A stretch of 64,000 nucleotides of DNA from Zancudomyces culisetae HAW-14-8. Taxonomy: Eukaryota; Fungi; Kickxellomycota. Numbering within the stretch: the stretch's first letter is position 1; the number at the start of each line of letters is the position of its first letter. The translations under genes were made by a program, and so were the position numbers. The stretch lies in contig JBNJNM010000011.1 in assembly GCA_052426225.1 (NCBI GenBank), positions 4,154,001 through 4,218,000 of the forward strand. Direction: 5' to 3'. Positions 1 through 64,000 of the stretch are shown piece by piece. The notes beneath the pieces were generated by a model. That model was not told where the DNA came from. It saw only the letters and a list, made by a program, of their open reading frames with translations, and searched no databases.

Positions 1-383
1 TAACCATCAGAACTAGAAAGTTTGTATCAAACCCATTGCTCTCCAGAAAGCAAATGGTTGTGGATATCATCCACCCAGGGTCAGCAGGAGTTAGCAAAAG
101 CGATATTAGAGAGAAGCTTGCATCAATGTACAAAGCAAATAAGGACGCAATCTTTGTCTTTGGTTTCAAGATCCACTTCGGAGGTGGTAAATCTACCGGT
201 TTTGCTTTAATATACGACTCGTACGAGAGTGCACTCAAATTCGAACCAAAGTATAGACTATTGAGACACGGAATCGGAGAGGCCAGAAAATCATCCCGCA
301 AACAACGCAAGGAGAGAAAGACCCGTCTCAAGAAGTTGCGTGGTACTGCCAAGACCAAGGGACCAAAGAAGGCCAAGGAATAA
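1..383 (+). CDS. RPS24: 40S ribosomal protein S24 (eS24), last exon, 5'-partial
   Basis: The frame is open from position 3: [26 protein letters not shown]...[21 protein letters not shown]...KFEPKYRL...SRKQRKERK. These are diagnostic eS24 motifs. Stop TAA at 381-383. Confidence 0.97.
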
Positions 384-599
384 ACTGTTATTTTATTCTT
401 TTGTTTACTTTTTAATTTTTTGTTTTATTTATCAACATAAAATAAACACCTGTTTTAAACTTTATGTTTAAATGTGTATGCGTCTATGGTTAAAGATGCG
501 TACAACTTGTGAAAGCAATGCTCTATCTTGACTCCCATCAGAAGTGTTTTCTTGACTTGTAGATTGATGAGTGTGTTGTATACACCCATTATCAATCTG

Positions 600-839
600 A
601 AATATGATTTACCTACAACTTATATATCCCGAGCATAAGCAGAGGCATATAGCGATAGGGAGGATAAGAACAGGTAGGTTCTGAACAGCAGAGAGGCTGG
701 TAAAGTTGGAGACAGTAGATGAAAAGTTCAAGACCAGGTGCCCATTTTGTAAAAAAAAAACAGCGCAGAAACCATTGAACATATTCTACTGGACTGTAAA
801 TACTCGCTGGAGTTAGGTATAAAACTCTGGAACGTATCC
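600..839 (+). mobile_element. Decayed, 5'-truncated LINE (ORF2 C-terminal region), left part; interrupted by the younger element
   Basis: Translates as YLQLIYPEHKQRHIAIGRIRTGRF*TAERLVKLETVDEKFKTRCPFCKK, then after a frameshift ETIEHILLDC. This aligns to DLQAAFPQYMKHILFVGRIRIGQFWTATRLANSGFIDPDYKAKCPFCKKEEKETVEHYLLDC in the neighbouring intact ORF2. The left boundary is approximate. Confidence 0.9.
826..839 (+). repeat. Left target-site duplication TCTGGAACGTATCC
   Basis: An identical 14-mer lies at 6819-6832, directly after the poly(A) tail. Confidence 0.95.
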
Positions 840-959
840 AGGGAAGATTTTATACACTATAGTACTTCATTTTTTAAAAAATTGAAAAATATAGCGATAT
901 CGACTATTGACAGCGACTAAAATCACACAACATCTTAAATAAAATATTACCTTTAAAAC

Positions 960-1125
960 AAGCCTAAAAACATTAAAAACCATAAGAAAAAAAAAGATAT
1001 ATAGCAATAAAAAAACATAAGAAAAAACATAAAAAGATAACAAAAAGATAACAAAAAAAGTTATAAAAAACCCAAAAAACATAGTAAAAAGTACCCAAAA
1101 GGTCATAAAAAACTCATAAAAAACA
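960..1125 (+). repeat. Degenerate A-rich tandem units (AAAAAACATAA-like) in the LINE 5' UTR
   Basis: Recurrent aaaaacatt / aaaaaacataa / aaaagataac units, seen directly. Confidence 0.6.
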
Positions 1126-1247
1126 CGTCTAAACCGAGATTAGTACTGATCTCAACACATTTAGTCCAACTGAACATAAATTTAAACCCAAATCTACCAA
1201 ATTTAACTGATCCAAAAACAAAAAAACCAAGAAACGTCTGCGAAGAT

Positions 1248-2879
1248 ATGGCATCAACGCAGACGAAAGAAAAGTCTTACGCGCAAACTGCGCAAAGTGG
1301 CAGCTACCAAGCTGCAAGGGGAGGAAGAGCGGTGCTCTACCAACAATACTCCGTCCTATACTGGGTCGATGAGAGACCCAATGTAGGAAACATGATGGTA
1401 TGCAGAACTAGAGATGAGCGAAAATTCGCCATCAGAACTAGAAGTATCAATGAGAACTATGACGCGGCAGTGAGAGAGATATCTGATACCTTAAAAGATT
1501 TTGAAATCTCATTTGACCAAGATAGAGAAAGAGGCGTCCTGTTTGTCTGGTTCACAACACTGGAAGAAGCAGAAGAGGCCAGAAAAATTGAGGAAACAAT
1601 AACAGGAAAGGAGCTAAACCTGTATAACACTTTCCAACATTCAGAAAAGACGAAGGTGGTAACTATACCATCCTTTAAGAATGATGAAATACATGGCTTT
1701 GTGAAGAATTTGTACGAAGAGCTAAGTCAGTATGGTGAAGTTGCAGATATAATGGCACTGAGGGTGCCGGGCAACAACCATTTCTTTGTCAATAGCTTAA
1801 AAGTATTGATTAAGATGCACGACTTAGCCATATTGCCCACCACGTTAGTAGTAAAAGATGAGAAGGTCAATCTTATCTGGGATGGGGCCCCAGCTTCATG
1901 CACATACTGCAAGAAGGAAGGCCACTGGAAAAGCGAGTGCCCTGAACTGGCAAAACTAAGGAAAAGAGGCAGACCGGACAAGTACAGGGAGATGATGAAC
2001 ATCATCGAAAAAGGCAAAAACCAGATCGAACAAGAGCGACAAAAAGGGAGCGAACAAGAAAATCAAAAAGTAAAGGAAAGAACAAAAGAAAAGGGACGGG
2101 TAAAAGACCAAGCCTCAGCACAACCACAACCACAAGAACAGAAGGGAAAACAAAAAAAAGATCGAGTCTCAGCTCAACATCAGGAGCAGAAAGAGGTACA
2201 ACAAGAAAAAGAAATGGTGAACACAAATTTTATTGATAACTACGAAAACCTTATGGATGAAGGATACGACTCGGAAATACAAAAAAAAAAGCAAGAACAA
2301 GATGAAGAGGAAGTTCTAAGACAAGAACATGAGCTGAAACAAGAAAACATGGAAGTGGAAAATATTATTAATGATGTTCTTTTTAATAACAACATAATCA
2401 GGAAAAAAACAAACACACAAAAATATAAAATATTGAAACAAAAAACAAACAAAAAAAACAACAAACAAAAGAAAGTTAAAGAGGACAAAGCATTCTTAAT
2501 ACTCGCGCAGAAGATTGCAAATAAAGAAAAGGAGGAAGCTATAAGAACCGAAATAAATATACTTACGTTGGAAGGGGAAGTGGCAATGGAAACACAACCA
2601 CAGGAGCAACAACAAGCACGGGAACAACACCAAGTACAAGAACAACACCAAGTACAAGAACAACACCAAGTACAAGAACAACACCAAGTACAAGAACAAC
2701 AGCAAGCACAGGAACAGAATCAAACGCAAAACCAGCAAGAGGCACCACACGGCGAGGCGGAAGACAGCGGAACCGGAAAACCTCCGGATCAAGACAACAG
2801 CAATCAAATCGGTCCCAGCATCCATGATGCGGAGATGGAGGAAGACCCTCCTTCATCTCCGATAAATGTAATGGATTAA
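1248..2879 (+). CDS. LINE ORF1: nucleic-acid-binding protein with RRM-like domains and a CCHC zinc knuckle
   Basis: 543 aa. RRM-like segments (GVLFVWFTTLEEAEEA; LSQYGEVADI), knuckle CTYCKKEGHWKSEC, and a Q/E/K-rich tail ending near GKPPD. Confidence 0.9.
   Translation: MASTQTKEKSYAQTAQSGSYQAARGGRAVLYQQYSVLYWVDERPNVGNMMVCRTRDERKFAIRTRSINENYDAAVREISDTLKDFEISFDQDRERGVLFVWFTTLEEAEEARKIEETITGKELNLYNTFQHSEKTKVVTIPSFKNDEIHGFVKNLYEELSQYGEVADIMALRVPGNNHFFVNSLKVLIKMHDLAILPTTLVVKDEKVNLIWDGAPASCTYCKKEGHWKSECPELAKLRKRGRPDKYREMMNIIEKGKNQIEQERQKGSEQENQKVKERTKEKGRVKDQASAQPQPQEQKGKQKKDRVSAQHQEQKEVQQEKEMVNTNFIDNYENLMDEGYDSEIQKKKQEQDEEEVLRQEHELKQENMEVENIINDVLFNNNIIRKKTNTQKYKILKQKTNKKNNKQKKVKEDKAFLILAQKIANKEKEEAIRTEINILTLEGEVAMETQPQEQQQAREQHQVQEQHQVQEQHQVQEQHQVQEQQQAQEQNQTQNQQEAPHGEAEDSGTGKPPDQDNSNQIGPSIHDAEMEEDPPSSPINVMD
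2622..2693 (+). repeat. 18-bp tandem repeat GAACAACACCAAGTACAA x4 (EQHQVQ) in ORF1
   Basis: Four perfect copies, flanked by degenerate units. Confidence 0.95.
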
Positions 2880-2985
2880 CATCCTATTCAAGTAACAGAA
2901 TTACATCATTATAACAACAACAACACAAACAAAAATAACAACAAATATCATAACTGATAAACTACTGGTACTCAACATACCAGAA

Positions 2986-5900
2986 TTGTCTCAGAAAACT
3001 GTAAAATATTTTTTTTCGTTCATCACAAAAATCGAAAAAAAAAATCTACACGTCAAAAAAATTAAACAGAAAAATAAATCTTACCGCTTCGAAATCCAAA
3101 AAATCGATATGTCCTTGATTCGATTGTCCGCCCTAAAAAAATTGGAGTTGGAAAAAAAATTAAAGTGTATACTAAAAGTTGAAGAAAATAAAAATGAAAG
3201 AGAGAAAAATTTAAAAAACAAAAAAACAAAAAATTTATACCAAAAAAAAATTGAAAAAAAAAATGAAAAAATTAACCTAAAAATAATGACATACAACGTA
3301 TGCTCAATAAAAAATAAAAAATATGAATTAGATTATTTTTTAACCAAAGTAAATCCAACCATACTATGCTTGCAGGAGACCCACCTGCAGGAGAAGTCTG
3401 GGAGGATGAACATAAATGGCTACACATGTGTAGAGTCAAAAAGGCCGACACTAAAGACGGGTTCTGGTCTTCTAGTGGGGGTAAAAAAAAATATTGGCTG
3501 GCACATAGAGGAGTATAAAAATAATAATACCTGGATGGCCGCAAAAATACATGGATATACAGAAAAGGAGCATAAAAGACTGGAAGTGATGGTAGTGAAT
3601 GTACACACGCCACACAAACCAAAAGAAAGAACTATGATGAAGAAGGAGGTAGAGGACTTTATCAACAAGGAATACGGGAAAAATAAGGAAATAAAAATAA
3701 TACTATGCGGCGACTTCAATATGAGGACAAGTATAGTAACCCCTTGGCTAAAAAAACTCAGGTGTATAGTCAGGAGAGCCCCGACAAGGAAACGAAGCGG
3801 GACAAGGATAACAAAAAAGCGACTGAAGAACACCATCGACCACATCTTTTATACCCCCACAGTAGGACAATTCGTGACAACAAAACTACACAAAAAAATT
3901 GACCTCAGCGACCATCTGGCTATTACAGCCAACTTTACCATTGAGGAAATTAAACCAGAGCAGCAAAAAAAAATTGTCAACCGGAAACTATTGGACCAAA
4001 AATCAGAACTGTTCAGAACTCACAATAAATTTTCAATTTTGACATCTCTTAACGAAACTGACGAACTAATCAGTGAAACCGTCAATGAGACTAAAAAATT
4101 GATGGATAAGATGACAAGAAAAAATAATCCAAACCCAAAAAATAATGAGAAATTGGCCGAAAAAAATTCCGAAGCCAAAAAAAATCAACATTTTTTAAGT
4201 AAAAAAACGCGAAAAATGATCAAACTTCGTTGCAAATTGTTCAAAAAAATGCTCAGAACTTGTGATGAACACGAGAAAGAGCTGTTTTATAATGACTACG
4301 TCCAGATGAAGTCCAAAACTACAAAACTGATCAAAAGTGACCAAAAATTACATAAAAAAAAGGAGTTAGTTAAACTATGCGAACACATCAAAGGCAATGA
4401 TGCCAAGACGATGTGGAGATGGTTAAAAATGAGGGCTCTAAATAAAAAATCTGTTTTCAATAATGGAGGAGTCCTGGATGAATCAGGAAGGGAGATAACA
4501 GAGGAAGCAGAAAAACTCAAAGTATGGATAAAACATTTCTACAAGCTATCGAAGAATGAAAACTCAGCATTAAACACAATCCCAGAAGAAAGAGAGGAGG
4601 AAGTGGACTACTTCAGAGAATGCGACGAAGAGCCAACATGGACAGAAATAAAAGAAGCACTCAAGGAGACACCGAGAAATAAAGCAGCTGGAGAGGATGG
4701 CATTCCAAGCGAAGTTTGGAAAAGTACACAAAGCGATGATGATGCAGAATCGGAACTTGCAGTACTTTTATTAACCATAATTAAAAAATTCTGGAATAAT
4801 CCAAAGTTAAACAGTGAAAACAATACTAGCGTAATCGTTCCTATCTTCAAAAAAGGAAACACTAAAGACCCAAACAATTATAGGGGGATTTCGCTAATCC
4901 CAACCATAACCAAACTTATAGCTAAAATAGTCGCTAATAAATTAAGATTAATAGATAATAGACATATATTATTAGCAAAAGAGCAAGCGGGATTCAGAAC
5001 ACTGGAGGAATGCGTAGCTCAAGCTACAGCTCTATACGAAATTATAAAAAGGCGAAAAATTAATAATACAAAAACCATAATTTGTTTTATTGATTTTGAA
5101 AAAGCCTACGACAAAGTGCAACACAATTTATTATTCAAAAAATTAAAAATGAACAAAATAAATGGTAAATTGCTAACAGTAATTAAAGAATTATACGCTA
5201 ACGCAAAGATAAAAGTGAGGGTAGGAAATGGATTATCGGAGGCGATGAACTTCGAAAGAGGTGTTCGCCAAGGATGCCCAGCCTCACCAATGCTTTTTGA
5301 TATTTTTATCAACGATATATTTGAAGGAATGGAGGGAATAGAAGTGCCAGGGATTCAAGAAAAAATTCCGGGACTACTATTTGCAGACGATACAGTTTTA
5401 TTGTCAGACACTCCAGAACAGATGCAAGAAGCACTTAACATGATGCAGCAATGGTGTCAGAAGTGGGACATGAAGGTGAATGCTAGCAAGAGTGCGATTA
5501 TGACAGTTGAAGCAGTGAATAGAACAAGCGACGAAAATAACAATAATATTGAAATTACGATTCCAGAATACTTTTTGGGAAGTGCAAAAGTACCAGAAGT
5601 AGATGAATATAAATACTTGGGTGTTATATTCAATAAATATTGGAATAACAAGCTACACATACAGGAGAGGAAAGAAAAAGTACAAAGAGCAACCATGAGC
5701 AACTACTATCTACTCAAAGACAGAAATACACCACTGTTGATGAAAAAGATGGTAATTAGGTCGATAGTCATTGCGGTCGCTAGTTATGGAGGTGAAATGT
5801 TCGGCATGTCTGAAGCAAGGGTAAAACCGATACAGCAAGCCGTGGACAACACATTGAGAATAGCCATGGGAGTGGGCAGATCGACATGCATGAGGAGATT

Positions 5901-6732
5901 GCGAGAAGAATTAAATATAACAGATATTTACAGTAGAACGACCAGAGCTAGAGACAGAGCATTCCACAAATGGAGTGGCATGAAAACATGGATAGCAGAT
6001 TTAATACAGAACCCCTTCAAACACTCGAAGGACACTTGGGTCACAGGGTACACAAGGTGGTCTAACAGATTCAACAGGATCAAGATTGACAATTCACCAA
6101 CCGGAGAGGTAAGAAAAACCAAAGAGACACTCGAGATAAACAACAGGCTGAAAGACAAGTCGAATATTACAAAGTGGATAAAGGAAGTTGGAGCAGGCCG
6201 ACAAAGGAATTGGGTCGACTTACAAGCGGCCTTTCCACAGTACATGAAACACATTCTTTTCGTAGGTCGAATTCGAATAGGTCAATTCTGGACCGCCACG
6301 AGATTAGCAAATTCGGGTTTTATAGATCCAGATTACAAAGCCAAATGTCCGTTCTGTAAGAAAGAAGAAAAAGAAACAGTTGAACATTACCTATTAGATT
6401 GCAGCAGATGGGACGAAATTAGGAAGGATTTACTTACTGAATTTATAGATTTTTATAGTTCTTTTTTATCTAGCACGATTTCCGAGTGTGTTGAGCTTCG
6501 CAGGAAAATCGTGGGTAAACTCCTGGGGGAGGAGTTAAAGCTCAAACTACCTGGGATTCTTCGAGATCCAAACGCCACTTGCGTTAGAGCAGTGGTTTCC
6601 ACAGCCCGGTTTCTTAACGAGACCTTTTTACCTCGCTACCTAGTGTTGAAAGACATTAGTGTAGTCCCACTCCCCTTGAACCAATGCCCATCGGGTACGG
6701 AGACTCTAGAGAGTCGAAGGGGAATAGGATGA
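2986..6732 (+). CDS. LINE ORF2: AP endonuclease, reverse transcriptase and C-terminal zinc finger (start uncertain: frame opens at 2896, first ATG at 3109)
   Basis: APE motifs MTYNV, LCLQETH, CGDFN, IDHI, SDH. RT motifs KAAGEDGIP, NYRGISL, QAGFR, FIDFEKAYDKV, GVRQGCPASP, LFADD, YKYLG. Zinc finger CPFC-x9-H-x4-C. Confidence 0.97.
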   Translation: MSQKTVKYFFSFITKIEKKNLHVKKIKQKNKSYRFEIQKIDMSLIRLSALKKLELEKKLKCILKVEENKNEREKNLKNKKTKNLYQKKIEKKNEKINLKIMTYNVCSIKNKKYELDYFLTKVNPTILCLQETHLQEKSGRMNINGYTCVESKRPTLKTGSGLLVGVKKNIGWHIEEYKNNNTWMAAKIHGYTEKEHKRLEVMVVNVHTPHKPKERTMMKKEVEDFINKEYGKNKEIKIILCGDFNMRTSIVTPWLKKLRCIVRRAPTRKRSGTRITKKRLKNTIDHIFYTPTVGQFVTTKLHKKIDLSDHLAITANFTIEEIKPEQQKKIVNRKLLDQKSELFRTHNKFSILTSLNETDELISETVNETKKLMDKMTRKNNPNPKNNEKLAEKNSEAKKNQHFLSKKTRKMIKLRCKLFKKMLRTCDEHEKELFYNDYVQMKSKTTKLIKSDQKLHKKKELVKLCEHIKGNDAKTMWRWLKMRALNKKSVFNNGGVLDESGREITEEAEKLKVWIKHFYKLSKNENSALNTIPEEREEEVDYFRECDEEPTWTEIKEALKETPRNKAAGEDGIPSEVWKSTQSDDDAESELAVLLLTIIKKFWNNPKLNSENNTSVIVPIFKKGNTKDPNNYRGISLIPTITKLIAKIVANKLRLIDNRHILLAKEQAGFRTLEECVAQATALYEIIKRRKINNTKTIICFIDFEKAYDKVQHNLLFKKLKMNKINGKLLTVIKELYANAKIKVRVGNGLSEAMNFERGVRQGCPASPMLFDIFINDIFEGMEGIEVPGIQEKIPGLLFADDTVLLSDTPEQMQEALNMMQQWCQKWDMKVNASKSAIMTVEAVNRTSDENNNNIEITIPEYFLGSAKVPEVDEYKYLGVIFNKYWNNKLHIQERKEKVQRATMSNYYLLKDRNTPLLMKKMVIRSIVIAVASYGGEMFGMSEARVKPIQQAVDNTLRIAMGVGRSTCMRRLREELNITDIYSRTTRARDRAFHKWSGMKTWIADLIQNPFKHSKDTWVTGYTRWSNRFNRIKIDNSPTGEVRKTKETLEINNRLKDKSNITKWIKEVGAGRQRNWVDLQAAFPQYMKHILFVGRIRIGQFWTATRLANSGFIDPDYKAKCPFCKKEEKETVEHYLLDCSRWDEIRKDLLTEFIDFYSSFLSSTISECVELRRKIVGKLLGEELKLKLPGILRDPNATCVRAVVSTARFLNETFLPRYLVLKDISVVPLPLNQCPSGTETLESRRGIG
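6671..6723 (+). other. Predicted three-way-junction RNA structure at the LINE 3' end, overlapping the last ORF2 codons
   Basis: P1 TCCCCTT/AAGGGGA, P2 TGCCC-atc-GGGTA, P3 GACTC-taga-GAGTC. The same fold with compensatory changes occurs at 7059-7109. Confidence 0.75.
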
Positions 6733-6818
6733 GTTTAGAATATAGATTGTTTTTATTTTTTAGGAACTGTTTATTTTCTAAATAAATTTTTTTTTCTACC
6801 GAAAAAAAAAAAAAAAAA

Positions 6819-6832
6819 TCTGGAACGTATCC
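6819..6832 (+). repeat. Right target-site duplication TCTGGAACGTATCC
   Basis: Identical to 826-839. Confidence 0.95.
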
Positions 6833-7198
6833 CAGATATGTCAATTATAGGAAGTGAGGAGAGAGGTAGTAGTGAAGGATGGCGAGACTTTTTTGTAGGG
6901 CGACTCCTTGGAGGGGAGTCAAAAAGAATGGTTACTCTCTCCGTTAAGAAGAGAGAAACCGAAGCATCGTCCTTGGTTGAGCTGGTAACAGCGTAATTTT
7001 TGGACGGAATATGTCGAACGAGGATGCAAGTCTTAGACCGAATTAAATTAGAAAAAACCTCCTCGAACCAACGCCCGGTGGGTATGGAGTCCCTAGAGGG
7101 ACGGAGGAGATTTTTTAGGTAGATATTGTGTAGGATTATTTTTTGTAGCTTTACATTGTGTTTACTTAACAAGTTAACAGTAAAAAATAAAACAAAAC
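6819..7198 (+). mobile_element. Decayed LINE, right part (ORF2 C-terminus, 3' UTR, eroded A-rich tail)
   Basis: Translates as LERIPDMS...FFVGRLLGGE...VELVTA*FL...NQRPVGMESLEGRRRFFR*. This aligns to IVGKLLGEE...VVSTARFL...NQCPSGTETLESRR in the intact ORF2 and is collinear with 600-839. Confidence 0.9.
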
Positions 7199-8093
7199 TG
7201 CATCTTGAACTTGGAATTATTTTTTTTTCGCTGGTTAATTTCAAAAGAAAGCGCAGACTTATGCCATCTATCTAATTATGGCTAATATTTGTAGTAGTCT
7301 ATGTAGAGCCTTTTGTTGAAAGGCGATAAAGTGTGTGAATTTGCGTTTACACAATTATTGATAACTTTTCCCTAGTTATTGCAGCTTTGTAATCCAATTC
7401 GGTTAAAATCACAGAATTATATCATTCCTTCAATTAATTTTACATAATATATGTTTTATTTATACATTACCATAACTTTTTTGATAATAAATTTCCGCTT
7501 CTAGCTTTTTTTTTTTGAATTTGAAGCTAGAAACCATGGCATAAATGCTTTGTATACCAGCCAAAAGCAATAAAATGCTAACAGTTCGTGTAAGCTTTTG
7601 CAGTTTAGTTTAAACTAGATTTAAAAATAAGTGCTGAAGTGAACTTTTTTTTTCAACAAAAAACGCCTATATACCAATGCTATTTAAGGAAACGGCAATT
7701 CTTATGTATGTTTTGCCATTAAGTTTGGTTTTCAGCATTATATATTTATTGTAATTAAGAAGATGACATAGCCTCTGTGCTTAGAGCAGTAGGTGCTTAA
7801 TCAACAAGCATATTAATTTTATATCAATTGCAAAAAACACTAAAAATAAAACTTCATGGTTACTGCTGTTCAAGCACACGTAAATTAGAAGCGAAATAGC
7901 AGCTATTTCATAAACTTTCTGTCTTGAGATATATATATATACTAAGATACAGATGTTCTAATTGAAGCTGATGCTGTTATTTTTCACTATTTCCATTTAT
8001 TTCATTTAAAATAACAAAAGTTGCATATGGTTTTATAGAGAATAATAAATATTACTCGTAGTGGCTTAAAATATAACAAAGGGTTAGAAGAAA

Positions 8094-10241
8094 ATGACGG
8101 CTCTAAACTTTACAAATAGAATATCCACTACAAACAACGGAATTCCAATAATCTTAACGGTATCACAGTTCATATACCTGTATATATCTATTAATTCGGC
8201 TGTTTGCAGTAGGAATCCTCCTTGGACCCTTTTGACATCAACTTTTATGCCGATCAACATCAATCTACTACTACTATTTGTATTCTCGGCGGTATCGCTA
8301 ATCAGCCATTTATCCAGTTTTGTTTTAGATAAGATAAGCACAGTTTTGAGACCAAATAGTAGGATGAAATGGCTATTCTTCAGCGGATGGAGAACCATAC
8401 GGCTCGAAAAAGCTTTGAAATTGCATGTATACTTTGCTGTTTGGTTTACAGTATGGTGTATTATACACAGTGGGTTGGGAGCCTACTTATTTTACCAATC
8501 TAGATTAACTAAAGTGGATTTGTACGGTGGTTCAGAAAACCAAACCAGTCACACAGGGTCGGGTACTTCTTCTACTACTTACAAAAATTTTACAGACAAT
8601 CAATCCACATATCTTCATAGCTTCTCCAGAACCCGTGCATCTTCTACCATTGGCACTTCGTCCAAACTCAATCCAATCTCCGTTGCTAATAAAAACTCTG
8701 TTGCCCACTCCTCTTCAATTATCCATAGTACATCATATCTACATTCCATATTAGAGCCTTCCTTCAGCACTGTGTTTTTTAAAGAAGTGCCTACTTTGCC
8801 CCACGGAAAATATCTTTATATTGTTACGAAATCTGTAGATAGTACTGAAGAAAGTATCGATGATCAGGATACAGTTATATCTCGAAGCCAAAGGTCAGGT
8901 GTGGATAGTACATTTAAGGCAGCTAGTAGCCCAACTAACGATTCAACAGCCACTTTGCATATTACCACTTCAAAAGGTACAAAGGCTGCCGCTAAGAATG
9001 AAACCAATGGTGTCGAAGAACTTAATGTTGTATATACAGGAAAAAACAATAAGGAAAGAAAAGAGGATGATGATTGGATGTACTTTATGTTTTACACAGG
9101 AGCAATTGACATCGCATTTCTATTGGTACTGGCTTTGACTTCAATCCCCTCGATCAGGCGAAAATGGTACCAGCTTTTTTACTATTTACACCACTTTTTT
9201 ATTTCAATTATAGTGGTGACGATAATACATGCTGGAACAAATGCTATGTGGATTTGGATTCCAGGAGTAATGGTATACGTTGCTGATAAGATCCACCAGG
9301 TCATGTACATAAGAAAGGCTGAATCAAATAAAGTTGTTGCAAAAAAATGGACAGGGGCAATTTTTGAGCTGAAAATACCAACCTCAAAGGCAATTAGAGA
9401 TACGCTGAAATACTGTCAATATGTGTATATCAATTGCCCTGAAGTTTCGTGGCTTGAGTGGCATCCATTTCATATAGCTAGTATAAAAGGTGATGACTAT
9501 CTTGTACTGTATATTAAACTAGAGGGAAGTTGGACAAGAAAACTTCATGACGTACTTTTTTCGCCGAATATTAGAGTCATAAGCTCAGAAATAAATCAAG
9601 ATAAATACATGTCATCAGAATCTGCACAAACTCTACGCAAAGGAACAAGTATAGAACAACTGACTAATGACAGCACAGAGCCAATCTGCGTAGCAACAAA
9701 CGACAGAATTAAGATCCTTGCTACTGGTTGCTATAATACATCGTATCAGTATGTATTTGAAAATAATATTTGTGTATTGATATCTACAGGAACCGGGATT
9801 TCATTGCATATTTCCTTAATCAAGTATTTTTTGAAGTTTTCAGAAATTCTCAGGACGAGGAAACTCTATTTAGTATGGTCATACAAAGACCCCGAAGCTG
9901 TGAAAATAATTTACCATTTGTTGAGACAAATAAATGAGATGGGTATAATAAGGCCACGTGTGCACTTCATTTTACACTGCACCCAGGACAACGCAAGGAA
10001 GAGTAAACGTATTACGATCAATGCGTTTAAAAGTCAACAGATGACCCTTGAAGCTGGTGGGCGGCCAAACTATTTCGAGCTACTTGAGAGTATTACAAGT
10101 AGTAAAAATCATGGGAGTATTGGTGTGTCTTATGTCGGAAACAAAAAAGTACAGAAAATTGTGTTTCAGTCGTGTAATCAGATAAACCGATCAAAGTTCA
10201 TCAATGCCAAAATAAATTTCTACAGCTATAACGGAAACTAG
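8094..10241 (+). CDS. NADPH oxidase / ferric-reductase-superfamily membrane protein, NOX-like but divergent
   Basis: 715 aa. Bis-heme His pairs KLH-x13-H and YLHH...IIH, TM4 TG motif, IRRKWYQLFYYLHH, FAD region YVYINCPEVSWLEWHPFHIAS and GSWTRKL, NAD(P) region STGTGIS, LYLVWS and GRPNY. Confidence 0.88.
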   Translation: MTALNFTNRISTTNNGIPIILTVSQFIYLYISINSAVCSRNPPWTLLTSTFMPININLLLLFVFSAVSLISHLSSFVLDKISTVLRPNSRMKWLFFSGWRTIRLEKALKLHVYFAVWFTVWCIIHSGLGAYLFYQSRLTKVDLYGGSENQTSHTGSGTSSTTYKNFTDNQSTYLHSFSRTRASSTIGTSSKLNPISVANKNSVAHSSSIIHSTSYLHSILEPSFSTVFFKEVPTLPHGKYLYIVTKSVDSTEESIDDQDTVISRSQRSGVDSTFKAASSPTNDSTATLHITTSKGTKAAAKNETNGVEELNVVYTGKNNKERKEDDDWMYFMFYTGAIDIAFLLVLALTSIPSIRRKWYQLFYYLHHFFISIIVVTIIHAGTNAMWIWIPGVMVYVADKIHQVMYIRKAESNKVVAKKWTGAIFELKIPTSKAIRDTLKYCQYVYINCPEVSWLEWHPFHIASIKGDDYLVLYIKLEGSWTRKLHDVLFSPNIRVISSEINQDKYMSSESAQTLRKGTSIEQLTNDSTEPICVATNDRIKILATGCYNTSYQYVFENNICVLISTGTGISLHISLIKYFLKFSEILRTRKLYLVWSYKDPEAVKIIYHLLRQINEMGIIRPRVHFILHCTQDNARKSKRITINAFKSQQMTLEAGGRPNYFELLESITSSKNHGSIGVSYVGNKKVQKIVFQSCNQINRSKFINAKINFYSYNGN

Positions 10242-11303
10242 AATCTTCTTACAAGACTTTAGAGTTGTTATCTCACATAACCTTTTGCTCTTCTTTTCTT
10301 GCATCAATTGGAAATAGATTAAATAGTTGTTTTTGATTTTTTGTTAGTCAATAACAATACCATAAGTGTATTCATACCCACAACAGCAGAGCTAAGATTG
10401 ATGCAGATTCTGCAATTGATTTTCTCCGGCATTTTGATACAAAATAAATACGCAAGTTATTTCAACCAAACGCATTCTTAGGGTCTCGAATGTGATATGT
10501 AAAATAAACGACTAGGTGGGTGTGAGCCGACTGCAGGACGCCACCTTTCACTAATAACACACTTTTGACGCAGTTTTGAATTCGCAGTTTCACACAAAAC
10601 TTAGTGGGAGAACTTATGCGGTTGATATGTCACATTTTCAGTCGAGCTTCACTGCACTGGCTATATTACAGGCTGGCGAATTGATAAGCTAGACGCAATG
10701 TATCGAGAGAAATGAAAGTAGGTATTCTTATTTCTGCTTCCAGATTGTTATTAGCACTTCATCTTGACTGACTAATCAAGTAAAGCTAACTTTGGAAAAC
10801 TTTCAAAACAAAAAAACCTAAACCATTTAGAAATGATTATAGCCCAAAAAACACAACCATCAAAGCAATTGAAAAACCTCAAGTATGGGTAAAACAAATT
10901 CAGCAAGAGAGGATGGGAGAATGAAACGGAATTCTGGAAATCTTGGAAATTAAGGCAAAAGCAAATCACCCAAATTACGGAGACGCAAATCGTTTTGTCG
11001 TTGCAGGGTCTTGACGAATTGTCTTTGCAATCTGAAATTCAATTAGCTAATGTTGCTGCAATTTCAATTACAGCTAAAATAAACAAAATAAAACCCAAAA
11101 AAGAAAAGACGCCCTAAAAAAATTTTCAGAACATTAAAAAATTTTTAACGTTTAGGCGAAAAAAAAGGACAACAAAAAACGAAAAATAAATTCGGTAGGG
11201 CGAAGGAAGAGGAATAGTAGAGTAGGCTACAGTAAGAAAGTTTTTGGATCGTATAACGCAAGAGAGGAAGTATTCAGTAAAAAGGATAGTAGATCGAAGA
11301 AAG

Positions 11304-12533
11304 ATGGAAGCACAAAAGGTAATGACTAAATTTGATCTGTAGAAAAACAACGCTGTATTTAAATATTTATTTTTCAAGATGATATCTTGACAGTTCTGCT
11401 TTCTTTAATCTATATAGGGTATTAGAAGAGTAATGTGTTATAACTGTGGCAAAGGTAGCTAAAGATGATGCTGTGAACTCGGTTTTTATCTCTATTAATT
11501 TCTTATATATTTTCACTGTTTGATATTTAAAGTTGAAGCGTAAATAACGAGAAACACGTGAAAACCCGAATAGTTGGCCATATCGCACAGGAATGTAGAC
11601 AAACGGAGAAGTTGTGCTATAACTGTTCCAAGCCAGGTCACAATTCTAACGAGTGTACTGAAGCAAGGACAAATTTGACCAAGGAATGTTTCCGTTGCAA
11701 CAAGAGTAAGGACCAACAATTCCCCTTTTTTGATTTAAAGATATGTTATATAAGTGCCAAGTTTGGCATGCAATAGAGCAACTAATAAAAAAATCTATTT
11801 GTTGCACTTTTCAGCTGGACATATTGCGGCAGAATGTAATGCACCATTCGTTCCTTCCAAAGGGGCCAGAAGTACTGGGATAAAGCAAATAAGGTGCCAC
11901 AACTGCAATGGATTTGTAAGTTATGTCTATTTTGTTTTTTATTGCTAAGCTAAAAGTTTGCCACCTTTGAATAATGAGCCTAATGATTGTTGAAAAATAT
12001 ATAGGGTCACATCGCTAAGGATTGTCGCAGTAGATTGGGACGTGGTGGACAACGCCAAGGGCTCAGAGATCGCAGAGGGCCTGACAGTCGTTTTTCAACA
12101 ACTATATGCTATGTTTGTGGTGGTAAGTTTGGAAAGCCAGTGGACTAGGTGGATAGAGTTGTATACGCCATTTTATTTACATTTTTTTGTCTATCAAATG
12201 TAGGAGCCAACCACTTGGCTAAGGATTGTAAATCCCCCGATAACCGATGCTACGCCTGTGGAAGATACGGACATATGGTATTTTTTTTTTGCCTTTATAT
12301 ATAATATCATTTTATTTGTGTCACTTGTTCCGTACTATGGACTAAACCTCTGTTCTATTTCCTAGGCACGTGATTGCAGAAAATCAACTACTGATTCCAA
12401 CCTTAAGCTCTGCTACCGCTGCGAGGAGTCTGGCCATCTCGCAAGAGATTGTCCAAATGCACCGCTAAGTTCCAAGGATAAGAGTGAAGAGCCTGTCTCC
12501 GATTCCAAGATGTCTGCTGAACCCACCAACTAG
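11304..12533 (+). CDS. GIS2: CNBP/Gis2/Byr3-family protein with seven CCHC zinc knuckles (7 exons, 214 aa)
   Basis: Exons 11304-11318, 11418-11454, 11574-11705, 11815-11915, 12005-12122, 12204-12277 and 12366-12533 join through GT-AG introns in consistent phase (645 nt). They give seven CX2CX4HX4C knuckles plus an RG-rich linker. Confidence 0.92.
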
Positions 12534-13297
12534 GCATCAGATTTTTTTTTTTGCTCGAGTTTACCTGGTTGATTCGACTTGGTTTGGCTTGGTTGTTTTA
12601 TTTAGGCTTTTTTATTATTTAGTTTTTGGGTTTTGTGTTAGCCATATATATTCTCTTATATCATATTGCACAAAAATAAAAGTGGTATACGGTAAATATT
12701 TGATATAACGCCTATCTCATTCTTCCTTTTGAACCTGGATCTTTTTTTTTTGTCTTTTTTTGATGAAAGTGGGATTTTAAGTAAGATTTCGATATCTTTT
12801 ATGGGAAGAAACTGCAAAGGGCAAAAGTTCATAGTGTAACAAAGTGGTCGCGTTGCTTATAACTGCGAATCTGGCTATGGTATTGAATTGCCAGGTCAAT
12901 ATTGAAGATTTTTTTTCTTTGAAATAGTATTGAAGGCTTATTCGTTGGATTGGAAGAAAAAAACTAATGTAAACATATTTGCCCAATAAAACGCTGAGGC
13001 GCTTTTTTTTTTTTAAAAAAAAAGCTGAAAAAACAGAAATTGCAGCTAAAATTATTTGAAAAATTATTTAAAATGGCTAAGCAAGCCAACAAACCAACAA
13101 ACTCTTGTTGAGGTTTTTTAAACAGAGGCACAAAAATATTGCTAAATACATGCTGTCCTAATGAACATAAACGAAAACAACAATAACAACACATATTAAG
13201 TTACGCTACTATCAAAATTTAGAGTGTTCAGGATAAGTACAAAGAATCGGATACATTTGTATACAATTGACGATACCGATAAGGCTTACAATCAAGG

Positions 13298-15898
13298 ATG
13301 AATGAAAAGCTTGGAATTCAAGGCAAAAATGACCTGTCCGAAATCGAATATATTGAAATGAAAAAGGGTCTGGTCTTGCAAGAGATTGAGGAGAATTTTG
13401 ACAAATGCTGCAGAACTATCTCGGGTGGTATACTACCCAAAGCAAAAGAAATCAGTCGCACGTCAAAAGAAATATCAGATAAAATAGCTCCTTGGATTCG
13501 ATTCTTTAAATCTACTCTTGGAGAAGTAAAAGAAGACAGCAAAGATATACCTTTAGTAAATAATGCAATCGATGAAACACAAGAAAGTGCTCAAGTCAAC
13601 ACGCACAATAGCAGGGTGGATGAAGCGCAAGCTTCTCGCAGCGAGACCAGAGATACGCCCAGTAGTGCAGAAATATATTCTTTTTCTCGATTGAATGAGG
13701 CTGGAGATGATGAAGAGAGTGTTTATGAGAATGATATAGAAACAGATACGTTTTACAAGCAGGTACTTGAAAAAAAAAGAATGGTAAACGGTCAAAGCAA
13801 TGTAGGGCTGGGTATTTATGATAGCAAATATACGCACAATAACGAATCGGAAAATGTGAAAAGGAACCAGCAACAGACTATGGGTGATAACAATAAGGGA
13901 AAGCAAAGGGAAGGGTTCAGTAGGGAAAATGCACCAGGCGATAATGCTGCTATGACATTGGGAGAGTATGTTTCAAAGTATGGCTCAGTGCAGAGACGGC
14001 AGTCAAAATATATGGATATTAATTTTAAACCAACAAGCATAGAATCCAAACATTCATATGGAGGAATATCAATAAGCACTGAGGATATGATGCCACCAAA
14101 GATGAGTCCGTTGAAGACGACCAAATTTACACTTCCGGTTTCGCGAAAAAGCTTGGGAGTCAGTGGAAGGAGGAGAAATGAGGATGGAAAGAGGAGTAAT
14201 AGATATTATAATCACTCTGACACTGATTCGATGTTTTCTCAGGATACAGATGCAATGCTGGAGGAGCTCACAATGCAAATGAGCAAGTACCACACACCAA
14301 GTGGTAATGGTGGGGGTGTTTTAGATGCTGATACGCCTAGTACAATAGAAACAGATCAGATTATTAGGTTTAGATTGGGTAATGGAGGTGATGGTATAGG
14401 TATGGATATGAATACAACTACAGCTACGGCTGCAGCTGCAGACACAACTCTGCGAAACAGCGGGGTTACCAGTGGTTCTGCTACGATGTATACTTCATCT
14501 GTTAGTCCCGTAGATGCTACTAGAAACCAGACGCTTGAAGTCGCAAACACTGCTGTCGAATGTTTGGAGAATTCTGCTCTAGAGGTTCAAGATATAACTA
14601 TGAATGAGGAAGATTGCGACAATACACGACAGGCTAGCATACAACAGGAAACAAACACCGCCCACACTACATCCTCAACTTCGACTTCGAGACCAGCTCC
14701 TACAGAAAATGGGCGACAAAAACTTGCTCACCAAGCAGAAAGACTACAGGAAGAGGGCGGCCGTATGGACGTGGAGGATGAGGACGACGAATCAGATCTT
14801 GACCATATTCCTACACCCCCCAGACTTTCATATAATTTTTCTAGTGTCGACCTTCAGCCGATTGAGCCTCTCATGTCCTCATCACCTCTGGCAAACGCAT
14901 CTGTGGAACAAAACGTCAAAAAATCTTCGGCTGAACCTACAACTATCGACACAGCCCATTTGCCGCCGTCAACATCACCATCACCATCACCATTACCATT
15001 ACCGTCGCCATCGCCATCGCCATCACCATTACCTGCCTCCAGTCCCTTAGTTTCTAACCAGCCATTTACAGATCAAGAAATTTTTTCGTCACCGTCTGCT
15101 CACCACAAAAATCCAAGCCCTTCTGGAGGGACGAAAAGGCCATTTATTGACTCACCTATGCCAACTGTGCCTCATGATGATACTGTGGTTATGGACCCTT
15201 CAATATATCAAAATATTCATCCTGATGATATTACCAGTAACCCTGTAATAGAGTCGCCTAGTGTCAATATTGGAAATGCCGCCAAGAGGTCCAGGCTAAA
15301 GCCAATGACTTCCTTAGAAGTTTCAAATCAGCACAGCAGCCATGTTTCCAGTTTTCAAGTTAGCTCTCCACCCCGCAATACCAAACAACCTCTAAATTCA
15401 AGATCTTCCTCTGTGAAAAATAGACTTTCTACTTCTCCAAGCCTAAATCTCCATAATGTTTTTTATTCAGCATCTTCATCTTCTAATACTAACAATAGTA
15501 ACGTCAACAGATCACATTTCAGGAGATCATTAAGTTCTCTACAGAACTCAGACTTTTCCAGCAAATCTCAAGCTGGTGTCGCTCCCAACCTCATCCCAAA
15601 TGGCTCATCGGGTTTCCGTGCTCGTCGTGCAAGTAACCATACATTCAGCACTTCCCTTTTAAATTCCGCCCACAAAAAATCTGATTTATCATACGATTCG
15701 CACAACTCCAACACTGGTTCTTTTGGAGACTTATCTTTATCCGCTTCTAAAAGCACACTCCAACAAAAATCACATCATAGTGCCACTAATATGACTAACA
15801 CTAAAACCTCATCCAACGACCCGATTACTCCCTCTATTAACACTACAGACTCTAATGTGGGTGCTAAAGACAAACTATCCGCCTCCAAAAGGCCATAA
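13298..15898 (+). CDS. ASK1: DASH/Dam1 kinetochore complex subunit Ask1
   Basis: N-terminal EIEYIEMKKGLVLQEIEENFDKCCRTISGGILP...WIRFF matches the DASH_Ask1 pattern (L.LQEID.NF....I...ILP...W..FF). Internal SPLKTTKFTLP resembles the Ask1 SPP.T.QF motif. The remainder is S/P-rich and probably disordered. Confidence 0.8.
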   Translation: MNEKLGIQGKNDLSEIEYIEMKKGLVLQEIEENFDKCCRTISGGILPKAKEISRTSKEISDKIAPWIRFFKSTLGEVKEDSKDIPLVNNAIDETQESAQVNTHNSRVDEAQASRSETRDTPSSAEIYSFSRLNEAGDDEESVYENDIETDTFYKQVLEKKRMVNGQSNVGLGIYDSKYTHNNESENVKRNQQQTMGDNNKGKQREGFSRENAPGDNAAMTLGEYVSKYGSVQRRQSKYMDINFKPTSIESKHSYGGISISTEDMMPPKMSPLKTTKFTLPVSRKSLGVSGRRRNEDGKRSNRYYNHSDTDSMFSQDTDAMLEELTMQMSKYHTPSGNGGGVLDADTPSTIETDQIIRFRLGNGGDGIGMDMNTTTATAAAADTTLRNSGVTSGSATMYTSSVSPVDATRNQTLEVANTAVECLENSALEVQDITMNEEDCDNTRQASIQQETNTAHTTSSTSTSRPAPTENGRQKLAHQAERLQEEGGRMDVEDEDDESDLDHIPTPPRLSYNFSSVDLQPIEPLMSSSPLANASVEQNVKKSSAEPTTIDTAHLPPSTSPSPSPLPLPSPSPSPSPLPASSPLVSNQPFTDQEIFSSPSAHHKNPSPSGGTKRPFIDSPMPTVPHDDTVVMDPSIYQNIHPDDITSNPVIESPSVNIGNAAKRSRLKPMTSLEVSNQHSSHVSSFQVSSPPRNTKQPLNSRSSSVKNRLSTSPSLNLHNVFYSASSSSNTNNSNVNRSHFRRSLSSLQNSDFSSKSQAGVAPNLIPNGSSGFRARRASNHTFSTSLLNSAHKKSDLSYDSHNSNTGSFGDLSLSASKSTLQQKSHHSATNMTNTKTSSNDPITPSINTTDSNVGAKDKLSASKRP

Positions 15899-16823
15899 AA
15901 TTATAAAGACCACACGAATTGTATTTTTCAACCTCAAACAATGTTCACAAACCTTGTAGCACTTTTTTTTTTGATTTTAAGATTACTGTAAACCATAATT
16001 CATATACATATCTTTTTTTTTGTGGTCTTATTGGAGCCATCAACAGGCTAAAAACTGAAACTAAACGTAGATACTACACTCATCATACGTTAGTTTGGAG
16101 CATAGAAATGAGTAAAGCATCTTACATATATATACTTTTTCAACTAAAATCATCACAAACCTTTAACGCCGTTAGCCTACACAAACTATTTGAGTTAACC
16201 AAATATCAAATACCAAATACTATATTTGCTATAAGTTTAAACGAGCGCATCGTTATAGTAAACGGTTATTTTCTATATAAATTTTTATTACAAAAAGAAA
16301 ATGTGCAATAAGTGTTTAGATTTTTTACTTTTACTTTTTTTATATCCTATTGCGTTTAAATAAATGAAAGGAATGTATCTGACCCATGCGATAGCATGGA
16401 ATAGAATAGTAAGAAGCCAATCGGACCAAAAAAATGTGAGAAATAAATTTCCAGTGTTTGACGAAACTTTTAGAAGCTTCTAACCTCTTTCTTGTTCGTT
16501 TGGTAACTCAAACTGTTGTATTTTTGAAAATACAATATACAGTAATGGTAATAATGGTCTAATAATATATTCTCCCACCTCTACTTTTTTTTTTCTTCTC
16601 CACGTGTACAATTATAATACTTGACCTATTTTTTTAAGAGATCAAACAGATTAATTGTACACACTGTTAAATTTACATCATATTGAGGCAAACAATGTTA
16701 CCCCAACATAGCATATTTCATATACATTTTTTCCCAGCTATTCAAATATTAGTTAATAATTCTCGTATTGTATAATCTTTGGAACTAAATTAAGCATGTA
16801 TATAATACGCCTATCCAAACATG

Positions 16824-16870
16824 TTTTTCATTTTCATTCTCATTTTCATTTTCATTTTCATTTTCATTTT
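16824..16870 (+). repeat. (TTTTCA)n hexamer microsatellite
   Basis: About seven units with one variant, seen directly. Confidence 0.9.
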
Positions 16871-19328
16871 ATTTGTTCTTTATGAGTATTTCTTTTGAAA
16901 TGAGTGGATGTGGTGGAAATCGAGGCATTGACAATATTGGGAATGAAGAAAAGCTATTCCAGTTAACTACCAAACTTGTGATTACGCTTTATGGTAGATG
17001 TTTACTTGTAAAAAAAGGTATCAGTAGTATATAACTTTTTGTGTTACTTGCCAGGATTATGGTGTAACCCGATTTCTGGGATATTAGCTAGTAAAACTCC
17101 CATTTCCAGTAAATGTGTTGGACACGTTTGGCAACTATTTCACTGTAAAAAGGCTGGAGCTACACATATGCATGGTATTTTACACCATTTATATGAACTT
17201 TGTCATTGTTAAAATACGTATGCGCACAAATACTCTTTTTTCTTTATTTTTCTTTATTCTTGGTGTTCTTGGCTCCATGGCTAGTAGGTAATAATTTTGT
17301 AATGATCATTATACCCTAAAGAAAGTTTAAATATCTACATGCACATGTAGAACTTAAAGCTAGAAATCAGCCAAAATCGTAAAAGGTATTCTCCCCCCAA
17401 TTATCAACTCTGTAGTTCACCCCATGGTTAGTGTATTAGGGGAGGTGTGATAATATGACAGAGTCCATATGCGCGGCTTATTTTAATAAATTCTGCATTC
17501 CTCCTTTCCTCTAGTCGAGGGATTCCGCTTTAAAATGAGAACAACTTTGTAAAATTATGCGAAAGGATTTTCCCAAAACAAGTGATTTTATTTTTTAACA
17601 ATAACATTGCCCAGAAAGCTGGTTAATTAAACCTATACAAAACATGAAAGTCTACTTGGATTCATTGTGCTATATTTACGCTGCATTGTTTTACTTTTTT
17701 TTTTTTATAATTTTTTTCACTTTTCGATTTCTTTTACTGTGATGCTAAAATATTATAGTTTTGAAACGAATAAATAAGCATTCTCTGATTCTCTGCTTGG
17801 TTGAAAAAAAAAAAAGTTTCATAAACTTTGGATTTTGTTTTGTTACTATTAAAGACAAAACTACCAGGAAAATGAATGTCTAAGAATTAAAGACTAAAAA
17901 TAGCTGAGAAAGGAATGATTGACAATAAAACAAAAGATATTAAACAAGATTTTTTAATGTGCGGGTGACTCTTGATGATAAATCACTTTAGTACTTTAAT
18001 GTTTTTGGAATTTTAGGAATATCCTTTGTTTTAATTTTTTGACTTGTGACTCTAAAGCCCCAAACAACACAACGGTAAGTAATCCATCACTGTATGCTAT
18101 ATTGCCATTGGTGCAGATATAAAACTATTTGTTGTCTTGTTTGTATAAGGTATGTTCGTAAAAGATTACCGTAACATTATCGTGGACAATATTTCAGACT
18201 CATTGTTATTGGGTTTGCTACCTTTTTCCTATATCCATGTTCGAGTGAATTGGTGATTGAACGAAAGAAAAAAAAAAGCGGAATAACAGGGTTCTGCTAT
18301 GTCTTGGTAAAAAGTCAAACATAAAATTCATTTTTCAATTTAGCAAATAGCTAAAGTTAAAAAAACCCTAAATCCTGAGTGTATTGAAACAAAAGGAATT
18401 AATGTAAACCATCGTATAAGAATCAATTAGCCATAAGCACACCTTCTTGTTCTAGTTACCAGTCAAAAACATTGTTATTATTCGTTTTATTTCGGTGTTT
18501 TAAATCTGTACATGTTTCTGAGATAATTTAGCTTCAACACATTTTCATTTACAAAAGCTTTGGTATATCAACCATTCATAGACACAGGATTTTGTTGTGT
18601 TCCTTGAACCCTTTTTATAACCGTGGAAAAGAAAAGTAATACCAGGAGCCGAAAAGAAACAACATAAAAAAAAAAGTTGCATCGATAATATCTGGTGTTT
18701 GACAAAATATGCATTACTAGTATTGCATGCAACTTGGTTCATAAGCTAGTTTACTTGAACATTATTTCTTGTCGTTTTTCAATTTTTTTGTGCCCTGCAA
18801 CATTTCACTTATATAATTTAGCTTGTTTTAGATAGACTTATCTGCCAAATCAGGCCTCATCAACCTACACGAGTAATAGAAACATCACAGAAATATCCGA
18901 AGTACTGCTCTATAGGGCATAATATCCATATATACATAGAGTTTACCAGGTAAAAAGGATCCAGGAGTGCTATTTCCTTCTATTTGGCTTTTATGTAAAT
19001 ACCATAGACCAGAAAACTATACAACTGAAGGTATTCTGCAACATCACAAAGGTTAGTGTTTAATAGTTACAAAAAGTTGTTTAAAAAGGGGAAAGCATTT
19101 GGAAATGTGGACACTACTCTATATGGTTGACTTTAGAAGATGTCCTCAAATGATTATGTAGGCTCTATAAAACATAATATAGTTATAGATATTTATTAGA
19201 GAAGATATTAATACATTAGGTTAGAGTAATAAAAGAGGTGAAGACATAAAAAAGAGTGAATGCAACCTAAAGAGCAACGTAATAAGCAGAATACAACCGG
19301 GTGAATGCAAATATTCGGATAGACAAGG

Positions 19329-22300
19329 ATGGCGTATAATTTTAACCAAGAACTGCTCGTTGAGAGCAGGTCGTCAGAGAACTTTTTTCTTTCGGATATG
19401 AGAAACAAGTTCACATCTGGGTGCAGGAATATAGAGCATAACTCACCAAAGATAGAGAACAACACCATCAACAAAGTTCTTGAAACTGATGGGCTTGAAA
19501 AAAGTAATATCAGAGATGATGCTTTCAATGAAATGGATATCAAAGATTCTTCAGTGTACGAGTTAAATTTAGAAACTGATACGGAAGCAGAAGTAGAGTT
19601 TGGTGTAGACATATATAAGAGTCGAAAAAACAGTGTTTCGAATAATTTGACGACAGAAAACATAAAAAAAGAAAAAAGAACTGGTACAGAGAATAAAGAA
19701 AACAGGGGAAAAGAAATTAACTGGTCAAGGGGAACCACGCTCGTTTGTAAAGGAACCGAGAGTGAAAAGGGGTATAGAGGAGCCAAGCCTGTGGAAAAGG
19801 GCAAAGAAGGCACATCCAAAAAGGAATCGAGCAAAAAAGAGAAGGATGATGTGGACTTCTTAGATATTGAAAAAAAGGCGAGCCCCAAAATTCGCAGAGG
19901 ACATACCCTTTCTCCAAAAAGGAATTCAAATTGTGATCTTTCAATAGAATCAATCGGTAAAGATTCACCAATGACAAACCTGAAAAGAAGAAGCTATAGT
20001 TTACATTCACCAGAATCCTCAACAGGAAACAGGAGCACAGATCCAAAAACAGCCAGGGTGCTATCTGGTCAAGAAAAGGTTAAAACGCGTGGCAAACGTA
20101 GCGATAAAACGTATGATTTGAGTCAACAGGTAGTTGAGGAGGATAAAAGCACAGAAAATAAGATAAAATCGGTTAAAAGAAAGTACGTAATGAGAGAGAT
20201 TTTGAAGACAGAAGAGGATTATGTTGCTGATTTGACGCTACTGGAAATTTATTTTATTAAGCCGCTAATAAGCAAAAAAATAATATCACCAAAACAAATA
20301 AACAGTATAATAAGGAATATAAGATTAATTACAAAGCTACATCAAAAGTTGGCAAATATCTTGGAAAAAGCTGGAGACAACGTATATGAAATGGCAAAGG
20401 GTATGGAGTCAGTAGTAAGTGATTTTGGGCTATACGTTGAATACTGTACCAACCACAATGGTTGTATATGTGTACTGGAATCACTGAAAAAAAACGCAGA
20501 GTGGACCCTGTTTCTGATGGAGTTTCAGTCCATAGTTAACCATAGGTATGGTAATAAGCGGTTAGAGCTAAGTGATTACCTGATTAAACCAATCCAAAGA
20601 ATCTGTAAATACCCCCTGTTTTTAAGGGAGTTGATATCATATAGTGAGAAGGATCAACCCGAAAATAAAATATTAAACGCAGTGCTCGTCTCATTGACAG
20701 ATGCATGTGAAAAAATCAATACCGCGCAAAAAAAGCAGGATTTAATGGAGCTGACATCAAGGTACATCGGGATGTACAAAGATAACGAGTATTTGCCGAT
20801 AAAACTGGTTAAAAAGTTGGGTGATATTCTATTGTCTGGAACTTTAGATGTGCTTAACTATGACCAAACATCGCTTAAAGTGAAGAGTTATGGCTGTGTG
20901 CTATTTAAGAGATTTTTTATAGTGAATAGGATAAAAAAGGCAAACCAATACGAGCCAAAATATTGGTTTCCGCTTCATACAATGAATGTGCAGGTCATTT
21001 ACCACAACGGAGAGAATCCAGCATGGTCGTGGAGATTGGTTCATATCAATACGCATCAGTATATGGATTTTTCCTCCTATTCTACAACCGAAAACGAGTT
21101 GTGGTACGAAAAGATTAGTGCTTGTATTGAAGAAAGTAAAAAAAGAGTAAATAAAATAAAAAGAAGGGGGAAATATAGTGAACCAATGGCTAGGAATAGC
21201 AGCAATATGCTGAGAGGAATGGACAAAAAATCGCATAATTACCTGATACCTTATATAGAAACGTCAAGTCAAAGTAGTGGAGAGCATGGTCAAAAGACAA
21301 GCGAGGAAGGATCACCTATACAGGTTGAACCGCGCAGTACAAAACTAACTGCAGCTGAGTATACTCGTAGTGAGACAAGTCCAGATATTAATGACATCAA
21401 ATTGTTTTCGTTTCTAAAGACTCAAAATAACCAAAGTTCTAATGGCTTTCCCAATCAACTAAGGAGCATCAAGTCAAGCATTGCAGTGTCCGGGATAAAA
21501 CGTGAAATTGTAGAAAAGAGATTCCAGCACACTACCTCAACTGAGATCCTGAGTTGCAGGGCGTTTTCCAAGATGAACAATCAAGAAGCAAAGAGCTCAC
21601 CACTGCTACGTACATCTGGAGTTGAGATTAAGCACGTTGATTCGCAAGCTGCAATCAATAGCTTTAGAAAGGGGAGTGACAGCAGTTTTTTGAACAAAAA
21701 GACAATTGTAAATAACCAAAACCTTGGTGAAGGCAACACACGACAGTTTGACGATTTTAAGACGCAAAATTCTAAACTCACGCATCATGATGATACTGAA
21801 AAAAATTTGATCAACCAAAAGAGTAGCTTTGCTTTTTCTAAAGATAAAGATGGTGGCAATTTGGTAGCCCCCCTTGATGATGATACAGCTCAGAAAGATA
21901 TAAATGACATCAGCAAATACTTACCACCAAGTGAGAGATTTACTCGACCACAAACACAACATGGCCACCCAGGTTATGGAAGATCACCCCACATGAATAT
22001 CTTTAACTCTACAAAGGAGCTGTACCATAATGCCATTTTAAGCATTGTAGAAAAGAAAAACATGTTGGAATCGTTTGCTCAGCACGCCAAGACGCCGACA
22101 CTAAAGAGTAAAAAAGACATACCCATCAAAAGATGTTACAGCAAGGGTGATTACCAAAACGATGCATACCAGAGAATAGACGCGCAGTTTAGCATCAATA
22201 ATTGTGACGCTGGGCATATCAGAGGCATCCAACATGTATACCCCGGAGGTAATACTGAAGTAGACATTCCTGAATATAAACTTCCAAACTCTTATACTGT

Positions 22301-22718
22301 TGAATACAAAAAGTTAAGTGAAAGCCAAAAAAGCATAAAAAGCACTCTAACCAGACCAAATGTTAGTACTACAAAGAGTGAAAGTGTAAAACATAGCAGA
22401 CAGGCTACAAACACGAATAAGGCTGATATACACTCAGCCCCGTTTAAGAGCCCAAAGGCAACAGCACTAAAACATCTCAGAAAAAGCAGTAAAGACGAGG
22501 TGGTGGTCTATAGCACCGAGGAATTAGAGACAGAGGGTGGTCAAGTAACAGAAAGAAGAAAATCGTGGGCAGTCTCTTCTGTTGGAAATGGAAAGTTATT
22601 GAGAAGGCAGGATTCAAAGACAGAGACGTTGGCAGATGCGCAGAAGGAGTGGAAAGAGAAATCTTCAAAATTTTTGGTGGTGCTTGAGAAGCTGAGCTTG
22701 TCTAAGCGAAAGACTTGA
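19329..22718 (+). CDS. Rho guanine nucleotide exchange factor (DH-PH domains)
   Basis: KRKYVMREILKTEEDYVADL, YVEYCTNH, LSDYLIKPIQRICKYPLFLREL and CEKIN, followed by a PH domain (YGCVLFKRFFIV...ENELWYEKI). Confidence 0.95.
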   Translation: MAYNFNQELLVESRSSENFFLSDMRNKFTSGCRNIEHNSPKIENNTINKVLETDGLEKSNIRDDAFNEMDIKDSSVYELNLETDTEAEVEFGVDIYKSRKNSVSNNLTTENIKKEKRTGTENKENRGKEINWSRGTTLVCKGTESEKGYRGAKPVEKGKEGTSKKESSKKEKDDVDFLDIEKKASPKIRRGHTLSPKRNSNCDLSIESIGKDSPMTNLKRRSYSLHSPESSTGNRSTDPKTARVLSGQEKVKTRGKRSDKTYDLSQQVVEEDKSTENKIKSVKRKYVMREILKTEEDYVADLTLLEIYFIKPLISKKIISPKQINSIIRNIRLITKLHQKLANILEKAGDNVYEMAKGMESVVSDFGLYVEYCTNHNGCICVLESLKKNAEWTLFLMEFQSIVNHRYGNKRLELSDYLIKPIQRICKYPLFLRELISYSEKDQPENKILNAVLVSLTDACEKINTAQKKQDLMELTSRYIGMYKDNEYLPIKLVKKLGDILLSGTLDVLNYDQTSLKVKSYGCVLFKRFFIVNRIKKANQYEPKYWFPLHTMNVQVIYHNGENPAWSWRLVHINTHQYMDFSSYSTTENELWYEKISACIEESKKRVNKIKRRGKYSEPMARNSSNMLRGMDKKSHNYLIPYIETSSQSSGEHGQKTSEEGSPIQVEPRSTKLTAAEYTRSETSPDINDIKLFSFLKTQNNQSSNGFPNQLRSIKSSIAVSGIKREIVEKRFQHTTSTEILSCRAFSKMNNQEAKSSPLLRTSGVEIKHVDSQAAINSFRKGSDSSFLNKKTIVNNQNLGEGNTRQFDDFKTQNSKLTHHDDTEKNLINQKSSFAFSKDKDGGNLVAPLDDDTAQKDINDISKYLPPSERFTRPQTQHGHPGYGRSPHMNIFNSTKELYHNAILSIVEKKNMLESFAQHAKTPTLKSKKDIPIKRCYSKGDYQNDAYQRIDAQFSINNCDAGHIRGIQHVYPGGNTEVDIPEYKLPNSYTVEYKKLSESQKSIKSTLTRPNVSTTKSESVKHSRQATNTNKADIHSAPFKSPKATALKHLRKSSKDEVVVYSTEELETEGGQVTERRKSWAVSSVGNGKLLRRQDSKTETLADAQKEWKEKSSKFLVVLEKLSLSKRKT

Positions 22719-23662
22719 ACATACAAGTGCTTTTTTTTATTGTGCAGGAGGTTATTCAATTGTAATATTTATAGTGTAGTGATATATATGTAGCAACATT
22801 TTTTATTTGCGCAAAGTTAATTTTGTATTTTAAAGAAATTATATTACACCAATACTCGAATAAAACTCGAATACAAATGTACACACAATTTCGCAGAATA
22901 GTTTTCACATGGCTCATGCATTGCTGCAAACAGCCTAGTGTTCGTTTTGATTTTTTGTTTTTTTAAAAATAATGGTGAGAGTGTATGGGTACCTCTACAC
23001 CGACAAGGATTTAAAGATACATCCAAGTTGGCTCAAACTAAAATACCCAGATTCTCAATTCTCGTTAGAGAAATTGAAAAAAATCTTATATGAAGCGGGA
23101 ACCGACCTATAAAAACGGGAGAAAATAATATAGGCAACTGTTTTTTCCAGTTTTCTGGAAAAAAATCTTCAAACGGATTTTTGTAATTGTTCAAATAATC
23201 TCAGACTTTGGGGGAAAAACGTTGATATTTATACTGAAAAAAAGAGAAAGAAAGAGTAAAAAAAAAATTTTTCTGCAAACATGAAAAAAAAAAGCTCAAT
23301 TATTCTTGGGAAAAAAGTGGGAAAGGTTCCAGAGAAACAAAAAGTGTTCTGGGAATTGCGCTTGGAAGCAAAAGTAAACCATAAATGTCTGGATTATGGG
23401 GAAAAAATAAATCAAAAAAAAATCCCTGCAAACTTGCAAACTACGCCTACTAACAAAAACAAAAAACACATTTGGGCGCGCATACAAACAAAATACGAAT
23501 ACAAAGAGCAATAAGTGGTAAAAACAATTTATTATTCAATACGAACACATTCTGCATAAAGAGCTACATAGATAAATTAGAGTAAAGCAAGTAAAAATAT
23601 ATAACTGACAAACACACACACGTACACAAAAAAAGGGGAACAACATAAAAACACGAGTGCAA

Positions 23663-26009
23663 CTAGTAGCGTCTGGGTGGGCTGCGTTCTGAATTGTTGG
23701 GCCTCATGTATGGGTGCGGGGGGTGAGAGGAGGATGGTGGTGGGTGGGGTGGACTCCTGTCGATATCCATTGGTCGGCCACGAGAGTTGTGGCCCGGAAA
23801 TGGAGGCCCAGGCCTTGCCCTAAATCGCTGGTCGTCGCGGTCAAAAGTGCGATCATAGCGAGGCCGGTCACGGTATTCATAGGGAGGATGAGCCGAATCA
23901 TAAGAGCGCTGATGTACAGGGCTGCGTGGAGGATTTCCAGGCCCTGGGTAGCGACGGTCTCTGTAGTAGTCGTCCTTGCGAGGCGCAGGATAAGCCCTGG
24001 GATCGGCAGGTGGGCGTTGGCGTGGACCATCGTAGGGTGGGCGGCGAGCATATGGTGGAGGATTCGGATGAGGTGCAGAGCGGCCGGGAGATCGCGAACG
24101 ATCAAATCTGCGCCGGGAGTCGTAAGGTGAAGGAGGCCTGCGAGTTGGTGGAGGTCCGCGAGAGTCGTAGCGGGGATCGGAGTAACGCTCTGAATCGCGG
24201 TAAGAGCCGCGGGGAGGCCCACGAGAATCACCAAAGCGGCCATCGTCAAAGCGGCCGCGAGAGGGAGGAGGTCCGGCGGGGTTGCGAGGGCGGTCGTACA
24301 GGCGGTTGCGCGAAAATGGTGGGCGGTCACGATCGCGGTCATTGTGGCGTCTAGATGGATCGTAAGTATATCCAGTCGAGGTGGGGTTAGGAGAGTGAGC
24401 CCTCCGAGTAATAGAATAATCTACGCGGATACTGCGTCCCTCCACTGTTGTCCCGTTTGTTCCGTTGCGCGCTTTAGTAGCAGACTCCACGCCGTCCATA
24501 GTAACAAAGCCAAAGCCACGTGACCGCTTAGGTTCCTCCTTGTCGTAAACAAGTGTGACTTTTTCAACTTTTCCGTACTTGGAAAACAAATCCATAAGGT
24601 TTTCTTCAGTAGTGTAGAGACTCAGCCCAAACACTCCAAGGATGTTTGTGGGTTCGGGATTATCCTATCAATGAAAAATTTGGGTTAGTTTTATTTTACT
24701 CTATTTTTTTTTACCTGTAAATGATATAATATTATTCGTATAGTTGAAATTGGTATTGAATTCAGAGTTTAAGTGAAAATGTTCTTGAAGAAAAAGAAAT
24801 AAAGTTGAGAGTATTCAAGTGTTGATGTTTCTTTGATAGTTAGCATGTGTACAAGGTGTTGAAGCTTATTCTTGTTTCTAAACTGGGATTGGCGTTCATT
24901 TCTACAAATTGTGACTGTTCTTACCCTAGTATTTCCTTCTCTATTGTTTATTAATTTTGTTTCGTTATGTTGGAAATCACGTTTACATATTATTATATTA
25001 TATATTTTGTTTTGTTAGCAATCATTCTGGATGATTAGTGCATATAATCTGGTATTTTCTTTTAATTTCCAAGTTGTTTTAACTATATTATCAACATATT
25101 TCCTCTTAGCTGTTTACACAACCTCGAATCACATTATTCTACAATCATTTCTTGCTGTTTTCTCTTTGTCATTATTTATTGCTATATCTTTTCATTTTCC
25201 CAACACTTAAACTCGTTGAATGTTATAAGTGAGTTCATGGTATTGTGTAGGCGTTTTGAATGCTTAACATCGAGTTTTAACAATAGTATTAAATTGTTCA
25301 TTTTGAACCTTCGTGGAATATTTTATTCTTCCAATTCATCCATCCATTAATTCATTCATAAAATTGATTATATCTTTTCGACATTAAATAAAACTCCAAA
25401 ACCAAACAAATATTCGAGTCCCATATTATTATATCCCACCACACTTATTCGCTTCCTTCCCATCAAAAAAATAATATGGTGGCAAGGTACCAATAAAATG
25501 AATTGCTGCCAAAAGTTTTTTGAATTACAGCTAAATTATCAAAATAATGAAATATAGATAAAGATCACAACGGAACGCAACACTTACTTTATGTATCCCT
25601 CTCCAGGGGTAAATCTCTCAGATGCTTCCACACCCCTTTGTTCGGGTGCGGTACCTTTGACATCTATCTCTCCACCCCAGCCAGCTGCATCGCCTTGTTC
25701 ATCTCTGTACCGAGACCTCTCTTCAGATTCACCAGGTTCTTGCCAGCTGGAGTTGTAGCCATTGTTTTCTCTGGGGGATTTTTCCCAGCCGGAAGATTCT
25801 GCCGCTGGTCTCTCTCTTTCTTCGTAGGCGTCTCCCATGTTCTTATCTTCACCATTACCATTCTCTATGTCGTTTTTTTGTGTGGGTGACTTGCTGCCTC
25901 TTTCTTGTTCACCCTCTGATAAAAATTGTTCAGCATCTGCGGGATTTGCACCCATCATCAAGTCTGGCTCTACGGAAAGGGGTTCAGATTGCATGACTGG
26001 TGTTGGCAT
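23663..26009 (-). CDS. TRA2: Transformer-2-like RRM splicing factor (3 exons including a 16-nt microexon, 479 aa)
   Basis: Exons 26009-25588, 24940-24925 and 24664-23663 total 1440 nt and read ...GYIKEGNTRDNPEPTNILGVFGLSLYTTE...RSRGFGFV...RSIRVDYSITRRAHSP. This is the Tra2 RRM signature, followed by an R/D/P/Y-rich tail. Confidence 0.88.
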
Positions 26010-27429
26010 TTTCTACTTTCTATTTAGTTGTAAGCCACTCAATTATGTACTTTTTGCTCTTATTTTTTCGGTCGATCTATAGTTGATAGCTGTAATCTTT
26101 TCTAAAAATGAAATAAGCAATACTGTTCTGGCCTGCTGGTTTGTTTTTTCTTATTTTTTGCTCTTATTTACACAAGTTAAATAAACCTTGTTAGCGTTTC
26201 TCCAGTTTAATTTTTTTCACTTATCATATTAGGGTTTTGTCTCTGTTTTTGTTTTTTTAATTGGAGAATACAGCTCCAGAATTTTTACTTCAATGCAGTT
26301 AGGTGACGAAAAACTCACACCAAAGGCGAATAAATGCGTAATTACTATTGGCGAGCAGGGAATGCAAAATAAAAAATTTTTTTTTCAGACTACTCGTGGC
26401 GGAATAATTTTGCTGGATATGAATTACTTAAAAACTAAACATGCAACGAAGAATGCTATTTTGTAGAAAAGCTCGCATTGCATGTAGAAGTTTCCCGAAA
26501 TGCTTTGCTAGTCGAAGAAAAGGATTAAAAATAAAAATAAAAATAAAACGAGGAAAATTCTCAGTTGTGTAATTGCAAATGGAACGAATTGTAAACGAGA
26601 ACAGCATTGTTTAAATGAACAACACTCCAACGAAATAGACATTGGTAGGCAGAATGATCTGTTAGCTTCCTGTTATCGCGTTTGTATTTAGAAAAACTCA
26701 GAATATAAGATTAAGATTGTATGTGCTTCAAAAGAAAAAAAGGAGTTTATCTGTTTACACAAAACGGTATAGTAGAGTTGAAAATCCAAACTGAACAAGA
26801 AATTGGATTAATCTTATTTTGGATCAGGGTTGAGACAAGGTATCTTTGATGAGCGAGTTTTTTATAATAGAAAGTTTTATTTTTTAGATTTTTTTTGCTT
26901 CGAATTGTACAAAACTAGGAGTAGGTATGAAAAAAATACCAAAACTAAGTAATTGCCATCTTTTATACACTCAATCTTTGACTTTTTTTTCTTATTGTGC
27001 TAATTTCTGAGACTTTGTTAAATCATTTTAGCCCAATTCACGTGAGAAGTTCAAATTGAAAACTCGATGTAAAAAAAAATAAAGAAAAAGAAAACTGATC
27101 AAAGGTTTTTGGTTGTTATGCTTGATGCAAACACGACCAAAAAAAAAAAAAAAAATTTAAGCGCAAAAGAAAAAAATTTTTTTTTTGCGTAAACTTATAG
27201 AGTTTATTGGTAATTGGGATTTAAACTCCAAGAAATCTTGGTACATCTAAACTTTATGACTTTACATTTATAGAAATACAGAGTATATTCATATTGTTAT
27301 ACCAGAGATATACACTGGCTTTATATATCCAAGCAAATATTGTAAATAGATTTTAATTTAATAAAAAGTCTCACATATAAAACTAAAAAAGAAAAATATA
27401 AAAAGACTTTGAGCAATTCAGAAAAAACA

Positions 27430-30400
27430 ATGGATAAAATAGAAGTATATAGCCACGACAACGATGGGGATATGGAATTTGTGAATCCATTTTCCATAGA
27501 TCTAGTGCGGGCTATGGAGGTACTGCACGAAAATAGAGAACAGGCTATTGGTAAATGCAAATGCGGGAGCAGGGTAATAACTAGGGTGTTTGACCAAGTT
27601 GAGCAGTGGATAGTGCGGAACAAAGGGACGACGAGTACATATAGAAATAGAGATACAACTAGATATACAGCAGAGGGTGATGCAGCTGAAATGATGGATA
27701 TTGACAGTGAAGATGGTGGGCGGCAAGAACAAGCAAGGCAAGAACAAGCAAGGCAAGGGTTGGATTTGGTTTCCATGTTGCTGCTTGGAGAGGGGCTTGG
27801 AATACTGGAGCGGGGAGAGTGTTTTACAACCAACACGAAAACTTGTTGTAGCATCCATCAATCACGCCTAGAAACAATAAACCGCGGCGGAATAAGATAT
27901 AACGAAGATGAAGGAGAACTGACGTATTTGGTTGCACGAATATTTGGTCCGCTCTTAATAGAGCTAGTCAGTCGATGGTTGACTGAGCGGGTGGAGCGGA
28001 TGGTCAAGACAGAGTTCATAGTCGATACCGACAAAGACGTGAAATACAGATTTGTAGTTGCATATACAATTGGGCAGTTGGTAGGAGTATGGACATATTT
28101 ATCAGGACAGATCGAAAAGATAGTCGGAATAAATGATGTATGGGTAAACCAAGACTTTGAACAGAGTAACAATTATGGTGTTAAAAATGCTGGAAACGTT
28201 GAGCTAAAGTTGGCAAGGATGTTTACAATGTATCGTGTGATTGGGGCAATCAATGAGAGAATGGGCCAAACGGAGGCGGAAACCTTGCTCAATACATTCA
28301 AAATGCAGGTGTATGGCGATTTGATGGCCAAAGAAGAAATAGTGCGGTACATGGCGGTCCAGATAATTGGAAGAGTAGAAAACATGGCCTGGAGAGAGAT
28401 GCGAGAAATGGAAACGAAATGGGTGAAAAGCGAGAGTATCGAACAGAGAAACGTGGAGTTTAATGCAAAAGAGGAGCGGGAGAAAAGAGAGAAGCAAAGT
28501 AACTTGATGATCGCGCATAACGAGCGGTATAATAAGGGAGAAATAATGTCAGGAAAGGAAGAAAGGAATGGATGGATCACAGAGAGCGACATAGACGAAA
28601 AGGTGGCAAATGTTTATGGAGTTTTATTAGCAAAAAACAATTCAAAGAGAAGTTCACGTGGAAGTATACAAGAAAATGGAATAGAACACCAGGAGAGTAA
28701 GGAAAACAAGGCCAAAGAGGTGGTAGGAACCAAACATGCGAGAGAAACAATGAGAAAATTGGCTCTTGCAGTATCGCAGCACCAGGCAATGTTGTTGTAT
28801 GGACCTGGAGGCAGTGGTAAAACAACGATGATTGAGGAATTGGCAAGAATAACAGGTAATGAACTGGTGAAGATCCACTTGGGTGATCAAAGCGATGCCA
28901 AGGTACTTCTGGGAACATATATAAGCGGTGAGAAGCAAGGTGAGTTTGAGTGGCAGCAAGGAATTTTGAGCATAGGAGTACAGTCAGGAAAATGGGTTTT
29001 GGTTGAGGATATCGATAAGGCTCCAGATGAAGTCGCTTCAGTGTTAATTGGACTGTTGGAGAGCCGAGAGCTGTTTATCCCGGGGAGAGGCGAGAGAATA
29101 AAGGCACATAGTCAATTTGAGCTGTTTGGTACAGTTTCGTTATCAGTACCGACAGACTTTGGAAGAACACAAGGAAGTGGGGTTACAATGATGAGAGGAA
29201 TAGCAGGAAACAACAACTGGAACCGTGTTGAGGTGCGACAAATGAGCAGTGAAGAGATGGCAGCAGTTGTGGCATGTAGATACGGGATCTTGGGACGGTA
29301 TAGCAACGATATGGTGGAACTTTACGAACGGATAAGGCAAGAGCTTATAGAAGCAGCGGAGGGAGGTAGTTTGTATAGTAAAGGGTACGTGGGAGCACGA
29401 GATTTGTTGCGATGGTCAAAGAGAGTAGACCACTATATCAGACAATCAGCATACTGGTGTAATCATGTGGATAGAGTGTTTGATACAGCAGAGGGGAGGT
29501 ACTTGATGTTTGTGGAGGCGAGTGATGTGTTTTGTGGTTCAGAACAAGATTACGAAAAGTGGGTCGAGAAGCTGAAGCGACTGGGAGAGATTTTGGGGGT
29601 GGCAGAGCAACGTGTGGACCATTATATTGATGGCAAAGAAATAGAAGTAAACATGGATGTAAAAGCTTCAACACATAACAACAATCGTGAAGGAATGGTG
29701 ACGATAGGGAGAGCAAAGCTGAGAAGTAAACGTGATAGGCACAGTGTTCGTGGGCACACAGGCGGACGCGGTCGAAAGCCATTTGCAACAACCCGGGGTG
29801 CAAGCAAGTTGATGGAAAAGATTGCGGTAAGTGTGGAGCTTAATGAGCCAGTAATACTATGTGGTGAGACGGGTACAGGGAAAACAACAATAGTGCAGCA
29901 AGTGGCAGATATGATAGGACAGGAATTGATCGTTGTCAATCTGTCACAGCAGAGTGAGACGGGAGACTTGCTGGGAGGTTTTAAGCCGCTTGATCTGCGG
30001 GTAATGGCGGTGGTGCTGAAGGAAGAGTTTGATTGGTTGTTTGAAGAGACATTTTCGATAAAAAAGAACATGCGATATTTAGAAGCAGTTAGGCAGGCTG
30101 TGAACAAAAGCAACTGGAATCGACTAGGGAAATTGTTTTTGGAAGCGTTTAAAATGGCTCAAAAGGCGATTGCAAGCAAAAAAGAAAAGGCACGAGCACA
30201 ATTAGAAAGTCGTGAAGAAAGTAGGTCTGGAAATGGGCAACCCGAAGGAGAAGTAGAAGGAGAAGGAGAAGAAGAAAGAGGTAGTGGTGGTAGTGGTGGT
30301 GGTGGTAAGAGAATAAAAATAGCAGATACGGGTGTGCTAGATCGATTGGCTGAAAAGTGGGATGAGTTCAATGGCAAGACCAAGCGGTTTGTAAGTATTG

Positions 30401-33400
30401 AGAATGGGGGAAATGGTAAAATGATTTTTTCATATGTCGAAGGGTTGTTAGTAAAGGCGATTAAGGAAGGGAAATGGATTCTACTGGACGAAATTAACTT
30501 GGCAACTGCAGAGACACTGGAATGTCTGAATGGACTAGTAAACAGTGCAGAAGGAACACTTTTATTGTATGAACGAGGTGATATCGAACCCATTAAACGA
30601 CACGAACGGTTCAGGTTATTTGCATGTATGAATCCAGCAACCGATGTGGGAAAGAAAAACTTACCAGAGAGTTTGAGAGCGCGATTCAGTGAATTTTATG
30701 TGATGCCAATTGACAAAAATGAGGGAGATTTGAAAATGATTGTGGAGAAATATTTGGGCGATGTAAACATGAGTGGCAATACCAATAGGAGTGAGAAACC
30801 CATAAACAAGCTAGAGGTGGTTAATCGAATTGTCGAGTTTTACAGGCAGAGTCGAATGCTGGCTAAGGATTTCAAGCTTGCTGATGGAGCACAGCAGCGG
30901 CCAGACTATAGTTTGCGAACGTTGACCAGAGCGTTGAGTTTTGCCAAAAAGTACTCTAGGCTATATGGAGTAAGAGAAGCAGTGTATGAAGGGATATATA
31001 TGAGTTTTATTACGCAACTGGACCAACAGAGCAAGAACGAGTTGACAAATCTGTTAAACAAGCTGATTTTTTCAGATATCGGTGGCAATAGTAATGGAAA
31101 GAATAATGCCAGTAGTATAAGGAATGAGATGGATAAGGAGTATGTAAAAATTGGTAAATACTACATACCAAAACTCAAACAGGCAATACAACCAAGTAGT
31201 GAGGACAATGAGGAATATGTAGTTACCAAATCAGTAGCTGAAAAGATGGAAAACCTGGCAAGAGCAATCATGGCACACGACTATCCAATTCTGATCCAGG
31301 GTCCAACATCAGCAGGCAAGACATCGATGGTAGAGTATCTAGCAAAGCTAACGAACCACAAATTTGTGCGTATTAACAACCACGAGCATACAGATCTACA
31401 GGAATACATTGGTAGCTATGTTAGTGGGGAGACGTTGGAATTCAAGGAAGGGTTGTTGGTTGATGCGCTACGTAATGGGTATTGGCTGGTTCTGGACGAA
31501 TTGAATCTGGCACCAACCGAAGTGCTCGAAGCACTGAACCGGCTGTTGGACGATAATCGCGAGTTGGTAATCACAGAAACGCAACAAGTGGTGACTCCAC
31601 ATCCGGAATTTATGCTGTTTGCGACGCAGAATCCAGCAGGATTGGCCTATGGTGGACGTAAGCATTTGAGTCGTGCGTTCAAAAACCGGTTTTTGGAGTT
31701 GAATTTTGACGCGTTGCCGCCGACAGACGAGTTGGAAACTATTGTTATGCAGCGATGTGGAGTTTCTCCGGGTCAATCAAAAAAACTGATTGGAGTATAT
31801 ACCGAGTTGGTATTTCAAAAATCACAGTTATCAGTATTTCAAGCCGGTGGTGGTAATGCTGGTGGAAGCAATAGCAGTAGTAGCGGGGGAGGAGGCGGTG
31901 GTGGTGGCGGTGGTGGTAATTCTGGATTTATCACGTTACGTGATTTATTTAGATGGGCCAATCGGATTTCCAAACACGAAAGTGCGGTGAGCAATGAGTT
32001 GATTGCACAATTTGGATATATGCTTCTAGGCGAGCGAATTCGAAACAATGGAGAAAAGCAGCTAGTCAAGCAAGTACTAGAAAGAGTTTTTAAAGTAAAA
32101 ATTGATGAACAACAGCTATATTCATCCGAGCATCTCACTCGTCTATTGCAAGAATTCGGCGTGCGTGAAAGTGGTGTGATTTGGACATATGCGATGCGGA
32201 GACTTTTTATTTTGACAGCAAACAGTTTGAAATACAACGAACCAGTACTACTAGTTGGCGAGCCAGGATGTGGAAAGACGATGGTGTGCCAATTGCTGAC
32301 GAACAGCACAGTCAATGTACTCAATTGTCATCAACATACCGAGACATCTGACTTGCTAGGTGGTCTGCGACCTGTCCGAAACAGACAAAACTATATCAAT
32401 AGCGCAGTACTGTATGCCAAACAATACCTTGAACTATCTGCGAACACTGCTACTGAGGGTGGTGACGATATTTACGCAAACAAATCGTTTTGGACCAAAC
32501 TGGCACGGTTGGTCGGCGATGATGATTTCAGTAGTGCTGGTGATAACAGTACGGAGCTCGCTAGAGTGGCAAAGTTGGCAGTGGCGAATTACCAAAAATC
32601 ACGAGCGCTGTTTGAGTGGGTTGATGGTATCCTGACCAAATCGATGAAAAATGGCGAGCCATTCCTGCTAGACGAAATCTCGCTGGCTGAGGATTCAGTC
32701 CTGGAACGACTCAACAGTGTATTGGAACCCAAACGGACACTGTTGCTAGCCGAACGAGTCGACATGAATGTCACTAGTGACGATGGCGAAAGCGATGGCA
32801 ACTTTATAGTGGCAAAAAGTGGATTCCAATTCATGGCAACTATGAATCCTGGTGGAGATTACGGCAAAAAGGAACTAAGTCCAGCACTCCGCAATCGGTT
32901 TGTGGAGTATTACGTACCCAACATAATCAACAACACAGAAGACGTGACCAATATTTTGGTTGGCAACCTGAAACTAGCAAGTGCTGAGTTGGAAGAGTCG
33001 GTGGCGCGGATAGTAATTGAATTTATTGGGTGGTTTGGAGATATGTTCTTTTCACAAAGCAGTATCAATGACTCTAATATAATCACTATCAGACACTATA
33101 TTGCATGGTGCATGTTTACTAACAAGACATACGTACATTTGGGACTCCGACAGGCAGTTGTGCATGGTGGGTGTTTGGTGTTATTGGATGGGTTGGGCAC
33201 AATCGACTACATAAGTGCAGTTGCATTGAGTCTATCTGGATCATCATCATCATCAGATATTAGTGAGAGTGGCAACAAGAAACGAATTCGTGCTGGGTGT
33301 ATCAATAAATTGATTGAACTTTCAGCAGTACTTGATCGTGGTGAGAGTGCAGAATTTGACAAGACTCTGTTGTTTGTTGATGATAAAAACAGTGGTGACT

Positions 33401-33739
33401 TGAGACAGCGGATTGAATACAACAAGACAATTTCGGCAGCCGACAAGCGATACTTTGGGATATTCCCATTCTATGTTGAAATTGTAACCAAAAATGGCAT
33501 CCAATGTGATGTGGAGGCAATAATCAGAAATTATGCACTACATTCACCAACGACTTTTAATAACCTGACCAAGATACTACGTGCACTGCAAATCAACAAA
33601 CCTGTTTTGCTGGAAGGATCTCCTGGTGTTGGTAAAACGACAATTGTCGAAACTATAGCAAAACTAACCAACAAAAGCTTGGTTCGGATCAATTTGAGTG
33701 ACCAAACTGACCTGGTAGATTTGTTTGGAACTGATTTGC

Positions 33740-33776
<37 letters not shown>

Positions 33777-36700
33777 CAACAATAATGATGGTGATGATAA
33801 TAGCAGTAGTGGTGGTGGTAGTGGTGGTCGTGTGGATGAAGTCTTTGCATGGAAATCTGCACCATTCCTTACCGCAATGCTGAACGGTGACTGGGTTCTA
33901 TTAGATGAAATTAATCTGGCATCACAATCTGTTCTTGAAGGTTTGAATTCTGTATTGGATCATCGACAAGTTGTGTATATTTCCGAACTCAACAAGACAT
34001 TTAACTGTCACAGCGAATTCAAAATCTTTGCGGCCCAAAACCCAATGTCACAAGGTGGTGGCAGAAAGGGATTACCAAAGTCATTTACCAGTCGGTTTGT
34101 GAATATTTATATTGATGAATTGGAATATACTGATTATTTGACCATTCTACTCTCTTCAAGACTGGGTAATACTAATAGTAATGGTAATGATAGTGATGGT
34201 GATGGTAATAGTTATAAGCAGTACATTGATAAGCTAAAAGAAACATGCCTTAAATTCAACCAATTGGTCTGTTCTCATTTCACCATGTACGAATTCAATT
34301 TGCGTGATATAAACAGATGGTTAGACATCACTCTGACCACACACTCGACCAAATCATCATCAAATACGCTATGCGATCCTCTTGATTTCATTTCCATCTG
34401 CTACCTAAACCAAATGAACAATGTTTCCGACTACAATAAAATGAAGCTACTCATTGCGGAATTTTTCAAAATTGATCCAAATTATTTCGATAATTTACAG
34501 ACAACTTTTAATTACAAAACTGATATGTTGACAATAGGAAATGCCACCATCAATAAGGATGAATATCAAACACAACAATCCGATTCAACTACAACACTTT
34601 CTAGCGATCTTAATAGTAATGGTATTAGTAATAGTAATGGTATTAGTAATGGTAGTGGTAATATGGAGTTAATGATCAAGAAATCCGACACTCAATCACT
34701 ACAATCTCTTATCCATGCAATCAACATGAATTGGATGTCGATTGTCTACGCCACCAATGCAGCACATCTTATCAAAACCGCAGCATACCTGACACATAAC
34801 CGGCTCGAGATCTTTACAATGAACGGTTCAGTAGATACCCTGGAACTGCTCGGTAGTTATGAAAAGTTTGATGTACACAGACACATAAACAAGTTTCTGC
34901 ATGCCTTAAATGATACCATTTCGTGGCTCATCCAACACTTGCTTTTATCCAGACAATTGGATCAGCGACATGTTATTGATCACAGCGAAAAATTGACTAT
35001 GTTTTATAACTATATCTTGAAGTGTATGAGCGAAGATTCTGAATCTTCACTACCAACCTCACCCAAAAACAACGACAACGACAATAATAATAATAACAAT
35101 AGTAATAGTAATAGTAGTACACATCGAGTGTTGAATTTCAACTATATCAACCAAATATTTACATTTATTTCCTCCATCGAATATCTCGACCAACATACAA
35201 GAACACGAATTGAGGAATTATACAACCAGTATCATAATTTGATACTATTACTTGATAATAATACTCTACAAGATGGAACGGATACGAATAAGAACAAGAA
35301 TAAAGGTGGGATGTTTGAGTGGGTAGATGGAATACTCATCAACGCATTGTTAGAAGGAAATTGGTTGTTGATAGACAAGGCTAATCTATGTAACCCATCG
35401 ATTTTGGATAGATTGAATTCGTTACTAGAACCACCAAATTCCAAACTAGTAATTACAGAATCTGGTTGTTCATCTTTTAATTCCAATTCCAATTCTAATT
35501 CCAATTCCAATTCCAATTCCAATTCCAATTCCAATTCCAATTCTAATAACCAAAAATCTGGAATTGATGAAGAAATACGAACAATCATCCCACACAAGAA
35601 TTTCCGTCTTTTCTTAACCATCGATCCAACTAGTAGTAACCAGCTCAGTCGTGCAATGAAAAACCGTGGGTTGTCTATATACAACCATGGCAATCTTCAA
35701 CAATTCACTGGCAACAGTGATGGTGGTGGTATGAACATGTTTGTTGATTACTTTGACTATATCAAGATGGCTAATTCCATTGGGCTTTACAACTTTGATT
35801 ATATTGACAAGTGTATTTCTCCACTTTTACCAACTGATGTATCTGATAGACCAGTTGGAAACATGAATATCAAGGAATTGTTTGTAATGAATGCTAAACT
35901 AGCCTTGGAAAAACTACAACGTGGTTATTATTACTCTACAAATACAAATACAGATGCTGATACAGATGCAAATGCTGAAGTTGATGCTGATGCGAATACT
36001 GATAGTAATCAACTCTTGGTAGATTTTTTCAAGAACAACTCAAACTTACTTCCAATCCATAATAACGAATTCAGCAATTTGGGATTGTCAACTGCACACT
36101 TGTATTCAAGACTCCTAAGCCACTCACTAGCATTTTCTAGTAGTTACAAACAGAACATGAATAATCAGTATTTGGCTTATACTTTACCTCTGGCCATTAT
36201 TTCACATTTGAATGTCGATTTCGATACCAAATACCTTGTGGAACTGTTGAAGCTAGAAACAAGAATCCAAGGAACCAACATTGACGGCATGGATTCGATC
36301 ATCAAGTTGTTGATGTTGCTTAAGGATTCCGATCATACCGTACAAAAGAGTAATGTATTGTATGATTTAGTTGATGCTATCAGCAAATGTTATTCCACAA
36401 CTTGTCCAAAATACTCCAATTTACTTTCAATTGACAAATTTGCCAACCCGAGATTACTTTCCCGTCAACTGAAACTGCAACAATTGCAACAACCTTATCG
36501 ATTTTCCAGAGATATCAATATCAATACCAATATCAATACCAATATTGAGACTGAGACCAATACCGATTCTATTGCGGTTGGCGACAGTGTTGATGACGTA
36601 TATTACTGTCTGTTATTAAAATTATTCAATTTACATGTTTTCCACTTTCTTTTGACTCAAAGACTGTTTGTTGACGATGAGTTGGCTACTGACACAGACA

Positions 36701-39700
36701 GAAACGGAACTGAAATTGGAATCGGAATCGGAAATTTTGTGTTGAACTGCGAGTATAGAGATGGTGGTCGGTTACTTGATAGTTTCTATTCACTGTATAG
36801 TCACACAACTGTGATTTTAAATAACTTTATCTCTCGAGTTTTGGAATTTTCCACTTTAGTCTCAGACACCAATACCGATATCAATAAGCAAGACGAAATG
36901 GATATGGAAGTCGATGTTAATGTTAGTAATGAAAATGGAAATGACAGTGTTAGTCATAGTCATAGTAATAATAATACATATGCGATACCAAAATCCGAGT
37001 TGCAACATATTGTGGATTGTTGTCAGTTAATTGAACGCTTACTTGACATACTAACCACTCCAATCCTCAACACATCACCATCTAAGAACGATGGTAGCAG
37101 TAAAAAAACCATGCTAAGTCTGAACTATTTGCTGTTCACCTTTGATTCATATTTACAACACTTTAAACAACTGATCAGTAGTTTTGATCGTTTGGCTAGT
37201 ATTGCACCTCTTTCAGCATTTGTTGGCCAAGACACCTATGACTTTATAGTTCTTCAATTGGTTCCACTTATTTATGGCCCAAACCATCGCTGCTACTTTT
37301 CACTCCACCATACTGCGACTGAACTTCACAAACGGGTATCACAACCTATTCTTGATGGATCTGAATGTAAACATGAACTGTTTGATATCCAACATTTGGA
37401 AGCGTCTCTTATGTATAAACTAACACCAATCATAGATACCAATTCTCTGTTGTCGCTTGCCAGCAATGTCAACAATAGTATCACCAATAGTGATGAAATC
37501 GGTGTGAACGAGATTTCGCGATTTGTTGATGGTAGCAGTGAAAAGATAAGCCGCTTGTTGAAGTATATTGGGGATAACAAGCAACAAATTGATAGCAGAT
37601 TGGTGGATTCCATCTCTACAATTTATTCACTGTACTTGAAGCATCAGTTGGATTCCAAACCCAATACTAGTACCAATGCTACTGGTGGTAGCGATGGTGA
37701 GGATCACTTGTTGGGAACGTTGATTACTGCTATCCTTGGTGATTTGAGTAAATACCTAAATACGCTAGCCACTTCCTCGACCCTCCCACAACTGGAACAG
37801 CAACAACAACAACAACAACAACAACAGCAACAGCAACAAGTTGGTAATGAAGCTGATGCTGTAGATTTGCGAATCTTTGATTTGGTGGAATACAAGTGTC
37901 TGAATAGACAGCTAATTACCCAGCTTTTTGTTGAATCTAACTTTGGCAAACCAACCACAAGCTCAAACAATACAAATCAGTCAACGACACTGATCAACAG
38001 ACATTTGAAACATAATCTATATTCATTTGGATATTTGAAGAATCTTGTATTAAACAACCTACTAACAATTGAAAATAGCAATAGCAACAGTAATAGTAAT
38101 AGTAATATCGAAAATGGTATCAGTGATCGAAATGAAAACAAACAAGCCATCTTGTTGAAACTGTTGCATGAAAAGCTGTATTACCATTACTTGACACTAT
38201 TTACTTCTTCCACATTGGCAGCTGATAGTAAGAGTGACGTTTCTATTGAACGACAACTTATTCATACACTGACCACTACACTTGTTGGAATTACAGAATT
38301 GGCAAATATTTCCAATTTTGGATACTACTACTCGGAACTTTCACCTACCATTCACAAAAAGATTTCGGGCCTGTTATCGATCCACACTAGCGATTCGAAT
38401 GCTGTTGATGTAGGAGACTGTCTGGAATACCTAAACCTGCTGTACTTGCTGTATGTGTCGGTATACCAACTCGATACCACCACAACTCCTCCAGCTGGAT
38501 CAAAATTGGGTGGTGAAATTGACCAATTGTTTGTTGACCTGATTGTGTTGCTTGGCAAGCCGAGCGAATACTATAATACACAACTTGTTGCTGCTTTACA
38601 TCGACTTTCTGCACACTTTGCAACACTTGTGACGACTGAGGATGATAGTAATAATAGTAATAATAATATCATGCAATCTGGGTTATTGTTGACAGTTGGG
38701 GCGATTACCAACATCATTTTTAACGAGTCGCTTGGGCTGTTTATTATGTATGTTTCGACCACCGATAACCACAGCGTTGCAGACCGGAAGGTGTGTTTCT
38801 TGAAGGCCAAATTACTGCTTACATATACAATTTTGTCTCTAGTGGTTCCAAAGACACATCCAGTAAACCACAACTACCGTGTGTTGTATAACATTAGTAA
38901 TGCGGTTGGAAAATCAAGGTTCTATGATGCAAATTACCAAGCCAACTACTTGGTTGGATATCTCACAACCACGTCTTCAAACACTCTTCCATCATCTAGT
39001 GTAGCTACCCATTATGGTAATAGCTCTGGTAATGGTAATGGTAGTGGTAGTGGCGTTGGATTTGAGGATCAAAGTACCAAGTACTACCGCTCTAAATATT
39101 TACAATGCCTTGATTCAATCAACGAGTACACTTCTTCCTTCAAACATGTTTTGTCTTCAGGCACACCACAATCAGCACCATCTACTGCTGATGAATCAGA
39201 GTACATAGGCCACTGGCAGGCTATAACCAATATCCTCACCAACATCATTCCACTACAAACCGTGCGACAGCTTGAGGTGTTGACAGTCGACCAGCTAACG
39301 CTTCTAAACAACAAATTAAGGTTCACCATCAACAAACACTTTGTTCAGAATGATCAGTCTAGTGTTGATGGTATTCAGGTCGTGTGGACAACTCTACTAT
39401 TGTCCATGTATTCGGATATGATGGGATGTCTGGACCACTTTAAATCATCAGTACATTACAACAGACAGTTTGGAAAAGTTGTCACAAATGATGCTCATCC
39501 ACCTCATCCAACCACTGTTGTAAAGACGCTCTGTACTTTCCCAATTAATTTCCATTCAGCTGACTATAAATTCGCCACTCTGTTCACAAGTAAAGATACC
39601 TTACAATTTATTAAGCAGCTAGCATTGGCAAAACATGGGCAATCCGATGTGGATGCAGATGCCTATTCAAGTATTGGTAGTACCATGTACATTTCAAACA

Positions 39701-42700
39701 TTCCAGCTACAGTCGTTGTCAAAAACAGCACCACTTTTCGTTTCGATGGTTCTGAATCGGCTTTGTATCAACGCTACCTATTGCTTTTGCTTTTGCGACA
39801 CACAGCATTGACAATATCAAATGGCCGCCACAGTAAAAATGCTGATGCTAGTACTGAATTGCTAGATACTCTATTTGGTGAATACTACAAAGTTGGAAAT
39901 CTTATTGAAGATTATACCTACCACAACAAGATTGAACAGGCCAATCTGTACAAAAACAGGCCTAACAGTGCTAATCAATCTGAACATGGTCAAACCGGAA
40001 ACGGTGACGAACTTGATGAAGAAGAGAAGGATAAGCAAACGTGGTTCCCAACCTTTTCAGAACTCGAAAATATCAACATCGATGGTCTGAACGATAACCC
40101 ATCTTCTTATACAGATTCAAACCAAGCGGAGAAGGCCAGAGTTACTGTAAATCCAGTTCTTGATGAAACCATTCTAAACAAATTTATTACCTGTTTCAAG
40201 TATTTGGCAAATTATTCCGCAAGTAAAGCCGCATTACCATCAGAACTGAGTCACAACGATGATAGTGATAGTGATAGCGATAGCGAGGATGTTTTGGGAC
40301 TGTTTTTAATGATGTTGTCTAGCCAGTTCAATTTATTGAACAGTCAATTGGGCAACTTGCTTTTGGATACTTCAGTATTGAACAATTTGGGATCATCGAC
40401 TGGTTCGTTATCAACATTACTTTCCGCATTTAGAAACAATTTCTTGCTGAATAGTAACATTAATCATTTATTGAAAAAGTTCCAATCAACCGAATCTAAA
40501 TCCAAGAAAAATTCAAAGACAAAATCAAAATCAAAGACAAAGACAATTTCGGCATCAAAGTCCAAACAAACAAGTAGCAACTCCACGCTACATTCACTCT
40601 TATATTCCAGCAACAACGATATCCTGGCTACAGATTTTGAAATATACGATTTCTATCATGACCCTAACGTTCCCCAAGCCATGTTATTGCAAGATATTTT
40701 GGGTCCACTGAAAGCCAAAATCCAAAAGCTGTTATCAAACAGCCAAGATATAGATCAGGATCAGGATCAGGATATGGATGATTCCGCAATTTTCCTCAGT
40801 TCATTGGAAAGTGCATTCTTGGAGCTGCTCGTAGTTATTGACAGGATCTTGGTTGGTTTTAAAATCTTTGATACAAGTGTGTACAAATATCTTGTATTCC
40901 TCGAACAACTTCATGTAAAGTTAGACGAGTTCCAAAAATACTACTTTTCATCATCAGCAACGTCCAAAAAACACCAAGATGATGATGATCAAGAAGAAAA
41001 AGATAAAGATGGTAAGGATGGTAAGGATGGTAAGGATGGTAAGGATGGTAAGGATGGTAAGGATGGTAAGGATGGTAAGGATGGTAAGGATAGTTGGCTG
41101 AGAGGATTTGGTACTGAATTGAAGGCAATTACCGACCTAATAATCAGTTGGAGACAACTTGAACTCAACAATTGGCCTCGGCTTATGGACCTCGAATTCT
41201 ACAGACTGTCACGCAAAAACTCGAATGTCTACTGGTTCTACTTGTACAAAATCTTTGCAAACTCCAACCTCGGCCAAGACAAAATGGAATTTGTCAGGCT
41301 TATTGATCAATTTCTCTCCACCAGTCCAATCTGTGAATTTGAACATCGGTTGGATCTATTACAAGCGTTTATCAATTACTCTTCTACTTTTACACAAATA
41401 AGCACAAGCTCAAACTCAAACTCCAGCTCTAATGCTGTTGGTATTGCGAACATCGTTTCTTACTATTCAACATTTGTTCCAGCTATCCGTACCCACATTG
41501 ATAATCTACACAGTTCAGTTTCCACAAAACTCAAGCAATACGTCAAAATCTCTAGCTGGTCTGATGTTAATCCCATTGCTCTCCGCCAATCTGCCAAGAA
41601 ATCCCACTCCTTGCTAGCCAAATGTCTGCGTGAATTCAGGGACGGCCTGATGCTGCACTCCAACAACGTCATTGAAACGTACTTGCACTCACTTTCCAGA
41701 CTTTCAAACATCGCCAGCAACGGTATACGTATACAGTCGACATTTGAGTTTGGTGCCAGCAGCGGTTTGGTTGTTGATTCGTTCTTGATAGCCAAAAATC
41801 AATCCACTGAAATGGTACTACATAATAACTCGTTGCTACCGCTAATGGGGTTGGATTCTCATGCGCAATATGATCAGCTGGTTAATTTCGACACATGGCA
41901 ATCCAAACGGTTCTCAAAGATTGCCAACTTGCACACATTAATCAACGCACCATATTTTGCCCAATCTCTCAACAACCTCGCCGACTTTTTCATCTCGGAC
42001 ATTTATGAACAAGTGAAATACTATCAAACACTTACCTACCAACCACAAGATACACAACCATCCGATACCAAGAAACCTGATAACCATAAGAGCAAATTCT
42101 GGTCGTTGAATAAACAACTGGCTAACAAGTTTTTGGTTTCAACTTGTAAAACCCTTCGGTCAGATCACGGTTTGAAAAAGACCACAAATGTGTTGGTAAA
42201 ATTCAACCTTGTCAATACTTTGCTTGATCACCAACAACGTCACTTATCCTCTGCTCTCTTTGGATCAACTTGTAACAGCTCCCACACCGACAGTTGTAAT
42301 AACAGTAACAATAACAATAACGATAACAATAAAAATAATAGTAGTCAAGATAGCAGTACTTGTTCTTGTTGCTTATCGCCTGATCAATCAACCAAGCTAT
42401 TCAACATCCTCTCACTATTCAACCAAACCATAAACAAATTCTTCAAATCATCCTCAAATGCCCCCACAACCAATCCAAACGACGGCATCCTCTCTCCAAA
42501 CCACCAACTCTCTCTTCTTGGACTGTCCACCAACTATATTCAAACCTGTTTAGAACTCGTTAAACATTCTACAGAAATTATTGACGCTATAAACCTACAC
42601 AAACTGCTGATCCAGTACCTTGGCTCGACTCTTTGCTCTCCAAGTGCCGGGAACAAACAACACAATGTAACTTCGGGGCAAACTTCTGATCTAGAGCACT

Positions 42701-45700
42701 TTTTAGAGTACAAATCATTTGTAAACTCCTTTTTGGTCATTTGTGCCCAGCTTGCTACCTCCTCTCAGTTATCCAGTAACATTTCTGTAAATGGTGTCGA
42801 AAACGATTCTACAAATTCACAGAATGCAATTCTTGAATCGATAATCAACATTCAAGAATTCAAGCGTCTAAATTCCAAATTCGCTAGTTTCTATTCCCAA
42901 TACTTGAAGTATACACCTCTCTTTAAGACACCCACCACTACAGGTATAGATTCCAGTTCTAGCTCTATCTCTAGCTCTAGCTTTAGCTCTATAGCTACAG
43001 TTGTTGGTTTTAATGGAGGTGAATATAGGGAATTGATGCAATCTACTGAATCCCTAGTTAATCAGGCTATTGAAAACATCAACACTTATAATAAACAACA
43101 AGGTCATCGAAACACCAGTGGTGGAAATGATATCAAGCTCGACTTGAATACATTGCTGTCAGCACTACTATCATTCCATTCTGCCAACACCAACACCAAC
43201 AGCGCTGTTCTCATTAATCCAGTCAATGGTACTGATGCGACTGTTCAGGATATCGACAAGAATCCAAACACTACATCTACATCTACGTCCGCAGATGCAG
43301 ATGCAGATGCAGATGCAGATAAGGACTCCGATTTGCACCAGTTACTAAACCAGCTATGTGTGGATATCACGCTTTCCATCCAGAACTTTATAGTTTTCAA
43401 TACTGAGTTTGTGAATACCAAGAAATCCCTTGATTCTCGAGATAGCCTCTCCGAAGAAAACGAACATCAATTAAAAGACCTCGGAGTCTCTGACCTGCTC
43501 AAGTATATATCAACCCTTCATCGCACACTGCTATCTCCAGAACTTCTCCACAGCACCATAATTCGATCAACAACAAACATGTTATCCATATCGACTAGTA
43601 CTCAAGGTATACTGACACCTCTGCTTACACTCTACCACGAGTTCCTGACTCGAATCCTTCCAATCGTCTCGGATATCCAGGCCGTAGTGATAGATACTTG
43701 CCACACCCTCGTAACTTCTACATGCTCAATCGTTAGTAATGGTTTGTTGACTAACTATCAACATCCATCAGCTGATGATTCTCAGGCAAAAGAGGGTGAA
43801 GAGGACGATAATTCCAATTCTAACAGTAAAAACAATGGTCCTCAAAGCTTTAATTGTGATGATCCTGATCAAGCTGATAACGAAAACATTGATTATAACG
43901 AGCTAAATAATGTGAGCAACGAAATCGAGGATCTTAGCCAAGTCAACAATACCAACAAGAACAATGATGACAACAAGAACAACCCGGACTACGGAAACAA
44001 CGATGATGACAAGGATAATGCTCTTGATATGGATAATGATGGTGAACTAGGTGATGCTGACTTTGACATGTCAGATAATGATGCTGACAGTGGTGATGAT
44101 AGCGATGATGAAGAAAACGGTTTTGATGAGCAGCTGGGCAAAGTCGATAACAACGACCCTACCGCGATTGACGAGAAATTGTGGAATGATGATGAAAACA
44201 AGGACGATGGGGATAATAGCAATGAAAATAACAAAGCTGAACAATCTATTGATAACAACAACATCATCAACGACTCTATGGATTCGGAAATGGTTGCCAA
44301 GGATGAACCAGAGAACGAAGCTGATAAACAGAATGCCAATGATTCTTCCAATCCACCAGATTTTAACAACAACAACAATAATAATAACAATGATGATGAT
44401 GACGTAGACAACATCAACGATAACAGCAACAACCCCGATGATATTGATTTGATGAACAAGGACCAACAGCAACCACAGCTGGAATTGCCTGAAGATTTTA
44501 CATTGGATGATCTGGACAACGACCAAAACCAAGATGAAGACACCAACGAACCACAGGACATGCTTGACGACACTGAAAAGTACAATGAAGATGAATACAT
44601 GGACGTTGATAATTCTACAAACCCACAGGAACAAGAAGCACAAAACCAAGAAGATGTGGCAATTGAGGATGTAGAAAACACCCAGAATGAGGATATCATT
44701 AGTAACACAAATGATACTTTGGCCCCGACAGATGAACAAGATAACGAAAATGGGAATGAGGATCAAGGTGAAGGTGAAGATGAGGATGCAGGTATGGATC
44801 AAGACGAGGAGCCAGAAGAACCAGAGCCCGAATACAACCCGTCTACTGCATTTGCTGACAACAATGACAATCAGCTGGAAAATCCTCAAACCGACGAAAA
44901 CAAATTCAATGACAATACATTTGGATTCGACAATCCTAACCCGATCGCCAACCAAAAGAACGAACTCCAGAGACTACAGCCAGAGGATTCTGATGTCCAA
45001 GATTCCAAACAGGAGTCATCTACCAGTGATACTACTACCAATAGTAACAACAATTACAATAATAACTTGAATAAAAATAATAGTAGCAACAACAAAACAA
45101 CTAAAAATATCAGCAAACCCGACCTAAATCCTGATGCTGATGACAATCAGGAAACACAAGAACAACAGCAGGACAGCGAGAAAAAGAGTGAAATGGAAAA
45201 TGATGACACCGAGGATGGTGATGTCAATAACCAATTCAACAAATTCGATACCTCTTCGCTCCAGGAAATCTTTGAAGATTGGAAATTGCGACTCAAGAGT
45301 CAGCTTCAACAACCTGAATCCACATCTGACGATGAAAATGAAGATGAAAATGATGGTGGTAATGAAGAAATGGACGATGTTGACAATTCCGCTTACCAAA
45401 AGATTCCTCAAGACAAAGATCAAGACGTAACCAACACCAAGGACTACACCATTGATGACGATACTGATGCAAATAATAACGATTCGTCAACCAAACAGCA
45501 GGACGCTGAAAAGATCAGTGATTTGCTAAAAGCCTCGGCTGAAAAGGAAAACACTGGCAATCAGCACGAATCTGGGCCTGCCGAGTCTGCCACTTCCAAT
45601 GGTGATGAGCCTGATAACCAGGAACACGAATTGAAAAATGAGCTGTATACAGAGTTTTTGAATTCGCACATGTCTACTGGTACTCAACCGTCTTCCACCA

Positions 45701-46770
45701 ATCCAGAACCTGTCACCAAAACTAAACTCGATACCACCTCCCTATCTGATACTGAGTCTACTGATACAAACAAGGACAAGAGTAAAGGCAACTCCAAAAA
45801 CAAAGACAAAAATTCCAATATCCCCACCATCAAGACTGACAAACCTACAGACACAACTTCAAACTCACATTCTGAACCCCTTCCCGCCAGCTATTCAGCC
45901 ATCTGGAAATCGTACACTGATGCTACCTTCCAGCAATCTCTCGTCCTCAGTCAACAGCTCAAAACCATCTTTCTCCCTACCGTAAACAACTCGCTCAAGG
46001 GCGACTATAAATCCGGCAAGCGTATCAACATGAAGCGCGTTATTGGCTTTATTGCTTCCGATTATAAGCGCGACAAGATCTGGCTCAAACGCACCAAACC
46101 TGATCTGCGCAACTACAGTGTTGTTGTCGCCATTGACGACTCCAAATCTATGTTATCACTCAACAATAATGTGATTGATCTAACACTGAGGTCCTTGGCC
46201 TTATTGGCCAACTCTCTGACTGGCCCCAATACCAACACTCTCTTTTCATCTTCCTCTTCTTCCAACAATAGTAGCAGTGGTTTGACTGTGCTTACCTTTG
46301 GTACTAATGTTACAGATATCTGCAAATTCTCTACAAACTTTACCCACCAAGATGGAGCAGCCCTGCTACGTACCCTGACGTTCAACCAGAACACTACCGA
46401 CCTAATTCTTCTAATCAACCATGTCATATCTCTCTTCTCCACCGATCCCTCGCCCGATCTATGGAAGCTTTTCATCATCATCTCAGATGGTATCTGCCAA
46501 AACCACCCACACATAGCTACACTTGTCCGCTTTGCCGCCACCCAATTCAAAATCCTTATTGTCTTTGTTGTCATTGACAACCAACATAATTCGATTTCCA
46601 ACATCAAATCGGTAGTATTTGATCAGCCTTCCGGTGGTACCGGCGGACTGCGCATTTCCAGATACTTGGATACTTTCCCATTTAACCATTATCTCATTAT
46701 TAATGATATCTACTCATTACCCGATGCGTTGGCTAATACCCTGCGCCAGTTCTTTGCTTCATTTAGCTAA
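27430..46770 (+). CDS. MDN1: Midasin (Rea1/Mdn1) dynein-related AAA+ ATPase for 60S biogenesis; intronless, 6446 aa from the first ATG
   Basis: Tandem AAA modules (GPGGSGKT, GETGTGKT, GPTSAGKT, GEPGCGKT, GSPGVGKT; WxLLDEINLA), a long helical linker, a D/E/N-rich tail, GDYKSGKRINMKRVIGFIASDYKRDKIWLKR and a MIDAS domain (AIDDSKSM, IISDG). Confidence 0.98.
35479..35544 (+). repeat. (AATTCC)11 encoding poly-(NS) inside MDN1
   Basis: Eleven hexamer units, two of them the AATTCT variant. Confidence 0.95.
41008..41088 (+). repeat. (GATGGTAAG)9 encoding (DGK)9 in the MDN1 linker
   Basis: Nine perfect 9-bp units. Confidence 0.97.
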
Positions 46771-47859
46771 TCAGTCGAACACTTTTTTTTTCTTTCTCTT
46801 TTTTATTATTATTTTTCTTTACCCTTTTTTCTTTTACTTTTTCACATATTTATTAATTAGTATTGAAGTATAATTGGATTAGCCAATCCATTTAAAATCA
46901 GCTCAATACACTAACCTCCCCCCCCCCCGGACTCATTTTGACAACGATTTGCGCCAATTTGACTACAAATACAAAGTATAAAAAATAAATTATCTCAGTT
47001 CCTCATATGATTTTTTTTTCCCCCTATACCATATACCACCTTTTACATATTTAGTTATGCGCTTGCCAAGTGATCAGATGGAAATGCACAAATTCACTTG
47101 TCTTAGGGTTACATATTAATACTAACTCTAGCGGCTTTTATTCAAGATTTCTCAAGTATTGGAAATTAAAAAGCAAAAGTAAAATAGAATTGCCAAGTGT
47201 TTCCTAGTCATGGCTCTTGGTCTCTAATCTTCACAGCTGTCTTCTTCATGATGTCATATTATTGGGTGGTTTTAGATTGGTAATTCTATACTTTGTCAGA
47301 TGTGGAAAAAAAAATATGAAGATGGGAAGATTGTTTTCTTTTTCTTTTTTTTTTTGCTAAGAAAAATGGTTGATCAAGTTAAGTGGTCAAGCTACCTAAT
47401 CATATGACAGGTTTTAAATCTCTTCTTTTTTCTTTTTTCGTTTTTTTTTGGATTTTAGCTGGAGTTATTAAAGCGTAGTTGAAAATACATCAAACCATTT
47501 CATCTATTTTGTAGTTTTATGTGGATGATTACTTTATTAATTCACCAAGCAAAGAAAAATACACATACTTGTCCTCCATATGTTCTTGTTAATATTTTAC
47601 TTTCATTTCATCTAAAAATGTTTACCATTATCTCGTAACTAAAACCTATATAAGGCCAAAGCAAAGGGTACCTCCAATTTCATTTTCATTCAACAGTTCA
47701 GTTATTCGGTATTCAGCTATCATTTTTATAATAAATACTATTGTTATCACAGAAATATAATTGCAATATTCCAAAAGGAAGCAAAAAGTAAATAATTAAA
47801 TCCTCTAGGTCTGAGCTTTAGCAGTATCACTTTTACCACACAAAGATATTTTTATAAAC

Positions 47860-48564
47860 ATGAGCAAAACCAATCCAGCAGCCTCGCCCTGGCCTTCCCA
47901 GGCACAACAAATACTAAGCAAAAGAGTATTAAAAGTCAGGTGGAGCAGATCATCAAGTTCTATATTTGGCACAGCCCTTACCAATTCCACGTTCACAGTT
48001 TTTGATCAATTCAACATTCCGTTAGCAATAATTAAAGAGGGGAAAGGTGCTGGTATCGAAAAATACTTTATGTCGACATCTCGCGATGTTGCATACATAG
48101 CTACTGCCATTGACGGAACATCACTGTTCAAAATTATCAAACCGCCAGCTATAGCAACTAACGATTTCTATGTCTACACCATGAACAACCGAATAGTCGG
48201 TGGTGTTACCAAGAAGATAGGTTTTGTGAAAGGGTCTTTTGATCTGTTTATTTATGATAGTACTGGTAAAGCAAACTCGTTTTGTACCTTTTCCACTAAC
48301 AGCCTTGAGCGAAGGTTCAGGCTAAAGGATTATCAATCAAATACAATTGGTGCCGTGGATTTGAATGCCAGCGCATCAAACTTTGTCTTTATGCAATCTG
48401 AAGAGAATTTCACAGTAGCCTTGGACGGAAACTACATAAAAAGGCACCACTTGGTCGAACCTGCAAAGATGGCACGATTTATTGAACAACCTACTTCATA
48501 TGGAAGGATGGCTGTGCTGATTGCTGCCATGGTATGTTGCCAATTTAACCGAATGGATCATTGA
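47860..48564 (+). CDS. Phospholipid scramblase / tubby-C-like family protein
   Basis: 234 aa with a beta-rich pattern (FTVFDQFNIPLAIIKE...DGTSLFKIIKP...IVGGVTKK...FDLF) and a C-terminal helix RMAVLIAAMVCCQF resembling the scramblase RAV.LA....IDF helix. Confidence 0.65.
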   Translation: MSKTNPAASPWPSQAQQILSKRVLKVRWSRSSSSIFGTALTNSTFTVFDQFNIPLAIIKEGKGAGIEKYFMSTSRDVAYIATAIDGTSLFKIIKPPAIATNDFYVYTMNNRIVGGVTKKIGFVKGSFDLFIYDSTGKANSFCTFSTNSLERRFRLKDYQSNTIGAVDLNASASNFVFMQSEENFTVALDGNYIKRHHLVEPAKMARFIEQPTSYGRMAVLIAAMVCCQFNRMDH

Positions 48565-49210
48565 TATCATATCGCATCGACTTGTGTCTATGTCTACGTG
48601 TATTCTATTCATGAATATTTTTATTTGATATACTTTTGAAGAAACATCATGTGATCAATTACCAGACAACATTGAGCCACGAAAATAGATTTCAGACTTT
48701 ACATTTTAGATTTTATGCTTTTATTTCAACCTTCCCTACTCGCTGTTTGTATTTTTATCAGTATTTCAAGAACTATGTTTTACCCAGTTCCTCAACACAA
48801 CTTTATGTGAAAGAGTTAAAACAAAAAATATGCTCAAAAGAAATCTTTACATCACTTGCTAAACAATTATAACCATCAAGTAGCAGGATCCTTATTAGTT
48901 AACCTCAAAGTATACTAACCCATCGAAATCAAAGTAAACCCTTATATTTCAAAGCTGCTAAAGAATCTACTTTTAAACCAAGTATTTATTGAAGTCTTTG
49001 CAACACTACTAATCAAATATATATTATACATGAGTTATAACCATGTTTATATCAGCAGCAAACTAGATTCATGCTTTATTATTCATCTACAATCTGTCTT
49101 TAGCAGTAAAACCCCTAAACAAAATAAACCAAATAAATATTCTATTTTTCTAGAGTTGTTTTGGCAAAGCTGAAGCAGCTGAGATAACCCTCGACTCGAG
49201 TAATCTAACT

Positions 49211-51393
49211 TCAAGCATACATTTTACCTTCGTCCAAGTAGTTCCAAAATCTCAGTGTCCTGTCATCACTAAAGCTTATTAGTGTTCCCTTCTTCGAATT
49301 CCACTTGGCCTCGTATACAACACCCTGGTGCCCACTCAGCACCTGTTTAATAACCCCACTGTCCTTGTCATATAAATATACCTTACCATCCTCGCTCCCA
49401 CTAACCACCATCCGCTCGTTCATAAAGTTGGCCCGGATAAAGTTCTTACTAGTGTTTTGATGGCCCTTGTATCGCCCCACCAGTTTCAGTGCTCGCAAAT
49501 CCCACAATCTATTCGAATTGTCTTTGGCCGACGTCAGAAGCTGCATTGCACTGTTGCTGTTCAGAACACTTACATTAGTTACTTCACCCAAGTGTGTCGT
49601 GATCTTGTTAACCACTGACCCCGACATTATATCCCAAAATCGAACGCTGTGATCCTTTGATCCACTAATTATCAGATTCCCCAGTGGATTTACTAGGGCC
49701 CGGCTCACGGACAGCTCGTGACCGTTAAAACTCTGTACAACCTTCCCTGCCTCAATATCATACATTCGTATTACTTTATCATACCCCGCAAAGATAATGT
49801 GGCTTTGTAGCGGATGCATTCGTACCGTGTATACATCGCTACCTGCATTGACTGTTTCCACTAATCGCGGATTCTTCACATCCCTAATATCCCATATCTT
49901 GACTGTCTTGTCCCCACTTCCTGTAACCATCGTTCTGCCCTCTTTATCCACTGTCAAATCCCACACTCGCGATGTATGACCTACAAGCTCGCTTACTAAC
50001 TGTCCTGTTTCCACTTCCCATATTTTTACTACGTTATCACTCGCTCCTGATGCAAAATAATCTCCACTCTCATCTATAAACTCTCCGCATTTTACATTGC
50101 CTTTGTGCCCTCTAACTATTCTCTCAGTATTGTTTGGCACCACTATTGGTTCGTAGTCTTGCAACAACGTTGTTATTGTTGGCCTTGCCTCGTTTTGATA
50201 TCGATTGCTCTGTATTTGATACATGACTGCTTGCTGTAGTAGCGTTTCTAGTCTCTTCTGTGGTATATATACATTGTCATCTATTTTCAATTATCGTACA
50301 TACCCACCCACCCCCCGAAAATATAATTCACAATGTTACATCAAGTATCATCATACGCTTGTATTTTTTGAAAGATCTGGTCAATTATACACGATTGTAG
50401 ATACATATATATTCCTCACTTACACTCTTGGACTTGCATCTCTATTTCTAACACACTCTGGATCTCCTCTGCCAGCCTTTGTCTATCATTTTGAACACAT
50501 TTACATGATCAGTCGCCTTTAATTTTTTAATATAAAACCATCGTTGCAAATACTTTATATTCTTACCTCGCAGACGTAATCCCATCCCAACCTTTAAACA
50601 TTGGTGCATCTTGTATACTCTTTGCTGTCAATAGATAACACAATTCCTTATATTCTCCAGGAAAACACTCATTTCTCTCCAACCCTTTAAGCTTGTTGCC
50701 AAGAATCCCATACCCTTTCATTTTTTCCCCTTCTTCAATGCACTCCAGAAACTTTTGTTTGTATATCCGATATTGTATCCCTCTACTCTTACCACCAGTC
50801 GTAAAATACGGCTCATTTTCTAGTACCTCTTCAACCTGCTCCCACTGTCCGTCCAAGATCAATTCTTTCAGCTTTATCATTGAGTTTATATAATTCTGTT
50901 TTTCTTTTCTCTTTATATTGATTTCGTCATACAGGACCATCTTGGAGTTTACAAGCCCATTGCTGTCCAAATATTGTCCTATTAGCCTCACTATGTCCTA
51001 TGTACCGTTTAAAGATTATAAGAGTTCAGTTTTTGCTCGTACTTTGTCAGAATTCACCCCAAAGGAAACTCAGCAAAAAAGTTCAACAGCCTGATATTTA
51101 TTTTTTATTCACACTTTACCTTTTTTAGATTATCACTGTCTACATCAAGTACTTTATCATTTAACGACAGCTTGCGAGAACTGGGCTCCTCATTACTTTC
51201 GTCATAATTGTTATAATTTATTTCACTAGCCCCAAGATACCCTGTCGTTTGATTCCTATTTTTTATTATTTTTATATTGTGTAAATGTGAACATGTTTCG
51301 ATACTAGTTTTAATGAGAATTGGTATAACTACAAGATTTCAAACCCATTGCTTACCCTTCGTCTTTTTGATCGGCCTTATTACTAAACTCCAT
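49211..51393 (-). CDS. LisH-CTLH-WD40 repeat protein (WDR26/Gid7-, SMU1- or Topless-like architecture; 5 exons, 577 aa)
   Basis: Exons 51393-51356, 51255-51120, 50997-50567, 50482-50424 and 50280-49211 are phase-consistent (1734 nt). LisH (DIVRLIGQYLDSNGL), CTLH (LKELILDGQWEQV...KQKFLE), IPQKRLETLLQQA and about seven GH...WD repeats. Confidence 0.9.
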
Positions 51394-51995
51394 TTCCAAT
51401 TCTCGAATTTTTTTTGTTGTGTCGCGCTTTCGCTCGCCTAATGATTTAATGCCTGCACGGTTTGTTAGTATTAACCTTTTTGAATGTCGTGGAGTCAAGC
51501 TTTTGCCATATATATATTTTTGATATACGCTCAGGTTGTATTGTTTGATGTGTTTCTAATCAACAAATATATCTTTTTAAGGTGGGTTTCAATTTTTTTT
51601 TTACCAGCTTCATTTTCTATGCCTGTTTTCATTAGGTTCCTCTCTCAACTCAAATCATGAAATTTAGCTGTTCCAATTCAAAGCTGAAATCCTCCAGGCC
51701 CAATCCTGGGTCCCCAATCTATTTTTTCGGCATTTTATTCGCCTTGGTATTAATAGCCCTTTGGCTCTGTTATCCTAGACCCGCTTTTAATCATTGCCTT
51801 TCTTGTTGTCATATTTAACCCAGGTCTTCCCAAACCTTAGCACGCATAGACTGCTAAAAAAAAAGATACAGTACACATAATATTAGTTTCTATCCACCAT
51901 CCGAAACACATCTTTTTAAGTAGATTTTATTTAATTTTATTGAAAATCTATGTAATACATCTGGTCAAAGCTAACTGCAAAACTTTCTTAAAAAA

Positions 51996-53795
51996 TCAGG
52001 CCCACTTTCCAATGAGTGCCATTACAAATGCTCCAAAATACATTGCGCAAAAACATAACAGCTTGAATGTACGAGAATACTTTTTAAATTGTGTTGAGCT
52101 ATATTCCTCTATCATCAGACAACATAGCGATACATATATTAATATTCCGCTAGAAACCGCTTCAATAATCCCCAATAATATCATCCCTTTTGTATGCTTC
52201 ATGTCTGTAGTTTTATGAATTGATATCCCAATAATTTGACCCACCGGAGTACTTATCATGTACAAGATTGCTCCCATATACTTTATAATAGAACTCTTTC
52301 TATTGGAACTACCACTATCACCAATATTGCCATCCCCAGTGCTCGTACCACCACTTTCGCCAATGGGGCTCTGGAGATACTGCCCAGCACTTCCAGCACC
52401 ACTATTTGAATCATTTTGTTCACTCAACTTCCCATTCGCACCACTTTCAACATCCGTTGGTTTTGTCGGATTTACTTTATTTTTGGTGGGTTCGATGTAG
52501 TCAGCCTGTTTAGATGGCATCCTTCGAGGATTTATAAATATAGCTTGTAGTCGCTCACCTATTGCTATACCTTCAAAAAATTGATGAAACCCTATAGCTA
52601 TAGTTAACGTTTTGAGCTCTGCTAAGTTTATCAATCCCAAAGTTAGTCCTATTATTATACTGTGCGACACCAGACCGAACTCCAAAACATACGTCGAGAT
52701 ATTTGAGTGCTTTGTTTCTTTATCTTTTCCCACATTATGCATTCCACCTCCTCCCCGTAACACGTCCTCTTCAGATTCAATAATAAATGTATGTTCGTCG
52801 TTACCCACAATATCACTGTCGAGATCGCCTATGCTTTCTTTGCCTTTATTTTTGCCACCATTTCCACCTAGGCTCTCAGTGCCTGCTCCATTTCGACTAA
52901 CACTACTACTATCACCAGAATTGCTACTACTTGTCCTATTATACGTTGAGCTGCCTTTTTTTGCGCCACCCCCGTGTGAGTGCGCCAATATGCTAACAGC
53001 TCCTTTATCCCTGTGTCCATGACCATGGCCATGATGGTGATGATAGTGGTGGTAGTGATCTTCATCTATGTCGCAAACGTCCTCACCACCTGAACCACCC
53101 CTTTCCTCCTCTATAACTGCAAATTTATAGTCAATAGCATGCATAAGAAATATTGACAAAATTGCAATAACGCCTGCCCATGCATCATAATTTCCTAGCG
53201 CAGCTTTTACATTTTTTTTATTCAGCAGGCTGTTTGAATGATTGTATATATGGATGATTCTATGAGCATAAAATAATAGAGTGATTTCTGGTTAAATAAA
53301 ATCGACACTTTTATTTTTTACATCTTTATACCAAAGTAGCAATGCTATAGTCAGACTACAATATGTGTTTACTTACGCTGTAGATATGATAATTCCGATA
53401 CCAATAAACTTTCCCAGAGTTAGCATTTTGCCTGCAGCATAGTATGTATTGGTGTTTTCTCCTATAAATATTGGTGCCAGTACTCCAAGCCCACCAGCTA
53501 TTAATACTACTAGTAGCGATAGTATCTGCCACCAAATGCTGTAACTTTCTAGAGCCGGGCCACTCACCATAACATCATTGGCAAAACCTCCGGTACTGGC
53601 ATTGATATCTGCTTCATTTGCGAGTAACTTGATATTATTACTGTTTATATCGACGTTCTTTGTGCTACCAGAGGGTTTTCCATGGCTATGTGAATAAGCC
53701 TGTACACATCCCAATGCAAATATTACAACAAAACAGCTGATATACTTTCCATGGTTACTATTTTTGCCAATATTACATGATATTCCTAGTCTCAT
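51996..53795 (-). CDS. ZIP-family (Zrt/Irt-like) zinc/iron transporter (2 exons, 560 aa)
   Basis: Exons 53795-53377 and 53259-51996. Motifs GKFIGIGIIISTAIIH, a His-rich loop HYHHYHHHHGHGHGH, LEFGLVSHSIIIG, FHQFFEG, SSGILIY and MALIGKWA. Confidence 0.95.
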
Positions 53796-55173
53796 TTTTT
53801 GGTAACTTTTGTTTATTAATGTTGTTTCTGTGTACTATTCTGTTTTTTGTTTTTTGTTTTTTGTTTTTTGTTTTCTATCCGTTGCCGAACTGTCTCCATA
53901 TATGATATCAGCGTACTATTAGAATTATTTCGAGATATTTGATTATATTTTATTTCAATTACTGTGTCAAACTTAGCATTAATACATACTCTCTTTGGTA
54001 AAAGTAGTAAGCTAAGAATGAAACAAAATAAAAATGCGGCTATTAATGAGTATTTTCTTAGGTATGGCCGTGTTATTACACTTTTTAGATTGCTCAGGCA
54101 TGTATGTTTATGCGATATTAAAGCAGAAAAAAAAGACTAGATAGGAGAGCATTACTAAAAGGACTCTAGATATTCGTTGAATTTCATGTACCACAGGGTT
54201 CTATAGTTCGCCCTTTTATGCAATCTTTTATATTGAGCTACAAAACAAAACTGTACAATAAAGGCAATTCTTTTTTTAGTTTTAATACTCCATAAAGCTA
54301 GAACATAGTCTTTATTTTTTCATTTGCTCCACGTTTAGATTTGCAAGTAGAGAGAAGAAAAATAAATAGTTTCTGTAAGATTTTCGCTCAGAATTTTTGA
54401 GGAGAGTGTGAAGTTTACTGAACATCTAGTACGAAAATAAAAGAAACTGAACATAGAACTGTGGCCTTAAAACTAGGTCAGAAGTGAACAAGGATAGTAT
54501 CAGTAATTGGTTTATACAAACTAGTGAACGAGTAGTGCGTATATGATTTATTATCAACTACATCTTCGATGTCAGAGCCAAAGAGTTTTAATTCGTGTAC
54601 CTCTTATTGTGTATTTGTTGTTTCTATATCACATTTTTTAATGATCAATTATTAGATGACATAATCCAGCTCTTTCACAGCATAGACCTGCCGTGGATAT
54701 ATATATATCTGTTTATACTTTTCGGACTCAACGCTCTTGCGAACATCATTCCCACCCCCCGCCTCTCCTCTCCTTATATCAAAGCCATGAGTTCGCTAAA
54801 ATGGTATTTTCGATTGTTAGCTGACCTCGTTTATCAAGACTATTATCAAAAGTGATCCAAGAATTGTGCTATTTAAAAAAAAGTACCAAAAAAATGTTGT
54901 GTTCAGATTGATAGTGGTTGGAGGTAGCGTGTTTGATTACTCAGCACTTAAAAAGCTAATTCACAAACAGCCATGTTATAAACTAAATGAGCAGTCATAT
55001 ATTCCATAGAACCAGTGTGATCTTATTTGGCCATGTTTGACCTCAACTCTCCCCTTTCTAATTAAAAAAAAACATCCAGAAACCATTAAGTAAAAAATAA
55101 TATTAGCATAAGTTTTAATGTTTTTGGATATATAGGAAAAAAAACATGATTATAACAATAATAGTAAAAAAAT

Positions 55174-56226
55174 CTACTGATAATCTGGGTCTGGTCTCAG
55201 TAAAGTTATACCAACACCTTGTGTCGCTCTCTGCCCACCAGGACTACAGCATAGCACCCAGTTGTAATCACTAGGTGGTTTATTCGAGAGATCTATCCTC
55301 TTCATTAGATTGTATTTAGCGACCTCTTGAAGATTAAATTCAAGCTCTGAAAGCTGTAGCTCCGTAGATTTTGAGGAACTTGGCTCCATTGAGAGCATAT
55401 TTATGTTTGTTGGTTCCAGTCTAGTAATAAGTTCGCTGGATGTAGAGGCATACTTGTTGTTATTATAGGTACCGTCTGCCCCACCACTATCATCGAGCCT
55501 TTCATTATGAAAATTGTTTATCTCCTCTGGGCCTTTTGAATTTTGTGTGGAATATTTGGTATTCGTTTCTTTAGGAGATATATCATCATCGGTTCCATCC
55601 CTAAACGTTCCGCCAGACGAACGATCATCATGTGTTATTTCTGAATTATCTCTAAAAATAAACTTATCGATCTTCTTTTTTTCTGTAAATCCCAATAGAC
55701 TATAAACACCGCTTCGTTTAATTTCAGATCTAACACGATTATTGCTACTCCTTGGGTATTTCATCTGACAAGCAACGTTGAATAGAAAATATAAAATTAC
55801 AAGTCCCAGAGTAAATATCGTCGATGTGCTGTAGTAGACGTTGTCAAAAGCCACCCACAGTGCAAATTCTCCAGATGGATGGTTCAATAGTACAGAAACG
55901 AATGAAAATCCCAGAAATACAATGTTCAAAACAAGAACTGCATATATAATTGCTTTACAGATGTATGAAAAGTCGTTGTATGTCTCTACAGCCGCCAAAA
56001 TATATCAAAAAAATGTTGAAACAAGGCAAATACAATTGGTCATGTATAATTAATTAACAGATAGTGTACAACAACAATATACACAACTAAATGAGATACC
56101 GTTGACATACTTACCATAATGAATCTTGGTGGCTAGTACCGAGGTATCTTGAAGCAAATAGCTGCAATATGGTGTTTTAAGCTCGTTCATTAGAGGCTGT
56201 GTTGTATGTGCGTTATACACACTCAT
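55174..56226 (-). CDS. Hypothetical membrane protein with two predicted TM helices (2 exons, 307 aa)
   Basis: Exons 56226-56115 and 55985-55174 join in phase (GTAAGT...TGTAG). Two hydrophobic segments precede a polar tail. No family recognised. Confidence 0.65.
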
Positions 56227-59200
56227 TTTAACCTTGCTTTTTGTATCAACTCTTTTCTTTTGTAATTCAGCAAGTCTATCTCGCGTAGAGTTTACTATTC
56301 TCTGCAGAATTAGCTGTCTTTTTTTTTTGTAATGTTTTGAGATTTATTTGGATCGTAGGCAGGAAAAAGCAGATTCTTTTATATATGCCTTGTGATGTAC
56401 AGTTGATAATGGGAAATATGTCCTGTGATTAATATCCTGTTTGAAACTTTACATTCCAAGAGGAGATTATTAACAATGATATAAGGTCCTCGATTTGGAG
56501 TTCTCTGAGTTGTATTTTCGAACGGTCTTTTCCTTTCAACAGTACTTGAGCTTTGTAAACCAATACTACACTGAGAACAAAAAAAAACTACGTACAGGAT
56601 TAATATACAAAGACCAAATGTGAATTTTGCACTTAGATACCGAAAATCGACCTTAATTCTATTGTGCTGTTATGAAGTGCTAGTGCTCAAAACGCTGCAA
56701 GAACAGCTAGAGTCATTATAATGTTGTGATTGAAGCAAATTCGGCAAATAATTACCATTTTTTTCGTTCACTTTTTTCTTTCAATTTACTTTACATCTTC
56801 CATTACTAATACTACCACAAATTGATGTGGATTAAAGGGAAAGGCTGTGGGAATAAGCAATTTGCCTGAACAATTATTGAAGCGACCATTTGCTTATTTT
56901 GTAAAAAAAAAAAACGGAAAAAAAATGAGCAAATGGAAGGATCGAAAAATGGGTTTGAATCAGATGAATGAGCGAGGATTGCATTTTCCACAATCTCAAA
57001 TCAAGAAATCTATGCATTTCATGGGCAAACAGTATTGACCAAATATCCAGAATATTAGGCGCTATATTGCGAAAAAATAAAGAAAAATCATAATACTTGA
57101 TTATATAAAATTCTTGGGATAAACGAGTTACAACTCACTAGTGTTTATATCTCGTGCGACTAACAAAACAATTGTGGATCTAGTTTTTCGGGTTTCTGGG
57201 TAACCTGGATGCTGGCTTTATATTGATAGTAACACACACTATTCTCGAAGAGCCAACATATATCACTGTGAAAATACATTAGGGACAGCTAATCAAATCG
57301 CTATTGCAATCAATCATTCTTTAAAAAAGAAAATCCTGCCTTTATAGATTCCTGATCAATTTTTTTATTTTAAAGGAATGACGAATTAAGTCTTGTCGAT
57401 CAAAAACAGAAATCATAAACTAGAAAATAGCGGTAACAACCAAATGCTGTAGCAGTCCCAGTATACCAGTACTGTGCTTTTATACTGGAAGGGTGATATA
57501 CCATCTGTGCTGTGTGTATCGAAGTAACCAAATACCAAGTGTACTTAACTCGCGTCAAATGACTTGAAAGGAGGGGAGGTAGGTGTAATCTTCCACCAGC
57601 TGTGGTGGAATTTTTCATTTCTCTAGCCACAGGTGGAGAGATTGTGTGTTGCTACTTTCAAGGAGAAGCGAAGGAGAGAAGCGTGTATGTATTACATAAA
57701 CAGACGCGAATTGTAAAAAGAGGAAAAGCAAAGGATATTTATCCAATAGCCGTATAAAGCAGCCTATGAAATTGCCCCCATTACAATGGTTAAATACCAT
57801 TCACCCGAGACAATGATTAGCATTGTTTAAACCAATGAATTTTAGATACAATAATTTGTAATTGTGTTATGGGCACATGATTAAGGTATTTTTATTGGTG
57901 AAGCATACTTTAACAAGTTATAACAACACAAATTTTTAATTGGACAAGACTAAATGTCGGTAAGTGAAACAACCAGGTTTACCAAATTTTTAGAATTTCT
58001 CAATAAAAAAATTTTTTTTGTTTAAACATTTAAGTGGTTCAAGAAAATTTGGTAGTTTTTTTTTATCTCGTGAATTAATGATAAATGGGTTCTTTAAGGC
58101 GGGTTTAACAACCCAGATTTCTACGAATTATTTCTGTAAATTCAATATATGTGTGTAATTTTAATGTTCATTTACATTTTATTCTAATTTTATCAGGAGA
58201 AGCAAACTAGAAAAACATTAATTTTCCAAATATTTAATCAAAAACTAAAATCAGATTTATTGTAAGGGTGAAAAGTGAATTACAAGGTGGAGAAAAAATT
58301 ATTTCTGCTTTTCGGCATTTGGGTTTTAACCGCGAAAAATTTCGATTGTTTAAATATTTTTACTCAGTATAAGCTCTTTTTTTATACTCTGAAATAGATG
58401 GAATTTGCATAAAATATTCAAATCGAAGCCTCCCCCCCTCCTATTTTTTTTTATATTTGTGATTTTTTTCTTAAAAACAGAAAAGAAATCAAAAATCGCG
58501 ATATTTTTAGGTTATATAAAAAATATTTAATTCAAAGGTTGAATAAAGTATATACTATAAAAAATACCAAAATAACACCAGGAATTTCAGTACACACTCT
58601 TTGGTTCAGGAAATACAGGTGATTGAGGCACAAATGTAATTTTCAAGGGTAAGTAAAAAGAATTAAAACTGATATGGTAATTAGATTGTGAAAAAGATGA
58701 GATTGAGTTTTTTTTTTTGTTTGCTTTTACTTTGTCAAGAACTTGATGTTCCACGAGAATCTTCGAAGAAAAGAGGGCATATACCTTTATTATGATCTTC
58801 TTGGTATGCTTACGAGATTATTAATCGGGTTGTAAGATTTGTAAGAAGCCAAGGTACTAGTTGGTGACGCAAGAAATCCTTTTTTTATTTTATAAGGGAA
58901 TCTAGCGAATAAGCCCCTGATGAGAATCTTTATGTTTATATCACACATCCCCGTACTTACAGAGGAAGAAAAAAAACATTACAACACAATTAAACTCGGA
59001 AATATAAAGCGATTCTTTACATCAAATGGAGAGAAGGTGTATTCGAATCAATTATAGAAGCGTATCATTTACCATCTTTTGAAATGATTTCGGAATATGG
59101 AACATGCCAACTCCCAAGAGGGTTTTAAAAGACACAAAAATGCCACTGTATGGAAAAAAACACGCAATTCCCACTGAGGTCCGATCGGGGCGAGATTAAA

Positions 59201-59931
59201 AATGTAATAGGTATGAATAAACAAAGGAGCAGGTGGGAAGGGTATGAGACGGAGGATACTCGACATCAGTGTCGCTGAGTACAACAAGCTACAACGCTTC
59301 AAGATGATTCGGTATTACAATTTAAAAAAAGATGGTTATGTTTTTTTAAGCTAGACTGTTTAATCTATTGAATAAATTGGTATTGTAATAAAGAAAAAGC
59401 CGAACAGCCCAAGTCTCTAAATGTAGGGAGGAGGAGGGTGGTGGTGTAGGGATCAAGAGGGATATATGTCAAAACTAGAAAATAGATCGTAATAAAGTAA
59501 AATCGAAAACTTCAAACGAGATTTCTTTTCTATTTGCGATGCTAAAGAGAATATCTTAAAGAGAAACGTATGCAATTTTTGCTCACTCACACCTTGGATA
59601 AAAGGATTCGGAATTGGAAACAAAATGGCGGGGATGAGTATAGAGAAGTGGGGCGAGTAGGAGGATGTGGTGGGAATTTTTGTATGGTTGGGTGGAGATA
59701 AAATTTTTTTTTGTTAAATAACACTCACGAGCTGTATTTTGAAAGTATTCGTAATGAAAAAGGAGTGGGTATATGTTGGGGGATATTATTTTATTACTTT
59801 TGGGTTTAAAATTTAATAACTACACAGTATACCTTAAGATATATATAATTTCTCAAGAGTTGTAATATTTAATTGGTGATGACTATTAAAATAGGGTTAA
59901 AAAGATTTAAAAAACCAGATAAGGGAATAGG

Positions 59932-62910
59932 ATGATAGCAGATATACAAAGAACAAACGAGTCGGCGGGAACTTGGCTTGAAGAGCTGGAAAGTGAAGTT
60001 GCGATGATAGTTCCGCTCTCGCGCAAACATGAGGAGATAAAAACAAGTGGTAGCGGCAGTGGGGGAGGAGTGGGAGCAAAAGATAACAAGTCGGAGTACC
60101 TGATCAGGAAATTGAAGCGAAAGTTGGGGCATAAGGAGATGGATGCAGTGGTGATATCAGTATCAGGCTCGAGATCGGGATCGGGATCGGGATTAGGGCA
60201 AAACAAAACGCCAGGGATAAGAGCAAGTAGTGAGGAAGAGGTAGCAAGTGATGCTTTTGGAGGAGGAGATGCTATGGAGGACCGTGATTCTTCACTTGGA
60301 ATGGGGGGAGGAAGTGTGCTACCATGGCGACTCAGCAGCAACATTGGTTCAGATCTGATGGAGTTGGGGAATATGGAATTAGTGATAGACAGGTGGAGCG
60401 AACTAGGCAGCCCTACAAAACTGATCATTATGTACTGTTTGATTGGACTTGGAGAGAAAAAGCTGGGTACCGTAAAAAACCTTGTAGAGAAAATTGCTCA
60501 ATTGGCAGAATCGGATAGGAAGAACTCAGAATGGGTTAGCATTACAGGAAAGCTGGTAGGAAGAGTAGGAGTGGAAGGCACTATGAGAGACATTGCAGCT
60601 TTGAAGGAGTTGATGAGCACAGACAGCCTCGATGGAGACGAGGTTCTAATTGATGATCTCAATAAATCTATAGACAAGATAGTAAATATAGTTCACAGTA
60701 ACATATTCAGATTAATTCCCAAAGAATGGAGGTACTTGAGTGAGGAGATCAGGCGCAGCATAGCGCCAAACATGACTGTAGGAAGCTACTCAGGAGAGCC
60801 TGTACTTGAAATGTCGGCATCAGCAAACACACTCGAGGTGGATAATTGGGGGCTTAACATGTACACGAATCCTAAATTTGCAGTTAACCATAGCAAGCGA
60901 CTGGAAAAGTTGCTGAAGGCTGCAGATGATGCCATAGCGACGGAACAGCAAAGACACCAACACCCAGCAGGTGCACGAATAGTCGGTGGTGTAATGGGTG
61001 GCAGGCCGGCATTATCAGCCGCAACAGGAGTGGCAGGGATGAAGAGACCTGGGGCAGGGCTTTACTCTGGAGCCGGGCGAAGGCATCCTGGTATGGGAAT
61101 GGGAATGGGAATCAGTGCTGCACCGGGACCAATTACGATTCCTTCTGATGGCACATCGTCCAATTTATCAAATACGATACCTACACCCACCAATGCTGCT
61201 CCTAACGCTGCTCAGAGCCTGATCTTTGGCGATGCACGAGGCAGAAGAGTCAGCGATGACTCACTCAGATCCTCACCCAGCGACTCTTCTTCATCACGCC
61301 TCTTCCTCAACCCCACTCGTAACCCAGTTTTTGGTGCCAACCCCATTACAACCACTCAACCCCGAAACAAGCTGGGAATGATTCCTCCTAAAAAGAAAAA
61401 ACCCATCCAGACAATCGGCGTGAGCACAAGCTCGCAATTGCCCGATTCTTCAAGCACGTGGAGAAGGCCTTCATTAATAAGTGCCACCTCACCTTCCCCT
61501 GTACCTCTTTCTGGCTCTTCTCCTGTAGCCAGCCGATCTGATCCATTCGTGATTCCAGATGATCGAAATGACAGTGCTGCCCCTCTGCATTCCAACCACA
61601 GCCTGCATTCAGGCGTTTTTGGTGGCAGTGGTGCGACTCCATACGGAGGCTTGCAAAGAAAGTCACGTATCCAATTTGTCGATATGCATGACAGTGTTGC
61701 TCTTATGCAGGAGCGTGAAAACACGATGAAGGAGATCAAAGAAAAAGTTCAAGAAGAACGTGAAGCAAAGAAACTGAAACGCAAACTTGCGATTGAAGCC
61801 AAAAAATCAACCACCGCTCAAAATAAACGCAAAAAGAAGAGAAGAGCTTCTCGGGACAGCGACGATGATGATATTGAAGAAGACGATGATAACTATGATG
61901 ATCAGGAGAACGAAGATGCCGACAATCAAGCCGAAAGTGATACTGATGAATCTCGTGAACGGAAACGGCAGAAAGGGCGTGACAATCGCAGCGCATCTAC
62001 CGGTCCTGTGGATGTCGACGTCTCCTCGAGTCCCTCTGAACCTCTCGCAAGTACAGCCAGCAACTCTACAAACGCTAACCAGAACGATAACCAAGATCAA
62101 GATGATCAAGATGATTCCGATGTTGAGCTGGCCAAAATAGTTAAACTACAACCCAAATCAAAGACACAATCTACTGTCGCAACTGATTCAGATCCATCTC
62201 TTTTGGATACTGCCAATGCTACTAGCAATGGTAAGGACAAAGAAAAGGCTAAGGGAAAAAGAGGAAGAAAGAAGAAGGACACTACTACTACTACTACTAC
62301 TACTACAGCTGCTCACAATCAGCATGACGAAGATGCACATACTGCTGAAGGAAATACCATTCCAGCTCATTCAAACGAACCGATAATTCCTCAAAAACGC
62401 AATTTGCGATCCAGAACTTTAAGAGCCCGTAACGAACAAGAACAGCTTGATAAACTTCTCTTTGACAGCAATCCTGCCGCAAACGTTGAAACTAACGCCA
62501 AGATATCTCTTGATACTCCTGACACTACAAACACGTCAACAAATACTAGCACTGGTATCGATGCTTCTATCATGGATAAATACAAAGACATGGTTGACCC
62601 GAATACCATCCGCCAGATCTTTGATGGTGCAAACGTTGTTTCTGATTTCGACAAATTCAAAATTCTTGATTTTTTGTCTGGTAAGCTAAACAGACCAGCC
62701 TCTTCACAACAGTCCACCAGTGGTTCTAATGATGCAGACAGCGGACCAGTCGACATTGTCTTGAAGAAATCTGAATCTCCCGATTCCGAATCTTCTAACA
62801 AGATCATCATTGAACAAGTTATTTTCCACATGAATGTTGGTACTGGTGAGTGGAAAATGATGAAGAAGCGTGTAAAGAAAAAGAAACCTGCCGCTTCAAA
62901 TCCTTCATAA
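59932..62910 (+). CDS. NELFA: Negative elongation factor A (NELF-A)-like protein
   Basis: 992 aa with three collinear blocks resembling metazoan NELF-A: N-terminal (WSELGSPTKL...IAQLAESD...WV...LIPKEWRYL), central (RKSRIQFVDM) and C-terminal (IFDGANVVSDFDKFKILDFLSG...VIFHMNVGTGEWKMMKK). Confidence 0.8.
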   Translation: MIADIQRTNESAGTWLEELESEVAMIVPLSRKHEEIKTSGSGSGGGVGAKDNKSEYLIRKLKRKLGHKEMDAVVISVSGSRSGSGSGLGQNKTPGIRASSEEEVASDAFGGGDAMEDRDSSLGMGGGSVLPWRLSSNIGSDLMELGNMELVIDRWSELGSPTKLIIMYCLIGLGEKKLGTVKNLVEKIAQLAESDRKNSEWVSITGKLVGRVGVEGTMRDIAALKELMSTDSLDGDEVLIDDLNKSIDKIVNIVHSNIFRLIPKEWRYLSEEIRRSIAPNMTVGSYSGEPVLEMSASANTLEVDNWGLNMYTNPKFAVNHSKRLEKLLKAADDAIATEQQRHQHPAGARIVGGVMGGRPALSAATGVAGMKRPGAGLYSGAGRRHPGMGMGMGISAAPGPITIPSDGTSSNLSNTIPTPTNAAPNAAQSLIFGDARGRRVSDDSLRSSPSDSSSSRLFLNPTRNPVFGANPITTTQPRNKLGMIPPKKKKPIQTIGVSTSSQLPDSSSTWRRPSLISATSPSPVPLSGSSPVASRSDPFVIPDDRNDSAAPLHSNHSLHSGVFGGSGATPYGGLQRKSRIQFVDMHDSVALMQERENTMKEIKEKVQEEREAKKLKRKLAIEAKKSTTAQNKRKKKRRASRDSDDDDIEEDDDNYDDQENEDADNQAESDTDESRERKRQKGRDNRSASTGPVDVDVSSSPSEPLASTASNSTNANQNDNQDQDDQDDSDVELAKIVKLQPKSKTQSTVATDSDPSLLDTANATSNGKDKEKAKGKRGRKKKDTTTTTTTTTAAHNQHDEDAHTAEGNTIPAHSNEPIIPQKRNLRSRTLRARNEQEQLDKLLFDSNPAANVETNAKISLDTPDTTNTSTNTSTGIDASIMDKYKDMVDPNTIRQIFDGANVVSDFDKFKILDFLSGKLNRPASSQQSTSGSNDADSGPVDIVLKKSESPDSESSNKIIIEQVIFHMNVGTGEWKMMKKRVKKKKPAASNPS

Positions 62911-63688
62911 ACATTCATTTACAAGAAAATGTTGATATTTTTTTTTCCTTCTTTTTTTGTATACATCATTGCTTTTTTTTTTCCTTTTACTACTTATTAG
63001 CCTTTTTTTTTCTTTATCCTGTACTTTATACCAAGTTTTTTATTTATTTATTTATCAATGACTACCTAAATATTCTCGCTACCCTTTTTGTCTGTTGGTT
63101 AATATCTACAATTTATATAAAACACTTTGCAATAAAAATAATAATAAAAGTATACTATTTGGATAATTACATTTTGTTACTACCATACATGTTCCATTCT
63201 GTATTATATCTTTAAACTTTACTTTTTACTTGTTGCTTAAATATAACTACATGCTTACAGTTTGCTCCCCTTACTCTCCCACCCTCTCCCACCCTCTCAC
63301 TTCTCCACCTGGTATTCTCAGATCAATTTATAAGTTCGGCTTTAATTTAATTTTTTTATTTGTTTACACATTTTGCTTGAATGATAGCTTACCAAATATA
63401 ACAAATATTCAAAATCCTGATTTGATCATATATTTATTCGTTCTATACAAAAATAAATTACATCTAGTACTTCAGCATTGGTGAATATATTGCGGCTGTA
63501 CACTTGTACATTTCCATTAGAAATATTTATTCAAAACATTTTTTTTCTCTCTCTTTCTCTCTTCTTCTCTCCCTCCCTCCCTCTTCCTGTTTTTAACAGT
63601 AACAACTTTAATATAAAAAGTGTATATACGAAACTCTATGGACGGATAGTAAAAGTTGAAAGAAATGCAGTACAAATAAAATGAAAAT

Positions 63689-64000
63689 ATGAAACTAGGA
63701 ACCACAGAAATGTCTCTTTATGCAGTCGATAATGACGACAAAGATAGAAATAGCAGTACCGATATTGGTGGTAGGTGTACACCAGGTACTTCATACAAAC
63801 ATAGCGTAAACGTAAACGTAAACGACAATGGCAACAGCCACAGCTGTCAAAAATGTTTATATACTATCCCCTTTCACTTGCTTGTATCTATATATTTAAT
63901 GTCTGAGAATAGCCAAGTAGGTATAGTATCCAAACTGTTATACCAAGCATCAAAAAACTGGAATTTAACTTTAAAATTTCTTGTACACAATTTTGGAATA
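63689..64000 (+). CDS. 5' part of a protein with an F-box-like motif; runs off the window
   Basis: Open for 104 codons from ATG 63689 to the window end. LYTIPFHLLVSIYLMSENSQVGIVSKLLYQAS fits L..LP.ELL..IF.......L..VSK. Confidence 0.55.
   Translation, partial: MKLGTTEMSLYAVDNDDKDRNSSTDIGGRCTPGTSYKHSVNVNVNDNGNSHSCQKCLYTIPFHLLVSIYLMSENSQVGIVSKLLYQASKNWNLTLKFLVHNFGI

Follow-up and report, generated by a model that had tools for sequence, protein, structure and literature searches.

A divergent NELF-A ortholog in the fungus Zancudomyces culisetae, with NELF-B, NELF-C/D and Integrator genes in the same genome

Zancudomyces culisetae lives in the guts of dipterans, and one long reading frame in the 64,000-nucleotide stretch of its DNA that we analysed (the window) raises the question of whether this fungus keeps NELF-A and, if it does, what NELF might be doing there. 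NELF is the complex that causes animal RNA polymerase II (Pol II) to pause after the promoter. A 2025 review terms both NELF and Integrator metazoan-specific (PMC12667398), and a compact-gene fungus keeping NELF-A, NELF-B and NELF-C/D plus Integrator is a counter-example. A 2016 study described homologs of NELF-A and NELF-C from Chlorella and Dictyostelium (PMC4940160), and NELF-B and NELF-C/D have been dated to the last eukaryotic ancestor, with loss in the yeasts (Chivu et al., bioRxiv 10.1101/2023.02.19.529146). Pausing machinery that is gone from the yeasts can be put to the test in early-branching fungi.

Gene model and conserved regions

The features of the locus, with the evidence on which each was assigned, are as follows.

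59932..62910, + strand: intronless NELF-A ortholog, 992 aa (ORF; public counterpart AX774_g1421; profile to human NELF-A, E 1.2e-13)
59959..60009, + strand: helix at the N-terminus carrying W15, corresponding to helix 1 of NELF-A (mouse W12) (aligned Trp; model)
60010..60321, + strand: insertion of ~105 aa that separates helix 1 from the W24 equivalent (Trp-Trp spacing)
60322..60936, + strand: N-terminal block, aa 131-335, putative NELF-C-binding domain (profile A2, Atlas, Foldseek)
60937..61641, + strand: low-complexity linker 1, aa 336-570 (composition; poorly conserved)
61654..61707, + strand: tentacle-like motif with core RIQFVDM, candidate counterpart of NELF-A residues 253-266 (conservation, pattern, order)
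61708..61857, + strand: charged, probably helical segment with basic clusters at its end that may be NLS-like in function (alignment)
61858..62586, + strand: acidic/low-complexity linker 2 (composition; unalignable)
62587..62886, + strand: NELF-A C-terminal microdomain (PDB match, profile A3, model, Atlas)

The gene is a single open reading frame of 992 codons running from the ATG at 59932 to the TAA at 62910 with zero introns. Its product is nearly identical to a Z. culisetae hypothetical protein of 923 aa, AX774_g1421 (913 of 921 aligned residues, 99%), which begins at Met71 of the window protein and so is without the first ~70 residues. The upstream ATG is probably the right one, and the public model probably ~70 aa too short, because the Trp of helix 1 (W15) is kept in five orthologs: the equivalent residue lies at position 13-16 in three Smittium proteins and in those of Furculomyces and Geosiphon, and a low-confidence model places a helix at aa 12-26. 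When the 27.1 Mb genome (25 contigs) was searched with the fungal profile only this one site was matched, making NELF-A single-copy, and the gene sits on a 5.2 Mb contig amid fungal genes. The genes of the window are compact and many are without introns. Open reading frames on the opposite strand across the NELF-A gene were dismissed as shadows.

The first-pass annotation had quoted three conserved-looking blocks separated by low-complexity spacers, and all three are found in the translation where it had placed them. Block 1 extends from W132 (60325) to Y268 (60735), with conservation continuing to about aa 330, block 2 is RIQFVDM at aa 579-585 (61666-61686), and block 3 runs from F897 (62620) to about 62886. 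Conservation was scored as the mean BLOSUM value in a 15-aa window over an alignment with the orthologs of Smittium, Mycoemilia, Spiromyces and Geosiphon. The means are 1.6-2.6 at aa 121-210, 2.4 at aa 256 and 1.9-2.4 at aa 571-615, and are highest in the C-terminal domain (up to 3.8 at aa 961), while the spacers are unalignable at about -2 to +0.8. The blocks therefore exceed chance, as they are the conservation peaks of the alignment. There is also a fourth, N-terminal block holding W15 (mean 1.3-1.6 over aa 1-30), and the full set of peaks is aa 1-30, 121-210, 241-285, 301-330, 571-630 and 886-975.

W15 and W132 are 117 aa apart in the window protein, compared with 95-99 in Smittium, 9 in Geosiphon and 12 in mouse; more generally, helix 1 of the Kickxellomycotina proteins is followed, ahead of the W24 equivalent, by an insertion of ~85-150 aa that Geosiphon is without. 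The first half of the insertion is partly conserved among the Harpellales. Linker 1 is 50% G/S/T/P/N and contains six SP/TP sites. The charged segment comes after the tentacle-like motif as in animals but is longer, the basic cluster of mouse NELF-A lying 10 residues past the motif.

Homology to NELF-A and earlier reports

Direct searches did not identify this protein. A Pfam scan of the whole sequence and of the three blocks separately returned zero NELF matches, PF23553 (NELF-A_N) run against the genome returned zero matches, and phmmer against PDB gave noise only for the whole protein and for the N-domain alone; it is because of these failures that the gene stayed unannotated. The C-terminal 101 aa alone did rank human NELF-A first among 177,635 PDB sequences (E 0.07). 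Word-index searches for homologs returned only the window protein itself or a Geosiphon protein, whereas an exhaustive search with the C-domain found seven relatives (Smittium mucronatum, S. angustum/Furculomyces, S. simulii, Mycoemilia, Spiromyces, Geosiphon and one metagenome protein), the named matches being all fungal. The Geosiphon ortholog carries PF23553, a model matched by three of the seven aligned orthologs (best E 3.7e-9), with the window protein on its own below threshold.

Profiles built from the fungal ortholog sequences only were decisive. The N-terminal profile (A2, six fungal sequences) has human NELF-A (5l3x_A) as its first match in PDB at E 9.4e-6, the C-terminal profile (A3) also places human NELF-A first at E 3.6e-9, and the full-length fungal profile does so at E 1.2e-13, matching the two domains in the right sequence. 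Within profile A2, W132, W201, P263 and Y268 are invariant; W201 aligns with human W89 in the profile-PDB alignment, and W132 was placed on W24 by eye via the Geosiphon/Basidiobolus and mouse sequences. Both W24 and W89 of NELF-A insert into NELF-C (PMC4940160). Language-model and fold comparisons agree, with ESM Atlas returning NELF-A_N clusters as the neighbours of aa 125-345 (0.90, 0.89 and 0.86), and with the top five Foldseek rows for a poor model of aa 1-329 (pLDDT 43) all being NELF-A (probability 0.99-1.00, E 0.02-0.11). The homology proposed in the first-pass annotation is thus upheld for the N- and C-terminal domains by profiles, the PF23553 bridge through orthologs, Atlas neighbours and folds, while for the middle block it is plausible with a score that is not significant.

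Identity to the window protein declines with distance among the fungi, from 33-34% in the Harpellales (Smittium) to 22-24% in the Kickxellales (Mycoemilia 24%) and 20% in Geosiphon (Glomeromycotina), which argues for vertical descent and against contamination by, or transfer from, the host. Such an origin, or a chance resemblance, might be suspected from the missing direct Pfam match and the dipteran-gut habitat, but two independent domain profiles place NELF-A first, the named C-domain matches are all fungal, and the 5.2 Mb contig provides fungal neighbours. We consider this explanation refuted by the domain profiles and the all-fungal named relatives, and give it a negligible probability. 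It is confirmed that 59932-62910 is a real and very divergent NELF-A gene, unannotated until now. It is almost certainly the only NELF-A ortholog that this Harpellales (Zoopagomycota) fungus has, and was inherited vertically.

The closest known system is human NELF-A (WHSC2; PDB 5L3X, 6GML and 8UHA; Pfam PF23553), for which we used the domain bounds 6-188 (N-terminal NELF-C-binding domain) and 431-528 (C-terminal microdomain). Both proteins present helix 1, the NELF-C-binding domain, a disordered linker and the C-terminal microdomain in the same order, the tentacle-like motif of the window protein standing at the place of the human tentacle segment, and they share the W24/W89 equivalents, a PxExxYL-type motif and the core residues of the C-domain. 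The window protein differs in being much longer (992 aa vs 528 aa), in the ~105-aa insertion past helix 1, in a linker of ~240 aa ahead of the tentacle-like motif (~65 in mammals), in the longer charged helix after it, in having Asp in place of R453, and in scoring below the Pfam threshold.

It should be noted that the novelty implied by the first-pass annotation was overstated. The supplements of Chivu et al. contain three fungal NELF-A-like proteins, from Rhizophagus (XP_025172955.1), Lobosporangium (XP_021882417.1) and Basidiobolus (ORY06555.1), and their candidate files hold 14 (NELF-B) and 16 (NELF-C/D) fungal entries that include the Z. culisetae genes found here. Our gene is absent from their NELF-A files although Z. 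culisetae was searched, fungi come up a single time in their main text, in a different connection, and those authors draw no functional conclusion on the NELF-A-like proteins. These share with the window protein the three blocks, a motif of the form RIQ/KIQ-hydrophobic-D with a charged helix after it, and an R453 column that is never Arg, but are shorter and without the N-terminal insertion. Our literature search on NELF or Integrator in early-diverging fungi found no study, subscription papers being mostly outside its coverage. What we describe is a new member of the NELF family, newly recognised in Z. culisetae, where fungal homologs had been catalogued without discussion or test; novelty is reduced by that preprint supplement and by unicellular NELF having been known since 2016. 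The gene completes the set for Z. culisetae, for which the published survey had only B and C/D, and its likely start is corrected.

The tentacle-like motif and the C-terminal microdomain

In humans, NELF-A residues 253-266 have been modelled on the RPB2 protrusion (PMC12359043, citing Su and Vos 2024), and by counting on the mouse sequence these residues are the GVKLLDI segment. A motif related to RIQFVDM is kept in all seven aligned fungal proteins, with its Asp absent in two Smittium proteins, and the three less divergent fungal sequences from the Chivu et al. supplement read RIQLLDL, RIQILDI and KIQMLDI where mouse has VKLLDI. The motif pattern, which was written after the sequences had been seen, occurs 0 times in 38,352 background amino acids and in 0.14% of shuffles. 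A profile of the tentacle block searched against PDB did not include NELF-A among its matches at E<=10; its top match, a MIF protein at E 0.014, was judged to be chance. From its pattern, conservation and order, and from the basic cluster coming after it, we think it likely that the middle block is the tentacle segment of NELF-A.

This bears on a proposal of Chivu et al. (bioRxiv 2023.02.19.529146), under which the Pol II-binding region was a gain made by NELF-A at about the time animals arose, since the tentacle match, if right, would count against such a gain having occurred only then. The criterion used by those authors for a full NELF-A, the PROSITE HDAg profile PS51838, was found only in animals and Capsaspora, and because of this the window protein probably does not match it either. 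That restriction, the motif's lack of a significant score against human NELF-A and the large insertions in the window protein could all be taken to mean that the protein is a NELF-A-like AC/B scaffold with a non-transcriptional role, in which Pol II binding decayed or never existed and the middle block is an unrelated fungal motif; a cytoplasmic, pausing-independent role has indeed been reported for mammalian NELF-B (PMC10591015). However, the motif stands in the same order between two proven domains with a basic cluster after it as in animals, and the intermediate readings RIQLLDL, RIQILDI and KIQMLDI approach the VKLLDI of mouse, so that we regard a scaffold of this kind as very improbable.

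The C-terminal microdomain was modelled with confidence (pLDDT 81), giving two helices together with a sheet of three strands. In Atlas, the one structural match to exceed TM 0.5 is the model of an arthropod NELF-A (TM 0.60); an Atlas feature search gave nothing usable, and a wide fold search nothing meaningful (best Z 4.0). The human NELF-A C-domain appears to be absent from the models in solved structures. Human NELF-A 431-528 binds the PHD finger of INTS12 through R453, and R453A mimics the loss of NELF (2026 preprint, 10.64898/2026.06.30.735463). In an alignment anchored on F445 = F897, the R453 column is occupied by D905 (62644-62646) in the window protein, by D, N, D, D, Y, S, P and V across the eight aligned fungal sequences, and by G, P and E in the three from the Chivu et al. 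supplement; it is never Arg in these fungi, and the choanoflagellate C-domains shown are likewise without it. We note that R453 marks a function shown in human and does not define the NELF-A family. No INTS12-like PHD finger was seen among 26 PHD-like matches in the genome, as judged by visual comparison with an INTS12 signature. We infer from these alignments that the C-domain is old and that the Arg-PHD contact may be an animal addition or be made differently, and that the domain would have an older partner; what the domain binds without R453 is testable in fungi.

NELF and Integrator partners and possible function

The first-pass annotation had suggested that other NELF subunits might be present, and the genome search bears this out for NELF-B and NELF-C/D, both by Pfam and by best PDB matches. 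NELF-B is a 657-aa frame on contig C12 (COBRA1 E 2.5e-12, over the Pfam cut-off; best PDB match NELF-B, E 3.4e-7). NELF-C/D lies on contig C11, 330 kb from the window, as two frames split by a probable intron whose exons were searched individually (TH1 E 4.7e-15, over the Pfam cut-off; best PDB match NELF-C/D, E 3.1e-10). Integrator is represented by INTS2 (E 1.9e-36), INTS3 (E 2.9e-80), INTS6 (E 3.2e-30) and INTS11, which scores 1e-212 against Integrator subunit 11 compared with 1e-102 against CPSF73, has an intact HFHLDHC motif, and is at a locus separate from the CPSF73-like and CPSF100-like loci (both assigned by eye). An INTS9 search of the genome returned only the CPSF73-, CPSF100- and INTS11-like loci, and neither the IntS11_C model nor HEXIM found a match there, in searches run without a positive control. 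Taken at the level of sequence, these results demonstrate that NELF-A, NELF-B and NELF-C/D are encoded in the genome, together with four or more subunits of Integrator.

By analogy with human structures, aa 131-335 of NELF-A would bind NELF-C, which in turn would bind NELF-B; the NELF core would dock onto Pol II-Spt4/5 with the tentacle motif gripping the RPB2 protrusion, and NELF-B would supply the INTS6 contact for Integrator. Such an ancestral three-subunit NELF would probably be without NELF-E, which is found only in metazoans (Chivu et al.), and HEXIM, and would be without the animal R453-INTS12 PHD contact. It is likely that NELF-A, NELF-B and NELF-C form a complex that sits on Pol II. 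Pausing indices are higher in species with core NELF than in those without, unicellular species with core NELF having intermediate values and NELF-E and HEXIM accompanying the strongest pausing (Chivu et al.). A weaker or more diffuse pause, as in other NELF-bearing unicellular eukaryotes, would for that reason be likelier than the sharp metazoan one. We therefore favour, as the probable best explanation overall, a NELF-A ortholog acting in an ancestral three-subunit NELF with a modest pause, and put the existence of a measurable NELF-dependent promoter-proximal pause at somewhat better than even.

In the main rival account the NELF complex is real, but what it is chiefly retained for is adaptor work, either linking Integrator to snRNA and other non-coding genes for 3' end formation and early termination or serving cap-binding/3' processing, while mRNA promoters would show hardly any pausing or none. 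The retention of INTS2, INTS3, INTS6 and INTS11 alongside NELF fits this, as do the suggestion that the indispensable role of NELF may be its link to Integrator (Blears et al.) and the compact, often intronless genes of the window, given that pausing has been linked with long genes in a review (PMC12667398). Against it, the tentacle-like motif, a segment that binds Pol II in animals, is kept across the Zoopagomycota and Mucoromycota, and among unicellular species the presence of core NELF is correlated with pausing (Chivu et al.); we consider this mainly adaptor role unlikely. The two roles are nonetheless compatible and not exclusive, and whether the ancient job of NELF was pausing or Integrator recruitment is testable in culturable haploid-type microbes.

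Returning to the modest-pause reading, we would more tentatively, and at rather less than even probability, extend it to the early-diverging fungi (Zoopagomycota and Mucoromycota) at large, which may run a working promoter-proximal NELF-Integrator checkpoint with three NELF subunits and the tentacle present and no NELF-E, HEXIM or R453-INTS12 contact. If this were true, both the tentacle and the C-terminal microdomain must be older than animals, the C-domain would have had an older partner, and the yeast state would be a derived loss. The NELF of Dictyostelium, Chlorella, Capsaspora, ichthyosporeans and choanoflagellates is comparable, with NELF-A, NELF-B and NELF-C/D present and NELF-E unreported (PMC4940160; Chivu et al.). 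PRO-seq has been published for some NELF-bearing unicellular eukaryotes and we found none for any NELF-bearing fungus; what fungi offer over those other holders of NELF is that its loss in yeasts permits a comparison within one kingdom.

Gene models of NELF subunits

The public model of the NELF-A gene (AX774_g1421) takes a methionine at 60142 as its start and leaves out window 59932–60141, which holds the conserved first helix, and comparison with orthologs supports the upstream ATG at 59932 as the predicted start. NELF-B and its convergent neighbour end about 50 bases apart, and by its look we take the latter, which has RRM and PWI-like domains, to be RBM25/Snu71-like:

L005 (excised stretch of the same genome), 195–2908: stretch of NELF-B and its convergent neighbour

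At L006, positions 4764–4872 (minus strand), a short GT-AG intron probably splits the NELF-C/D gene. In the form given by the supplementary sequence files of Chivu et al. (bioRxiv 2023.02.19.529146), the public model of this gene, AX774_g4376, holds a garbled C-terminal part only.

Integrator subunits

This fungal genome (G000) also encodes subunits of Integrator, a complex for which we found no publication on fungi within the searchable literature:

C11:892333–893817 (L007): INTS2
C8:832313–833547 (L009): INTS3
C21:731114–731524 (L045): INTS6
C21:2843864–2844889 (L013): INTS11

In the search for an INTS12-like PHD finger, a short RING-finger ORF came up in four or more near-identical versions on separate contigs (L034, L037, L039 and L040); these are possibly repeat-borne.

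Other genes and repeats of the window

The first two features below were recognised by reading translations, and the retrotransposon is apparently intact:

1248–6732: non-LTR (LINE-type) retrotransposon; zinc knuckle in ORF1, endonuclease and reverse transcriptase motifs in ORF2
8094–10241: frame resembling ferric reductase/NADPH oxidase; contains a long insertion of low-complexity sequence
27409–46770: intronless frame of 6,453 aa

The last of these looks like midasin/Rea1, the yeast protein being some 1,500 aa shorter. It carries numerous low-complexity insertions, a tendency to expansion that it shares with the NELF-A of the window.
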